Notes under the pieces: model-generated
What the model saw: only the letters and a program-made list of their open reading frames with translations
Told to the model about the DNA's origin: nothing
Databases searched by the model: none
Made by a program: the position numbers and the translations under genes
Part shown: piece by piece, positions 1 to 64,000 of the stretch
Layout of the letters: every line of letters starts with the position of its first letter
Position numbering within the stretch: the stretch's first letter is position 1
Assembly: GCA_030704615.1 (NCBI GenBank)
Contig: CM060731.1
Location: forward strand, 34,224,001 to 34,288,000
DNA length: 64,000 bases
Direction of reading: 5' to 3'
DNA from: Takakia lepidozioides
Lineage: Eukaryota > Plantae > Bryophyta

Positions 1-1943
1 TGAGACTCCATCATTTTGACATCAGATACCTCTGGAGTCTCTTCTATATCACTTGAAGATTGCTGGCCCTCATCCACAGGTTTTTGGTCACCACCATTAA
101 CCATAAGATCAATTGCAACTTCCTGGCGTTCATCCACAAGAGAACTTGCTGGAGTTTCGTCAGTGTTTTCATCGTTCTTGAGCTGCATAAACTCAGTCCC
201 AACATCACTTGGCCTGTCTGTTTTCTGACCACCACCTGACATCATTATCACAAGAAAGGCCTTAGTGAATTTGCTCTTTACATGCTAGTTCCCGTTTACC
301 GGATTGACATCAGCAAGGGTTCATATCCCATTAGAAGAAATGTCTTATCCTCATACCATTTTCAGTAAGGTGGGTTTATAGCTGATCAGTTTAGTATGCA
401 CTGTGGACATTATAAAAATTCTACATTTCTTTCAAGCTATCTCATGATGTGCATATTCTGTACAAGTGTGCATGGTACTGAACAAGTGAGAGCTTAGTTG
501 TACCTACAATAGATACATGTAGAATCTGAGAAATAAGAAGAAGCTTTGCAGCCTTGAAACTGTAATCTTTAGTGCAGTCCACTCCCAATTCAGAGCTGTA
601 GGCAGGACAGTACCCACAGATGTGGCATTTGCATCACTGCCGTCCTTCTCCTCCATGGTGATGTCCTTCTCCTCAAGGGTGATCATGTCTCTGTCTCTTT
701 CGTCCTCAGTCTCATCATCACTCTCGTCCCCAGTTTGTTCCATCGCATGCTCCCCCACATCCACATCATCATTCTGCATCATCTCTTCTTTCTCGTTTTC
801 TACATAGTTGCAAAGTGTAGGTTAGTACATCTCCCTCAATTTGAGGCTTCTCTTGCTGTTACAAGTACATGCTACTGCCCCAGAATACACCTAGTCTAAA
901 CTAAGACTATTTCCATGTGAGTTAAATGCTTGGCTTCATGGCTGTAAAGATCCACATTGGATTCCTTCAGTTTCTCTTGAGGGACCTGAAATTTGAATAG
1001 CACTTCCATTTAAGAAAACGAGCACACACATATAATTTAGCGTATTGGATGTCTAAGAAAGGAGGAGATCTGATCTGGATTCATATGGCAAATGTTGGTG
1101 GAAAAGGCTACTGACTGCCACAGAAGGTGCATCACATGGAAAGGAAAAACGTCCCTACTATCCTTGCCGGCAAGCCTCTGTATAGTGAATGAAGGAAACT
1201 GATGGAATTCTGAATGGAATCGTTTCGAAACGAAGGATAAAGGTCTGCAGGGAGATGTGATTATTCAAGGGAGAATCTAGTCCTTTGCATGTCCTTCCTC
1301 GGCTCACAGTCAAAGGTTTTGTTGAGAATGGACCCTCACAAATCTCAGCCTGAATGCTGGTAATTGCTGGAGCTGAACCACCTTAGAGAATCCCAGATCT
1401 TGTAATGCACCTAATTTCTTGCATTGGGATGGGAGGGTGCCCCGTCCCTTATCTAAGAGTCCAATTGAAGCATCGCGGGCAGATGTTGGCAGCAAGCCCA
1501 AAACGTTGAGGTTGCCTTACTTATAATCTAGAGAGTGCAGATATCTCAAGACTAGTGGAAACAAGCAGTAGTCCTGACCTTTCAAAAAAACCAGTTGAAT
1601 GCATCAGGAGAGAAGCTGTACCTTCACCGAATTCCTTAAGAGAACTTTCGTCCCCATTCGTAGTCGCGTCCCCGTTTCCGTCACTTCGCGTCGACGTCGC
1701 CACAAGCTCAGGCTTGAACCCTTTGCGACCGAGGAGGCTGGCATCGGTGTGGTAGTTATTGGATCCGGAAAAACGAAGAATTCGCTCTTCTCCCTCATTC
1801 TCTGGTGCAGGGATTGGTTTTTGGGACTGGTTTATCTGGTAAATCACCCAGGTTAACACGACGGTAATTATAGCCATCTGAAAGACATGCTTCACTTTCA
1901 TTCCGTTGCCTTTCTGGTAGCGTTTCGAGGTGTAACGGAGCAT
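1..1943 (-). CDS. Multi-exon host gene for an acidic, low-complexity type II membrane-like protein (plant 'dentin sialophosphoprotein-like/MYB-like protein X' type); 3' end lies beyond the window
   Basis: N-terminus MLRYTSKRYQKGNGMKVKHVFQMAIITVVLTWVIYQINQS (basic stretch plus TM helix). Phase-1 GT-AG exons 1943-1622, 799-614 and 235-<1 splice into one open D/E-rich frame. Confidence 0.75.
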
Positions 1944-3084
1944 GGTTGAAGCTCAGACTCCCTCCTCTGGAGAAAACATATAATCTTAAGTGCTTCCAAA
2001 TTTTATATCTCCCTTGGACATTATGATCCTTGACTGCAAAAGCCAATAAATTTGTGTAAGTAAGTCCCCTAGTCAGTCAAGCTGAGCGCGCGCTAACAAG
2101 GCCAGAAGCGGGAGTGCTAGCATTGCGGAGGAGGTGGTGGGGGTGTGAAAGAGAGAAAAAAAAAACGAGGGATACAGAGAGAGATCTGAGGATGACATTG
2201 ATCATGACCTTCAATGGTAACACACTACAGAAGACTCTTCATCGTGTCCACCACACCCCGAGCCCAACAGCACATACTGGCATGCACATCGTCCGTCTCT
2301 AAACGGCCATCCAGCGCTACAATTCATGAAGACACGCAATATCCAATCCACCACCCAAACTTCAGATCCTCGCACACGGAGAGCAGGATCCGAGTCAGTC
2401 AACAGAGAACCAAAAGAACACCTCATTCAGCTGCCAGACTAGGAAACCGGCAGGACCTAGGGGGGCAGTTCTGGTACAAGTGCAGACGAGCCTGGGCACG
2501 GCAAGTAGCGCCTGACCAGGAATTCCTTCAAAAGTACGACATTTACTCACTCTGTAGCACAGAGACCCTACGAAATCCAGTTGGGGTGTTCGAGAAAGCG
2601 ACTGCAAGGTTCAGCATGGCACGTATGAATCATGGCCTGCCTGCCTCCGCAGCAGCAGCTGAAGCTGGCCCCACCCCCCATCCTCGTCCCTTCCAACACG
2701 ACGACGGATTCTGCCCAGAATTCACCGTCAACCCTGCGAAACATGCGTCTTCTCACCGTTTTTCAGCCTTCATAAATCAAAACTCCAAAAAGGTTGGGCA
2801 CTCAGACTCACTCCGGTCGCATCTTTGAACTGAAATACAAATAAAAAAACCCTTCCCTTTAAGCACGAGCTGCACACCTTTGTTTCTCTCCCAGATACTT
2901 TTTGTCCCTGCCCAGGGCAGACAGAAATTTTCACCAGACCAAAGTTTCACGGAGCCATGACCGGGGAGGAATAAAACAACTCCCCCTGCCAAAGCGAGCG
3001 TAAATTAGGGTGTCTCTCCGTTGATCTTACCATGGGTGGAAGGGAGGGCCACCAATGGCTCTGCCTCCGCAAATGCTACCTCCT

Positions 3085-3156
3085 TCTCTCCTTCTCTCCT
3101 TCTCTCCCTCTCTCCCTCTCCCTCTCCCCCCCCCCTCCCGCTCTCTCTCTCTCTCC

Positions 3157-3217
<61 letters not shown>
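3085..3217. repeat. (CT)n/(GA)n microsatellite and pyrimidine tract, probably in the 5' UTR or promoter of the minus-strand gene
   Basis: Long TC dinucleotide run; minus-strand splice donor (ATG|GTAAG) at 3031/3030 nearby. Confidence 0.9.
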
Positions 3218-3220
<3 letters not shown>

Positions 3221-4719
3221 ATTGGGAAGCTTGACTTCCGTGGATGCTAACGACGGGTATGTTATGCACGAAGCTAAAGATTGCCATCGTAATTGACGTC
3301 CATATGACAAGAGTAGAGATGATGTGGTGGCTTAGGGTTGGTTGGTTGGTTTGAAGTTGTAATGGTTGGTTCCAATTCGAGTGGAATCTCTAGCGTACTA
3401 GAAAACATATTGTTTATTTCAAAACCTTGGTGCTAAGGTGGATCAAATGGTAGGCTGCCATTGGGTTGCTATACTTGTGAGTCACTTGGGCATCCCCAAG
3501 TGCACGTTGAACCTACAATGCACTACAATTTCCAATTCGATTATGTATGGAGTAATTCCACACCTACACAACGTTGGTTTGTTAAGACTCGAACAAAAGA
3601 AGCATATCGGACAGATGACTGCTAAACCAATTTACTTGGCATTTAAACTTCCAGATTATATCTATCATTTCACAAGCAATCCATAATTACAAGGGGCCAT
3701 GGCTAGCTGCATTGTTCTCCATCCTTTCAAAAGAGTCAAACCAAATGTCACGATCTATAGTACTAGCATCTTGTAAGAGGGGAAAGTCTTACATTCGACT
3801 TCCCTGGATCAGGAAAAAGTCAGGCACCCGCTCAAAAATTTCTCGAACCCCTGCCCAAAATTTTGAAAATGCCCTAGGCAGATGGCCATAATTCAGAACG
3901 GCCCTGGCTAGAGCCATGTAATGCATCGACAGGGAAAGTCACTATATTTACTTGGGGAATTCTCTAGCACTACCTTTCATCCTTTTTAATTTTATTTCTC
4001 ATTTCTTAAGTTAGCGTGCACTCCATCCCTATGTCGTCACAGGTTGTTTCTTGTTTTTTTTAGTGAAGGTTGAATGATGATGGTTTTCATTCATTGTTCC
4101 AACACCGGGTGACTAAGGGAATGAATGTTATGAAGGAGTGAATGACACAAACAAGTTGGGAGTGGAGTCACATGACCCGAATATTCATAGAATCAGTTGG
4201 TGACATAAATGAACAAGGGATTGTTGTTTGTTTTGTTCTACTTTGCTTGTGTGCGATCCCTAGCTTTCTGGCAATGTGTATTGTTTTATGGCTTCTCATG
4301 GCTTTATTTTTCCCCTCCTATCAGTAAGAAAATTATTTAAGAAAATTATCAATAACATGTTTAATTTATTGTTCTATACACCTGAGTGCACCCATTGTGT
4401 TGAGGGCTCCAAACAACATTCCCCTCAAACAAACAACCATCAATTTTTTTATGAAATATAATATTTCAACGATCCTCAACCTACGTGCTGATTACCACTG
4501 GGCTACAACTTGGTTGTAACAATATACTTTGACTAGGGCTGCGCATTACTCCACACTATTAGTGATGATTTATGAGAACCATATTTAACTAAATCCGCCA
4601 TTTTATTTATGGCTGGCGTAAGCAGAAACGGGCGTGAGCAGGAAAGGAAAATCCACGTGAGCAGAATCCACGGTGTTTGGGGAGATATGTTTGCAAATGG
4701 ATATAGAAGTCATACCCGG

Positions 4720-5241
4720 ACCTCTAGTGTAGCCTATGCTATTGGCCCATGTGTGAAAAATTGAAATCTAAGCCCAAGTGCAATCTTCTGTTCATGTATC
4801 CAAGTGCATCTCCCATGTAGAGGCCCAAGTGTGACTTCCAGTGTCCACTGCAATCCCCAATGTGTCCACTTAGCTATTTTTGCAATCTCCCCTGTCGAGG
4901 CTTCATATATCGATATATCCACTTTGCTATTTTTTGCGAATTTCCAGCGACCAAAAGTACTTGAAATTCCAAATCTCCCACATGAAGGGCCAATCATTGC
5001 TCCAGGAAAGCCCACTTTGCTATTTTTTCTCGAATTTCCAACGACCCAAAGAACTTGAAATTCCATATCTCCCACACCGCGGGTCCAAAAATCATGAGAC
5101 CAAGCCGGTGCACCCCTCCTTGTCGAAGGCTTTCAACGGCACCAAGCACCGGGGCTGGGGCCCCGCGGTTTGGGAGATCTCAACGATGCTACAAAACAAA
5201 ACAAAACAAAACAAAACGTCTCGCTTCATATATTGATAGAT
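4720..5241 (-). mobile_element. Dispersed non-autonomous repeat, Helitron-like
   Basis: The block gagaccaagccggtgcacccctcct...ggtttgggagatctcaac...(caaaa)n recurs at 7700-7860 and 16000-16325. The minus strand starts A|TCTATCAATATATGAAG, resembling a Helitron 5'-TC terminus. No CTRR 3' end was identified. Confidence 0.5.
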
Positions 5242-6209
5242 AGTTGTCCCAAAGATTATTTTTTCCTCTTTGTAATTCTCGGACGTTTGGGTCCATTGTC
5301 GATAAAGTTTTGAGGCTAATGTCCCTCGTATATATATATATAAGAAGATAATAGGAATAGGGTAAGAATTTAATGCACACATGCAACCTCTGACAAGATG
5401 GTAAGCCGGTTTCCGGCATGTCAAATCTTCCCCACCCTCTCTTGAGAGTGACATGGAACTGAAGGAGTGTAAACTCCAGTCGGGTTTACACTGGGTTACA
5501 CGACGAGGTGTGTAACTCTACTTGGGGTTACATTGGGTTACATGACGAGGTGTGTAACTCCACTTGGGGTTACACGGAACGGAGTGTAACTCACACTCGG
5601 TCTCAAAATTTGACTAAGTCGAAAATGGACTAACCAGAGTTAGATGAGAGTCAGGGGTTACATGAGAGGGGTTATATGGGAGACCGGGGTTACAAAGGGT
5701 TACACCGATTGGAATACCCAGGTTACACTACAAGCGCCTCCCATCAAGAATCGAACACAGAACTTCGCCGCCTGCAATGTTGTCACCTTACCATCACGTG
5801 CTACCCACCAGAGCAAGAAACCCACTTGGTTTCGTAAGTATTTATAATAGTGAAACCGAGGTAAGAGGGCGTGGGGAGGATTTGATAGGGGGAGCCCAGG
5901 CTGCCAGAATCCGGCGAAAGTACTGTCAGATCGCACACGTCCATTAAGTTCTTACATTATTCCTATTGTCTTCTATATATATATATCGCCAGCGACACTA
6001 ATTCAAAATATGTGCTCACACGAGCGCAAACAGTTTCGCTTGCGAAAATAATTCCAAAAGAGAATATTAAAAAACCCAAAAAAACAAAAAACAAAAAAAA
6101 CAAAAAAAAAAACTCTACTCTCTGAACGCTGAGCATGTCTATTTTGGAGATCACCATCGTTGACATTATACTCACTTTGAAGTTGCAGCGTGACAAGCTT
6201 CTAAAGTTT

Positions 6210-6670
6210 GAGGGGAGGTGTTGGAGATCATCACTCTGATCAGCATGATCAAGTAGGATTAACTCTTAGATGTTACTACTAGGTTTAATATTTTCGCATT
6301 GACGACCTTAGCAGTTACATAGGAAAGTCACGGGTGCTTAGTGTTGAGCGGTTAGTCTTAGCGACCAATGATGACCACCACACTTAGTTGTTGGCCCACT
6401 ATCTGCAGGCTTAATCATCCAAGGGAGTTGGACTTCCCCTCAGAGCCGTTTAGGTCTTCAGTATATAGTGAGCTCAGGCTTAGGAAGTTGGAGGACAGAC
6501 CTTTTTGACAGTAGGCTTTCCCTACTTGATCCACGTTACAAATTATTAATGTCTGTTTGGCTACAAATTCTCGATCAACAATATTCTAGTGTGCTTTGGT
6601 ATGTTCTATGCAGTTTTGGTGAACCCAAATGTGTTCCTCCGAGTATCCCTTGGTATTTGTTTGATTAACA
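6210..6670 (+). mobile_element. Copia-like PPT plus 3' LTR remnant
   Basis: Purine tract GAGGGGAGG (6210-6218) directly followed by TGTTGG at 6219; the segment ends ...TTAACA at 6670 (TGTT/AACA terminal inverted repeat). No partner LTR in the window. Confidence 0.45.
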
Positions 6671-7109
6671 ATTGGCTACCCATGACAACTTGTGACACAA
6701 TAAACTTAGAGTATGTTACTACATTCTTATATCCAATGAAAGTAATCTATGTCACAGTAGAGTGAGATTATGGGCATAGCTATACATGTGAGGTACTTGG
6801 TAAGACAGTTTATCTCAGATCTATTGAAACCGCATGCTTGGAGTGTGGCCTTACAACGGTTTTAGCTGTCATGGACTCTACATCTCCCAGTTTTTCTCTC
6901 TTCTAGTTTGTGGCCCGCTTTGACATAGGGCACATGTCAATAAATCCTCCAGGGCAGTGATTTTTATCTCATTCAACTCTTTTCAAAGTTTTGGCTAATA
7001 GTGTACTAGGTGTCGTGATTCTTCAATGGTAGCTGGGCCCTTCCATCTTGCCATTGAGTATTTATCACATTGTTTGAACTTCCACAAGCAATACTTCTAG
7101 AGTTGTTTG

Positions 7110-8253
7110 TAGTCCCTGGAAATTCGTGAAAAGTAGCAAAGTGGGCTTTCCTGGAACAATGATTTCAATTCTTCACACATAGCCCTCGACATAGGAGACA
7201 CAGTTGCATACATAGGGGATTTAGATGACACTGGACACTTGGGCCAACGACACAGGCCCTAGAGGTTGCACTAATTGGGCCTCGACATAGGAGACACACT
7301 TGGATACATAGGGCATTGCACCTGGACTTAGATGACACTAGACACTTGGGCTAACGACACAGGCTACCCTAGAGGTCGTACTTGGGCCTCGACATAGGAG
7401 ATTGCACTTTATTTCAAGTATGTTTTTCAATTCTTTACACATGGGCCAACAGCACAGACTACCTTCTACCTACTACCTAGTCCCATACCGCATGTCCAAA
7501 AATTATAAGACCAAGTTAGTGCACCCCTTCTCATCGAGGGCTTTCCAACGGTACCAAAATTGTGGCCTCTATCTAAGCCCAAGTGCAACCTCCATTGTCC
7601 TTCCAACACTTGATTTTGTAATTTAATTGAATTTTCAGCAAACAAAATTGTTTACAATTCAATATAAGTCTCGGGCCAATCATAAACAGCGAATTTCCAC
7701 TACCAAAGTACTTAAAATTCCATATCTCCCACACCGCAAGTCCAAAAATCATGAGACCAAGCCGGTGCACCCTCCTCACGAGGGCTTTTCAACGGCACCA
7801 AGCACGAGGGCTGGGGCCCCGCGGTTTGGGAGACCTCAACGACGCTACAAAACAAAACAAATTGCCTTGTCTATGCCGTTGACCCAAGTGTCCAGTGTCA
7901 TCTAAGTCCAAGTGCAATCCCTTATGTATCCAATTGCATCTACTATGTCGAGGCCCATGTGTGAAGAATTGAAATCTACATACTAAAATGAAGTTGGATG
8001 TTTGTTTAGCCTGTGTCGTGGCCCAAGTGTTGAAATCCCCTATATTGTATCCAAGTGCGTCTTCTATGTCGAGGCCCAAGTGCAACCTCTAGGGTAGTCT
8101 GTGCCATTGGCCCATGTGTGACAGATTGAAAAAAAACACTTGAAATAAAGTGCAATATCTTATGTCGAGGCCCAAGTTGCTATTTTTCACGAATTTCCAC
8201 CAACCAAAAGTACTTGAAATTCCAGATCTCTCACACCGCATGTCCAAAAATCA
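7110..8253. repeat. Cluster of the same Helitron-like repeat family in both orientations; interrupted at 8253 by gypsy copy 1 and resumed at 15626
   Basis: Subrepeats ggcctcgacataggagac.../...tatgtcgaggcccaagtg occur in opposite orientations. The family motif gtccaaaaatca|tgagaccaag is split across 8253/15626. Confidence 0.7.
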
Positions 8254-9029
8254 TGTCGTGCACCTAAGCATCGTGCCACAACATACATCGTTGTCCACCA
8301 TACATTCAAAGCACACAATCCTAGAAAGCTATGCCACAATCGATAAATGAAAGTGAACACAATGGAAACACTCCACTCATGAATCCACTCAATCACATAA
8401 ACTAAGTCAAGCCAAGGGCACCTTTGCTAAGGGAATCCACCCTACAAAGCCCTCACCACACTCCCTCTCAATACCTAGAGCTATGGAGGTGGGAGAGGCT
8501 CATGGAGGCTCAACTACAAGAAGATGAGCCCTCCTCAACCCTCACAAGGGGAAAACCCATCCCCATGTCCCAAGTGAGGCTTGACACCTCACTTGGCATA
8601 TGAGACCAAATGAAGTTTCAACACACAAAATACAAATATAAATATCCAAAATGTCCTAATTAACTAGAAGTAGGTAATTCTAGTTAATGACAGTTGTCGT
8701 GCACCTAAGCATCGTGCCACAATATACATCGTTGTCCACCATACATTCTAAGCACACAATCCTAGAAATCTATGTCACAATCGCCCCCCTAGCTAGTGAT
8801 TAGGTCCCTCTAACACCGGATAGCTGACAAGTATCCATCTCAATAATATCATCGTTTGGTCTTCAATCGCATATGTCCCAATTTTCTAAATTATATGGAT
8901 CAAGAGGTCGGGTGCAAAGAGAGCCCCATCGTTAGCCGCCTGCCTGCAATCCATGATCTTCAATTGAGTATCCATGGCGTTGAGCTCCCACCAGCTAGAC
9001 TTTGGATCACTTGTCAACTCCACCATTGT

Positions 9030-11340
9030 CATGCCCCACTACCTCTGTCAAGGCATCATGGACACAACCATTCTCCACTAGGAACCTCCTTAAGTGGCGG
9101 TGTCAAGCATCCCATGTGCCACCCCCCTTAAGCATTTGCCACCTACCAACATGGTCGCTGCATCACCAGCATGCCTACATAGCATGCAACGCAATCCTGC
9201 AGGTACCACTGCAAGGTTGGGATCTATCCTCCCATCCACATAGGGAAGGTGACATGGCGTACAATTGCGCACATGGTCCTTCCATACCATGCTATCCCGA
9301 CCCTCCAGAATCAACACTCCTAAAGGCAACACTTCCCTGACCCTTAGAATCACACGCCCTGCTGCATCCAAGGTCATTGGTGTTGTCTGCTCTAGGTGCA
9401 CATAGTCCCCAGGGTTGAATCTCCGAACACCCGGTCGATATCCTCCTCTACGTATAGTGACATACCTCAATGTGTCTCGGTGTTGGGCAATAGCAAGGTT
9501 CTCAAAAGCCATAAGCATGACTCTCTTGAAAAACTCTGCCCGCTGGTCACACGCTTGTGTCCACACATCTGGATCATCAAGGTTGAGGACTACTGCAGCC
9601 TCCCTGCGAATAGATATAGACAAATCTGGATCTCGGCCAAAGAGAAGGAAGTAAGGTGAGAACGAGGCAAGTGATGCTTGCTTGCTAAACCTGTAGCCCA
9701 TGGCCAACCAAGGTAGCTGAAGATCCCAATCTCCCAAGTGCCCCTTCTACAAGCCATACTTGTGCAAACCTCTCTTGACTATCTGAATTACTCTCTCCGC
9801 CAAACCATCAGCCTCGGGATGATCCCGAGAAGTAGTGCGGTGATCTATCAAGGCTTGCTCGCACAAAGCCTAGAACTCCCCCAAGAACTCTCTCACAGGT
9901 GGTCCGTGAGTACCTCGGCTGGAGCACCAAATTGGCTAAGCACTCGATCTAAGAATGCATATGCAGCCCCCTCATTTGCCTTGTCAGGCAATGCCACCAG
10001 TTCAATTCATTTGGAGAAATGTTCTACCATCACCAGCACATACTTGTTATGGCGAATCGTTAGTGGCAATGGGTCTGCGAAGTCAAGACTCCAACAATAG
10101 CCCAAATCCATGATGGGTAAATAATGCAATTGTGGAGTAGGTGCGTTGAAAGCAGCCCGCACTCTATCATACACCATGCACCTTGCTACTAACTGCTGCA
10201 CATCTGTGCGCATGCCCCGCCAGCAATACTGCCCTTGCAACAAACTATGAGTGTGTCGCACCCCAAAATGTCTCAACTCCTCATGAGCATGGCGTACCAA
10301 TTGCGCTCATTGTTTTGGATGAGGCACAATCCTCACTCGTCCATCCTCCCATATCCGGAGTAGGTGAGTCCCCTCCCACTTGAACCTCTTGGCTCGTTGT
10401 AGGATCCGATCTCTCTCATTGGCAGTTACAATGGCTGATGTCTCTCCAGTACAAAGGTAGGCCAACACTGCTGCGTCTTCATGCACATCCTTAGCACCAT
10501 CAAGCTCCTCACTGATCTCTGGATCATCGTGCAAACTATCTCTATGACTAATCACATGGGATGAACCAGCTTGAGCTCCCATTGCTAGAATGCACAAAAA
10601 AACAGATGTGTGTCATCCTAGCACCATCTCCTCGACCGTCTCACCATGCCAATGAGCTCCTATATTCATCAAGCTTACTTGTACATGGATTACGACTCAA
10701 TCCATCCGCATCCCAGTTGACTATTCCGGCTTGATGCACCACCTGGAAGTCGTACTCTTGAAGCATAAGTGCCCACCGTGCAAGCTTCCCTGTAAGCTTG
10801 TCTGACTCCATCAACCACTTCAATGGTTGGTGATCCGTGACAAGGATGAAGAGATTGCCATAGAATAGCATCTGAAATGTGCCACTGCCCATACTGCAGC
10901 TAGACACTCCCCTTCATATGAACTATACTTCGTCTTGGCATCATTGTTCGAGCGGCTAGCATATGCCACTACGAACTCTCTTCCTTCGTCATCATCCACA
11001 TGTGTGAGCACTGCTCCAATCCCCAACATACTCCAATCCGTATGTAGCTGGAAAGGTCGCCCCCGAATAGGCCGCCTCAGAATAGGCGCAGAAATCAATC
11101 GAGCCTTGAGTTCCTCAAAGGCTTGCTCCTGCTCTTCCTCCCACTGTCACTCATGACCCACCTTGGTCAACTTAGTAAGAGCCTTCACAATGCTGCTAAA
11201 TCCCTTGATAAAGAGACGATAGTAGTTTGCCAACCCCATGAAAGCACGAACTCTGCTAACATCTATGGGGCGTGGAATGCGTGCAATGGCCTCCACCTTT
11301 GTCTGTTGAACACCCAATCCTCCAGGGTATATCATGTGGC
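9030..11340 (-). pseudogene. Gypsy pol fragment: RT C-terminus, RNase H, integrase, PHD finger (frameshifted)
   Basis: VRAFMGLANYYRLFIKGFS (RT thumb); FQLHTDWS...AYASR...YSSYEGECLAAVWAV (RNase H); HAHEELRHFG...CMVYD (integrase Zn domain); WSLDFADPLP, DHPEADGLAER (DDE core); degenerate C-terminal CMLC...PHD. Confidence 0.92.
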
Positions 11341-11342
11341 CC

Positions 11343-12752
11343 AGAGAGAGAGAGAAGACTCCGGCCGAAGCCGGCGTACCTAAGAGCCACTTCGCCTTGC
11401 GGCTAATGCCCCCTTTCAGGGATGGGCCCTATAAAAAGAAAGGTGTCCTATGGGACACTGAGTGACTGTAGAAAGTAGGGGAGTCTATGGTACCCTGGGG
11501 TACCTAGGGTGCGTTTGAAGCGTCGGATTCCAGTTGGCGTTTGTTGGTGATAATAGCTGTGAGTGAACGGAGTGTCGTGAGGTGAATTGCTTTGAAGCAT
11601 TTGTGGATGGGAAGAGTGGGAATTTTGAAGTTATCATGTATATCATTGATACTGGCGTTATGAATGCCGCCTCGAGTACCGGCGGTGATGACGGTTAATG
11701 GGCCAGTTTTCCAGCCATACCGTCGGATTGCAAGGATAAGCGGGGCATATTTTTGACGTTTTTCTAAAATCGAGCCATTGGGGTAACGATCATGGCAAAA
11801 TGTGAATTCAATGAAATGAATGGTAAATTGTGGGATGGTGAGGTGGGGGGTAGGGTGTTAATGGGTAGGCCTTGTACAAGAAGTATGTCCGGGCAAAGCC
11901 TAGCAGGGCGTGAGCATGGTGATTGGGTACATATGCATGGTAGCAGCCAGGGTGTCACAGTGTGGTCGGGTGGCCGACCTTGGTAGGTACCAGCGTTTAT
12001 GAGCGAGAACCATCTGGTTTCAGCACGGTTTATAAAGAGCTTATGGAGATGCCAGACTGTCTGGTTGTGTCGCGTGATATGAAGGCCATGTATAATCGGG
12101 TGCGTACATTGGCTGAGGAGATGTGGCCAGGTGTCACGAGCTTGGTAAGAGACTTAACATAATGGGCAGTATGGGGATGGGAAAATATGCGGCCAGAAAA
12201 TATTTTTGCGCTGGTGACCCATGTATTGGGTGATCTGAATTTGAGTGTTTGTCGGATTTGTGCGTCAGTGGTAGCTTTGGTGAGCCAGAAATGATCTGAG
12301 AGTTTATGGTACAATACATTTGATTGAGTCCATTTTTGGATATGTACTTTGGTGTGGCTAATGGAGGCTGCAGCTTGTTTATTTGCTTCTCTAGTCAAAG
12401 TGGTCAGAAGGTTTCGGACTGGTCTGGGTACAGGGGGGTCCGGGACGGGGTGTATAAACTAGAAGGGTGGGTATGGGCGATGTGGATGGGGTCGGCTGTG
12501 GGTTCGATTGTGGGTTGAGAGGCACCGAGTTGAGCGAGTAGGTCTGCTTCTTCATTACCGTGAATGTCAGTGTGCGAGCGGACTTTGAGTAAATGGACTG
12601 GATGGTTTTTGGAAATGGCCCTTTGGACAATGGCGGCAATGAGGTTGCAGTCGGGGTGATGATGATGGGAAGTAGGGCGGGAGATGTGGTTTCGAATAAG
12701 AAATAGAGAGGTGAGGCTATCAGTGAAGATATAGTATTGGGGGGGGGGAGGC
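11343..12752 (-). mobile_element. 3' fragment of a non-LTR retrotransposon with RNase H, CCHC finger and restriction-like endonuclease (Dualen/RandI-like)
   Basis: Minus-strand translation gives YIFTDSL...LLKVRSHTDIHGNEEAD (RNase H), YCPLC...TWPHLLSQC...RHN, then PDILLV...IHFIEFTFCHD...KRQKY (PD-(D/E)xK). Stop at 11504-11506; (TC)n tail at 11343-11356. Confidence 0.8.
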
Positions 12753-12754
12753 GT

Positions 12755-13685
12755 CCATGCTCAAAATACCCATAGTTGGAAGCACAAACAGTGTGCGGCA
12801 ACGCACACTGTTTGTGGCCCCTTCACTGCCTTTTTTATTATTTGAAAATCGGCCACTCAGGGCCAGTATGCCATGTTCAAATCACCCCTATTTGAGAGCT
12901 CAAATAGTGTGCGGCAACGCACACTATTTTTGGCCCCCACTTTGTCTGTTTTTTTTAATGTGGAAATGTGCCACATAGGGCCAAAATGTCATGTTCAAAT
13001 CAACCCTATTTGGAAGCTCAAGCAGTGTGCGTTGCCGCACACTGTCTGTGCCCCACTCTCTGCCTGTTTTTTGATTTGATAATCGGCCACTCAGGGCCAG
13101 TGTGCCATGTTCAAATCACCCATTATTGGAAGCTCAAACAGTGTGCAGAAACACACACTGTGTTTGGCCCCGTCTCTGTTTGTTTTTTGATGTGACATTG
13201 GGCCACATAGGGCCTGTCTGCCATGCTCAAAACATCATCATTTCTTGCCTCTCTCTTATATCAATTTGAATGAACAACCCTGCATGAGAAGATGCAAAGG
13301 GTGGCGGATGATAACCCTTTGGGGCAGGAGAAGGAGATCATTGTTGATGTGGACGATGAGTTCTATGAAAGCAAAGCCGTTGAGATGTTGGGGGGTCAGA
13401 AGGTACACTCTCAGCTTGTGGTGCAACCTAAGTTTGGAGATCGCACACTGTCTGAGCTTCCAATAAGGGGTGTTTACAAGCTGCCAGAGTGGCCGAAGGT
13501 GGCCGATTTTCTCATCAAAATCAAGCACAAAGGGGGGCTCAAGCAGTGTGCGTTGACGCACACTGTTTGAGCTTCCAATTAGGGGTGTTTACAAGCTGCC
13601 AGAGTGCCCCATGGTGGCCGGTTTTCACATCAAAAAACAAGCACAACGGGGGGCTCAAACAGTTTTTTTCCACTGTTTGCTTTTT
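12755..13685. repeat. Diverged ~116-bp tandem units in two opposed arrays, each unit with a CAGTGTGCG-N4-CGCACACTG palindrome
   Basis: Units start near 12756, 12871, 12989, 13105 and 13221 (partial); reverse-complement units at ~13440-13685. Confidence 0.8.
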
Positions 13686-14877
13686 CATGAGGCCAGCATC
13701 AATATCATCTTCGGCGTCTGTCTCTCCCTCGGATGCAGTCTCCTCCTCACCTGTTCTCGGATGTATGGGGGGTTGTTGTTCCTCTCCAAAATCCTGCTCT
13801 TGCATCGCCAACCTTTTCTCGTTTCCCTCTTCTTCCTCCTTTCCCTCTTCGTCTACTCTTTCTATCCTCACTCTATCTCTGGCTCTCTTCCTGTCCCTAG
13901 TGCTCGTAAAGTATACTGACTTCCTTCTCTTCTTCCTCCGGTGGAAGCAAGGGCTCCCCACGCTGCCTCTACAGGCTCCAGTTTGACGTTTGCAACAAGG
14001 GTTGCTTTGGAATGTATCAAAAATACAAATTGGACATTGTTAACCGTATTTGGATGCTCATCCATTTCTCCGTCTATGAATTATCCAAGAAAAAAAATGG
14101 TGGCACTTCCAATGCCGTTCCCTGTATACTTGTGATATATGTCAGATGTTCCTCGCCAGCTGCCAGTACACGACAGACTTTTTACATTCTTTGAAATTCG
14201 GAAGTGCCGTAAAAATCTATCTCGGGTCCAATTTCCAACGGTACTTGCACATTGGCAATAATTGTGATGCTTCATACATGCTGTCGAACGGCTTTTACTC
14301 ACCCATCCCTTCGTTATCCGAGGTGGAAACTCCAAGATAGAAGAGTTGGATATCTCTAAGCACTCAGCCCGCTCAGTACAATCAGTCATGACCTGCAGCT
14401 AGTGAATCATGGTTGTGCTTCCCATTCGTATTCCTTCTTGCCTTCATGTTATCAATTTACCTTATTTGATACTGAAGCATCAGATTGCTTCAGTATCTTT
14501 TTAGTTCCAGTTAATCATGCATTCATTCACAGCTTCACTCATGTCTCTCTACACAGTGTGCTTGTATCGAATAAGTATCAGATTACGATTTATCAGGTAC
14601 TAGGCCAATGTCAAAGTGATTCTAATCCGTCCTACAGTATCACTACAGCTCTCCATGAAATAAAGCATCTACTGTTCATCTCTCCTCCTACTCCGTGCTC
14701 TCGTTCTTGCTCTCCGCCTGATCTCCTCTCCTCCCTGACCAAAAAGCGCCCCCCCCCCCCGTGAAGTGTCCTTCTTTCCGTTGCCGCTCTCCTTATCTGC
14801 CCGCAAGCTGTTCTAACCACCTAACTAATTAACCGTCATCCCTCACAGTCGTTCCCTGCCAATGATAACTGTTCCCT

Positions 14878-15027
14878 ATGTACTGTGACAGGCTGTGTCA
14901 AGCTGTGACTGGCTGTGTAAGGCTGTGTCGGGCTGTGACTGGCTGTGTCGGCTGTGTCGGCTGTGCGAAGCTGTGGCGGGCTGTGTCGGGCTGTGTTGGG
15001 CTGTGTCGGCTGTGCGAAGCTGTGTCA
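14878..15027 (+). repeat. (ggctgtg)-type short tandem array
   Basis: ctgtgacaggctgtg... units; reverse complement of the cacagcc array at 48140-48810. Confidence 0.7.
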
Positions 15028-15625
15028 CCCCCCGCCCCCCCTCCCCCCCCCCCTAAAGCCTGCTGCTGCCACCCCTAAGGCTCATGTTGGTCTCAGTCTG
15101 CACAAAAATTAAGGGTACCCCACAGAACCCGTAAAAGCGTCTAAGTCCCAAGCAGCCCTCTAACATTTACCCCTCCCCCTCTCAAAAAGTCGTGTCCTCA
15201 CGGTTTATTGTTTGGGATTAGCAAACCTTTGTGAGCGAGCACCCTTCTGACGGTGAGAGTCTCGTGAAGGACTCCGTGTGCGAGCCCGAGTCCTGTCACT
15301 GGTTGACGGAGATGATTGAGCACTACCTGGAAATGTCAGTCCCTCCTTTGGCTGATATCGAGGTAACCTCTCAGGCATAGGAGATCCCTGTCGTTTCTTC
15401 TCTGCCATCTGAATTGCATAATCCTCTGCCATGTCAAAAAAGTCCGCTGAAGAAACAATAGTATCAGAATCCTCGTCCCCCCATGTCCCAAGTGAGGCTT
15501 GACACCTCACTTGACATATGAGACGAAATGAAGTCCCAACACACAAAATACAAATATAAATATCCAAAATGTTCTAATTAACTAGAAGTAGGTAATTCTA
15601 ATTAACCATGACTAAAACCAAGACA

Positions 15626-16325
15626 ATCATGAGACCAAGCTGGTGCATCCCTCCTCATCGATGAGGGCTTTCCAACGGTACCAAGCACGAGGGCTAGGGC
15701 CCCGATTGTCACCTGCAACTTACGCCACGATAACCACATCTAGTTTGCGAGTACTGGCATCCTTTCCTGATTTTGGTGTTGTCAACTTGGATTTGGGTCC
15801 AGCTGGACAAGATCACAATCCAGCAATCATGTCGTATTTCCTAGATTGGTACGGGTTGACAAATTATCGCGTCCTCAACAACGCCTCAAAGCTACACAAG
15901 AAAACAAAAGAAAACAAAACAATTTATATGAATTCTTGTGACCGAAAACATTTAAAATCCCAAATCTCCCACGTGAAGGGCCAATCATTGCTCTACGAAA
16001 GCCCACTTTGCTATATTTTGTGAAATTCCAGCGACCAAAAGTACTTGGAACTCAAATCTCCCACGTGAAGGGCCAATCATCGCTCCAGGAAAGCCCACTT
16101 TGCTATTTTTTGCGAATTTCCAACGACCAAAGTACTTGAAATTCCACATCTCCCACACCGCAGGTCCAAAAATCATGAGACCAAGTCGGTGCACCCCTCC
16201 TCATCGAGGGCTTTCCAATGGCACCAAACAGAAGGGCTGGGCCCCCACGGTTTGGGAGATCTCAACAACGCTACAAAACAAAACAAAACAAACAAAAATA
16301 AACTGCCTCGCTTCATATATTGATG
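15626..16325. repeat. Continuation and further copy of the Helitron-like dispersed repeat
   Basis: 16000-16325 closely matches 4930-5240. Confidence 0.75.
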
Positions 16326-16819
16326 CTTAGTCAAGACAAGATTACCTACTTCTAATGTCAAGGTCCAAGCTATTTAAGCGTTAAGGTAGTTGTAGACCCA
16401 AATGAATGCATAGTCATTTCTTTAAGGCATGCCCAATAAAGAGGAGTCAATTTTTTTTATAGAGTATACATATATGTTATATATTGGAATCATTAAGGTT
16501 TGATTCGTTTCGACATCATTGACTTATGCAATGTTGCCTATTCAATTGGACAACCCAATGATCATAATATGACGATGGTATGTTGACATTGCAGATTTGT
16601 CTACATTGACAAATGTTTGTATATTCGACATCGAACCTTCGAAAATGACTTGACCTTTTTTTCAATAGTTTTTGAATAATAAAAAATTCAGCATATTGTG
16701 TGTGTCTTACTAGTAACTTTCAGTCAGCTTTTATTTAACATGATTGTATAGGAAGACGAATTAATATGTAGGGGTGCAATTAGACCTCAACTTCCTTCGT
16801 GAAAACGTACAACAACAAT

Positions 16820-17305
16820 ATGGATGCCAAAAGTGTGTTTAAAACGGTGTTGATATTTCTATGTCTCCCAGCTTGTTGTCTCACAGCTCCCACAATCCCA
16901 GCTTGTTGTCTTCCTTATATCATCGGGAGTTGTTGTTTGTTTCAAATATATAGCCTAAATACAGTTAGATTCCCAAAGTTTCTATTTAGTCAGTCTGAGA
17001 CATACCATCTTGATCTGCTGGACTGCAATTTGATGCTATTCAAGTCAAGTACTGGGCAAACACTATGGAACAGCGGCACAGTTAATAAAGATTACAATTG
17101 TTACGCTTCTATGCAGGCTGATGGAAATTTGGTGGTTTACAATGGAAAAAAACGTGCGCTTTGGAGCACTGGTCCACATACTTGTCCACAAGGCCATGGA
17201 CAAGAATTCGTCCTTATGATACAAGATGATGGGAATCTTGTTATTTATTGCGTTGGTCCCTCAATGATCGATCCTGTATGGAGTACTGGAACTAATGGTG
17301 AATAG
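16820..17305 (+). CDS. Bulb-type (GNA-related) mannose-binding lectin, intronless, with hydrophobic N-terminus
   Basis: QxDxNxVxY sites QADGNLVVY and QDDGNLVIY, a degenerate first site (LLDCNLMLF), and LWNSGT/LWSTG/VWSTGT repeats. Confidence 0.9.
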   Translation: MDAKSVFKTVLIFLCLPACCLTAPTIPACCLPYIIGSCCLFQIYSLNTVRFPKFLFSQSETYHLDLLDCNLMLFKSSTGQTLWNSGTVNKDYNCYASMQADGNLVVYNGKKRALWSTGPHTCPQGHGQEFVLMIQDDGNLVIYCVGPSMIDPVWSTGTNGE

Positions 17306-19349
17306 TAATATTGTAGAATGACTTGCAGATGCTAGTTCCAAATGCAGCTACTTGATGATGATGATGAAAACATTTGAGATTTTTTGTCCAACAATTCGTA
17401 ACGAATTTCAGTTACCTCCACATAGCAATGCTCCAAATATTACTCTTGATTGGCTTTCTGTTAGTGATTTAGCGTCAGATGATGAGTTTTTGAATGACAG
17501 AGAGGTAGTTCTTCAACTTCCTAAATCTAATCCTCTGGTTTGTGGAATATATGATCCTCCGCTTTCTGAAGCAAACAAGGATCGTCCACTTGATTTCGGG
17601 AGGCGATTCCAACCGAATTGCAGAATGTCATTGCTGGCGGCGAACGGATTTAGAATTGATTTTAAGAGAACTGGCGTCGTAGGGTTTTTGTTGAGTGGCA
17701 AAATCTTTGCAAGTTTCATGGACAATTGAGGAGCTCTACATGGAAGATATTAAAGACCCCATTGAGAAGTTGACTACATTTTTCCTTCAAGTAATGAAGG
17801 TTGACAACACTTTATATGCACCTGGCATGTAGTGCAATTTTCTTTGTGATTTATTGTTGTTCATTCATTCATTGCTTTGTAGGATTATGACAATATCTTA
17901 TTGTCATTGCAACATAGCTTCGCTGTTTAAAGCAGCAAGCAGAATAATTCACGCAAGAGAGGAGGCTGATGTTATAGCCACTGGTGCATGAGCTCCGCTG
18001 TGCCATTAAATATCTCTATGGATCCACGGTTTCATAAAGTAAATTAGATTGCCCTGTGGTGTGAAAAGAAGGGGCTCCACAAGCCCTGCTCTAGAGTTAG
18101 TCACTTGATCAGAGACACACCAAGCCCATCCTGCCACAGCGGAAAGGAAGACATAGGTAGGGTCAGGTAATCCACATAATCCTTGACAGCATGTGATTGC
18201 GTATGATCACTAGGCGCCTACATTGTCCCACAAAGTATCTCCAGCGGAGGCAATACATGGAGAACTGTCCATTACCTATCTTCATGGTTATTCCCATACC
18301 ACAATCAGCTGAACCACGCACATGTGCCTATCCGGCTCCCTCTCTCTCTCTCTCTTGCTCATTTTCTTTGCATTCCCTCTCTCTACTGGGTAAAATCTTT
18401 GTACTTCAACATCGAATTGATCATTACTCAACTGGAGGTTGCATCACCAGAGTGGGACATCACACTGAATGTTGAGAGTTGGCATCTGCCATGCATTAAA
18501 CTGACAAAGCGAGAGCTCTTCTGAATCTCTCTTTCACAAATTCTAATCCTTTGCATATATAATCTTTTTGCAGAACCTGAAAGGGACTACTCAAAACATG
18601 GACTAACAACAATGGATGTTATTGGGCGTGATCATGCCCTTTCCCTTTTCTCCATGAGAGGATTGACTAACAAACATAAACCTTATACCCTTGACTTGGC
18701 ATGAAGAATGAAATTCCAGTAAGGAAATGTGAATCAGAGCAGAACAAAGATAACCAACAAAATCTAGTAGCTGATAAATATAACCATAGTGCCAAGCTAT
18801 GAATGCACACAATCCCACTTCTTCTTCCTTCATAACATCAAGGTGTTCCACAGTCACATTGTTTTTACCCAAGAATAGGGTTCCATCTCCCACAATCTAT
18901 TCCCCATTCTCTCCTCCTACCATCCTCAACTCGTAACTCCTAAAATAGAAGAAACAGTTCATTGTCCTAATTCCAGGCCTAAATCCCCAAAACCACATGC
19001 CTGAGGAATTACTATGGGTACTGTCATAGCCGATGCTACACGCTCTTAATCCTGTCCGTAAAGCAGCCCCAACCCCCATTGTGGTCTCCTCTATCGTAAA
19101 AACCTGCTCTAAATTTTCTTTTGTACTTTTTAGGGCATTTTGAAGCAGAACTCCCCAGGATGCACAAGTGGCATGGAACCAGTCGTGCCATTGGGGGCAG
19201 GAGCATGGAACGGGTGGTTCCATTTCTGGAACCTCGTTGCCATAGGGAGATTAGTGGAACGCAATCTTGTCCCTTGGATGACATATCATCTAGGGTTGAT
19301 GTGAAGCCAGCCAGTCAGAGGGCGGAACCAGATGAGCAAATTTTTACGC

Positions 19350-19447
19350 AGCGGAAAGTTCCTGCCCGCGGACTTTCCGCCGTTTGCGGGTATGCCCTCG
19401 GGCCCACCCTTAAACGGCGGAAAGTCCGTGGACAGGAACTTTCCGCT
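19350..19447. repeat. Long nested inverted repeat (hairpin); MITE-like or MIR-like
   Basis: 35-nt arms gcggaaagttcctgcccgcggactttccgccgttt and aaacggcggaaagtccgtggacaggaactttccgc pair with 2 mismatches. Confidence 0.85.
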
Positions 19448-21905
19448 ATACATTAACGCAGCCGCAGAATGCAAAAACATAAATACCCGTCGAAATACTT
19501 AGAACTGCAAACAGCTCTCGAGAGCAGACACAAAATTCACTTGGTGTCAGCAGTCTTCATGCCTAACCCGCCATATTGTGGTTAGCCCACCGCTTGAGCA
19601 CAAATCCGCTGATCTGAGATAAAATCAGATGAACACACATTGCATACACCAAAGATGTATCCTCAACAAATTCATCCAGGCTCTCAAGCTCTATTGCCCA
19701 ACTTAAGTGCCAAAAACTTAGGGTTTCAACATGGAGGACATAGCTATATAGAACATCAAGGATCTGCACAGCCTCATCTTCGCACGCATAAGGCAAAACC
19801 AAGACGTAGAGATACACGGAGGCCCTGCCATTGTTTTACAGATATGAAGTTTTAGCTTGGACCACTCGAGGGATAAGTTACTCCATGCTGCATATGCATG
19901 CATACTAATGTAGTCACTGCTCAAGGCCAACATGTGCCCAATTGAGAACTAAAACCTTTCATGTTCCCATTAAGTCTCATGGGAACAACCCATGATATAA
20001 GGTTAAGGTCACTTTGGCCAACTTGATGCGTACTAGTCCCTACCCTGTCGGGCAGGGCCAACAAATTAGAACGGCAGGTGTATTCTGAGCTCCACATATT
20101 CACCCTATGGCCCCAAATGTGGGGCACCTTATAAATTGTCTTCGAGTTAAAAACAACAAAATTCACTATTGGTTTTTTCTTACCATAATAACTCTATTTT
20201 CACTAATTCTGGACTTTTAGCTTAAATCCAGACCAAATTAATATATCACTCAATTAAAATAAATTCAATATTATGATAAATGAATCAATGAACTTTGTGA
20301 AATTGCAGATGATGTCACACTAAAATTGTTGAGATGCTACTTAGAATGATCAAGAGAGAGAAACTTTGCATCATGTTGAAGTCAATGGAGAAAAATGTGG
20401 TCCAAGGACCTTACACCGTGTCAGGGCTCCAATTGGTGTGTTGTTCTCAGTCATGCTCCCTAGTATCCCCTTCCTCTTATATTTTGCCAAAGCAAGAGAG
20501 CCCATTGCTACGTGAGGCTTGTTTAAGATCACGAAAAAACAATTCAATTACTAAACTTATAACAGAGATAGTACTCAGGCTATTCAGAGTATTCAGACTT
20601 GAGATGTTTGTTGCTGCAAAACCAAAAACCATCTGGTTCTGGATTCGCATATTTTACAGATGTAGCTTCAGCATTTTGAGGATTGGTAGGATGCCCCTCC
20701 TTGATGGTTGAGTGATTGAATATTTGGATGACCATGGTCTTGACTTATCAATTTGCAGGCCCTGCACTCTCCTGCCTTCTCCAGTGAACATCTCAGCACA
20801 GTAATGCCATCTGGTTGTGCTTGTGGCTACAAGGGAACCTGCAGTGAGAGACAAGATTACTTTTGATGTACACTGAAGAGAATATTATATTTGTTCTTCC
20901 CCACATGCCTGAAGGTGTTAGCAAACACTAAACTGTCCTTGTAAGAACCATGGGTCAGGTCTGTTTGCATTCAGAGGATAGAAGCAGTATTTGACAGATC
21001 CTCTGACTGATGGTTTGTACTCTTGCTGGCATTTTCCCTGCCCAATACCAAACCCCTGAGCCAGTGGTGCTGAACTTGAAACTGCCGATTGTGACGAAGA
21101 GAACCTCACAAACTATCCAGTTGCGAGGGCTTAAGGTTGATTAGATGCCATGCAAGTGACATTACAAATGATATTAATCTCAGCTCTGTTATTGCAGATG
21201 TCTACTCTATGCAGTTACCTTCCGGTGCACTGCAATTTGAACCCCTGGAGAGAGATAATGTACCCATAAGACTTTGTTTGCCGTACCCTTAGTTTGGACG
21301 GAAACATAGGGTATAGAAACTACCTTTGGGCTCACTCCAGTAGTGTGACTTACCTTATAAAGAAAAGTAGTTCGAGCTTTCCAGATATCCTCTAGAAAAC
21401 CTTTCACACAAGCATCAATCTGCAGTGTGTAAGTAGCCCAAAAGCAAGGACCCCAACAGGGCCAGGGCTTTAGGCTCAGCCTCAAAATTATCAAACCTGG
21501 AGAGATAAACAGAGACAGAGAGAGGTCCAGCATTAGGGCAGATGATAGAACACCTTCCTGAGTTTGAAGCACTCCAGGGTTTTCATACCTGCAGGTGGGT
21601 GGCACAAAATTGTGGTGCTTGCATATCAGGACGCCATAATCACACCTCTACCCCATCTGATACTCATGACAACTGAGCAGTTGTACTTGTGCTCTGGTGT
21701 ACATGACAAAATTGCTGCTTTCCTACAGCAATTTCTCTGTAGCTGATGGTTTATAGAGCAAAGTCTATTAACTTCTGGTTGGGATCAAAAAATCTACAAG
21801 TAAGAAGGGGAGAGAGAGCGAGAGAGCTGCCAAAATGTGGAGTAAAGGTTGGTTGTACCTTAGAGATGACCACCAAAACCTTTTGCTAATAAAAAGATGC
21901 TTCTA

Positions 21906-23205
21906 TCAAGCAGGGGTGTGGATAGGCTCCTCAGTGCAGATTTCCTTTAACTTGTCTGCAACCAGCTCCTCCATCCCATACTGCACACAGGACACAGCCA
22001 GGATTATTCAGAAACACTACAGAAAGCAAGGGGACAGGAGTGAGACCAAGTTGGGGATGGTTTGTGCGTTATAAAAGAAAGAACTCACTGATCCAATCTG
22101 AAAACTCAACCTTAATAAAAGCATCATCGCCAAACAATATTTTTGGTGAACACCAGAAAACAAGTTGATACTCACCAACATTCAAGACTACAAAAATCTG
22201 AATTGCATAATCAAAAATCTGAATCGGATTATGCAATTCATTCAATCTGCACTCAATGGAGGATTTGAACAAGACCAAGCAACGACAACAGCTAGATCTA
22301 AAGCAACAGAGCCGTTTCGTATGTTTTATTATAGGCCAAAACCAGGGGAGGAGGAAGGGGACATCGCGAACAAGGGTACTCGCACAGAAATCATGTATGC
22401 AAGATATTCATGACGACCGGAATGTTTGGGATGATGGATCTGTACAGCTCTGCCAGAGACATTTGAAAAAATGGACGAAAGAAGCTTAACGGATCCCAAG
22501 TTAAGAACGGTATACAGACCAGAGAAAACTAAATAGTAGATCAAGCCCAAATAGTTACAAACAGGACAAAAATTCAGACAAACGTGCAAAGCAAAAGCTC
22601 CCCCCACAATCGATAGGAGTATTGTACAGTCCATGAGGGGAACATAGACTTCCTCTTAAAAACAACCAGAACTTGATTCAGGTGTCAATTTACAAAAATT
22701 TAGCACCTGCCAGCAAGAAAGAGAGAGTGAAGTAGGGAGGTTGGACACGAATAGGGTGGAAAGATAGAAAAGAGAGCCACTTTTGGTGGGGTATTGTGCA
22801 TTCGTGTATGTCCGTGCGAGAGAGAGGAGGAAGAGACGAGAGAGAGAAAATCATGGGTGGGGGAAAGGTCGATAAGTTGGGGGAAGTGGTGCTGAAGTAA
22901 TGCAGAAGAGCTCAAACCCCGGGATACATGCCCAGATCCACACCACATGGGACACAAACAAAAGGAAAGGAAATGAAGGGACCAGGAAAGACCTTGCGAA
23001 GCACCCAGCAAGAGTGACGATGGGCGCGTTGCAAGAGCGAACGAATTGTGGCGGGGTCGGCCTCCTCACTGTAAGTTACAAAATTCTCCCTTGCATACTG
23101 CCTGTAGTAGGACTGCGTGGCTGGAGGCAGCCTGAGTACCAACCGCAAAACCTCAGCGTACGCTCGCACCACTCTTGTCAGATTTTCCGGCCGCGCGGGC
23201 GCCAC
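21906..23205 (-). CDS. LYR-motif (Complex1_LYR) protein, LYRM9-like, 95 aa, 2 exons
   Basis: Exon 1 23205-22993 (RAYAEVLRLVLRLP...YYRQYARENF...HSCWVLRK|GT); exon 2 21980-21906 (CAG|YGMEELVADKLKEICTEEPIHTPA*), matching the plant family ending 'KLKEIC'. Confidence 0.9.
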
Positions 23206-23694
23206 ATCTCTGCTACGGCTTTACCGCGCGGTTTCAATATCGCCTGCACGGTTCCACCGCGCGGTGCTGTTCACGGCTTCATCACACCCGCACGGGTGCT
23301 ACAGGTGACTACGTCGAACCGTAGTCAGCGTGGCACACAGTCCCGTCATTTGCACCTACTGGAACAAGTACCGGCGGAAATTTACGTGGTATCCTCTCAC
23401 GAGAGTGCGTTATGGTCTATAACGAACGCACCCTGACAGTGGGTTACATTTTGTAACCGCACTCCACATGTATTTTTCTTTTCTTTTCGAAGAGTTTCTT
23501 TATCTACACAAAGGAAGTGGAAACGATCTGGCACAAGAGAAACGCCCGAAAAGGACCTGACCAACAAAAAAATTGCCACGTGGCAAAATGGAACGGAGAT
23601 TTTCTAAAAATCTCTTTACGCTAGGTAAAGCACCCCTACTGGTGCCTCACCTGTGGTGAACGTGAGAACAAGTGATAAGACAAACGAGACCAAT

Positions 23695-23941
23695 GGCTGG
23701 TAGCTCAGTTGGATAGTGCACTGGGTGCCGCCCAGATGATTCTGGGTCAAATCTTGCTATCTTGATGGCTATGGTATGTTCGTATGTTCCTCACCCCCCT
23801 TCCCTTGGTCGGTGTCAAATGCGAAAGCCTTCACGGCGAGGTTACTCTGAAAGAGGTTATACTCCCACTAATAATTAAGGGGCTTGATTTGTGAGCTGTT
23901 GCTCCCAGGTGTTTCCCTTAGAAAGAAAAAGAAGAAGAAAA
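23695..23941 (+). mobile_element. tRNA-derived SINE-like element
   Basis: Pol III A box TAGCTCAGTTGG, degenerate B box GGGTCAAATC, an unrelated body and an A-rich tail (agaaagaaaaagaagaagaaaa). Confidence 0.55.
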
Positions 23942-24004
23942 CGATTGCAAAGGATCACAGTAATAGGCATATTAAGTTAGAAGAATTATCATAAAGGGAC
24001 TAAA

Positions 24005-25200
24005 TTTTAGTTTTTTTTTTAGTGTTTTTAGTTTTTTTATTTTTTTAAGAGAACAAGGGCGGTGCCCTGGCGTAACTTTATTTCGAATTATTTGAAGGGA
24101 AAAAAATTAAAACCCTTGATGCCCTAGGGCTGCCATAAGGCTTAACACACGGTAGGCCGCGTTGGATAATTCCATAACCATAGCCCGAGAGTGAACTCTC
24201 GAAAAAGACACTATGAACCGACATGGGTATGAGGCCATCAAAGACCTTGAAGACTTAGGTGTAAATGCTTCAAGAAACAAGAAACAGTAACAGAAGTAGG
24301 TCAGAATCTAGCATAGTGGTCAGAACAGAAACAATGAAGTCGAGGGGTTGGAGAGAGAGCTTGGAGGAGAGGTGAGGAGGTGATGGAGAAGCTATTGCCG
24401 ATTGGCTAGCAGGAGAAAAGCAATGCATCTACCGGTGGAAATGGAGACGGGTAGCTGATCCTACTCTGATGTGCCGCCAATTAATCTCCGATCTATCATA
24501 CTCTGGGGAGGTTGAAGAGGTATCCCCTATGTCCTTGCCAACATGGGGGAATTGAATATGCCCAAACACAGGTGAGGCCATCAACTTTACAAATGATTCT
24601 GTGCTTGCCCCAGGTAGTTCCAAAGGTGTAGATGAGAGAGGCTTGTCGCTCAGGCTTCCTTTTGACCGCTGCACAGAGCAATGCCCATGCTTTTTTAGCA
24701 GCCACCATGAGATCAAAGAAGACCAGAGTAAGAATTGCTGAGGCAGATATGTTTTCGTTGTCTAGAGCCCAGGCACATCGTCCCGCATAATTTCTACAGG
24801 TCTTGTCGGCGAATGGTCCCACGCCCTGTACAATGAGTGGGCCAATGGCTAGATTACACAGGGAGCTAGGCAGTGAAGCAAACAGTGCTCTAAAGTTTCC
24901 ACCATTTGGTTATTGCAACATCTGCAGAGAATAGCCTCTGGGAAGTTCAAGTATTGGCGTACTTTAAGAACTCTGTTAGCTATCTGCCAAAGGAAGGCAC
25001 TCATTTTTGTCGGTTTTGATTTGCTCCAAACTATCGACCATATACCATTCCAGTTCTCATGTCGAAAGTTGTGATGGCTCCATTTCTTTTCCCATTTAGA
25101 GGTTAGAGGCCTGGCTGCAAGAATTGCCATGTAGCCTTTTTTTGTTGTGTATGAAAAGAAGGGGTTCAGGTCTTCTTCAAATGACTAGGACCATTCGGCC
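24005..25200 (-). mobile_element. L1-type LINE-1, 3' part (ORF2 C-terminus with zf-RVT, 3' UTR, A-rich tail); target of gypsy copy 2
   Basis: WSIVWSKSKPTKMSAFLWQIANRVL...CRCC...ETLEHCLLHC; T-rich tail on + at 24005-24047. The frame rejoins with 50490+ (LQLDPAEW) once one GGCC is removed. Confidence 0.88.
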
Positions 25201-28200
25201 TGTCGTGCGCATACATATCGCTACACAACTACATCGCTGTCCAAAACCACACAACACATGTGCACACCACACACTAGTATATCACTAGTCCACCACTAGT
25301 GCAGCCACTAGTCCAACCACTAGGCTACAACTAGTCAGTCACTCACTAGGCTGCCACTATGCTGCCTACTATGGTAGTCACTAGTCCAAACAATGATAAA
25401 GAAGAAGAATACAAGCACGAGCTCACAAATCTGAAGCATAAACTCATGCATATATAACCTCATCACTCAATACAAGTCAAGCCAAGTGCACCCCACGCCA
25501 TGGGGAATCCACACTACGGCGCCATAGCTAGGCGCGGTGAGGCTCAACTCGAGAAAGATGAGCCTCCCGCACTTGCCGTGAAGATAACCACTCCAGGGCC
25601 TAAATCTGCCTTGACCCCTGGATTGACACTTGGGCCAATCCCAAATGTCAATATGTAAAAGCTAGCTATTTTCTAGCTAGTTTCACACTAGTGGTAAAAT
25701 AACTTGACAGTTGTCGTGCGCATACATATCGCTACACAACTACATCGCTGTCCAAAACCACACAACACATGTGCACACCACACACTAGTATATCACTAGT
25801 CCACCACTAGTGCAGCCACTAGTCCAACCACTAGGCTACAACTAGTCAGTCACTCACTAGGCTGCCACTATGCTGCCTACTATGGTAGTCACTAGTCCAA
25901 ACAATGATAAAGAAGAAGAATACAAGCACGAGCTCACAAATCTGAAGCATAAACTCATGCATATATAACCTCATCACTCAATACAAGTCAAGCCAAGTGC
26001 ACCCCACGCCATGGGGAATCCACACTACGGCGCCATAGCTAGGCGCGGTGAGGCTCAACTCGAGAAAGATGAGCCTCCCGCACTTGCCGTGAAGATAACC
26101 ACTCCAGGGCCTAAATCTGCCTTGACCCCTGGATTGACACTTGGGCCAATCCCAAATGTCAATATGTAAAAGCTAGCTATTTTCTAGCTAGTTTCACACT
26201 AGTGGTAAAATAACTTGACAGTTGTCGTGCGCATACATATCGCTACACAACTACATCGCTGTCCAAAACCACACAACACATGTGCACACCACACACTAGT
26301 ATATCACTAGTCCACCACTAGTGCAGCCACTAGTCCAACCACTAGGCTACAACTAGTCAGTCACTCACTAGGCTGCCACTATGCTGCCTACTATGGTAGT
26401 CACTAGTCCAAACAATGATAAAGAAGAAGAATACAAGCACGAGCTCACAAATCTGAAGCATAAACTCATGCATATATAACCTCATCACTCAATACAAGTC
26501 AAGCCAAGTGCACCCCACGCCATGGGGAATCCACACTACGGCGCCATAGCTAGGCGCGGTGAGGCTCAACTCGAGAAAGATGAGCCTCCCGCACTTGCCG
26601 TGAAGATAACCACTCCAGGGCCTAAATCTGCCTTGACCCCTGGATTGACACTTGGGCCAATCCCAAATGTCAATATGTAAAAGCTAGCTATTTTCTAGCT
26701 AGTTTCACACTAGTGGTAAAATAACTTGACAGTTGTCGTGCGCATACATATCGCTACACAACTACATCGCTGTCCAAAACCACACAACACATGTGCACAC
26801 CACACACTAGTATATCACTAGTCCACCACTAGTGCAGCCACTAGTCCAACCACTAGGCTACAACTAGTCAGTCACTCACTAGGCTGCCACTATGCTGCCT
26901 ACTATGGTAGTCACTAGTCCAAACAATGATAAAGAAGAAGAATACAAGCACGAGCTCACAAATCTGAAGCATAAACTCATGCATATATAACCTCATCACT
27001 CAATACAAGTCAAGCCAAGTGCACCCCACGCCATGGGGAATCCACACTACGGCGCCATAGCTAGGCGCGGTGAGGCTCAACTCGAGAAAGATGAGCCTCC
27101 CGCACTTGCCGTGAAGATAACCACTCCAGGGCCTAAATCTGCCTTGACCCCTGGATTGACACTTGGGCCAATCCCAAATGTCAATATGTAAAAGCTAGCT
27201 ATTTTCTAGCTAGTTTCACACTAGTGGTAAAATAACTTGACAGTTGTCGTGCGCATACATATCGCTACACAACTACATCGCTGTCCAAAACCACACAACA
27301 CATGTGCACACCACACACTAGTATATCACTAGTCCACCACTAGTGCAGCCACTAGTCCAACCACTAGGCTACAACTAGTCAGTCACTCACTAGGCTGCCA
27401 CTATGCTGCCTACTATGGTAGTCACTAGTCCAAACAATGATAAAGAAGAAGAATACAAGCACGAGCTCACAAATCTGAAGCATAAACTCATGCATATATA
27501 ACCTCATCACTCAATACAAGTCAAGCCAAGTGCACCCCACGCCATGGGGAATCCACACTACGGCGCCATAGCTAGGCGCGGTGAGGCTCAACTCGAGAAA
27601 GATGAGCCTCCCGCACTTGCCGTGAAGATAACCACTCCAGGGCCTAAATCTGCCTTGACCCCTGGATTGACACTTGGGCCAATCCCAAATGTCAATATGT
27701 AAAAGCTAGCTATTTTCTAGCTAGTTTCACACTAGTGGTAAAATAACTTGACAGTTGTCGTGCGCATACATATCGCTACACAACTACATCGCTGTCCAAA
27801 ACCACACAACACATGTGCACACCACACACTAGTATATCACTAGTCCACCACTAGTGCAGCCACTAGTCCAACCACTAGGCTACAACTAGTCAGTCACTCA
27901 CTAGGCTGCCACTATGCTGCCTACTATGGTAGTCACTAGTCCAAACAATGATAAAGAAGAAGAATACAAGCACGAGCTCACAAATCTGAAGCATAAACTC
28001 ATGCATATATAACCTCATCACTCAATACAAGTCAAGCCAAGTGCACCCCACGCCATGGGGAATCCACACTACGGCGCCATAGCTAGGCGCGGTGAGGCTC
28101 AACTCGAGAAAGATGAGCCTCCCGCACTTGCCGTGAAGATAACCACTCCAGGGCCTAAATCTGCCTTGACCCCTGGATTGACACTTGGGCCAATCCCAAA

Positions 28201-31018
28201 TGTCAATATGTAAAAGCTAGCTATTTTCTAGCTAGTTTCACACTAGTGGTAAAATAACTTGACAGTTGTCGTGCGCATACATATCGCTACACAACTACAT
28301 CGCTGTCCAAAACCACACAACACATGTGCACACCACACACTAGTATATCACTAGTCCACCACTAGTGCAGCCACTAGTCCAACCACTAGGCTACAACTAG
28401 TCAGTCACTCACTAGGCTGCCACTATGCTGCCTACTATGGTAGTCACTAGTCCAAACAATGATAAAGAAGAAGAATACAAGCACGAGCTCACAAATCTGA
28501 AGCATAAACTCATGCATATATAACCTCATCACTCAATACAAGTCAAGCCAAGTGCACCCCACGCCATGGGGAATCCACACTACGGCGCCATAGCTAGGCG
28601 CGGTGAGGCTCAACTCGAGAAAGATGAGCCTCCCGCACTTGCCGTGAAGATAACCACTCCAGGGCCTAAATCTGCCTTGACCCCTGGATTGACACTTGGG
28701 CCAATCCCAAATGTCAATATGTAAAAGCTAGCTATTTTCTAGCTAGTTTCACACTAGTGGTAAAATAACTTGACAGTTGTCGTGCGCATACATATCGCTA
28801 CACAACTACATCGCTGTCCAAAACCACACAACACATGTGCACACCACACACTAGTATATCACTAGTCCACCACTAGTGCAGCCACTAGTCCAACCACTAG
28901 GCTACAACTAGTCAGTCACTCACTAGGCTGCCACTATGCTGCCTACTATGGTAGTCACTAGTCCAAACAATGATAAAGAAGAAGAATACAAGCACGAGCT
29001 CACAAATCTGAAGCATAAACTCATGCATATATAACCTCATCACTCAATACAAGTCAAGCCAAGTGCACCCCACGCCATGGGGAATCCACACTACGGCGCC
29101 ATAGCTAGGCGCGGTGAGGCTCAACTCGAGAAAGATGAGCCTCCCGCACTTGCCGTGAAGATAACCACTCCAGGGCCTAAATCTGCCTTGACCCCTGGAT
29201 TGACACTTGGGCCAATCCCAAATGTCAATATGTAAAAGCTAGCTATTTTCTAGCTAGTTTCACACTAGTGGTAAAATAACTTGACAGTTGTCGTGCGCAT
29301 ACATATCGCTACACAACTACATCGCTGTCCAAAACCACACAACACATGTGCACACCACACACTAGTATATCACTAGTCCACCACTAGTGCAGCCACTAGT
29401 CCAACCACTAGGCTACAACTAGTCAGTCACTCACTAGGCTGCCACTATGCTGCCTACTATGGTAGTCACTAGTCCAAACAATGATAAAGAAGAAGAATAC
29501 AAGCACGAGCTCACAAATCTGAAGCATAAACTCATGCATATATAACCTCATCACTCAATACAAGTCAAGCCAAGTGCACCCCACGCCATGGGGAATCCAC
29601 ACTACGGCGCCATAGCTAGGCGCGGTGAGGCTCAACTCGAGAAAGATGAGCCTCCCGCACTTGCCGTGAAGATAACCACTCCAGGGCCTAAATCTGCCTT
29701 GACCCCTGGATTGACACTTGGGCCAATCCCAAATGTCAATATGTAAAAGCTAGCTATTTTCTAGCTAGTTTCACACTAGTGGTAAAATAACTTGACAGTT
29801 GTCGTGCGCATACATATCGCTACACAACTACATCGCTGTCCAAAACCACACAACACATGTGCACACCACACACTAGTATATCACTAGTCCACCACTAGTG
29901 CAGCCACTAGTCCAACCACTAGGCTACAACTAGTCAGTCACTCACTAGGCTGCCACTATGCTGCCTACTATGGTAGTCACTAGTCCAAACAATGATAAAG
30001 AAGAAGAATACAAGCACGAGCTCACAAATCTGAAGCATAAACTCATGCATATATAACCTCATCACTCAATACAAGTCAAGCCAAGTGCACCCCACGCCAT
30101 GGGAATCCACACTACGGCGCCATAGCTAGGCGCGGTGAGGCTCAACTCGAGAAAGATGAGCCTCCCGCACTTGCCGTGAAGATAACCACTCCAGGGCCTA
30201 AATCTGCCTTGACCCCTGGATTGACACTTGGGCCAATCCCAAATGTCAATATGTAAAAGCTAGCTATTTTCTAGCTAGTTTCACACTAGTGGTAAAATAA
30301 CTTGACAGTTGTCGTGCGCATACATATCGCTACACAACTACATCGCTGTCCAAAACCACACAACACATGTGCACACCACACACTAGTATATCACTAGTCC
30401 ACCACTAGTGCAGCCACTAGTCCAACCACTAGGCTACAACTAGTCAGTCACTCACTAGGCTGCCACTATGCTGCCTACTATGGTAGTCACTAGTCCAAAC
30501 AATGATAAAGAAGAAGAATACAAGCACGAGCTCACAAATCTGAAGCATAAACTCATGCATATATAACCTCATCACTCAATACAAGTCAAGCCAAGTGCAC
30601 CCCACGCCATGGGGAATCCACACTACGGCGCCATAGCTAGGCGCGGTGAGGCTCAACTCGAGAAAGATGAGCCTCCCGCACTTGCCGTGAAGATAACCAC
30701 TCCAGGGCCTAAATCTGCCTTGACCCCTGGATTGACACTTGGGCCAATCCCAAATGTCAATATGTAAAAGCTAGCTATTTTCTAGCTAGTTTCACACTAG
30801 TGGTAAAATAACTTGACAGTTGTCGTGCGCATACATATCGCTACACAACTACATCGCTGTCCAAAACCACACAACACATGTGCACACCACACACTAGTAT
30901 ATCACTAGTCCACCACTAGTGCAGCCACTAGTCCAACCACTAGGCTACAACTAGTCAGTCACTAGCTGCCACTATGGCAGTCACTAGCTGCCACTATGGC
31001 AGTCACTAGTCTACACAA
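25201..31018. repeat. Tandem array of 11 x 511-bp LTR units (A 193 bp + B 316 bp + GT) plus terminal A'
   Basis: Unit starts at 25201, 25712, 26223, 26734, 27245, 27756, 28267, 28778, 29289, 29800, 30310; A' at 30821. The only difference noticed between units is a 1-bp G deletion near 30100. Confidence 0.97.
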
Positions 31019-33177
31019 TCGCCCCCCTAGCTGGTGCTTAGGTCCCTCTAAGTCCAGGTAGCCACAAGATGTCACTACAAGAGATGAGCGTTTTTAGGAC
31101 TACGGCTTTGGCGGAGTCATAAAAACTGCACTAGGTACATGACTACAGAGCGCTGAAATGCATTACAGTTTTAGTTTTATGACTTTGTAGTAATGGATAT
31201 CACTACATGACTCCGGAAAGTTAGGGAGCATTGGTCAAACATTGTTGACCATGATGACAGGGATGGTTTATATGACTAGTGTGATATGTTTGACTACACG
31301 TGGACGACGTTTCATGGAATCTTATGACTACAGACACAAGCAGCACACACAAGAGGTCATCGGTCAAATCCTCCATGGGTCAGGACAAGTCAAGGACAAT
31401 GTGGTAGGGCACCTTCTTCTTCAACCTATTTCAGCCTGTGTTGCCCTCTCATCAGACTCGGCCGCAAGATGCATATTGAATTCTGTAAGTTAAGTCGTTG
31501 GGTAGATCTGTGGTGGTTTGGAGTGACTTTGGCAAGTTACTGCCAGTGTGGCAGCAGGCAAGTATCCAAAAACATATAATAGAGGTGAGGAGAAGCTTTG
31601 GGGTGAACACTTTCCGACCCCAATGGTGGGACAATGGAGACAAAAATGCGAATGCCTGTTGGACTACAGAGAGAAGCAGATGCAATTCAGATTGTGATAA
31701 GTAGGGTTGGGGTGTTTTGGGGAAGAACTCCACACCAGTATGGTTGGGGTGTTTGCTGGTAGAATTGTAGGCTGTCAGAGGCATGGATAGCTGAAGGAGC
31801 AGGGATAGAGTGTGGGTCCAGATTCATCCAAGAGGGCTGGATTTCAAGCTCCACATTACCTATGATTCCCTGTGGAAGGATAGTTACAAGAAACCTACAT
31901 GGGTAGATGGTCAACTGGAAGCGGCATGCTGTACTATATGTCATTCCAGAGACTGTCATTGTTGGTCCATGTGTTTTACAACAATGCTATCAATATAAGA
32001 CTTCTGGTTCGCATTGGAAGCTCAATCCCTGTAAGTTCATTGTGTGTGAAGCTCAAACTTGTGATTTGAAGGATCTTGTAGCCAAGTTCATTCAACCGGA
32101 AAGGAAAAATTCTGAAAGCTCCCATATTTGATGTGGGCAAGCTTATGGAGGTAAGACTGGTTTCATATTTTCTTGGTTGGTATGCTGTTGGTTGGCTTCT
32201 TTCATTTCACGTGTGTAGTGGAAGGGGAGAAGTACTTTCCTAAGTTCTGCTGCAACATTATCTTTTTCCAGCCTAGATGTTTTCGATGGATACAAATTGA
32301 AGTGCTTTGAATGTTGCTGCAATACTATAATAAAGTGGAGGGTGCTGAATGCAGTTGGCCTTGCTTCGTGCAGGCATAATCCAGGGAAATGTGGACATAG
32401 CTGAAACCTAATGATAGCATTTCCAGAGGACGCTGTGGATGGCCTCACAATCCAGCATGCAAAATCCATGACAATGTGGAGATGGCTGAATGGGCAAACA
32501 GGTTAAGTGGTGAACAAGCCACGTCACTGGTACATAGTTGCATGCTTACATAGTAAATGAAAGCGTACTATATGTCATTCCCGAAATTGACCATGTTGGT
32601 CCATGTATTTTACAACAATGCTATCAATAAAAGACCAATGGTTCGCATTGGAAACTCTATCCCCATAAGTGGCTTGTGCGTGATGCTCAAACTTGTGATT
32701 TGAAGGATCTTATACCCCAGTTCATTGCAGAGGTGATTGGAAAAGACATTGAGAAGGCAACAGCCGTTATCTATAATCTACATATCCCCTTCAATTTGAT
32801 GTGGGAAAGCCGTCTGGCTGGAGGTCTAGTCTCACTTTCACTCATCTAATGTCAGTGTTGTATCCATTGCAATGTGGAAATGTTTGAAACAACATTGGAG
32901 CATTTCCAGAGGATGGTCTGGATGGCCTTTCGTGGCGTGTGCCGAATCCATGGCAAGAAAACATTGCAGGCAGAACCCATGGCAATGGTACCAGCACGGG
33001 TTGGTCCAAAGCCAATTGCAACAACAAATGAATAAAGGGTGCTGAAAGGAAAACACTCCATAATTGATCATAAAATCCAGTGTCCAAGCATGACATCTTA
33101 ATGGGAATGCGAAGGGAGTGTTACCACCTTAAACTATCATGCATGGTCTATACCTGGAGTGCACAAATCGCGCATAT

Positions 33178-36100
33178 CTAATCTTCATCATCCTCATCTA
33201 TGTCTGGGTCACTACATGTATCACTGTCTTCATCACAGACTTGATCTTGTCCAAGGGTTGGCTGAACATCATCACCACGTATACGGGGTGCTCGGAGGTA
33301 CAAGGAGGCCACCTGCTCTGGAGTAACCGGTACCGCTCGGCTGCATGTTGGGCCATCAGTAACCAGAGTCTCCTCTAGTCTTTGTGGGGCTAACAATCCT
33401 TCCACTTCCGCCACATCATCATTATCAATTGATATGTCGCAGACCACTCTACGTGCTCGGGGGCTCTTCTCCAGGACGACTTTCCACCCCGGCTCCTTCA
33501 CACAATCAGAAAAAAACACTTGATCAACCTGGCCAGGAAACACAAAAGGTTGCTCAGAAGGTGGAAGCATACGGTTAAAATTGACAAGTGTGAAGCCAAC
33601 ATCATCCTGCTTCATTGACATAGGTTGACGACCCACGCGACTCGCCCGTACCCACGAACACAAAAACACTAAAGGCTGTGTTTGGCCATAGTCAATTTGC
33701 AAAATCTCCCTTATAAGACCCACATATCTTGTAGGTTCCTCCATGTCATTGCCTTGTTGGTAATGGGCTGGTGCTGGAAAACAGATGAGACTCCACAATC
33801 AAAAGACACCATACTTGTTGTGTTCATGCTGGGGGATGTAACCCTGTAATGGTTACCATACACTGTCATACTCTTGAATGACAGGGCAGTAAATGATGGA
33901 GGCCTTGAAAGATCCAGTAATTCCTCACGTGTTGTAGGATCAAGCCCATCTGATTGAATTGAGAGATGATCCCGTACACCTTGAGGGAGCCAAACATCAA
34001 ATGGAGGACAAGGATGCAAATCAGGAGGGTACTGAATTGCCGTGGGATTGCTCATGCCTTCCAGCCCTTGCTCCTCACGAAACAAGCGTCGTCTGGCTTC
34101 TATCCGTGTGGACTCTGCTTCATATATCCTGTCACAATCCGAGGGTCAGCCAGGAGATTGACAGAGGTGGCGTGGGAGATTTGAAAAGACGCCATATGCC
34201 AACTAATGATAAATGACTAAAACTTGGAAATCTGAATGTCAATGAAGTAGATTTCTTACCCCAACATGACTGACAGACGAGGATGGTTCTGAATGATGTA
34301 CTCATGTACAATATCACACAGGTCATTCAATTTTCGGGCTTTAGAACTTCCTTCCACAACTTCACGTTCCACAGATTCTGCCTCATCTGCATCCCACACC
34401 CTTCGTACACTTCCATCAAATCCTGCCATATACTCTGTGCAAAAACCCAATGCTTCTTCAAATTGGTATCCTTCTGCCATGCTCCCCTCGGGCCTTGCCA
34501 TATTTCTTACGTAGCCCTTCATATCTTTCATTGCCCGCTCCATGGGGTACATCCAACGAGATGCTACGGGCCCGCATAAGTACAACTCATCCACTAGGTG
34601 AACAACCAGATGTGTCATCACATCAAAAAATGATGGTGGGAACTCCTTCTCTATAAGACACAGAGTGAGAACTGCTTCAGTTCTCAATTCCTCATACTCT
34701 ACAGGATTCACCACTTTTGCACACAACTTCTTAAATACACGACATACTCGCAAAATGGCCCTTCGAGGACCACTTGGCATGAGCCCACGGATAGCAAGCG
34801 GTATAATTTGCTGCATGAGCACATGATAGTCATGTGATTTCATGCCAGACAACTTCTTCTTCACCACATGCTTTTTGAAAGCTGATGCGTAGCCTGTTGG
34901 CACTTTCAAGTTCTGCACAATCTCCAGAAAGACTTGTAACTCAGCCTCAGTGAGGACATAAGGGGCAGGAGGCATAATTAACGTATCTGCTCTGTCAGGA
35001 TCACGTTGTAGCCACAATTCCGGGCGCATCCCAAGTAGCTCCAAATCACGGCGAACTTTCAATGTGTCTTTCTCACCAAAGATAGTTTTAATAATATTTT
35101 CAGCCAAGTTCTTCTCGAAATGCATTGCGTCAAACGTGTGGCGGATGAGGAGACCCTACAAAAATGAACACATAAGCAATTGAGCATTTACTCATCACAA
35201 TTTAAACAGAAAACGCAAAAATGTACACAGCCAATTTAAAGGCCATGAAGGAATTACCTCCCAATAAGGTAAGACATATAAAATTGACAATCGCTTAACT
35301 CCATGAGTTTTTGCTGGGTCTGTCTTGCTATCTGGCGTCCCTCCGTTTTCCACCCATGCAGTGCGAGCAGTTGCAAGGTCCTTGATTTGTCAGTAGCTCT
35401 TCCACTATGGGCATCAGGTAAACATCTACGTTGTCCGAGGTAACAGACTCCTTACCAGGAATCAGTAGTGCTAACATGACAAAGAACTTTTTGGTCATTA
35501 ACCACGGAGGCAGATTGTAATTGACCAAGAGAACGGGCCATGTGCTCCAACTTGTGGATTGAGCTCCGTAGGGATTTACACCGTCTAAGGCCAATCCAAA
35601 TCGCAGAGATCATGGCTCTGCAGCAAAATCCGCAAATGTGGTGTCAATGTGTCTCCATGCTTTGCTATCAGCTGGATGTCGAACCAACCCATCCTGGCTC
35701 TTATGTCTGTCGTGCCATGTCATGAGGTTAGCGATCGATTTACATCGGTACATACGTTTCAACCTTGGAATGACAAGGAAATGTCGCAATACTTTCTTGG
35801 GCACACTTCCACGACCTGGAATGTAACGGGAACTGCGGCACACTGGGCAAATGTCTACATTCTCATACTCCCCACGGAAGAGTACACAACCACGCTCACA
35901 GGCATGAATCATGGTGTACTGCAATCCCATCTTGGCAATCATGGTTTTTGCTTCATAGTGAGTTTTCGGCAATGAATTCTCTTTAGGCAAAAAACTCTTA
36001 CGCAACAATCCCAGAAGCTCATTCACAAATGCATTGGTGCTCTTGTGGGTAGTGCATGCGTTCAGCAACGTCAAAGTTGCTTGCAGCCGGCTGATGGAGC

Positions 36101-37014
36101 ACCCTTCAAAAAGTGGACATTGCGACTGTCGGAAGAGTTTATCATACTCGGGATCAACATGCAGGTGAGCATTCTCATCAAATTCATTGTCTCCAGAATC
36201 GTCGAGATCATCGTCATGATCGGCAAATGTGTGATCGGTTCCACCATGAATGGGGTCATCTCTGTTTGCATCTGCAAAGAGAAACGCTTCCTGCAATGCA
36301 CGTTGCATTTCTACCTCCAATCCACCACTCTCATCTACGTTCTCTGTGACATTGGGCTCCCGCTGTGCCGCAGGGCCTTCGTCTTCATCATCTGAATATT
36401 CACATCCCTGCATCCCAATAGTCATCTTGTGAGTGGACCAACAACGATGTGACACTTGTTCATATTATGACATAGGAGGCACGGTGACGTTGTAGTGATG
36501 TAGTCATATTTACGTATGTATCTTATGAATATACACCCAATCAAAACACAACATTTGTAACCATTGAAGTCATAGTTGCAGTCACTTACTTAGTCATATA
36601 TGACTACATGACTACACATGACCAATGAAAACACGATATGTGCATTAATTAAAGTGATAACGGAAGTGGCGTAGTCATAGTCACGTCTATATCTTATGAC
36701 TTCTTGACTACAATCACCCAACGAAATGTCGACATGTGGAGAAGAGGATCGTTGCATTCAAAATTCAAACTAAAGTGCTGAAGGGAAAGTGGCGATCTTA
36801 CCGGAAGAGAACAGCGTTGGAGAAGAGGATCCCTCCCGTGTATCATGTAATGATTCCTCACTGTTTCCAACAACAGTACTTTTCCTCCATGACACTCATC
36901 GCAGTTGCATAGCATTTTTGTATGCCCATTCCTTGTGGCATAAGCTTCTTCCATTCGCCATAGACGGTCATCTATTCTACGCCTACGCATCCGGTCGCCA
37001 CCTGCGCTATACAT
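33178..37014 (-). pseudogene. CACTA TnpD-like transposase (Transposase-associated, Transposase_21, DUF4218, DUF4216), disrupted
   Basis: KMLCNCDEC...VRNHYMIHG; YTMIHACERGCVLF...CPVC; HPADSKAWRHID; DGVNPYGAQSTSWSTWPV; MHFEKN; GMKSHDYHVLMQQ; RWMYPMER; EQPFVFPGQVDQVFF. Frameshift at ~35610 and internal deletion at ~35390. Confidence 0.93.
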
Positions 37015-37619
37015 GCTTTGAACGTCACCCCTTCCCTCTTTGCATGCTACGCACAGTGCATTGTCTCTAGTTTTGCACCAGCTGCCAATGTGCTATTTCT
37101 ATATCTATAGTATACTATAAGTATCGTTTCTGAGTATCCATGGTGAAGCGGAAGGTCTTCGAAGTGACAGTCCCTCTCACTGAGTACGAGAAGTTCCGAG
37201 AGCGCCGGATTGCTGCCATAAAGGAGGTGGAAGCAACGTTCAAGCAGTCGATAAATGGGTGAGTTTAGTTCCTGACTTTGGATACCCACCCACTAAACTT
37301 GCGATTCGCCTTATCCTCTAACCTTCCTACAGCGATCATAAGCTTCATAGCACAAATGGGGGCGAGTAGCTGCGACTTGTACAAACAGAGAGGCAAACAA
37401 CATGCAGTGAGTGACGATTAGGTTTGAGGAGGGTGTGTCATTAGGCGGGAGATGTCCGCCGTCATTCGTGGGCAGCCATTACGTCCTGGTAGGGTGCGGC
37501 TGTGGTTCAGCGTAGGCTTAAGAGTATTAGGGTATGTATGCTTGCATTTGTTTGTGATTGTTTGAGAGGGAGGTCATGGAGGTGTTTGTGCAGGCTTGCG
37601 GGAGCGAATCGCCCTCGCA

Positions 37620-40600
37620 AGCCATGCGCTCCGAAGGAAAAAGCTAGGGATCAAGGTCTTGCAAGGCAAAGTGCCAGACTGAAGACGATGAAGACTACGA
37701 TTCTGCATGAGGGCTCTTCTGAGGACGATGAGGACGATCCACTCCTCCCACGCCAGTGCGAGGCGAGTGCGTCGTCGGCGGATGCCACGGCAAGCCGAGG
37801 AGAACATGCCCATGCTCATGTCGCAGGACAAAAACGCCCATCATCTACACTACGAACACCTTCTCCGTCTGTGAGTTATAGTTCTTCACAATGACCATGA
37901 TTCAAATTATGTATGTTTTTGGTAAAATCACGAAGAGATAGGGTATGGTAAGATCATGAAGAGATAGGGTATGTCTGTCAAGACAGGGAAGTTGGACAAT
38001 GCAGGGGTCAGCCAAGGCACAATCACAAATGATTTCCACTAGACAAGTTGAAGTGCCAAAGGCATGATGTCAGGCCAATGTAGACTTCAGGTGTGTTCAA
38101 ATTCTTTCCCCATGAAACCAACGTCCTGGTACTAAGCTACAATGGCTACTTATAGAGATACTTGGGTTAGTTATGCACCCAGAATATCAGTAAAACTTGG
38201 AGGGATACTTCTCATGGACCCATCAGGTTTGTCCATTTGAATTCTTGCTATGGATTTCAGGAACACCCCATACCTAAGAGGGCTCAAAAATGTACTGGGA
38301 GGACATCATTGGGGCCAATCAAATTTGGGAGATTTACTGCCCAAGATCATACTGAGTTTTGGGTAATCTTGTCTTTACAAATGATATGTGCTTCCAGTTT
38401 GTTATATTGAATTCAAGGATTTGCTGCTTGCTGCCTATATGTATGTGTAATCACCCACATTGTACTGGGGGAATTTCTTTCAGGGCAAGCACAAGCGCAC
38501 TGGATCCACGATCCCTGCTGCTAGCAATGGAGATGGCGCCCACAAGAACGCAGGAGGTGGCCCTAACTCTCCCATCGTTGTGGGTTCTGTGCCACAAGTA
38601 CCCCCACCTTATTATGGTATGCCTCAGTACCCACAGTCTGGCACTCAGTATGGTCAGGGTCAATATGGTGCTCCTCCATATGGGCAGTATGGCCAGTATC
38701 CTCCTCCACCATATTTGCCACCCCCTAATAGCTATGGGGGTGGCAGGCCACCGGAATATCCTCCTGCTTATGGACAGTATGGTCCTCGGCCTTCTGGCCA
38801 ACAGCCATGGCCACCAGTCCCTACTTGGCAGGATCCTGCTTTGAATTCTCCTGAGCGCACGGAGGTCTCTGAAGAGGGGAGGGTGCCGTTTCAAAGAATG
38901 ATAGAACCAATGCTTTAAGGAGGGCTAATAGCTCAGCCAAAATTGAAGCTGCCAAGGTGAAGGAAGAGAGAATAGCTGCAGGTCTTCCTCCCACGGTGAT
39001 TTTGACGAACCTCAAAGGAGCCCCGTATGGTCAGACCCGGAATGTATGGCACGCTGCCCTTAAAGGACAGGCTTATCGCAAGCTAGATTGTTCCCTTGCC
39101 ATCAACAACCAACCTGATGAAGTTGTATACGAAATCAGAGATCACCTGGCTAAGCTATTTTCATATACGCCACACAAGTTAAAAGACTTCCACCTAAAAC
39201 AAACAATTGGCAGAATAATGAAGAGCCAGCGTTATGAAGCACACACTGCGTGGTTGGGTGGTAAGGGGAAACCCATTACTGTATCTGACGAGGTATGGAA
39301 CAAGCTTGTAAGTTACTGGCAGACAGAGGTGTTCCACAAAGTATCGAGCAACATGAAGAAGGCAAATGGTGCAATTCAGAATCCTACCAAGACTGGCCAT
39401 GGGAAGGCAATGGTGGAAGCACGCTTGGTAAGTGGCATCATCACGACTCTGTATTTTGTTCCTCATTGAATTGCTATGTGTATATAGTCAGCCCTCACAT
39501 TGCTTACTGACTTGTGGCATGGGTTTGTTTGTGGCATGGATTAATTTGTAGGAAACACTATCAGGGTGCCCTCCTACATTATATGAAATTCAAGAGGGTT
39601 CAGTGTCACGGTTGTCAGCTGGGAGTGACAGGCGGGTAAGTGTGTTTTGCCACGTTTGCTAGAGTGGTTGTTGCATCATAGGTTGCTAGGGTTTTTTTCA
39701 AGGTTTTGCCTGGGTTTTTCTTTCCAATGGTTGTTCATGCTAGGTTTTTGGTTTGATTCATACTGGGCAAGTTTTCATGGATTAGGCAGGAGGGAAGTCT
39801 CGCATATTCTACAGTAGTTGGCAGGATGGATGGCTTGGACAAACTGGTGGAATCACAAGGACGTGACATGGCAGAATTAAAATTACAGATGCAGAGTATG
39901 ATTGAGTACCAGAAAGCCATTGTGACCAGATTGGGGATTAATCTACCAGGCGCAGGACAGTGACATCTACGATGGATACGTTTGCTGTGACAGTATCAAA
40001 ATGTTTGGAATCCCAATTTCAGACGGTAACTGGTGCTCACTCTAAGCCCTTATGTCTTCCTGTCACTGATGATCTTTTGAATTTGACCGAGCAGCAGCAG
40101 GATACAGGGAAGGCCAGCTGTGAGGTACACGTGGAAATTCAGCCCTTGCCACGTACAAAGGCAGTAGTAGCAGTCCAGGGGGCAATGGTGACAGAGCCGC
40201 CGGGCACACCGGATTCTGGTATGCAGGTATGTGGGAGTTTAAATGGGGAGGAAGATGCAGACGGGGACAAAACAAACAAGCAGGTTGCTTTAATTTCTCC
40301 TGCTCACATGTTGAAGCCAAATGTCAGTTTACTTCCTGGACCAACGAGGAAGCATTTACTAATTCTGGACTTAAATGGTCTGTTATGTGAATCTTTTCAT
40401 TCTACTAATGGGTCTGCATCCCTTCCCAAAGGTTTTGTGGGGAAGATGTGTGGCAAGAAGATGATAGTTTTGAGACCACGCTGTTATGACTTTTTGCAAA
40501 AGTGTTGAACACTTTGAGGTGGCGGTGTGGTCTTGTTGCCAAGCTCGCAACTTCTTCCCAACGGTGGACTATATTTTTGCAGCCCACACTAACGTGGTTT

Positions 40601-41713
40601 TCCAGTGGGATGCCCTTCACTGTGACGAGGATCCAGTCCTCCCATGCCGTAAGGGGTCTGATTCAAAGCCATTATATTTCAAGAACTTGTCTACAGTGTG
40701 GGCAGATTGGCCAGAATGGACTTATGAGGACACTGTTCTTGTTGACGACACACCAAGAAAGGCGGCAAACAATCCTCCCTTCAGTGGGATTTTTCCAGAG
40801 CCATGGAAGGTGCAACCAGATTCACCAACTGATGAGTATCTAACAGAGGTGTTGTGGCCTTTCTTGTGGAAGGCATCGAAAGTTGCCAGTATTCCCAAGT
40901 TTTTGGAGTCTCAGCCTGTTTTCGGACAACAACCATACAACACTGCTACTGTGAAGGTACAAACATTCTGACAGTGCTCTAGAGGCTACAATTTTGTGGG
41001 TTCATTCATTGCATTGCTTTCCTGGATGCTTCTCCTCAGTTGCTTGATTAATGCTAGGTTTTCTTTGCAGTTTTCATGTTGGCTTTTTTGTTTGATTCAT
41101 ACTTGGATTTTGTTTCTATTCACTATTCCTATTTGCTCATTGCTTTCCTGGTTGTTCTCTGGTCTGTGACACAGGAACTTGTGACAAACAAAGGTGATAT
41201 TGTCGACAAGCCGGTACAGACGAGGGCAAGAGTGTCGACCCGGCGAGTAGCCCCCAAAAGAGGTCTCACAACCACTGGAGACTGCAAATGGGAGTAAGTC
41301 CAGGCCGTTGTCTTGTCTGTTTTATTTTTATCAACCTTGGGGCTCTCTTTAATTCGCAAATGTTGAGTGTCCTAGTCGTGTGTATGTCATGGGTTTTCAC
41401 ATCGTTCTTTTTGTGTGGAGTTGGGATCACAGTTCAGGGTGGGTGACGAGGTTCGGCTGTTGGATGTGAACTCCAAACGCAAGAAATGTGGAGTAGGACT
41501 GATTGTTGCTCTTCAAGGTGCTGTGGTGGGTTACGAGTACCCTGCTGTGCCCCTTGATTATGACTGTGTGTACATCAAAGAGGCATGTGTCAGTAACACC
41601 CCTCTACCATATGTGAATGGTGTTAGGAAATAGACCGAGTTGGGCAGGTGGTTGGCCAGACAACACTTTGGAGTCTAAAGTTACTGAAACTTATGGAGCT
41701 GCGGAAGGGATAG
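37620..41713 (+). pseudogene. CACTA TnpA-like multi-exon gene (Transposase_24-like + FCP1/NIF-like domain + Tnp1/EnSpm-like C-terminus), frameshifted
   Basis: PITVSDEVWNKLVSYWQTEVFHKVSSNMKKAN (Ptta/EnSpm type); P/G/Y-rich N-terminal exon; C-terminal VGDEVRLLD...GVGLIV...VPLDYDCVYIKE...TPLPY. Divergent from TnpD. Exon boundaries are approximate. Confidence 0.7.
40345..40960 (+). pseudogene. FCP1-homology (NIF) HAD-like phosphatase domain inside the TnpA-like gene
   Basis: RKHLLILDLNGLL...IVLRPRCYDFLQKC/VEHFEVAVWS...KPLYFKNLSTVW...DTVLVDDTPRKAANNP; one frameshift at ~40500. Confidence 0.85.
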
Positions 41714-42985
41714 TCAGTATTGCACTGTTTAACAGAGTTCTTGATTCTAATAGCACTAGAACATACTAGCTACAACAATTCAGCCCATGTGTGGGCTTGC
41801 TTGTTTTTGGCTGGGCCTTTTGAGGCATGGATTTTTGACCTTGTGGCTTTTGAGGTGTCCATTGGGACATTGGTCTCATTTGGATTTTTGTAATGTGAGT
41901 TATAGGGCTTGTATTGCCCTGTAGTTGACTTTTTCATTCTCCTTGTGTTGATAGTATGCAGGAGGGATCCATTCTGTTTTCATGTTGGAATTTCACCATG
42001 TAATGAAGATTTTAAATCATTTAATTCACTTTCATTTTAAATAATAATATTAAAAATAATACCATTAAAAAAAAATTCCAAGGCTGCAATCTCCTGTTCT
42101 TTTAAATATTAAATGAAAACTAAAAAATAAAATATGAACATTAAAAATATAAACTATTTCGGAAAACAATCTTGATGACACGTGGCATCACTCTTGCTCA
42201 AACCAGAACATGTGGCAGTATATGACACGACATTCTTTATCCATATTTTCACCACGTGTAAAGATCCGTAGTCATATATGCTAGTCATATATTTTGTCTG
42301 TGTGCCACATGTCGCATCTCAAGTGCAACAGGTGTCCCACTAACAACTCTCCATGTAGACATCCCTGTAGTCATATGAGCGAGTCATGTAGTCACCACGT
42401 GTGAAATCTGCCATAGCACACGTGTCCCGCTAGCGCCTCTCCATGTAGGCATCACTGTGCAGACATGTAGTCATATGATCATGGCAAGAAGTCGTGACAT
42501 GTCAAATTCGCAGTGGCGCACGTGTCCCGCTAAAGCCTCTCCATGTAGGCAGCGCTCAATAGACAATGTAGTCATATATTAGTCATATAGTTGTGACTGC
42601 AACCCTCTCTGCAGCAGGACTCCAGGTGCCACGCAAGCAATCACGGATATGACTTGCAAAACGCAGTCCTAAAGACTAGTCGCTATGACAGGGTTTTTTT
42701 CACTACAGAGTGATGTAGTCATGAACGCATATAAGACTGAAAAAATAGTCATATGTGAAGTCAAAAAAATGCTCATCTGTTGTAGTGTGTAATAGTGACC
42801 ATAGCCTCACTAAGTCCTCCATCACTGTCCCTACTACACTCAAACTCGATAGATCAAGAAGCCGGGTGCAAGAGTTGCCCCATCGTTAGTCGCCGTCTTG
42901 CAACCTGTGAACTGGAGCCTGGGATCTCATACTCCTATGAGCTTGGCCTCCCATGTCTTGTTAGCTGCCTCTAGTCATGTCCCCA

Positions 42986-43320
42986 CTATCCCAAGCAGTG
43001 TGGACATAACCAATCTCCATCAGGAACCCTCTCAAGAGGTGGTGTTAAGCATCCCATATACCAACCTCTTGAGCATCGATCACACACCAGCATGGTGGCT
43101 GCCCCTTTGGCAGACCCATAGAGCATGCACCTCAAACCTGCAGGTACCACTGCCAAGTTTGGGTCAACTCTGCCATCAACAGTGGGAAGGTGACATGGCG
43201 CACAATTACGCACATGGTCTTTCCAAGTCATGCCATCCCGACCCTCCAAGATCAGGACTCCTGAGGACAACACCTCTCGAACCCTCAGAATAACACGCCC
43301 TGCAGTGACATCCAGGGCCC
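42986..43320 (-). pseudogene. Integrase C-terminal tail with PHD finger (gypsy copy 2)
   Basis: GRVILRVREVL...KDHVRNCAPCH...CMLY...MLVCDRCSRGWYMGCLTPPLERVPDGDWLCPHC; homologous to 9090-9370. Confidence 0.88.
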
Positions 43321-43589
43321 TACCTGCTCAGTCAATGACAAGGCCTCATCTTGCCCCATCATCTCATCCTCGAGGACTTCCTCAACCTGAGAAAAATCCC
43401 CAGCCTCATCCATCACCGCCACCTTGGCTGCCAACTCCCTCTGAACCTCGAGCACCTCCCACGTGTGCCATGGATGCCTGCACCCCGTGGTCCTCACATG
43501 CTCGCCCCCACTCACTGCCTGTACCATCTCGGTAGGCAGAGAGACCATCGAGGGAAGTGTACTCCGCACTCTGCATTGCTCAGCTATAG

Positions 43590-44540
43590 CCAAGCTGATA
43601 ATCCAGGTCAAGCAATTGAGATCCATTGCTTGCCCCAACACCTGACGACGTGGTGCCTCAGAAAGAGATGACACCGCCGTGGTACCAGTGGTAAAACCCA
43701 TCGCCCGCTCACGCTCGTCAGCATTAGGCTCCACTAACTGCTGCAACTGAGCATCCCACAGGAGGCCACGTCCACTATCCCGGAAAACATGCAATCCTGG
43801 GAAGCTGAGTAGTGTAGGTAATGCTGCTCGTGGTTGACCCACCCCGTTGACCACTGCCTAAGGCAAACGGTCATCGTGTCTCACACGCTGAGACTGCCTC
43901 CCTGTGTCCAAAATGCTATCCACTATGAGGTGTGCTGCCGCTGCACCCCATCAATTCACGCTTTGAGTAGTGCGGGTGACATCAAGTTAGTCCACCATAG
44001 CCGTGGACGATGAGCCCGTGACCCCATTGTAGCTGCATCCAGCAACACTACTGACCCAAGCCACGACCGGACTTGATGCACACTGGCCATCACCCTGACC
44101 TGAGAATCGCCCATCAGTGGCACATTCTCCAAGATGTATGCTGGAGATACAGCTTGATGAAGCTGCAAGTGGCGCAAAACCCGCACCATCTCCCAAAACA
44201 GACCCGACCTCGAGTCTCGTAATCCATTGCTATGCCCGGCTGATGAATGCCCTTGGCAGGGCCAACCTGCACTACCAGATCAATGGAGCCAAACGCTCCA
44301 AATCCTGCGCCCCCAGCAACGAAATGTCTGCTGGCAAGGCCTGCTGATATCCATGACCGCAGACACCGGCAACAACTCAGGGTACTGCTGCACCCAACTA
44401 AGCATATGACGAGAGTAGATCGTGCAGTCTCATCATTCTCCACATACAAGTAACGCCGTACTCGTACACCTGCTTGTAGAACAGCAGCCAATCCGGTGTT
44501 GATCCCTCCAAACAAGTCCAGAAGGCAAATGCCTTCATCC
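43590..44540 (-). pseudogene. DNMT3-like C5 cytosine DNA methyltransferase domain within the gypsy polyprotein (frameshifted)
   Basis: Motif I ICLLDLFGGINTGLAAVLQAGVRVRRYLYVE; IV IDLV/AGWPCQG; V SGLFWEMVRVL; VI YILENV; VIII LDAATMGSRAHRPRLWWTNL; IX ERERAMGF; X RRQVLGQAM. Motifs are in canonical order. Confidence 0.92.
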
Positions 44541-44949
44541 GGACACGGCCACACAATCGGTGTGGTGTCCAATGGTGACAACTGAGGTGGTCCTAGTGCA
44601 ATCCCCGCACTGTCCTCCTCTCCTGACGGTACAAAAGCCTCTACCCGGGCTTGTTGCACACGACAATCAACAACCCGCTGCAAATCCTTGCTCGAACCCC
44701 ACAATGGAGTGTGAGCAACCATGGCAGGCAACTCCGCCATACCATACATGTCATCCTGCTCTCCCGGAGGTGACACATCCTGTGAATGAGCGTTGCCCTC
44801 TAGCAACTCTCCAGGCCCACTCACTGCAGCTGTGAATGCTGCCAGTGTTGGCATCTTGCCTCGCTGGGCAACCACAACTCCTCCTATGAACGTCACAGGG
44901 AGCTGCACACGCCGGCCCTCCCCTGACTGCCATCCAGGCCTATAGGAAG

Positions 44950-47434
44950 CTGACTCCTCCAAAAAATCCAGGGTGAAGCCCATGGGGTACAACACTGCTC
45001 CACCAACCAGGACATTATACGAGACCGCGTCTGTCACAATGGCCTTGGCTTGCATCACTGAGCCATCTGTAGGGTGATCCGGCCGTAGTCCGATAGCCAA
45101 CTCACGCCGTGTCATGCCCCGAGCCTGCTCCGATCCTCCTCCGATCCTCCCAGAGACGTCTGTATCTGGAAAGGACAAGGCTCCATATCCGCCTCCGTGA
45201 GGCCCAAGCCTGCAATAGCAGCTCTGCCCAACATGAATGGCTGAGCTCCTGAGTCCAACAAGACCCGCAGTGGCCAGTACCTCTTGCCTGCCGGTCCACT
45301 GAAACAAAAAATGCCATCCTGGTTGTCGAACATGACAACTCCAGGTGTCACCATGGCGCACTCAATGGCTGGCCTAGTTGGCAGCTCCATCAACCCGGCA
45401 GCTGCAACTTGCCATGGCACCGTCGTGGCAGTCTTGACCCTCAAATCCGAGGATCCCTCCGGCACTACACCTCGCACTATCTCCACAGAAGATGAAGTAA
45501 CCTCCCCACTCTCACAGAGTGTAGCTGCCAGCCTGAACACCTCAGCTGGTCTTATCCCCAGCGTCGCAATCATGGTAGCTGAGAACAATGGAGCCTGACA
45601 CACAGATGTGGCCACTCCCAGCAGCACACTAGTTGTCGTAGCCTTGATAGCACTAGGTAGTGGTGCTACCCGTGTAGCTCTCCCCAATGGCGTAGTAACC
45701 TCCGCCTCAGTAACAGTCGGGCGAGAACTAGGTGCCATGGATGGCGTCGACACTGAATGTAAATGACTGAGGGAGCCTAGCCTGATGGCTTGCCTCCCCA
45801 CGCTGTGGATCCAACTCCACCTCTGTACCTCGTGGCTCAGGAACTCGTGCTGCTCCTCGAGTCACAGCTGCAGCAGACTCCACCTGCACTAGGTAGTGCT
45901 GCTCCACACATGAATCCCATGCCTCCCATATCTCCTCCCTCAAGAGCAGGAGGTGGACCATCCGGCCTTGGAGTCGGTACCACCTGAGCTGTAGCCATGG
46001 CAGCGAGCCTCTGCTCTAGCTGCTGAAGCCGGTTGGCCATGCCTTGGTCAACACCCGGACCTCCGCGTCCTTGGCCATGTTGAGCTTGCCCTTGGCCTAC
46101 ACCCCGTGCCTGGCCACCTCGTCCTCTTTGGGCTGCTCCCCCTCGCCCCCGGCCACTATTGTTCCCTTGGAACTGGTCTGGGCGCAACTCGGGATGCAAA
46201 CCATAACACTGGGCCTCTTCATGCCCGTGCTTGCCACAATGCCCACACTGCAACTGTGCAGGCTATGAATGTGCCGGCCCTTTGCCTCCCTCTGGACAAT
46301 CCTTCTTGACGTGGGGTCCTCCACATGTCCACACACCACATCTGCCCGTTGTTGGCCTACAAATGAAGGGAGAGACCCTGCATCTGAGGTCCTCTCTGCC
46401 CTTCCCTGAGCTTCACCTGAGCCCCCTAGTTGCCTTGAGCACGTTGAGGTAATGGTTGGCTAGGAGCACCACTACCCCATGGTGTCTCCTTAGCGAATCC
46501 CACCATGACCATTCGTTCCTCCACCATGTTGAGCTCTATCCGCTCTGCCAGCAAAAACACATTTGTTAAGGTGGGTTGGGCCGCTTGTAGGAGAGTTGCA
46601 TCCCGCACCCTTCTCCTCAGCTCCTTGTCCAATATCCCATACCAGAATTGGACTGCCTGAGCTTCCGTAACCCCTTAGGTTACATTTATCAAGCGCCTCA
46701 TGCGAGTGAAAGCCTCCCTCAAGCTCTCAGTAGGCTTCCGTTGGAACTCTTGCAAGCTCCGCAACTTCTCTGTCCTCACCCCTTGGTAGTTCCCTCTCAA
46801 CTCTTCGAAGAACTCCACAACAGGGTTGAAGGCATGCACGGGTACTGGTGCTGGTGCGGTAGTGGCTTGGATGGACGTCGTAGCTACGGTACCACCAGTC
46901 CTACTAGTCCCACTGCTGCTTGCTGAAGCTGCCGGTGCAGCGGCAGGTGTAGCCACTGCCCTCATGACTTTAGTGCCCCTAGTGATGGAGACATAGTTGG
47001 GTGACCAGTACATCCTCCACTCCTCGATCTCAACCTCATGCCCCCGCCTAAACTCATGGTAATCATCCATACGCGGCCCCTCAAGGTGCTGAAACAGCCC
47101 CTTCCATGCCATGAAAGGCGTAAATAGTTGTGGATTGCGCATTTGCTGCAAATCACACCAACTACCAAACTCTTGGATAAAATCATCCAATCGATGGGCC
47201 CACCGCCCCAGAGTACCTTCGTGGCCCCTTGGTAGCTCTATACATCTCCTCCATTGTGTCCCACAACAATGGCAAGGAAACAACTTGCACCGCCGGTATG
47301 AGTCCTCCTGATTCACAATCCGAATCAGAACCTTCCGTAGTAGAAGACAGGAGGTGAAGGTGGCCTAAACCGCATACCTCGTCTCGTGTACCCACTAGTA
47401 TCGCTAGTGCTCGAACCGGCTCTGTCCCCAGCAA
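44950..47434 (-). pseudogene. Gypsy gag (with Zn knuckles) and aspartic protease
   Basis: LDDFIQEF...LRSLQEFQRKPTESLREAFTRMRRL (retrotransposon gag); CGHCGKHGHEEAQC knuckle; RVLLDSGAQPFMLG...YNVLVGGAVL (protease). Several frameshifts and stops. Confidence 0.88.
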
Positions 47435-48139
47435 CTAGTGGCACCTCCGTGTTGACACTCAACCGGTCATGAACATGTTCCTAACCCCTTCTCCACAAGG
47501 TAACCGGGTAGAGAACCTGTTGCGGCTTATGGTTTGGAATACTACGTTTCTAACATAGTCTACACCTGTACCTGCATCCACCGCAAGCACTCCTATGGTT
47601 GGCTGGTCATCACCTCCAACCTCACCACAGGAGAAACAATGATGGTTTGGTTGGTCATCACCCCAGCCTCACCATTGACAGCATGCTCTAGGACTAGCCG
47701 GTGATCAAATCCGGACCAATCACCTATAAAAACAAGCGTCCACACAAAACTAGCATGGTGCACAGTCAAGCATGCAAGTATGGAGGGGATCCAAACACAA
47801 GAAATCAGAACGACAACTCCCCACACCAAAAACAACTCCACGGTGCTTGCTCCTGCAATGACACCCCAAGCCCAAACCCGACTGACTCTTGCCCTCCACC
47901 TACGGAAAGGTCTTGGCCTAATGAGAGGGTGGAAACTACAAGGAAGAGAAGTTAAAGCAATGCCTAACCCTAGCATGCCCTCATCCCAACACTCTTCCTC
48001 TCCTCTCTTTTCCCTCACTTGCATGAACATGGGGATATCATGAAGATACTCCTCAAACCCCCTCCACAAGCTTCAAAATTCGGCCTTCAAGACCACATGC
48101 CAGTCCTTAGGCAGTCCACCAGTGCCTCCACGAGTCAGC

Positions 48140-48810
48140 ACAGGCCGTCCACAGTCAACACAGGCCACCACAGGCCACACAGGCCAGCCACACAGCCTCA
48201 CTGTCCACAGCCACCCCAGGCCACAGCCTGTCACAGCCTATCACAGCCCTACACAGGTCACAGGGTCACAGCCCCAAAGGCCACATGTCACAGCTTGTCA
48301 CAGCCCCCGGCCACAGGTCACAGCCTGTCATAGCCATCACAACCCCAAAGGCCACAAGCACAGCCTGTCACAGCCCCTCACAACCCCATAGGCCACAGGG
48401 CACAGCCTGTCACAGCCCCTCATAGCCCGTCACAGCCCCACAGGCCACTGGCACAGCCCGCCACAGCCTGTCACAGCCCCTCACAGTCCCATAGGTCACA
48501 CGGCACAACCTGTCACAGCCCCACAGGCCACATAGCTCAGCCTGTCACAGCCCTATACAGGTCACAAGAGTCACAGCCCCAAAGGCCACCAGCCCGTCAC
48601 AGCCCCACAGCCACAGGGCACAGACCCTCACAGATCACAGCGTCACAGCCCGTCACAGCCCCACAGCCACAGGCACAGCCCACCACAGCCTGTCACACCC
48701 CGTCACAGCCCCACAGCCACAGGGCACAGCCTGTCACAGCCCACCACAGCCTGTCACAGCCCATCACAGCCTGTCACACCCGTCACAGCCCCACAGGCCA
48801 CTCATGACAG
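48140..48810. repeat. cacagcc/tgtcacagcc minisatellite in the gypsy 5' leader
   Basis: Dozens of cacagcc(c/t)gtcacagcc variants. Confidence 0.9.
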
Positions 48811-49289
48811 TTTAGCCATTTCTCCAAGGGGTTTAGCCACGCCAAGCTAGGGTTGTGTCTCTTGGACTCTAGGCTTCTTTGCACCGAGCTACGGCGGCTG
48901 TGAAGAAATCAGCAAGGTATTCTTGCTCTTTCGGCTCCCACACACCACCAATAGTAGCCCTAGCCATGAGGAAGATGGTCGCGCACAAACAAGCCTTCTT
49001 TCTCATTTAGACTCCCAAACACACGCCACTAAACTCAATGACAAACAACCAAGCCTTGCTGGTTTCCAGCCTTGTGAGCACTCATTCAAGCGTTTCCCTT
49101 GGCCATAGCATCTGTCTTAGAGCCTATTCCAGCCCCCTACACCTACCACTTCAAGAGCCATGCTCTATCTAGGCTTGAGTTGAAACCCCAACTCAGAAAC
49201 GCTCTACAAATGTCGGACTGTCACATAAGAGCAGATCAGCCCCTTCCCTTCTCTTCTAGTTTTCTAAAGCTTGAAAACAAAAGCCCAAT

Positions 49290-49645
49290 GGACTGAAGGC
49301 ATGCTCCACACATGCCCCACTCTCACCACCAAAGAATCAGCCCCTTTGCTTTCTTTCTTGCACCCACCAACCTGAAAATACACGCTTCAGTGGGCTGGAA
49401 GCATGCTCCACACATGCCCTACAGGGAAACCAGCCCCTTCCTTCCTTTCTTGCACTCCCAAACCTGAAAGTACAAGCCTTCAACAGGCTGAAAGCATGCT
49501 CCACACATGCATTGCTCTCACATAAGGGAAGTCAGCCCTTCCCTCTTCCTTGCTTGCCCTCAAGCTTGAAGATGGAAGCTTCAATGAGCTGAATACATGC
49601 TCCACACATGCAACCTCTTCACTCAAGAGGTATCAGCCCCCTATC
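49290..49645. repeat. Four diverged ~100-bp tandem repeats in the gypsy leader
   Basis: catgctccacacatgc followed by cagcccct recurs at ~49300, 49402, 49495 and 49597. Confidence 0.75.
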
Positions 49646-50153
49646 TTGGCTCCTTAGCTCCTTGATGCTCTCTAAGACAAAACTAAGCACTCCACAGCCC
49701 TTGCCAAGCTCTTGAAACCAAGGCTTACATTTCCAGCCACCCATCTTGTGGTGCAAGAGCTCTTCTTCCAAGCTCTGAAACCCTAGGTGCACTCCATGGC
49801 CTTGCCGCACCTCTTAGCTCCTGTTCCAGCCCTGCTCTTGCCATGACAAAAGCCCTCTCAATGCTGAAGCTCGAGATTGAAAACCCAATCTCAACATACT
49901 CCACAAAGTGCACTGATTTGCCCCAAGCCAAATCAGCCCTTTCGCTTGGTCTTGCAATCCTGCAGCATGGTGCTTTCATCTCTGAAGCTGAAGATCGAAT
50001 GCCAAGGTCTACCACCTCATAACCCACATCGCCTCCGCTTCTACCAACCAAGAGCTCCACGGTGCTCCTTGCATAACAACCTGGTTTCTCTCATTCTCAA
50101 GCAAAAACCACAAGTGCTACAACTAACTCGTATCTGGCACTCACAGATACGAT

Positions 50154-50168
50154 CTCATCTTTCTCGAG
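50154..50168 (-). promoter_or_regulatory. Self-priming primer-binding site (non-tRNA)
   Basis: Minus-strand CTCGAGAAAGATGAG abuts the LTR end and is complementary to LTR-internal CTCATCTTTCTCGAG (15/15 in array units, 14/15 at 50324-50338). Confidence 0.8.
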
Positions 50169-50485
50169 TGATAAAGAAGAAGAATACAAGCATGAGCTCA
50201 CAAATCTGAAGCATAAACTCATGCATATATAACCTCATCACTCAAATACAAGTCAAGCCAAGTGCACCCCACGCCATGGGGAATCCACACTACGGCGCCA
50301 TAGCTAGGTGCGGTGAGGCTCAAGTCGAGAAAGATGAGCCTCCCGCGCTTGCCGTGAAGATAACCACTCCAGGGCCTAAATCTGCCTTGACCCCTGGATT
50401 GACACTTGGGCCAATCCCAAATGTCAATATGTAAAAGCTAGCTATTTTCTAGCTAGTTTCACACTAGTGGTAAAATAACTTGACA

Positions 50486-53400
50486 GGCCGGGTCCAACTG
50501 AAGGGAAGTTATATCAGAACTTCCCAGCAGGAAGAAGGCCTTTTTTTTTAGCCAATCTCGAGTGGAGGATCCCAGCTTGTCCCGTCCTGATCATGGAGGG
50601 GAGAAGGGGCCGAAGCCTTAGAGCTGGTGTCTTGGCTATGATTCTGTATGCGACATTGAGGAGAGTGATTGGCCTGTAGTTGCTAATCGATGCCCTATCC
50701 CCTTTCTTGATCAATAGTAGGGTAATAATTCCTTGGTTCATAGCCTCGGGCATGAAGCCTTGGCTTTTAATGGCGTTGGCCATATCACAGAAGTCCCCCG
50801 AGATGGAGATCCATAGAGCTTTATAGAATTCCAGAGGCAGGTAACAAACTCCTTACCAGGAATCAGTAGCGCTAACATGACAAAGAACTTTTTGGTCATT
50901 AACCACGGAGGCAGCCAAGGAGTCTCGAGGTTTTCTACGAACGATGGTATTTTGAGGTGTTCCGAGTTAAGCTTGTAGACTCCTCTTCCTCTAGGTTGAG
51001 AATTAGGAAGCTTCATTGTGGCCGAAACAAGGGCATGATCGAATCCTAGGGGTATGGGTTCTTGGGGATAGTAGAAGGTGCTTGGAGATAGGGAGAGGGA
51101 GGTATATAATCGATCTAGTCTAGCCATGCTAAGGTCGCTGATATCTCTGTTGTTGGACCAGGTAAAGAATGGAGAGGTTCATGATGGATCTATCGGTGGA
51201 CGGTCTATTTCTGCTAGGCTATGCGTTTGAGTCAGACATTGCCAGGTCAAATATTCCTCGAGGCTAAGGTGATGCGAGCCTCTGCCTTTCCTATCACATT
51301 CGTTTTCCACCATATTGAAGTCTCCATCCATTACCCGTCTGTTGATGTCTTGATGTTGAGACATTAGCAGGCGCATTCTGTCCCAGAGTGCTGCTCTGGG
51401 AGCTGGTTCATTTGGGGAATATATGTTGATGAAGCCGATTGGTTCAGTGTCATTAGGGAAAAATAGAGAGCAAAATTGCCCTCTCCCATCCTCCTAGACT
51501 TCATCTTTGAGGAGAAACTGCTTAAGGGAGGGGGTGAGGAGGATGGTTGTGCCTCCTTTTGAACCCTCATAGGAAGGTTTCCAAAGAGTGGAATCTGTAG
51601 GCTAGAGCTGGTTTGTAAGGTTTCTAATTTTCCTATTGCATAGCTTGTGTTCTTGAAGAAAAACAATAGAGAGGGAGGGGAGCAGTGGTCTCAGCCACGC
51701 AGATAGCTTGATTTTCTTCAAGGCCATCTGATCCGACCCGAGGCCATGGATATTCCAGGAGGATAAACTAACCTGCATCTGGGGTTGTCGATAGGCTGAG
51801 GGGAGAAGACTCATTTGATGGCCTGGATGCAAAGAATCTGAATTTGATTCTTTTGTCTGACGGGATGAAGGAGGGTGACCAATAGTGGCTGATGGATGCA
51901 GTGAAAATTGGTTTTTTGAGATGGACAAATATGGCTGGGGTGCTGAGAGAGATGTTAAGAAGGATCCCCGTGCAGTCAAGAAGTATGAATCTTCCTGTGT
52001 GCTGAAGGGATGTCTTAATTGAGACTGGACAGGGGAGAGGCAGGTTGTGAGGTTCAAGGATTCGGGCGAAGTTGTCTTGCGAGGGTGGGTAGGTTATGGA
52101 TGGTAGAATCTTCCGAGAGGATGGGAGGGACATGATAGGGCGTAGACATAGGATTTTGCATTTGCTGCGGAGATTAGGATTAACATAGAAAAAAAGGATA
52201 GGAATGGACCAAGCAGGGGATAGGGGACTTACAGAGAGCGGGAGGGATGCATCAGGAGCAGGAGTTGGGGAAGGTAGAAGAGCGAAGGGAACTGTATTTG
52301 CCCTTTGTTGCTGAGACGAGTGAGGCGCTTGCTGGGTTTGGAGCTGAGAGACCTGCAGGTCCGAGGAGCTGGAGGTCGAGATCTCCCCAAAGGGGTCATA
52401 GGAGTGGTCGATGAAGCCCGCTGGGCGTTGCTTTTTCCATGCTCCATTTTCTCCCCCCTTTTCTGTTTCGATGATGGCTTGAAGAATTGAGAATGTGTTG
52501 CTAAGAGTGTCTGAGGATCTAGTCAGAGACTTGGTGTAAGTGTGTGGACCAATAAGTGATCATACTGAGCCCAAACTCCTGGCAGAGATGTGCTGGTGTT
52601 ACCAAGAAGCTTGTCTTCGTCCCTAATGGCCAGAATATGGGTGTTGGGGGTGAGATCTTCGCAAAGGCCTAGGAACTCCTCCGAGTAAGCCCCCCATGTG
52701 ACTGCAGATGTGGATGGTAGAGAGTATAGAGGGAGGTTAGCTTGGAAGCAATCATTTATTTTGTTGCATAACGTTGGAACTGGGTTGTTGTCCATAGGGC
52801 TCTTGGAAATGAAAGATTGAACATCTCGTACCGAGATCGCTGTATCCTCCGAAACCTTGACTGAAAAGTAATTTCCTTGCTCATCTATAGGTAGCATGAT
52901 AAAATCTGGCAAGATTTTGTCCGCTGGCATCACCACCACTATCTTCACGAAACTCATTGGGCCTTGATGCAATAGTAGCCCTCCTCCAGGCTGGGTCTTC
53001 TCTCGATAATGTTGCACTCATGCTTGGGTCCAAAGTAGCCAGACACCCCATGAATGCTCCGAAGAAGTTTCCAATCGTCGGCAGGCAAAATAAATATTGA
53101 TCTGGTATGTAGGGTAGAGATATGATCCGAGGGCTTCAGATCTTACCATTTATGTTGCCCATGTTTTTAGACCATGGAAATATGTTGACGTTGAATCCAT
53201 GCAGAGTAGGATTGAACGTCAGCGCTTTTTCTTCTGCTTCTTTAGAGTCCAGGAGAACCGAGAAAAAACCACGACCTCTGGGTTGACATAAATGATGGTG
53301 CAGGTCTCCAGATCCCCCGAGGTGAGTTATGGCCCAGTTGCGGGCATGAGATCTGCTTACCTTCTTGCCTAGGAAGTGTAGAAGGATCCCATTACTTTCA

Positions 53401-53580
53401 TAGTGCTCCACGTTGAATTTGATCCGATTGATCTCGACTGCCACCAAGGGCTGCATGTTTTGCAGGATTGCAGTATCTGTCGAGGAGGTCAGCGTCATGG
53501 GCCGCCTGAGGCGAATCGCCGGGGCTGGAATCTTCTTCGTTGCTATCACAGTGGGTCGTTGGGTTTCCTGGTTTGTCATG
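50486..53580 (-). mobile_element. L1-type LINE-1, 5' part: ORF1 (DUF4283-like), APE endonuclease, RT start; RT core deleted
   Basis: RGRGFFSVLLDSKEAEEKAL...NIFPWS; SWNIHGLG, FLQEHK, GDFNMV, ARLDRLY, FDHALV; KKGDRASISNYRPITLLNVAYRIIAK. Confidence 0.88.
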
Positions 53581-55715
53581 CGTTGTGAGGAACGGTTGAA
53601 TGGTAGGTGAAAGAAGTATTGCAGTACCTCCTTTCGTTCCCGTGGAAGTGGGTTTCCATAAGGAGTTGGCTAATGGCCATAGATAATCAGAGAGGCTATC
53701 TATTTTCCCTTGATCTAGTTTATGCTCCTGCAGAAATATGACGGAATGATTTGCAAGGTAGGGAGTTAGCCAGGTTTTAATTTTCAGCCTTTTTTAGAGA
53801 AGCTGGGTCTGCTCCCAACCCTCTTATATTCCATGAATGGAGGTTAAAGATCATTGGCAGGTCGTGGTAGGCTGAGGCTGACAGTCTCATTTGATAGCCT
53901 AGAAGTGTGGTAGAAGAATTTAACCCTACTGTCTCTTGGTCGCAGGAAATTTTTCCAGACATAATTGTCCGGGGGCTTGCGAGTTTTGTTCTGGATGAGT
54001 ATGAAAACCCCTCTTGGTTTTGTGTTTTTGGGTAGTTCTTGGGATGAAAGGAATTGTTCTGCAGACACTGTGGAGATGGTTACAGATAAAACCGAGGCGT
54101 CAGCCGGGAAAAACACAACGTTGAAAAGATCGTTAAAACCAGGGTATCTCTCACTGAGTGAGCCATCAGAGGGAAGAGTCCCAAAGGGTATGTTTTCTGG
54201 CAAATCAAACACTGGCAGCCTATGTCTGACCTGCTTCCCCCCCAAGTATCTCCCTTTCTCGCATAACATCCAACATCTAGCAGGGTCCCCAGATAAAACC
54301 TGATAAATGAAACAGGGTGAGAGAGAGGATGGTACCTTGTTTGGGGAAGGTGGAGAGGAGGGAGTTAAGACCTTGGGTGGAGAAGTCATTTGAGAGTTCG
54401 GTAGCGAATCAGCCTGGGTTGTGTCAATGATTGTTGGGGAGGATAATTGTTTAGCTCCTTTTACCGAGTCCATTATGTTTTGATTCCCCTCCTGCGTAGA
54501 AGATTCCACCTGGGAGTCTGAGGAAGAGTGAGAGTGATCTGCCCGCCTGGTGCCATTAATATGATCTCTTGTCCTTTGAACCTCCATTCTGTAATTTTCC
54601 CCATCCACTTCAGAGTCCAAGTGGGCTCCCAGCAACTGAAACCCATTTATTGGGGTATCCTGGTTTCGAATTTGCAAACTGTGACTCCCTTTGGGGGCTG
54701 AGAGCAGATCCTCATAAGTCCAGATAGCCTTGATCGGTGGAGGAGAGGCATAAATTTCTGCATCCTCCATCAGGGCTAGAATGTGGGTTGAAGGTTTGAC
54801 ACTAAGTCCAGGATAGTCTTCCAGGTATGCCCCCCATGAGATTTTGGTGAGGGTTGAAAGTGGATAGTGTTTTTGTGGCTTGAGGAAGAACTGCTGAATT
54901 TTCCCCTTGAACAAAATTTGCGAATTGGTATTGGGTGGGTTGGATTGCAGGAAATGCTTGAGATTTGCTGATGTTATCCATAATGATTCGACTGTTTCCC
55001 AATCGTCTGATGTAATCAGGATAGCCGGGGGTTTGTTTTTTCGAAAGATCATCAAGGGTGTCACACATGCTACCTTCGGGGAGTCGACAATTTCTAGTGC
55101 TGAGCATCCCACCAAGTTTAGGTGTGGGAATGAGCCGATTTGGAGACAGTTGTTAGCAAACCTGGAATTACATGCAATTCCAGTGGTGATTTTGGGGAAG
55201 GAATTGCTGGTAGGAAGTGTCAATCTGGCTACTCTTGGGGGTGAGGTATCTTGATGCTTTCCTTTTCCTTGGCCGATAGATGCCCCCTGCTGCTGTGTTT
55301 CTGTAAGTTTTCCTTTCCCCTTTGTGATGGCATTCATCTGTTGCTGGTGGGCCATCAACTCTTCTTGCATGGGATCCTTGGGTGTCTCCTCCCTTCCGGG
55401 GCTTTGCCATGATCTGAGCTGTAGAGGGTCATTTGGTATATTGTGTAGGGCTTGTTGCCCGCGGGGAATTGTTGAAGGCCCGGGTTGTGGTGTGGGAGAC
55501 TTTAATTCCTGCCAGTGATCTGCTGCTGATTCTGGGCCCCCTCCTTGTTCTTGTCTCCGTGGTTTGGATGGGGTCATGGGCTGGGTTTGCTTGCGCTTGG
55601 CTGCCAGACAGTCGATTTTGAGATGTCCCAACTGGCCACAGTTGAAGCAAGCCGCATAGGTGGTATCCTCTATGAGTTGGATTGCAATTTTGTGCCTTAT
55701 CCCTACCCAACTCAA
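53581..55715 (-). mobile_element. LINE-2 inverted 5' segment: ORF1 C-terminal half (CCHC knuckle) and ORF2 start
   Basis: CFNCGQLGHLKIDC; MIFNLHSWNIRGLG...IFLQEHKL...KGGTAILL ending at ~53581. Confidence 0.85.
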
Positions 55716-58700
55716 CAGGTCCGATTGGGCTGGTGAATATCTATGCACCCAACAATTCTACTTGACAGAGCAGAATTTTGGAACACTCTCAACACCAAAA
55801 TGAGGGAACAACCTTCAATAGATAGCTGGATATTGTTTGGAGATTTTAATATGGTGGAGATGCAAGAGGATAGAAGAGGCGCGGGGTTATTTACCTCAAA
55901 CCTAGAAGAAATGGACCAGTGGTTCAACTGCATGCAAACACACAACCTCACCGAAGCAGTGCCAATCTTTGGACAGTCATCAAACATCACCTTTACCTGG
56001 TCCAATAACCGTTCTCTTGCATATCTAAGTATGGCTCGTCTTGACAGGGCTTACATTTCCCTTGACCTAGTTCAATATGCAAAGAGAGCCCCTCAAGAAC
56101 CAATACCCTTATGCTTTGACCATGCACCAATTACCGTCTCCATAACCCTACCGGACTCTTACAGAAGGGGTAGAGGCCTTTACAAAATAAATAACCTCCT
56201 CCTTAAGCTGCCAAGCTTCAAGCAAGGCCTGCTAAGGGCTTGGACTCAGGCGGGAATTGACCTCCTGGACCCTACGCATCTCTTCCTAGCCAAGTTGAAG
56301 GCTGTCAATATTGAATGTCAGAGGATGAGTCAGGAACTAGCAAGCATCAGAAAGAGGAAGGTCATGGCCTTAAATAATGCCTCAAAGTCTGTCAATCGAA
56401 AATAGAATCCACTCGATGTGATGAAGACACATACCGTACATATGTCCAAGCCAGAAACAACCTTGACATTCATCACAAAATCCAGGAGAGGAAGTGGAAG
56501 CTGCAGGCGGGTGTCAACTGGTCTACAAAAGGAGAAAAAATGAATAAATATTTTTTCAACAAAACAAGATTGAGACATGTCTCTCAAACAATATCTGAGC
56601 TCATGAACAGCCATCAGGCACTTCAACTTCTACACCAAAGGCCATGGCCAAGCTGGCTGGCAGGCACTACCATAATTTTTTTCATAGTGACCTCGACTCC
56701 CTGCAACCAACAGAAGAACAAACATCTTGTTTGATCCACACCCCTACCCTGTTGTCCCACCAGTTCACTTCCCAATTAGAAGGAGATTTCACAAATATAG
56801 AGCTGGGTGAAGCATTATCCAAACTACAGAACAACAAATCTCCGGGCATAGACGGTTTATCAGTGGAATTTTACAAAGCATCGTGGCCGGAAATCTCAAG
56901 GGATTTCACTGCAATGGCAAACCACGTGTTTCAACGGGGACACATGCCCCCCATTATGACACAAAGAGTTATAACCTTACTCTATAAAAAGGGTGATAGA
57001 ACAAACATATCCAATTATCGGCCCATACCCCTCCTCAATGTCGCTTATAAGACAGTGGTGAAGGCATTGGCCCTCATATTGCAGCCTCTCCTTCCAACTA
57101 TTATTAGGCCAAATCAAACAGGGTTTATCAAGGGTAGATACATATTGGATAACCTCCTTCTAGCCCAAGAAATTCCAGACTTCGCTGCTAGAACAAACCA
57201 AGCTATTGCCCTCCTCCTTTTAGACTTTGAGAAGGCTTTCGATCGTGTTGAATGGTCATACCTGCTGGCAGCCCTGGCTAAATTGGGTTTCCCCAATCCT
57301 TTTGCAAATGGGTCAGGATATTACTCACCGATGCATCTAGCAGAGTCTCAGTCAATGGCCATTTATCAGCTTCGTTCCCTCTGCAGCGCTCAGTGAGACA
57401 AGGGTGTCCCCTCTCACCTTTCTTGTTTCTGGTGGTAGTAGATACACTAGGCTATATGCTACAACAAAATCAGTTTATAAAGGGCCTTAGGGTCACTAAC
57501 TACATTACCGGGCAGTACAATTTCTTGGTGGACTCGATGTTCGTTGATGATACTTTTTTAATGTTGCAAGCCACCCCGGAAAACTTGGACCAAGCAGGGT
57601 TTACCTTGAACAAGTTTTGTGCAGCATCTGGATTCAAAGTAAACTGGAATAAAACTTCAGGTTTACTAGTACGTTACCTCTCAAAATCCACAATGGCCCC
57701 CGCCCTCATGGGGAATGGATCAAGGGCTAAGGTGGCTCAAACCTAGGGAGACCACCACACTATTGGGCTACACATATGGAATTGGACTAACAGACCAACA
57801 GATTTTTGCTGCCACAGTGACCAACTTGAAGAGGAAACTGACTTACTGGGGTTGAAAACATCTCTCAATTACAGGAAGAGCCCTTGTTGCTAATCAGATC
57901 CATTCAGCTGGATTATGGTATTATGCTTCTTCCTGGCGCCCAAGCTCTAAACAGATTCAGGAAATTAAGCGCCTGCTTAGGAACTTTGTCTGGGGAGCTG
58001 AGACCTCATCCCAAAACAAACGACCGCTTATAGCCTGGGCTCAAATTTGTTTACCTAAAAAGAAGGGGGGGTTAGGGATACTCGATCCAGAAACACAGAT
58101 TGTAGCTCTTCTTGGCAAATGGATACCCAGGTTTCTAGGGCCGGAGGGGGGATGGTGGAAATTCTTGGTCTATGACCACATTACAAAATCCTCCCCTCTC
58201 AAGACTACCCAATGGAGCCCTTCCCTACGTTGGCTCACTCAAGGATTTAATCTTAAGACAGTGGGATCTGCTCTATGGTCTAACATCTGGTTAGCCTGGG
58301 GGCGGCTAAGGAAACTGCTTGTAAAAGCCCAGCCAAGTACCTTCTATGAAGTTAAGAGACAACACTTGTTTGTAAACGACACTCCTCCGATCCCTTCTCA
58401 GAAAAACCAGGCAAAAAGGTGGTCCAAATGGGACTGCCTTGGGATCACACAGATTCATAACATATGGTCAGGGAACGGTCTCATATCTCTACAATCTATG
58501 GCTCTGGCTGTGGGCCTCGCAAGGGCCATTAAAGGCCACCAACAACTTGTTCAATCTATACCAGTGCAGTGGTTGGCCACCCTTTCCGCTGGCCCTCCGG
58601 AACCAGTCCCAAAATCCTGGGCACTCATCATACTTCACAACCAGCTTACTATTGTATTCGTAGATGACATATCCATAAATGACATAGTTGTTTACACATT

Positions 58701-59882
58701 CGCCATCAACACCACCTCCCTAAGACTCACACTTACCTCTACAGAACCTTTGACAATCCGAACTATGCCTCTCACCCCAGTTTGTGTCTGCTGCTGGACA
58801 GCCACGGATAAGGGAATGAATCCCCAGCCACCCCTCACTATCACCACTAGAGCTTGGCTAGCAACCAACTCCTTTGTATGGATTTTGGGTAGGCCGCTGG
58901 CAGAATTGGAAATTGACCCCTCCAAATGGTTGTGGAAATTCAACACCTCCCCATAACCCTTTTTTGCATATACAACCAAAAGGGGCTACAAGGCCCTGTC
59001 AGTCACCCAACCCATGCACAAGAAATGGGAATCAAAATAGGGGCTCTACAACTTCCGCGATGAGAACTGGAAAATTATTTGGGGCTCAGTGTATGATCCA
59101 GTTTCCAAGAATAGAACCCTAAATCGCCCAGTGTTTGAAACCCTCAGAGCCTCTGCAATGTGGCACTTATGGAAACTACGTTATAAGAACACTTTCCAAG
59201 GCCACACAACAACAACATCCTCTCTCCTTGCCACTGTTTTTTGGGATTTACAAATTGAGGCTAGGAAAACATGGGGCAAACTCTGTGCAGACATTGAACG
59301 TGACGCCACGAATGCAGATGCGCTCCACAGGAAGTTTCAACACACCTGGGGCAGACAGGGCCTCATATGCAGCAGCCCTGTGCAAGACCAATGCAGCTGG
59401 AACGAGCTCCCCCCTCAGGCCTGGCGAGATCTTCGTGCACCACTCAACTCTTTCCCCGGAGTTTGAATGGGACATTAACTGGAAACATCAGAAGCCTTCA
59501 TCAACTGCTTCTAAGTTGCACTATAGATAGATCTCTCTCTCAACTCCCCCATATTCAAAGATCTTATTACCCTCTCCCGACATCGCTCTCCCTGTGTCAT
59601 CGTAGACAGAGTAGGGTATGCGTTGTTAAGATTTAGGTCTCGGGCAGAGAGCCCTATTTTTTGGTCTCTTGGACTTTCCTACAATCGGAGGTGTTTGGCT
59701 CCTGGATCACGGATCTCTGTATAAGTGTCCATCAGTAGAGGCACGGTATTTTGTTCTACAGACTTAATCTCCATCAGGAGATGATTGGCTCATAATACAC
59801 TGAATACGGAGTGTGTGCCTTATGGCGACAACGGGGTTTTAATTTTTTTTCCCCTCAATAATTATCAATAAAGTAACCAGGG
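55716..59882 (+). mobile_element. LINE-2 non-inverted 3' segment: APE remainder, RT, C-terminus, 3' UTR (frameshifted)
   Basis: IGLVNIYAPN, GDFNMV, ARLDRAY, FDHAPI, NKSPGIDGLSVEFYK, YRPIPLLN, LDFEKAFDRVEW, RQGCPLSP, FVDD. The 3' UTR resembles the reverse complement of 24065-24120. Confidence 0.92.
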
Positions 59883-59886
59883 ATTC

Positions 59887-59888
<2 letters not shown>

Positions 59889-59924
<36 letters not shown>
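59889..59924. repeat. (TA)n microsatellite
   Basis: TA dinucleotide run. Confidence 0.9.
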
Positions 59925-59999
59925 AGAAAAAAAAGTAAATGATAACATTCTTTTTGAGAAATTTAAAAATATAATCTTTTTCTTAAGGCTTTAACTTTA

Positions 60000-62900
60000 A
60001 GAAAAAGATTAGAATGTCGGATAAATCCCCAGAAGAGGAGATGGAGCTCCGCGATATGCGGTGTGAGAGCGAGCTCCTCACCCAGCCTCCTTCGAAGCCA
60101 TCCATTTTTCTCACTAGTCCCTCTCACCTAAGTCCCACATCGATACCCAATCATACCCTCATCACAAGCGGTACCCTGCAAGCTCTCCCTAGTACCATAG
60201 TAATCGAAGAATCCATCATGAAACAACACCCCCCACGCTGAAGCCTCTCCAACCCTCGCCTCAGCTGTCTACCCGGCGAAAGCCTTCAAGTTCATCCCTC
60301 GGACAGATATGACAGCCATCATTTCATGTTTCTCCATATCCTCCTCTTAATGAACAGCCGCCTTTGTTCTGAACCATCCCCCAAATATCCCTGGCCAGCT
60401 CCCCATATCCAATCATTTTCAGCCTCCTGCCACTAATCTTAAAAGCTCAGCCAGCCTCTGAAAATAGTCTCCAAGTAGCCGTCGCAATCACTAAACTCTC
60501 CCTTGTGTAGCCCAGCTTGCAGCTATCGCTGATCCTCAGCTGCGCTCCTTCGTGGCTTTCCTCAACAGCCATCGCGTCCTCCAAAGTATCCTAACCTCGA
60601 TTCATCGCCCTCGCTAGTTGCTCCCTTCCTCGCTGTTAAGCTTGAATTTCTCCTACACCTCCTTCCCCTCCTCCGCCCTGCTCACTGCAGCCCTACAGCC
60701 CGCCTCCCATCAATGGCTCACCAGCTCAACAGACCCTTCAAATCAGCCCAGGCAAAGCAAGGTCTCACATCTTACATTGACCCAAGACGGTTCCACCTCT
60801 CCACTGGCACATGCTACTTCATGGCACACCAAGTCCAGTCCTTGGGCTTAATCCGCCAGGGTCGCTCCCAGGCCCACCAGCCACTAATTTGCTTATGTGC
60901 TTCATGCAACTGGTCCTGCTCGAGGCCTGCTTCAATCAAATGTCCCTTGGCCAACTGCAAAGCAGCTTTTGTGTCCTCCAACTCTTGCTGTAACTTGAGA
61001 TTGACCTCCTCATCTACCTTGTTAGCACACTCAGTGGCAATTCGAGCCTCAAACTCCTTCCTGAGTTCCTCCCTCAAAGCTGCCAATTGGGTAGATGGAA
61101 CATGGGATTTCACATAAGTGCCCAACAAATTAAGTGTTCTGCTTATGGAACTCATAAGCATGGCCTGCTGAGGGTCATCATGGTGAACTTGTTGCTGTTC
61201 TCCCTGATCCTCCACAATGTGATGCCTCACCAACCATTCAGGCCATTGCCCCACCGGATTCTCTTCCTGAACCACCTCATCCTCCACAGGTACTGCAGGT
61301 GTCTTGATATTCTACCCCTGGTACCTCCATCACAGGTGTGGGTATTACATGCACAACAGGGTTTTCCCTGGACAACCGCTGCACCTTTGGAACCACTGAT
61401 TCCCTTACCAAGCCAGAGTTTTCATAGAGAAGGTCACCCTTCTCAATTTCGGCCATGACCTGCTCTGTAGTGGGAATGTCCAACCTTTCTCCTTCCAGAG
61501 CAATTGGGGGTGAAGTCACAGCATGTACTAACTGTGGAACCTCTAAAACAACTGAGTCAATTGGTTTTGGTGGCTGTGGTATCGAATTGACTTCCTCTTC
61601 CCTCTCCGAAGGCCATGCTTCCAATAATAACAGCCTTCTGTGCTGCTGTGCCCCATCCTAAAGTAATTACCCTCCACATCTATTGGCAGTTTGACAAATT
61701 GCGGGAGAATATCCTCATCCGGCATCATCAAGACAAATTTGGCATTTCCAGTTTCATGAAGGCGAGAAGCAATAGTCACTCATTTCCATGCTGGGTCCTA
61801 TCTTAGGTTGTGTGTACACATTTGGGGGTCAAAGACAGCCAAGCATCCAAGATAGACCCGAAATGGTTTGCAATGTCTGCCAAGTTCACCAAATACTGAT
61901 CTGGGATCTTTCGGACTAAGACGATGCGGGGGCCCCGCAGCTTTCCATTCCTGTTCCCCATCCTAGGAGACCACGGAAATATGTTGACATTAAACCCCAT
62001 AGTATGAGGGTTAAACAACAAAACCTCATTAACAGCCTCTTTTGTTTCAAAGATGATAGAGAAAAACCCCATTCCTTTGGCATGGCAGAACAGCTGCCTC
62101 AATTCTCCATTACCGCCAAGGTGTCTAATGGCCCAATCCCTGACTGTTGCCCTATCCATTTTTTTCCCCGGAAAGTGAATGAGGATACCTGTCTCTTCCA
62201 TTGTTGTGACTCTTCTTTGCAGTTCTGAGATGTTCATATTGATCATGGGGTAGTCCTTGTCCAGATCATCTTGATTAAGAGCGCTCTCTTCTTCCCAGTC
62301 TGCTGGTGGTTCCTCCAAAATTGGAGGGTTTGGAAAGTTCGGAATGAAGGAGTTTAGCCTGGGCATTTTGAGAAGTGGTTGGGGAGGAGAGAGAGGGTTG
62401 GTGGGAATGGGAGGGGAGGGATGTCTTACTGAACCATTGGCAGAAGCTATCCTGGATCGAGCTTGGTGTCCCATAAAAAAGCCCGTACCAGACAACGGGG
62501 TGGGTCTTCTGTGTTGACTCCGTTGCCCTCTGATGTTCCCACGAGTCGCCATCTTCTCGTTGTTACGCAACTGGTTGCTTCCGTGAGCCATAGTTAACAG
62601 ATGCGGAAAAAACAGAAGGTGTTTTAAGGACCCCGCTGGGTGTGAGGGATATGGAGCTTAAGAGAGGGGTTGGCGGAAGAAGTAGAGGAGGGGGGGTATA
62701 GGCGGGAAATGTCACTGTAGAAAGCGAACGGCTTAAAAGCTAAAGGCGGCTGTGGTGGGAGGATTAGGGATGATGCAGGTAACCGAGATGGAGATGAAAG
62801 GAAGCAAGGTGTTAGGATGAACACCGTAGAAGAAAGTATTGAAAGAGAACCAAACAAAAACTTCTAATGTGCATATCATTTGAAAGCTAGGCTTGGGAGT

Positions 62901-63016
62901 ATTTGCTATTTGATGCAAGTAAAGGAAGCAGGACGTCGATAGGATCTGATAGAGATGGAAGAAGTTTTCAGATGACCGTTGGAGGTTGTCTCGCAGCTCC
63001 GCCATCGCGCCCCCCT
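60000..63016 (-). mobile_element. LINE-3 5' UTR and ORF1 (DUF4283-like) joined at ~61657 to an unrelated degenerate E-rich coiled-coil ORF; no ORF2 seen
   Basis: 61803-62591 is homologous to 53136-53579 (GILIHFPGKK...GFNVNIFPWS). Similarity to LINE-1 ORF1 ends after LPIDVEGNYF. G-rich start at ~63016. Confidence 0.65.
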
Positions 63017-63225
63017 TTCACTTATATTAAAGATCTATAAAAAATAAATATAATAAGATCTGTAAAAAATAAAGATCAAGATATGTTACTATTAAACCAG
63101 AGTGTCTGAATAAGAGAGAGAGCAGCTAGGGTTTCACCTTAGGGTTCAATCGTGAGCTTGTTTTGCTTAGGGTTTGGTACCTTGAGGACTGGAGGAGCAC
63201 GGTAGAGTTTGGATGCCGGGTCTTG

Positions 63226-63895
63226 ATGGGTGCAAACAGTAAGCGGTTTCGGAAGCGGGCAGCGAGTGACAGTGACGACAAATCTGCAGATGAAGACGAG
63301 ATTCGGTAAGGTGCCAGGGCCATTTTCAAGGTCATTGTAGTGATTGTTCCTCCCTTGTTTTGAAGATGGCTGGGAATCACACTTGCCTGATTGTACAGAT
63401 CGACACTGGAGGAAGTGAGGTTTCTGCAGAAGCGGAGGGAGCGGCGGGCAGGTGTGGTTGCCAACCAGCTTGCGCAACCGTTGGGCACAGCTCCCAAAGT
63501 CCCCGAGAAGGGTGATGGCGAGGGAGAAGAAGAGCTGGTGTTGCAAGACACCTTTGCTCAGGAAACGGCTGTCACCGTAGAAGACCCCAACATGTAAGTT
63601 GTTTTGTCACTCAAGAGTGGTTATTTCAGGGCGGATACCCTATATACGGGGCTGCTCAACGTGCTTTTCTCCGGAGCGCTGACAATTGCTTGGCAGTAAC
63701 GAAAATGATATCACGATGAAAGAAAACTGTACTTGTAGATGTTCCTTCTCACTACTTATGTCACCCTTACATTTCAACAGGTTGAAGTACATTGAGCAGG
63801 AACTTGCGAAGAAGAGAGGGAGGGAATTGGGCATCGCAGTAGAGGAGGTTAAACCTGCAGAAGACGACCTGTACGTTATTCCTGAGCATCTTAAG
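63226..63895 (+). CDS. CSU2: COP1 SUPPRESSOR 2 / Hep_59 (C9orf78/Tls1-like) protein, first three exons; continues beyond the window
   Basis: Exons 63226-63305, 63399-63593, 63781-63895 with GT-AG introns give MGANSKRFRKR...LEEVRFLQKRRER...LVLQDTFAQETAV...EDPNMLKYIEQELAKKRG...EDDLYVIPEHLK. Telo-box (TAGGGTTT) at ~63127. Confidence 0.92.
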
Positions 63896-64000
63896 GTACT
63901 GTATGAGTCGGAAGACTACTTGTCGTTGTTGGCTGAAATTGATCCAACTATCAAACTATCTAGGGTCTCATAAGTCACAAAATCTGTGCAGTTTTTTCTG

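Follow-up and report, generated by a model that had tools for sequence, protein, structure and literature searches.

A putative DNMT3-class methyltransferase in a land-plant Ty3/Gypsy retrotransposon family with apparently permuted repeats

A DNA methyltransferase (DNMT) domain encoded within a retrotransposon raises the question of whether it is a working part of the element or a captured fragment and, in the former case, at which step it would act. The locus considered here lies in a window of 64,000 nucleotides (the whole stretch of DNA that was analysed, to which all coordinates without a locus name refer), for which the original prediction, drawn from the letters alone, proposed a DNMT3-like cytosine methyltransferase inside the polyprotein of a land-plant retrotransposon. 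DNMT-carrying retrotransposons have been described from algae, and the family described here is abundant in land plants.

The window element and its methyltransferase domain

The whole element occupies positions 25201-50485 on the minus strand, begins with TG, ends with CA and is flanked by the 4-bp target-site duplication GGCC on its 5' side (50486-50489, minus strand) and its 3' side (25197-25200, minus strand), within a LINE. It consists, in this order, of a repeat A1, a long leader, gag-PR-DNMT, a linker, an integrase tail, a PHD finger, a CACTA insertion, a purine tract, a repeat B1, 2 nt and eleven A-B units. The leader contains short-period repeats (48100-48800, minus strand; repeat families D18 and D19) and is followed, on the same strand, by a decayed gag (46393-47254; 57% identity to residues 11-282 of the Marchantia protein P0016), two CCHC zinc knuckles (46185-46331; zf-CCHC at E=1.2e-7 in the relative L025) and an aspartic protease (PR; approximate bounds 44950-45380, DSG motif at 45261-45241), for which the Asp_protease_2 match in the relative P0003 is weak (E=0.0012). 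Gag, zinc knuckles and protease are colinear with Marchantia Mp_4g09160.

The DNMT domain spans 43600-44536 on the minus strand and holds the motifs of a C5 cytosine methyltransferase in order, namely motif I DLFGG (44518-44504), motif IV AGWPC with the catalytic PC retained (44270-44256), motif V (44222-44205), motif VI ILENV (44135-44121), motif VIII AHRPRLWW (44015-43992), motif IX ERERAMGF (43716-43693) and motif X LGQAMD (43638-43621), all on that strand. A stop-free piece of it (43959-44279) matches PF00145 with 44.9 bits (cut-off 22; E=1.4e-11), a match whose absence would have told against the original prediction. Frameshift-aware alignment gives 229 of 320 identical residues with P0003 and 224 of 315 with P0016; identity to three references amounts to 66-72% across 315-320 codons, and the domain is colinear with these references, intron-sized gaps being absent. 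The predicted succession of motifs on one strand, downstream of the protease and free of introns, was thereby borne out (44536-43600), while the wording 'right after the protease' holds for the order only, as about 250 codons lie between the protease motif and motif I, with a linker of about 130 residues. The domain is broken by five frameshifts (at about 44416, 44354, 44292, 44272 and 43930) and two in-frame stops (43958 and 43860), with about seven further frameshifts and three stops from gag to PR, in agreement with the view that this copy is non-functional. The window element is a dead copy of a DNMT-carrying Ty3/Gypsy family, an identification that can be held with high confidence. The CpG observed/expected ratio, which is 0.63 for the window DNMT, 0.47 for the whole window and 0.33 and 0.76 for two relatives, is uninformative.

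Downstream, the linker (43318-43599, minus strand) is cut by an internal deletion eight codons short of the family's conserved stop, the position of which in the window's own family was read from the loose end of one contig (X12). The junction at 43317-43318 has removed the stop, reverse transcriptase (RT), RNase H (RH) and integrase (INT) core, leaving an integrase C-terminal tail (43124-43317, minus strand; found after the rve core in L054 and L064) and the PHD finger that ends the polyprotein (42995-43123, minus strand; PF00628, E=4.9e-8). The retrotransposon order expected to follow the DNMT is thus broken in this copy, with no RT after the domain. Contigs of the same organism diverge from the window sequence on both sides of 43318/43317 (47 depart at one side and 28 at the other in run X1), so undeleted copies exist; 0 contigs bridging the junction occurred among the 21 pieces listed (6746 further pieces exist). 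These departures tell against the proposal, based on even depth, that the deleted form is a non-autonomous subfamily of its own. Run X1 placed 76,010 contigs over 7.9 kb of the element, covering gag, PR, DNMT and PHD to a comparable depth, which points to a very large family, this depth being no measure of copy number. At two of the DNMT break sites an indel relative to the window accounts for 11-77% of depth, depending on the run, so these breaks are not common to all copies. Two runs only guessed to be RNA yielded 3 and 2 contigs at 90-95% identity, which does not establish transcription. An independent deletion from DNMT to integrase, resembling that of the window with a different point, was seen at L027:13472-13458.

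The 3' untranslated part is interrupted by a CACTA DNA transposon of 11.7 kb (31073-42787; 3-bp duplication ACA) containing pieces of DUF4216, DUF4218, Transposase_21 and Transposase_24 as well as a NIF-like phosphatase ORF at 40474-40968 (E=6.6e-9). The clusters nearest to its proteins are from Streptophyta and the DNMT groups with bryophyte proteins, which supports the anticipated land-plant setting indirectly. The LINE into which the element inserted (50490-56000 and 24800-25196, minus strand) displays a CCHC ORF1 at 53847-55757, an RT start near 50700 and, read by eye, a Cys-rich tail near 24950, most of its RT seemingly having been lost. Elsewhere, the window contains another RT (56599-57743, plus strand; RVT_1, E=1.4e-16 and 1.9e-12) and a stand-alone mannose-binding B-lectin ORF (16784-17305, plus strand; PF01453, E=2.9e-7), whose best named matches are actinobacterial at <45% identity and Selaginella at 42%, most proteins recovered by the search being bacterial or unnamed (28-52% identity).

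Class, conservation and placement of the domain in its family

Searches against solved structures with the relative L025 gave DNMT3A at E=1.2e-11, the 4onj entry (the same matched stretch as the DRM2 entries) at 3.8e-5 and HhaI at 8e-4, and such searches ranked DNMT3A/B/C above DRM-type and bacterial enzymes. Foldseek with a predicted model returned top matches that were all DNMT3, the AlphaFold model being weak (mean pLDDT 59.6; residues 177-277 <50) and the fold alignment giving only 15-18% identity to DNMT3A/B. Both approaches place DNMT3 first, as originally predicted, and by these comparisons the predicted class is DNMT3, closer to DNMT3A/B than to the DRM, DNMT1/CMT, DNMT2 or HhaI types. 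With a relative's DNMT as query, the methyltransferase of the phage Epa40 scored 60.0 bits against 47.6 for DNMT3A, and this phage enzyme itself matches DNMT3B at 110 bits; since phage enzymes score as high as DNMT3A, the term 'DNMT3-like' does not establish an origin from a host gene. The Epa40 enzyme (Pseudomonas phage; L081:274-1080) reaches 110 bits to human DNMT3A/B and 54 bits to HhaI.

The DNMT domain is under purifying selection. Comparing the window with L003, L014 and L054, dN is 0.24-0.25 and dS 2.2-3.2, while dS is saturated against L025; bootstrapping places pN/pS of the window DNMT at 0.22-0.35. Between L025 and L003, dN/dS equals 0.20 for the DNMT, 0.15 for gag and 0.19 for PR, and near copies show ratios of 0.46-0.58 for the DNMT and 0.30-0.60 for RT, as expected for decaying insertions. 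The counts exclude stop codons and codons in stretches with <34% local identity, an omission that makes the ratios slightly lower. A dN/dS of about 0.2 or lower between divergent loci disposes of the absence of purifying selection, which the original prediction had named as a possible refutation.

The relatives show the architecture Gag-zinc knuckles-PR-DNMT-stop-RT-RH-INT-PHD. A first protein search retained 55 proteins among 330 candidates, those with names coming from Marchantia polymorpha, M. paleacea, Calypogeia fissa and Sphagnum troendelagicum, and Sphagnum jensenii is present among cluster members. In Marchantia polymorpha, several full-length Gag-PR-DNMT ORFs of 1278-1281 residues are annotated as hypothetical genes, so that what a transposon DNMT does could be tested in a genetic model for which methylation mutants exist. 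Of 7983 candidates in a profile search of long proteins, 59 matched, including Klebsormidium nitens KFL_009030040, Scenedesmus, Chromochloris and Cymbomonas, and 404 clusters were found at E<=1e-30, with another retroelement domain in 95 of the top 150. In metagenomes, 80 loci carry the domain, 38 of them at least 6 kb long; RT follows the DNMT in 33 of these 38 (four end before it and one has a deletion), so that the domain is a stable part of the family and not a one-off, and the proposed search for intact copies found every domain from Gag to PHD in eight of them. These loci were fetched by DNMT patterns, so copies without a DNMT could not appear. The RT of the relatives is of the Ty3 type within the order Gag-PR-RT-RH-INT, and both rve and zinc-binding integrase domains are present; the integrase D,D35E pattern was matched in one of five proteins, L054 being decayed in that region. 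The polyprotein closes with a PHD finger in the window as well as in the loci and most algal relatives.

A DNMT tree of 74 rows, built by a quick method and lacking an outgroup, places the window with the bryophyte proteins (14 rows, SH-aLRT 96), outside a Marchantia-Calypogeia-Sphagnum group (SH-aLRT 97), and gives K. nitens a weak position. The unrooted RT-RH tree (52 rows), from which the window was left out because it has no RT, puts the 13 elements with a DNMT before RT, including K. nitens, on one side of a branch with SH-aLRT 99, the other side comprising 39 elements with the DNMT after RNase H. K. nitens KFL_009030040, which its domains lead us to take for a copy of the previously described KnitGypsy-Dnmt3, likewise has its DNMT before RT, at 44% identity over 73% of the domain. 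Kinship with the Klebsormidium element, suspected from the outset, is supported by both tree and protein match, and the window family most likely belongs to the KnitGypsy-Dnmt3 lineage. As a separate observation, made on P0211, P0215, P0228 and unnamed proteins, chlorophyte relatives have this DNMT downstream of RNase H: it was seen between RNase H and integrase in Scenedesmus sp. PABB004 and many unnamed polyproteins, this position being found in 60 of the top 150 representatives compared with six for the position before RT; the Chromochloris and Cymbomonas proteins fall within the clade with the DNMT after RNase H (43 rows, SH-aLRT 99), and the position of the DNMT changed once on the RT tree.

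About 80 residues past the domain, TAG or TAA stands at one codon in 48 of 52 loci (TAA in one), followed by CAA, most of the 52 being near copies of one family and hence not independent. Two of the other four miss it by one base, another is wrongly aligned and L078 has its stops three codons earlier. The divergent L025 has the same stop context, six Marchantia ORFs end 97 residues past motif X and that of Calypogeia ends 99 residues past it, and one contig of the window's own family reaches its stop eight codons beyond the deletion. DNMT and RT in one ORF, the arrangement of KnitGypsy-Dnmt3, was thus not found in these 48 loci, whereas seven relatives with the DNMT before RT, including Klebsormidium P0201, run from DNMT into RT without a stop. 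Four Marchantia proteins joining DNMT and RT (P0012, P0023, P0042 and P0051) were rejected as evidence for one ORF, as they lack the linker and probably represent spliced gene models. Going by these reading frames, in the land-plant clade the DNMT closes a Gag-PR-DNMT ORF that is separate from the RT ORF, and we infer that the stop is a derived state of the land-plant branch. The original description of an enzyme inside the retrotransposon polyprotein accordingly stands as regards a stable part of the family and needs amending as regards its place, which is the Gag-PR ORF and not the RT ORF. In-frame stops are described as keeping Pol below Gag, normally between Gag and PR; with both PR and DNMT ahead of the stop, the DNMT would be made at one per Gag. 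An ATG lies three codons after the stop in loci other than L025, and the putative read-through motif CARYYA is fully matched by the context of L025 only.

Permuted repeats and a possible route through circles

Repeat A1 (50169-50485, minus strand) is 317 nt long, starts with TG, ends with CA and differs from A2 by four substitutions and one indel, which in this small sample of 317 nt is compatible with decay after insertion. The 15 nt immediately after it (50154-50168, minus strand) form a predicted primer-binding site (PBS) for Tf1-type self-priming, complementary to a predicted self-primer within A (50324-50338, minus strand) at the predicted 5' end of the RNA. At the other end, a polypurine tract (PPT; 31022-31028, minus strand), found in the same context in related loci, adjoins B1 (30821-31021, minus strand), which is 201 nt long, ends with CA and is followed by 2 nt and then by A2, starting with TG. 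Eleven tandem A-B units of 511 nt (one of 510) follow at 25201-30818 (minus strand), identical except for one 1-nt indel, and the last B is the 3' end of the element. All eleven near-identical copies share five differences from A1, and the array is either a young satellite-like array derived from a retrotransposon end or an assembly expansion.

In the window, the self-primer pairs over 15 of 15 nt in A2 and 14 in A1, the best of 40 controls reaching 8 nt. Among related loci, at most one mismatch in 12 nt was found in 10 of 21, compared with 1 of 420 controls, and in nine of those ten the self-primer sits at one position, about 31 nt past a TATA-like hexamer that is seen in 12 of the 21. Pairing in the window and in the related loci involves different sequences. 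The layout of the window element is A...B-A-B, and divergent families show it too. Purine tract and B1 are present at 13 distinct 3' ends, of which five run into A2 (four of them through B2) and eight end at B1. Among seven loci with both ends, an exact 4-bp duplication is present in five, a 3/4 match in one and a damaged end in one, so that TG...CA ends with a 4-bp duplication, as in Ty3/Gypsy elements, occur in the window and in five of seven loci. The joint between A2 and B2 is direct in L009, L039 and L062, has 17 extra nt in L054 and retains the primer-site sequence in L060 and L061.

Two complete LTRs bounded by PBS and PPT do not form the ends of these elements, which are instead the start of A and the end of B. 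With the PBS after A1, the PPT before B1 and the ends elsewhere, the LTR is, as read from these positions, permuted, and by the standard LTR mechanism the LTR copied by RT would be B-A. Since the ends used by the integrase would then lie inside the reverse-transcribed LTR (CA-NN-TG), integration from a circle is suggested, and the permuted LTR may serve as a sequence-level argument for insertion of a circle by a DDE integrase. Structure-based LTR finders would be expected to overlook such elements.

Another element with repeats of this type, older than the first, lies at 8254-15630 (minus strand), with an RT end, RNase H, integrase and PHD at 11344-9000, a purine tract, B1 (8783-8695), A2, B2 (8342-8254) and a tentative duplication TGAT; its 5' interior has been replaced by other DNA, and no DNMT match was found in it. 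The leader repeat of 48100-48800 recurs in opposite orientation at 14883-15024 (plus strand), possibly as the remnant of a third copy, and clusters of direct and inverted repeats are present at 12755-13663 and 7100-8250.

It might be argued that the split repeats arose by rearrangement after integration, or by a DIRS-like route with a recombinase acting in trans, either of which would leave the reading of the DNMT unchanged. DIRS elements use a tyrosine recombinase. In favour of this view, the arrangement A-B-A...B predicted by the circle model, with B before A, was seen at 0 of 20 distinct 5' ends, and the window's eleven-unit array shows repeats recombining in place. This explanation is nevertheless unlikely: TG...CA ends and 4-bp duplications at the start of A and the end of B match the footprint of a DDE integrase, the relatives have rve and zinc-binding integrase domains with no tyrosine recombinase family listed, and divergent families share the layout, which the available text of PMC5890265 also reports for Klebsormidium.

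The account favoured here is that a packaged DNMT methylates the new DNA of a self-primed, circle-integrated element before integration, to which a probability of roughly 0.6 is given as a whole. Gag-PR-DNMT would be the main translation product, with the DNMT packaged at the level of Gag, and RT-RH-INT-PHD would arise when ribosomes read through the stop or re-initiate at the nearby ATG. The RNA would prime itself as in Tf1, giving linear DNA with a B-A LTR, whose ends would be joined into a circle; the DDE integrase would then cut CA-NN-TG at the B|A border inside the LTR and insert the circle, a two-LTR circle giving A...B-A-B and a one-LTR circle A...B. The A2|B2 joint would correspond to the circle joint, and its variability is what is expected of a repaired end-joint. 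In intact copies the DNMT would likely methylate the new DNA, as the original prediction had suggested for the element's cDNA, probably at CG, so that it would enter the chromosome pre-marked; in the available text of PMC5890265, SymbioDIRS-Dnmt3 is reported to give CG methylation in yeast. Foamy virus integrase is described as cutting circle junctions, the site there being the LTR-LTR joint. If the account is true, circles, a form usually regarded as a dead end, would be a normal intermediate of an element with a DDE integrase.

Several observations weigh against this account. Because a two-LTR circle offers a pair of B|A sites, the form A-B-A...B is also expected, and its absence could reflect short-read collapse or A/A recombination; the short A...B copies (eight of the 13 distinct 3' ends) could also arise by chromosomal B/B recombination; the self-primer has two or more mismatches in 11 of 21 loci; and the AlphaFold model is weak, the stop is absent from the seven pre-RT relatives mentioned above and the Klebsormidium domain gave no methylation in yeast (PMC5890265, available text). 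The wider proposition of an old green-algal and land-plant Gypsy lineage in which a capsid-level DNMT3 enzyme marks its own circle, circles being the normal intermediate, is therefore put forward tentatively, as somewhat doubtful.

A different role for the domain would be to bind DNA or to give structure to the particle or the pre-integration complex, with little or no catalysis. Expression at the level of Gag would suit such a stoichiometric role, a clean PC motif is missing in several algal relatives and the Klebsormidium domain was inactive in yeast, a test that its authors call inconclusive and in which human DNMT3B also failed (PMC5890265, available text). As GWPCQ, ENV and AHRxR are retained by the window and by most proteins in a set of 69, and dN/dS is about 0.2 or lower, this is quite unlikely. 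Alternatively, the enzyme could be active and do its work inside the nucleus, where the PHD finger of the integrase would direct it to the insertion site or host chromatin; this draws on the PHD that closes the polyprotein in window, loci and most algal relatives alike, and on the host moss DNMT3b, described as acting de novo in heterochromatin, and becomes improbable because in the land-plant clade the stop splits the DNMT from INT-PHD, which the retroelement protease is expected to cut apart in any case. That the domain is a one-off captured fragment of a host gene without a role, as the frameshifted window copy might suggest, has a negligible chance in view of purifying selection, of the 80 loci, 55 and 59 proteins and 404 clusters, and of DNMT contig cover of the same order as that of gag and PHD in the same organism. 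The favoured reading remains methylation of new DNA by a packaged enzyme.

Comparison with known systems

The closest known system is KnitGypsy-Dnmt3 of Klebsormidium nitens, described by de Mendoza et al. 2018 (PMC5890265, available text) as having DIRS-like repeats and an intronless Dnmt3-class domain under purifying selection, its acquisition being presented as specific to the K. nitens lineage. The window family shares with it the Gypsy domain set, the DNMT before RT and the DIRS-like repeat layout, and differs in belonging to land plants, in its high copy number and in having the DNMT in the Gag-PR ORF, whereas P0201 continues into RT; self-priming, target duplications and an inner attachment site do not appear in the available text of that paper. 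In its main text and three supplement text files 'Marchantia' is mentioned 0 times, and a 2025 paper and bioRxiv 10.64898/2026.05.21.726589 cite the case, in their available text, as 'streptophytes'. 'PHD' and 'methyltransferase' have 0 occurrences in a plant LTR survey, and a literature search with most subscription journals outside its coverage found no report of DNMT-Gypsy elements in land plants and none of Gypsy elements with split repeats. The available text of PMC5890265 counts nine DNMT genes in Physcomitrella, 10 in Selaginella and 33 in Klebsormidium; transposon DNMT ORFs can inflate such counts in plants.

With Tf1/sushi elements the family shares a putative self-complementary primer-binding site after the 5' repeat, pairing with the predicted 5' end of the RNA, as well as a repeat ending in CA and an in-frame stop as a control of expression (available text of 10.1101/2022.12.06.519325 and, for the Tcn1 clade, of PMC6317226). 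Tf1-type elements are described as having ordinary LTRs, a chromodomain and a stop between Gag and PR, in contrast to the permuted repeats, the PHD ending the integrase and the stop after PR-DNMT in the window family. DIRS elements, in which A1 and A2 flank the ORFs and two B repeats surround A2 according to the review file of PMC5890265, and SymbioDIRS-Dnmt3 share the A...B-A-B repeats and a methyltransferase in the polyprotein (available text of the same paper); unlike them, the window family combines an RT of Ty3 type with a DDE integrase and 4-bp duplications. The EpiLTRs described from Euglena and Cymbomonas are likewise LTR retrotransposons with a DNMT and a chromatin reader (10.64898/2026.05.21.726589, available text), yet their DNMT is sister to DNMT4 and accompanied by DAM and a chromodomain, and their authors set them apart from the streptophyte Gypsy-DNMT3 elements. 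Host DNMT3 of non-flowering plants and animal DNMT3A/B resemble the domain in their unpermuted DNMT3-type motif order and provide the best solved-structure matches, the host plant enzyme differing in that it carries DUF3444 (Yaari et al. 2019, PMC6453930, available text), none being listed in the family. In conclusion, extension of the range to land plants would on its own be a moderate advance, and the surprising parts are the placement of the enzyme at the level of Gag and the apparently permuted, self-primed LTR with integrase footprints.
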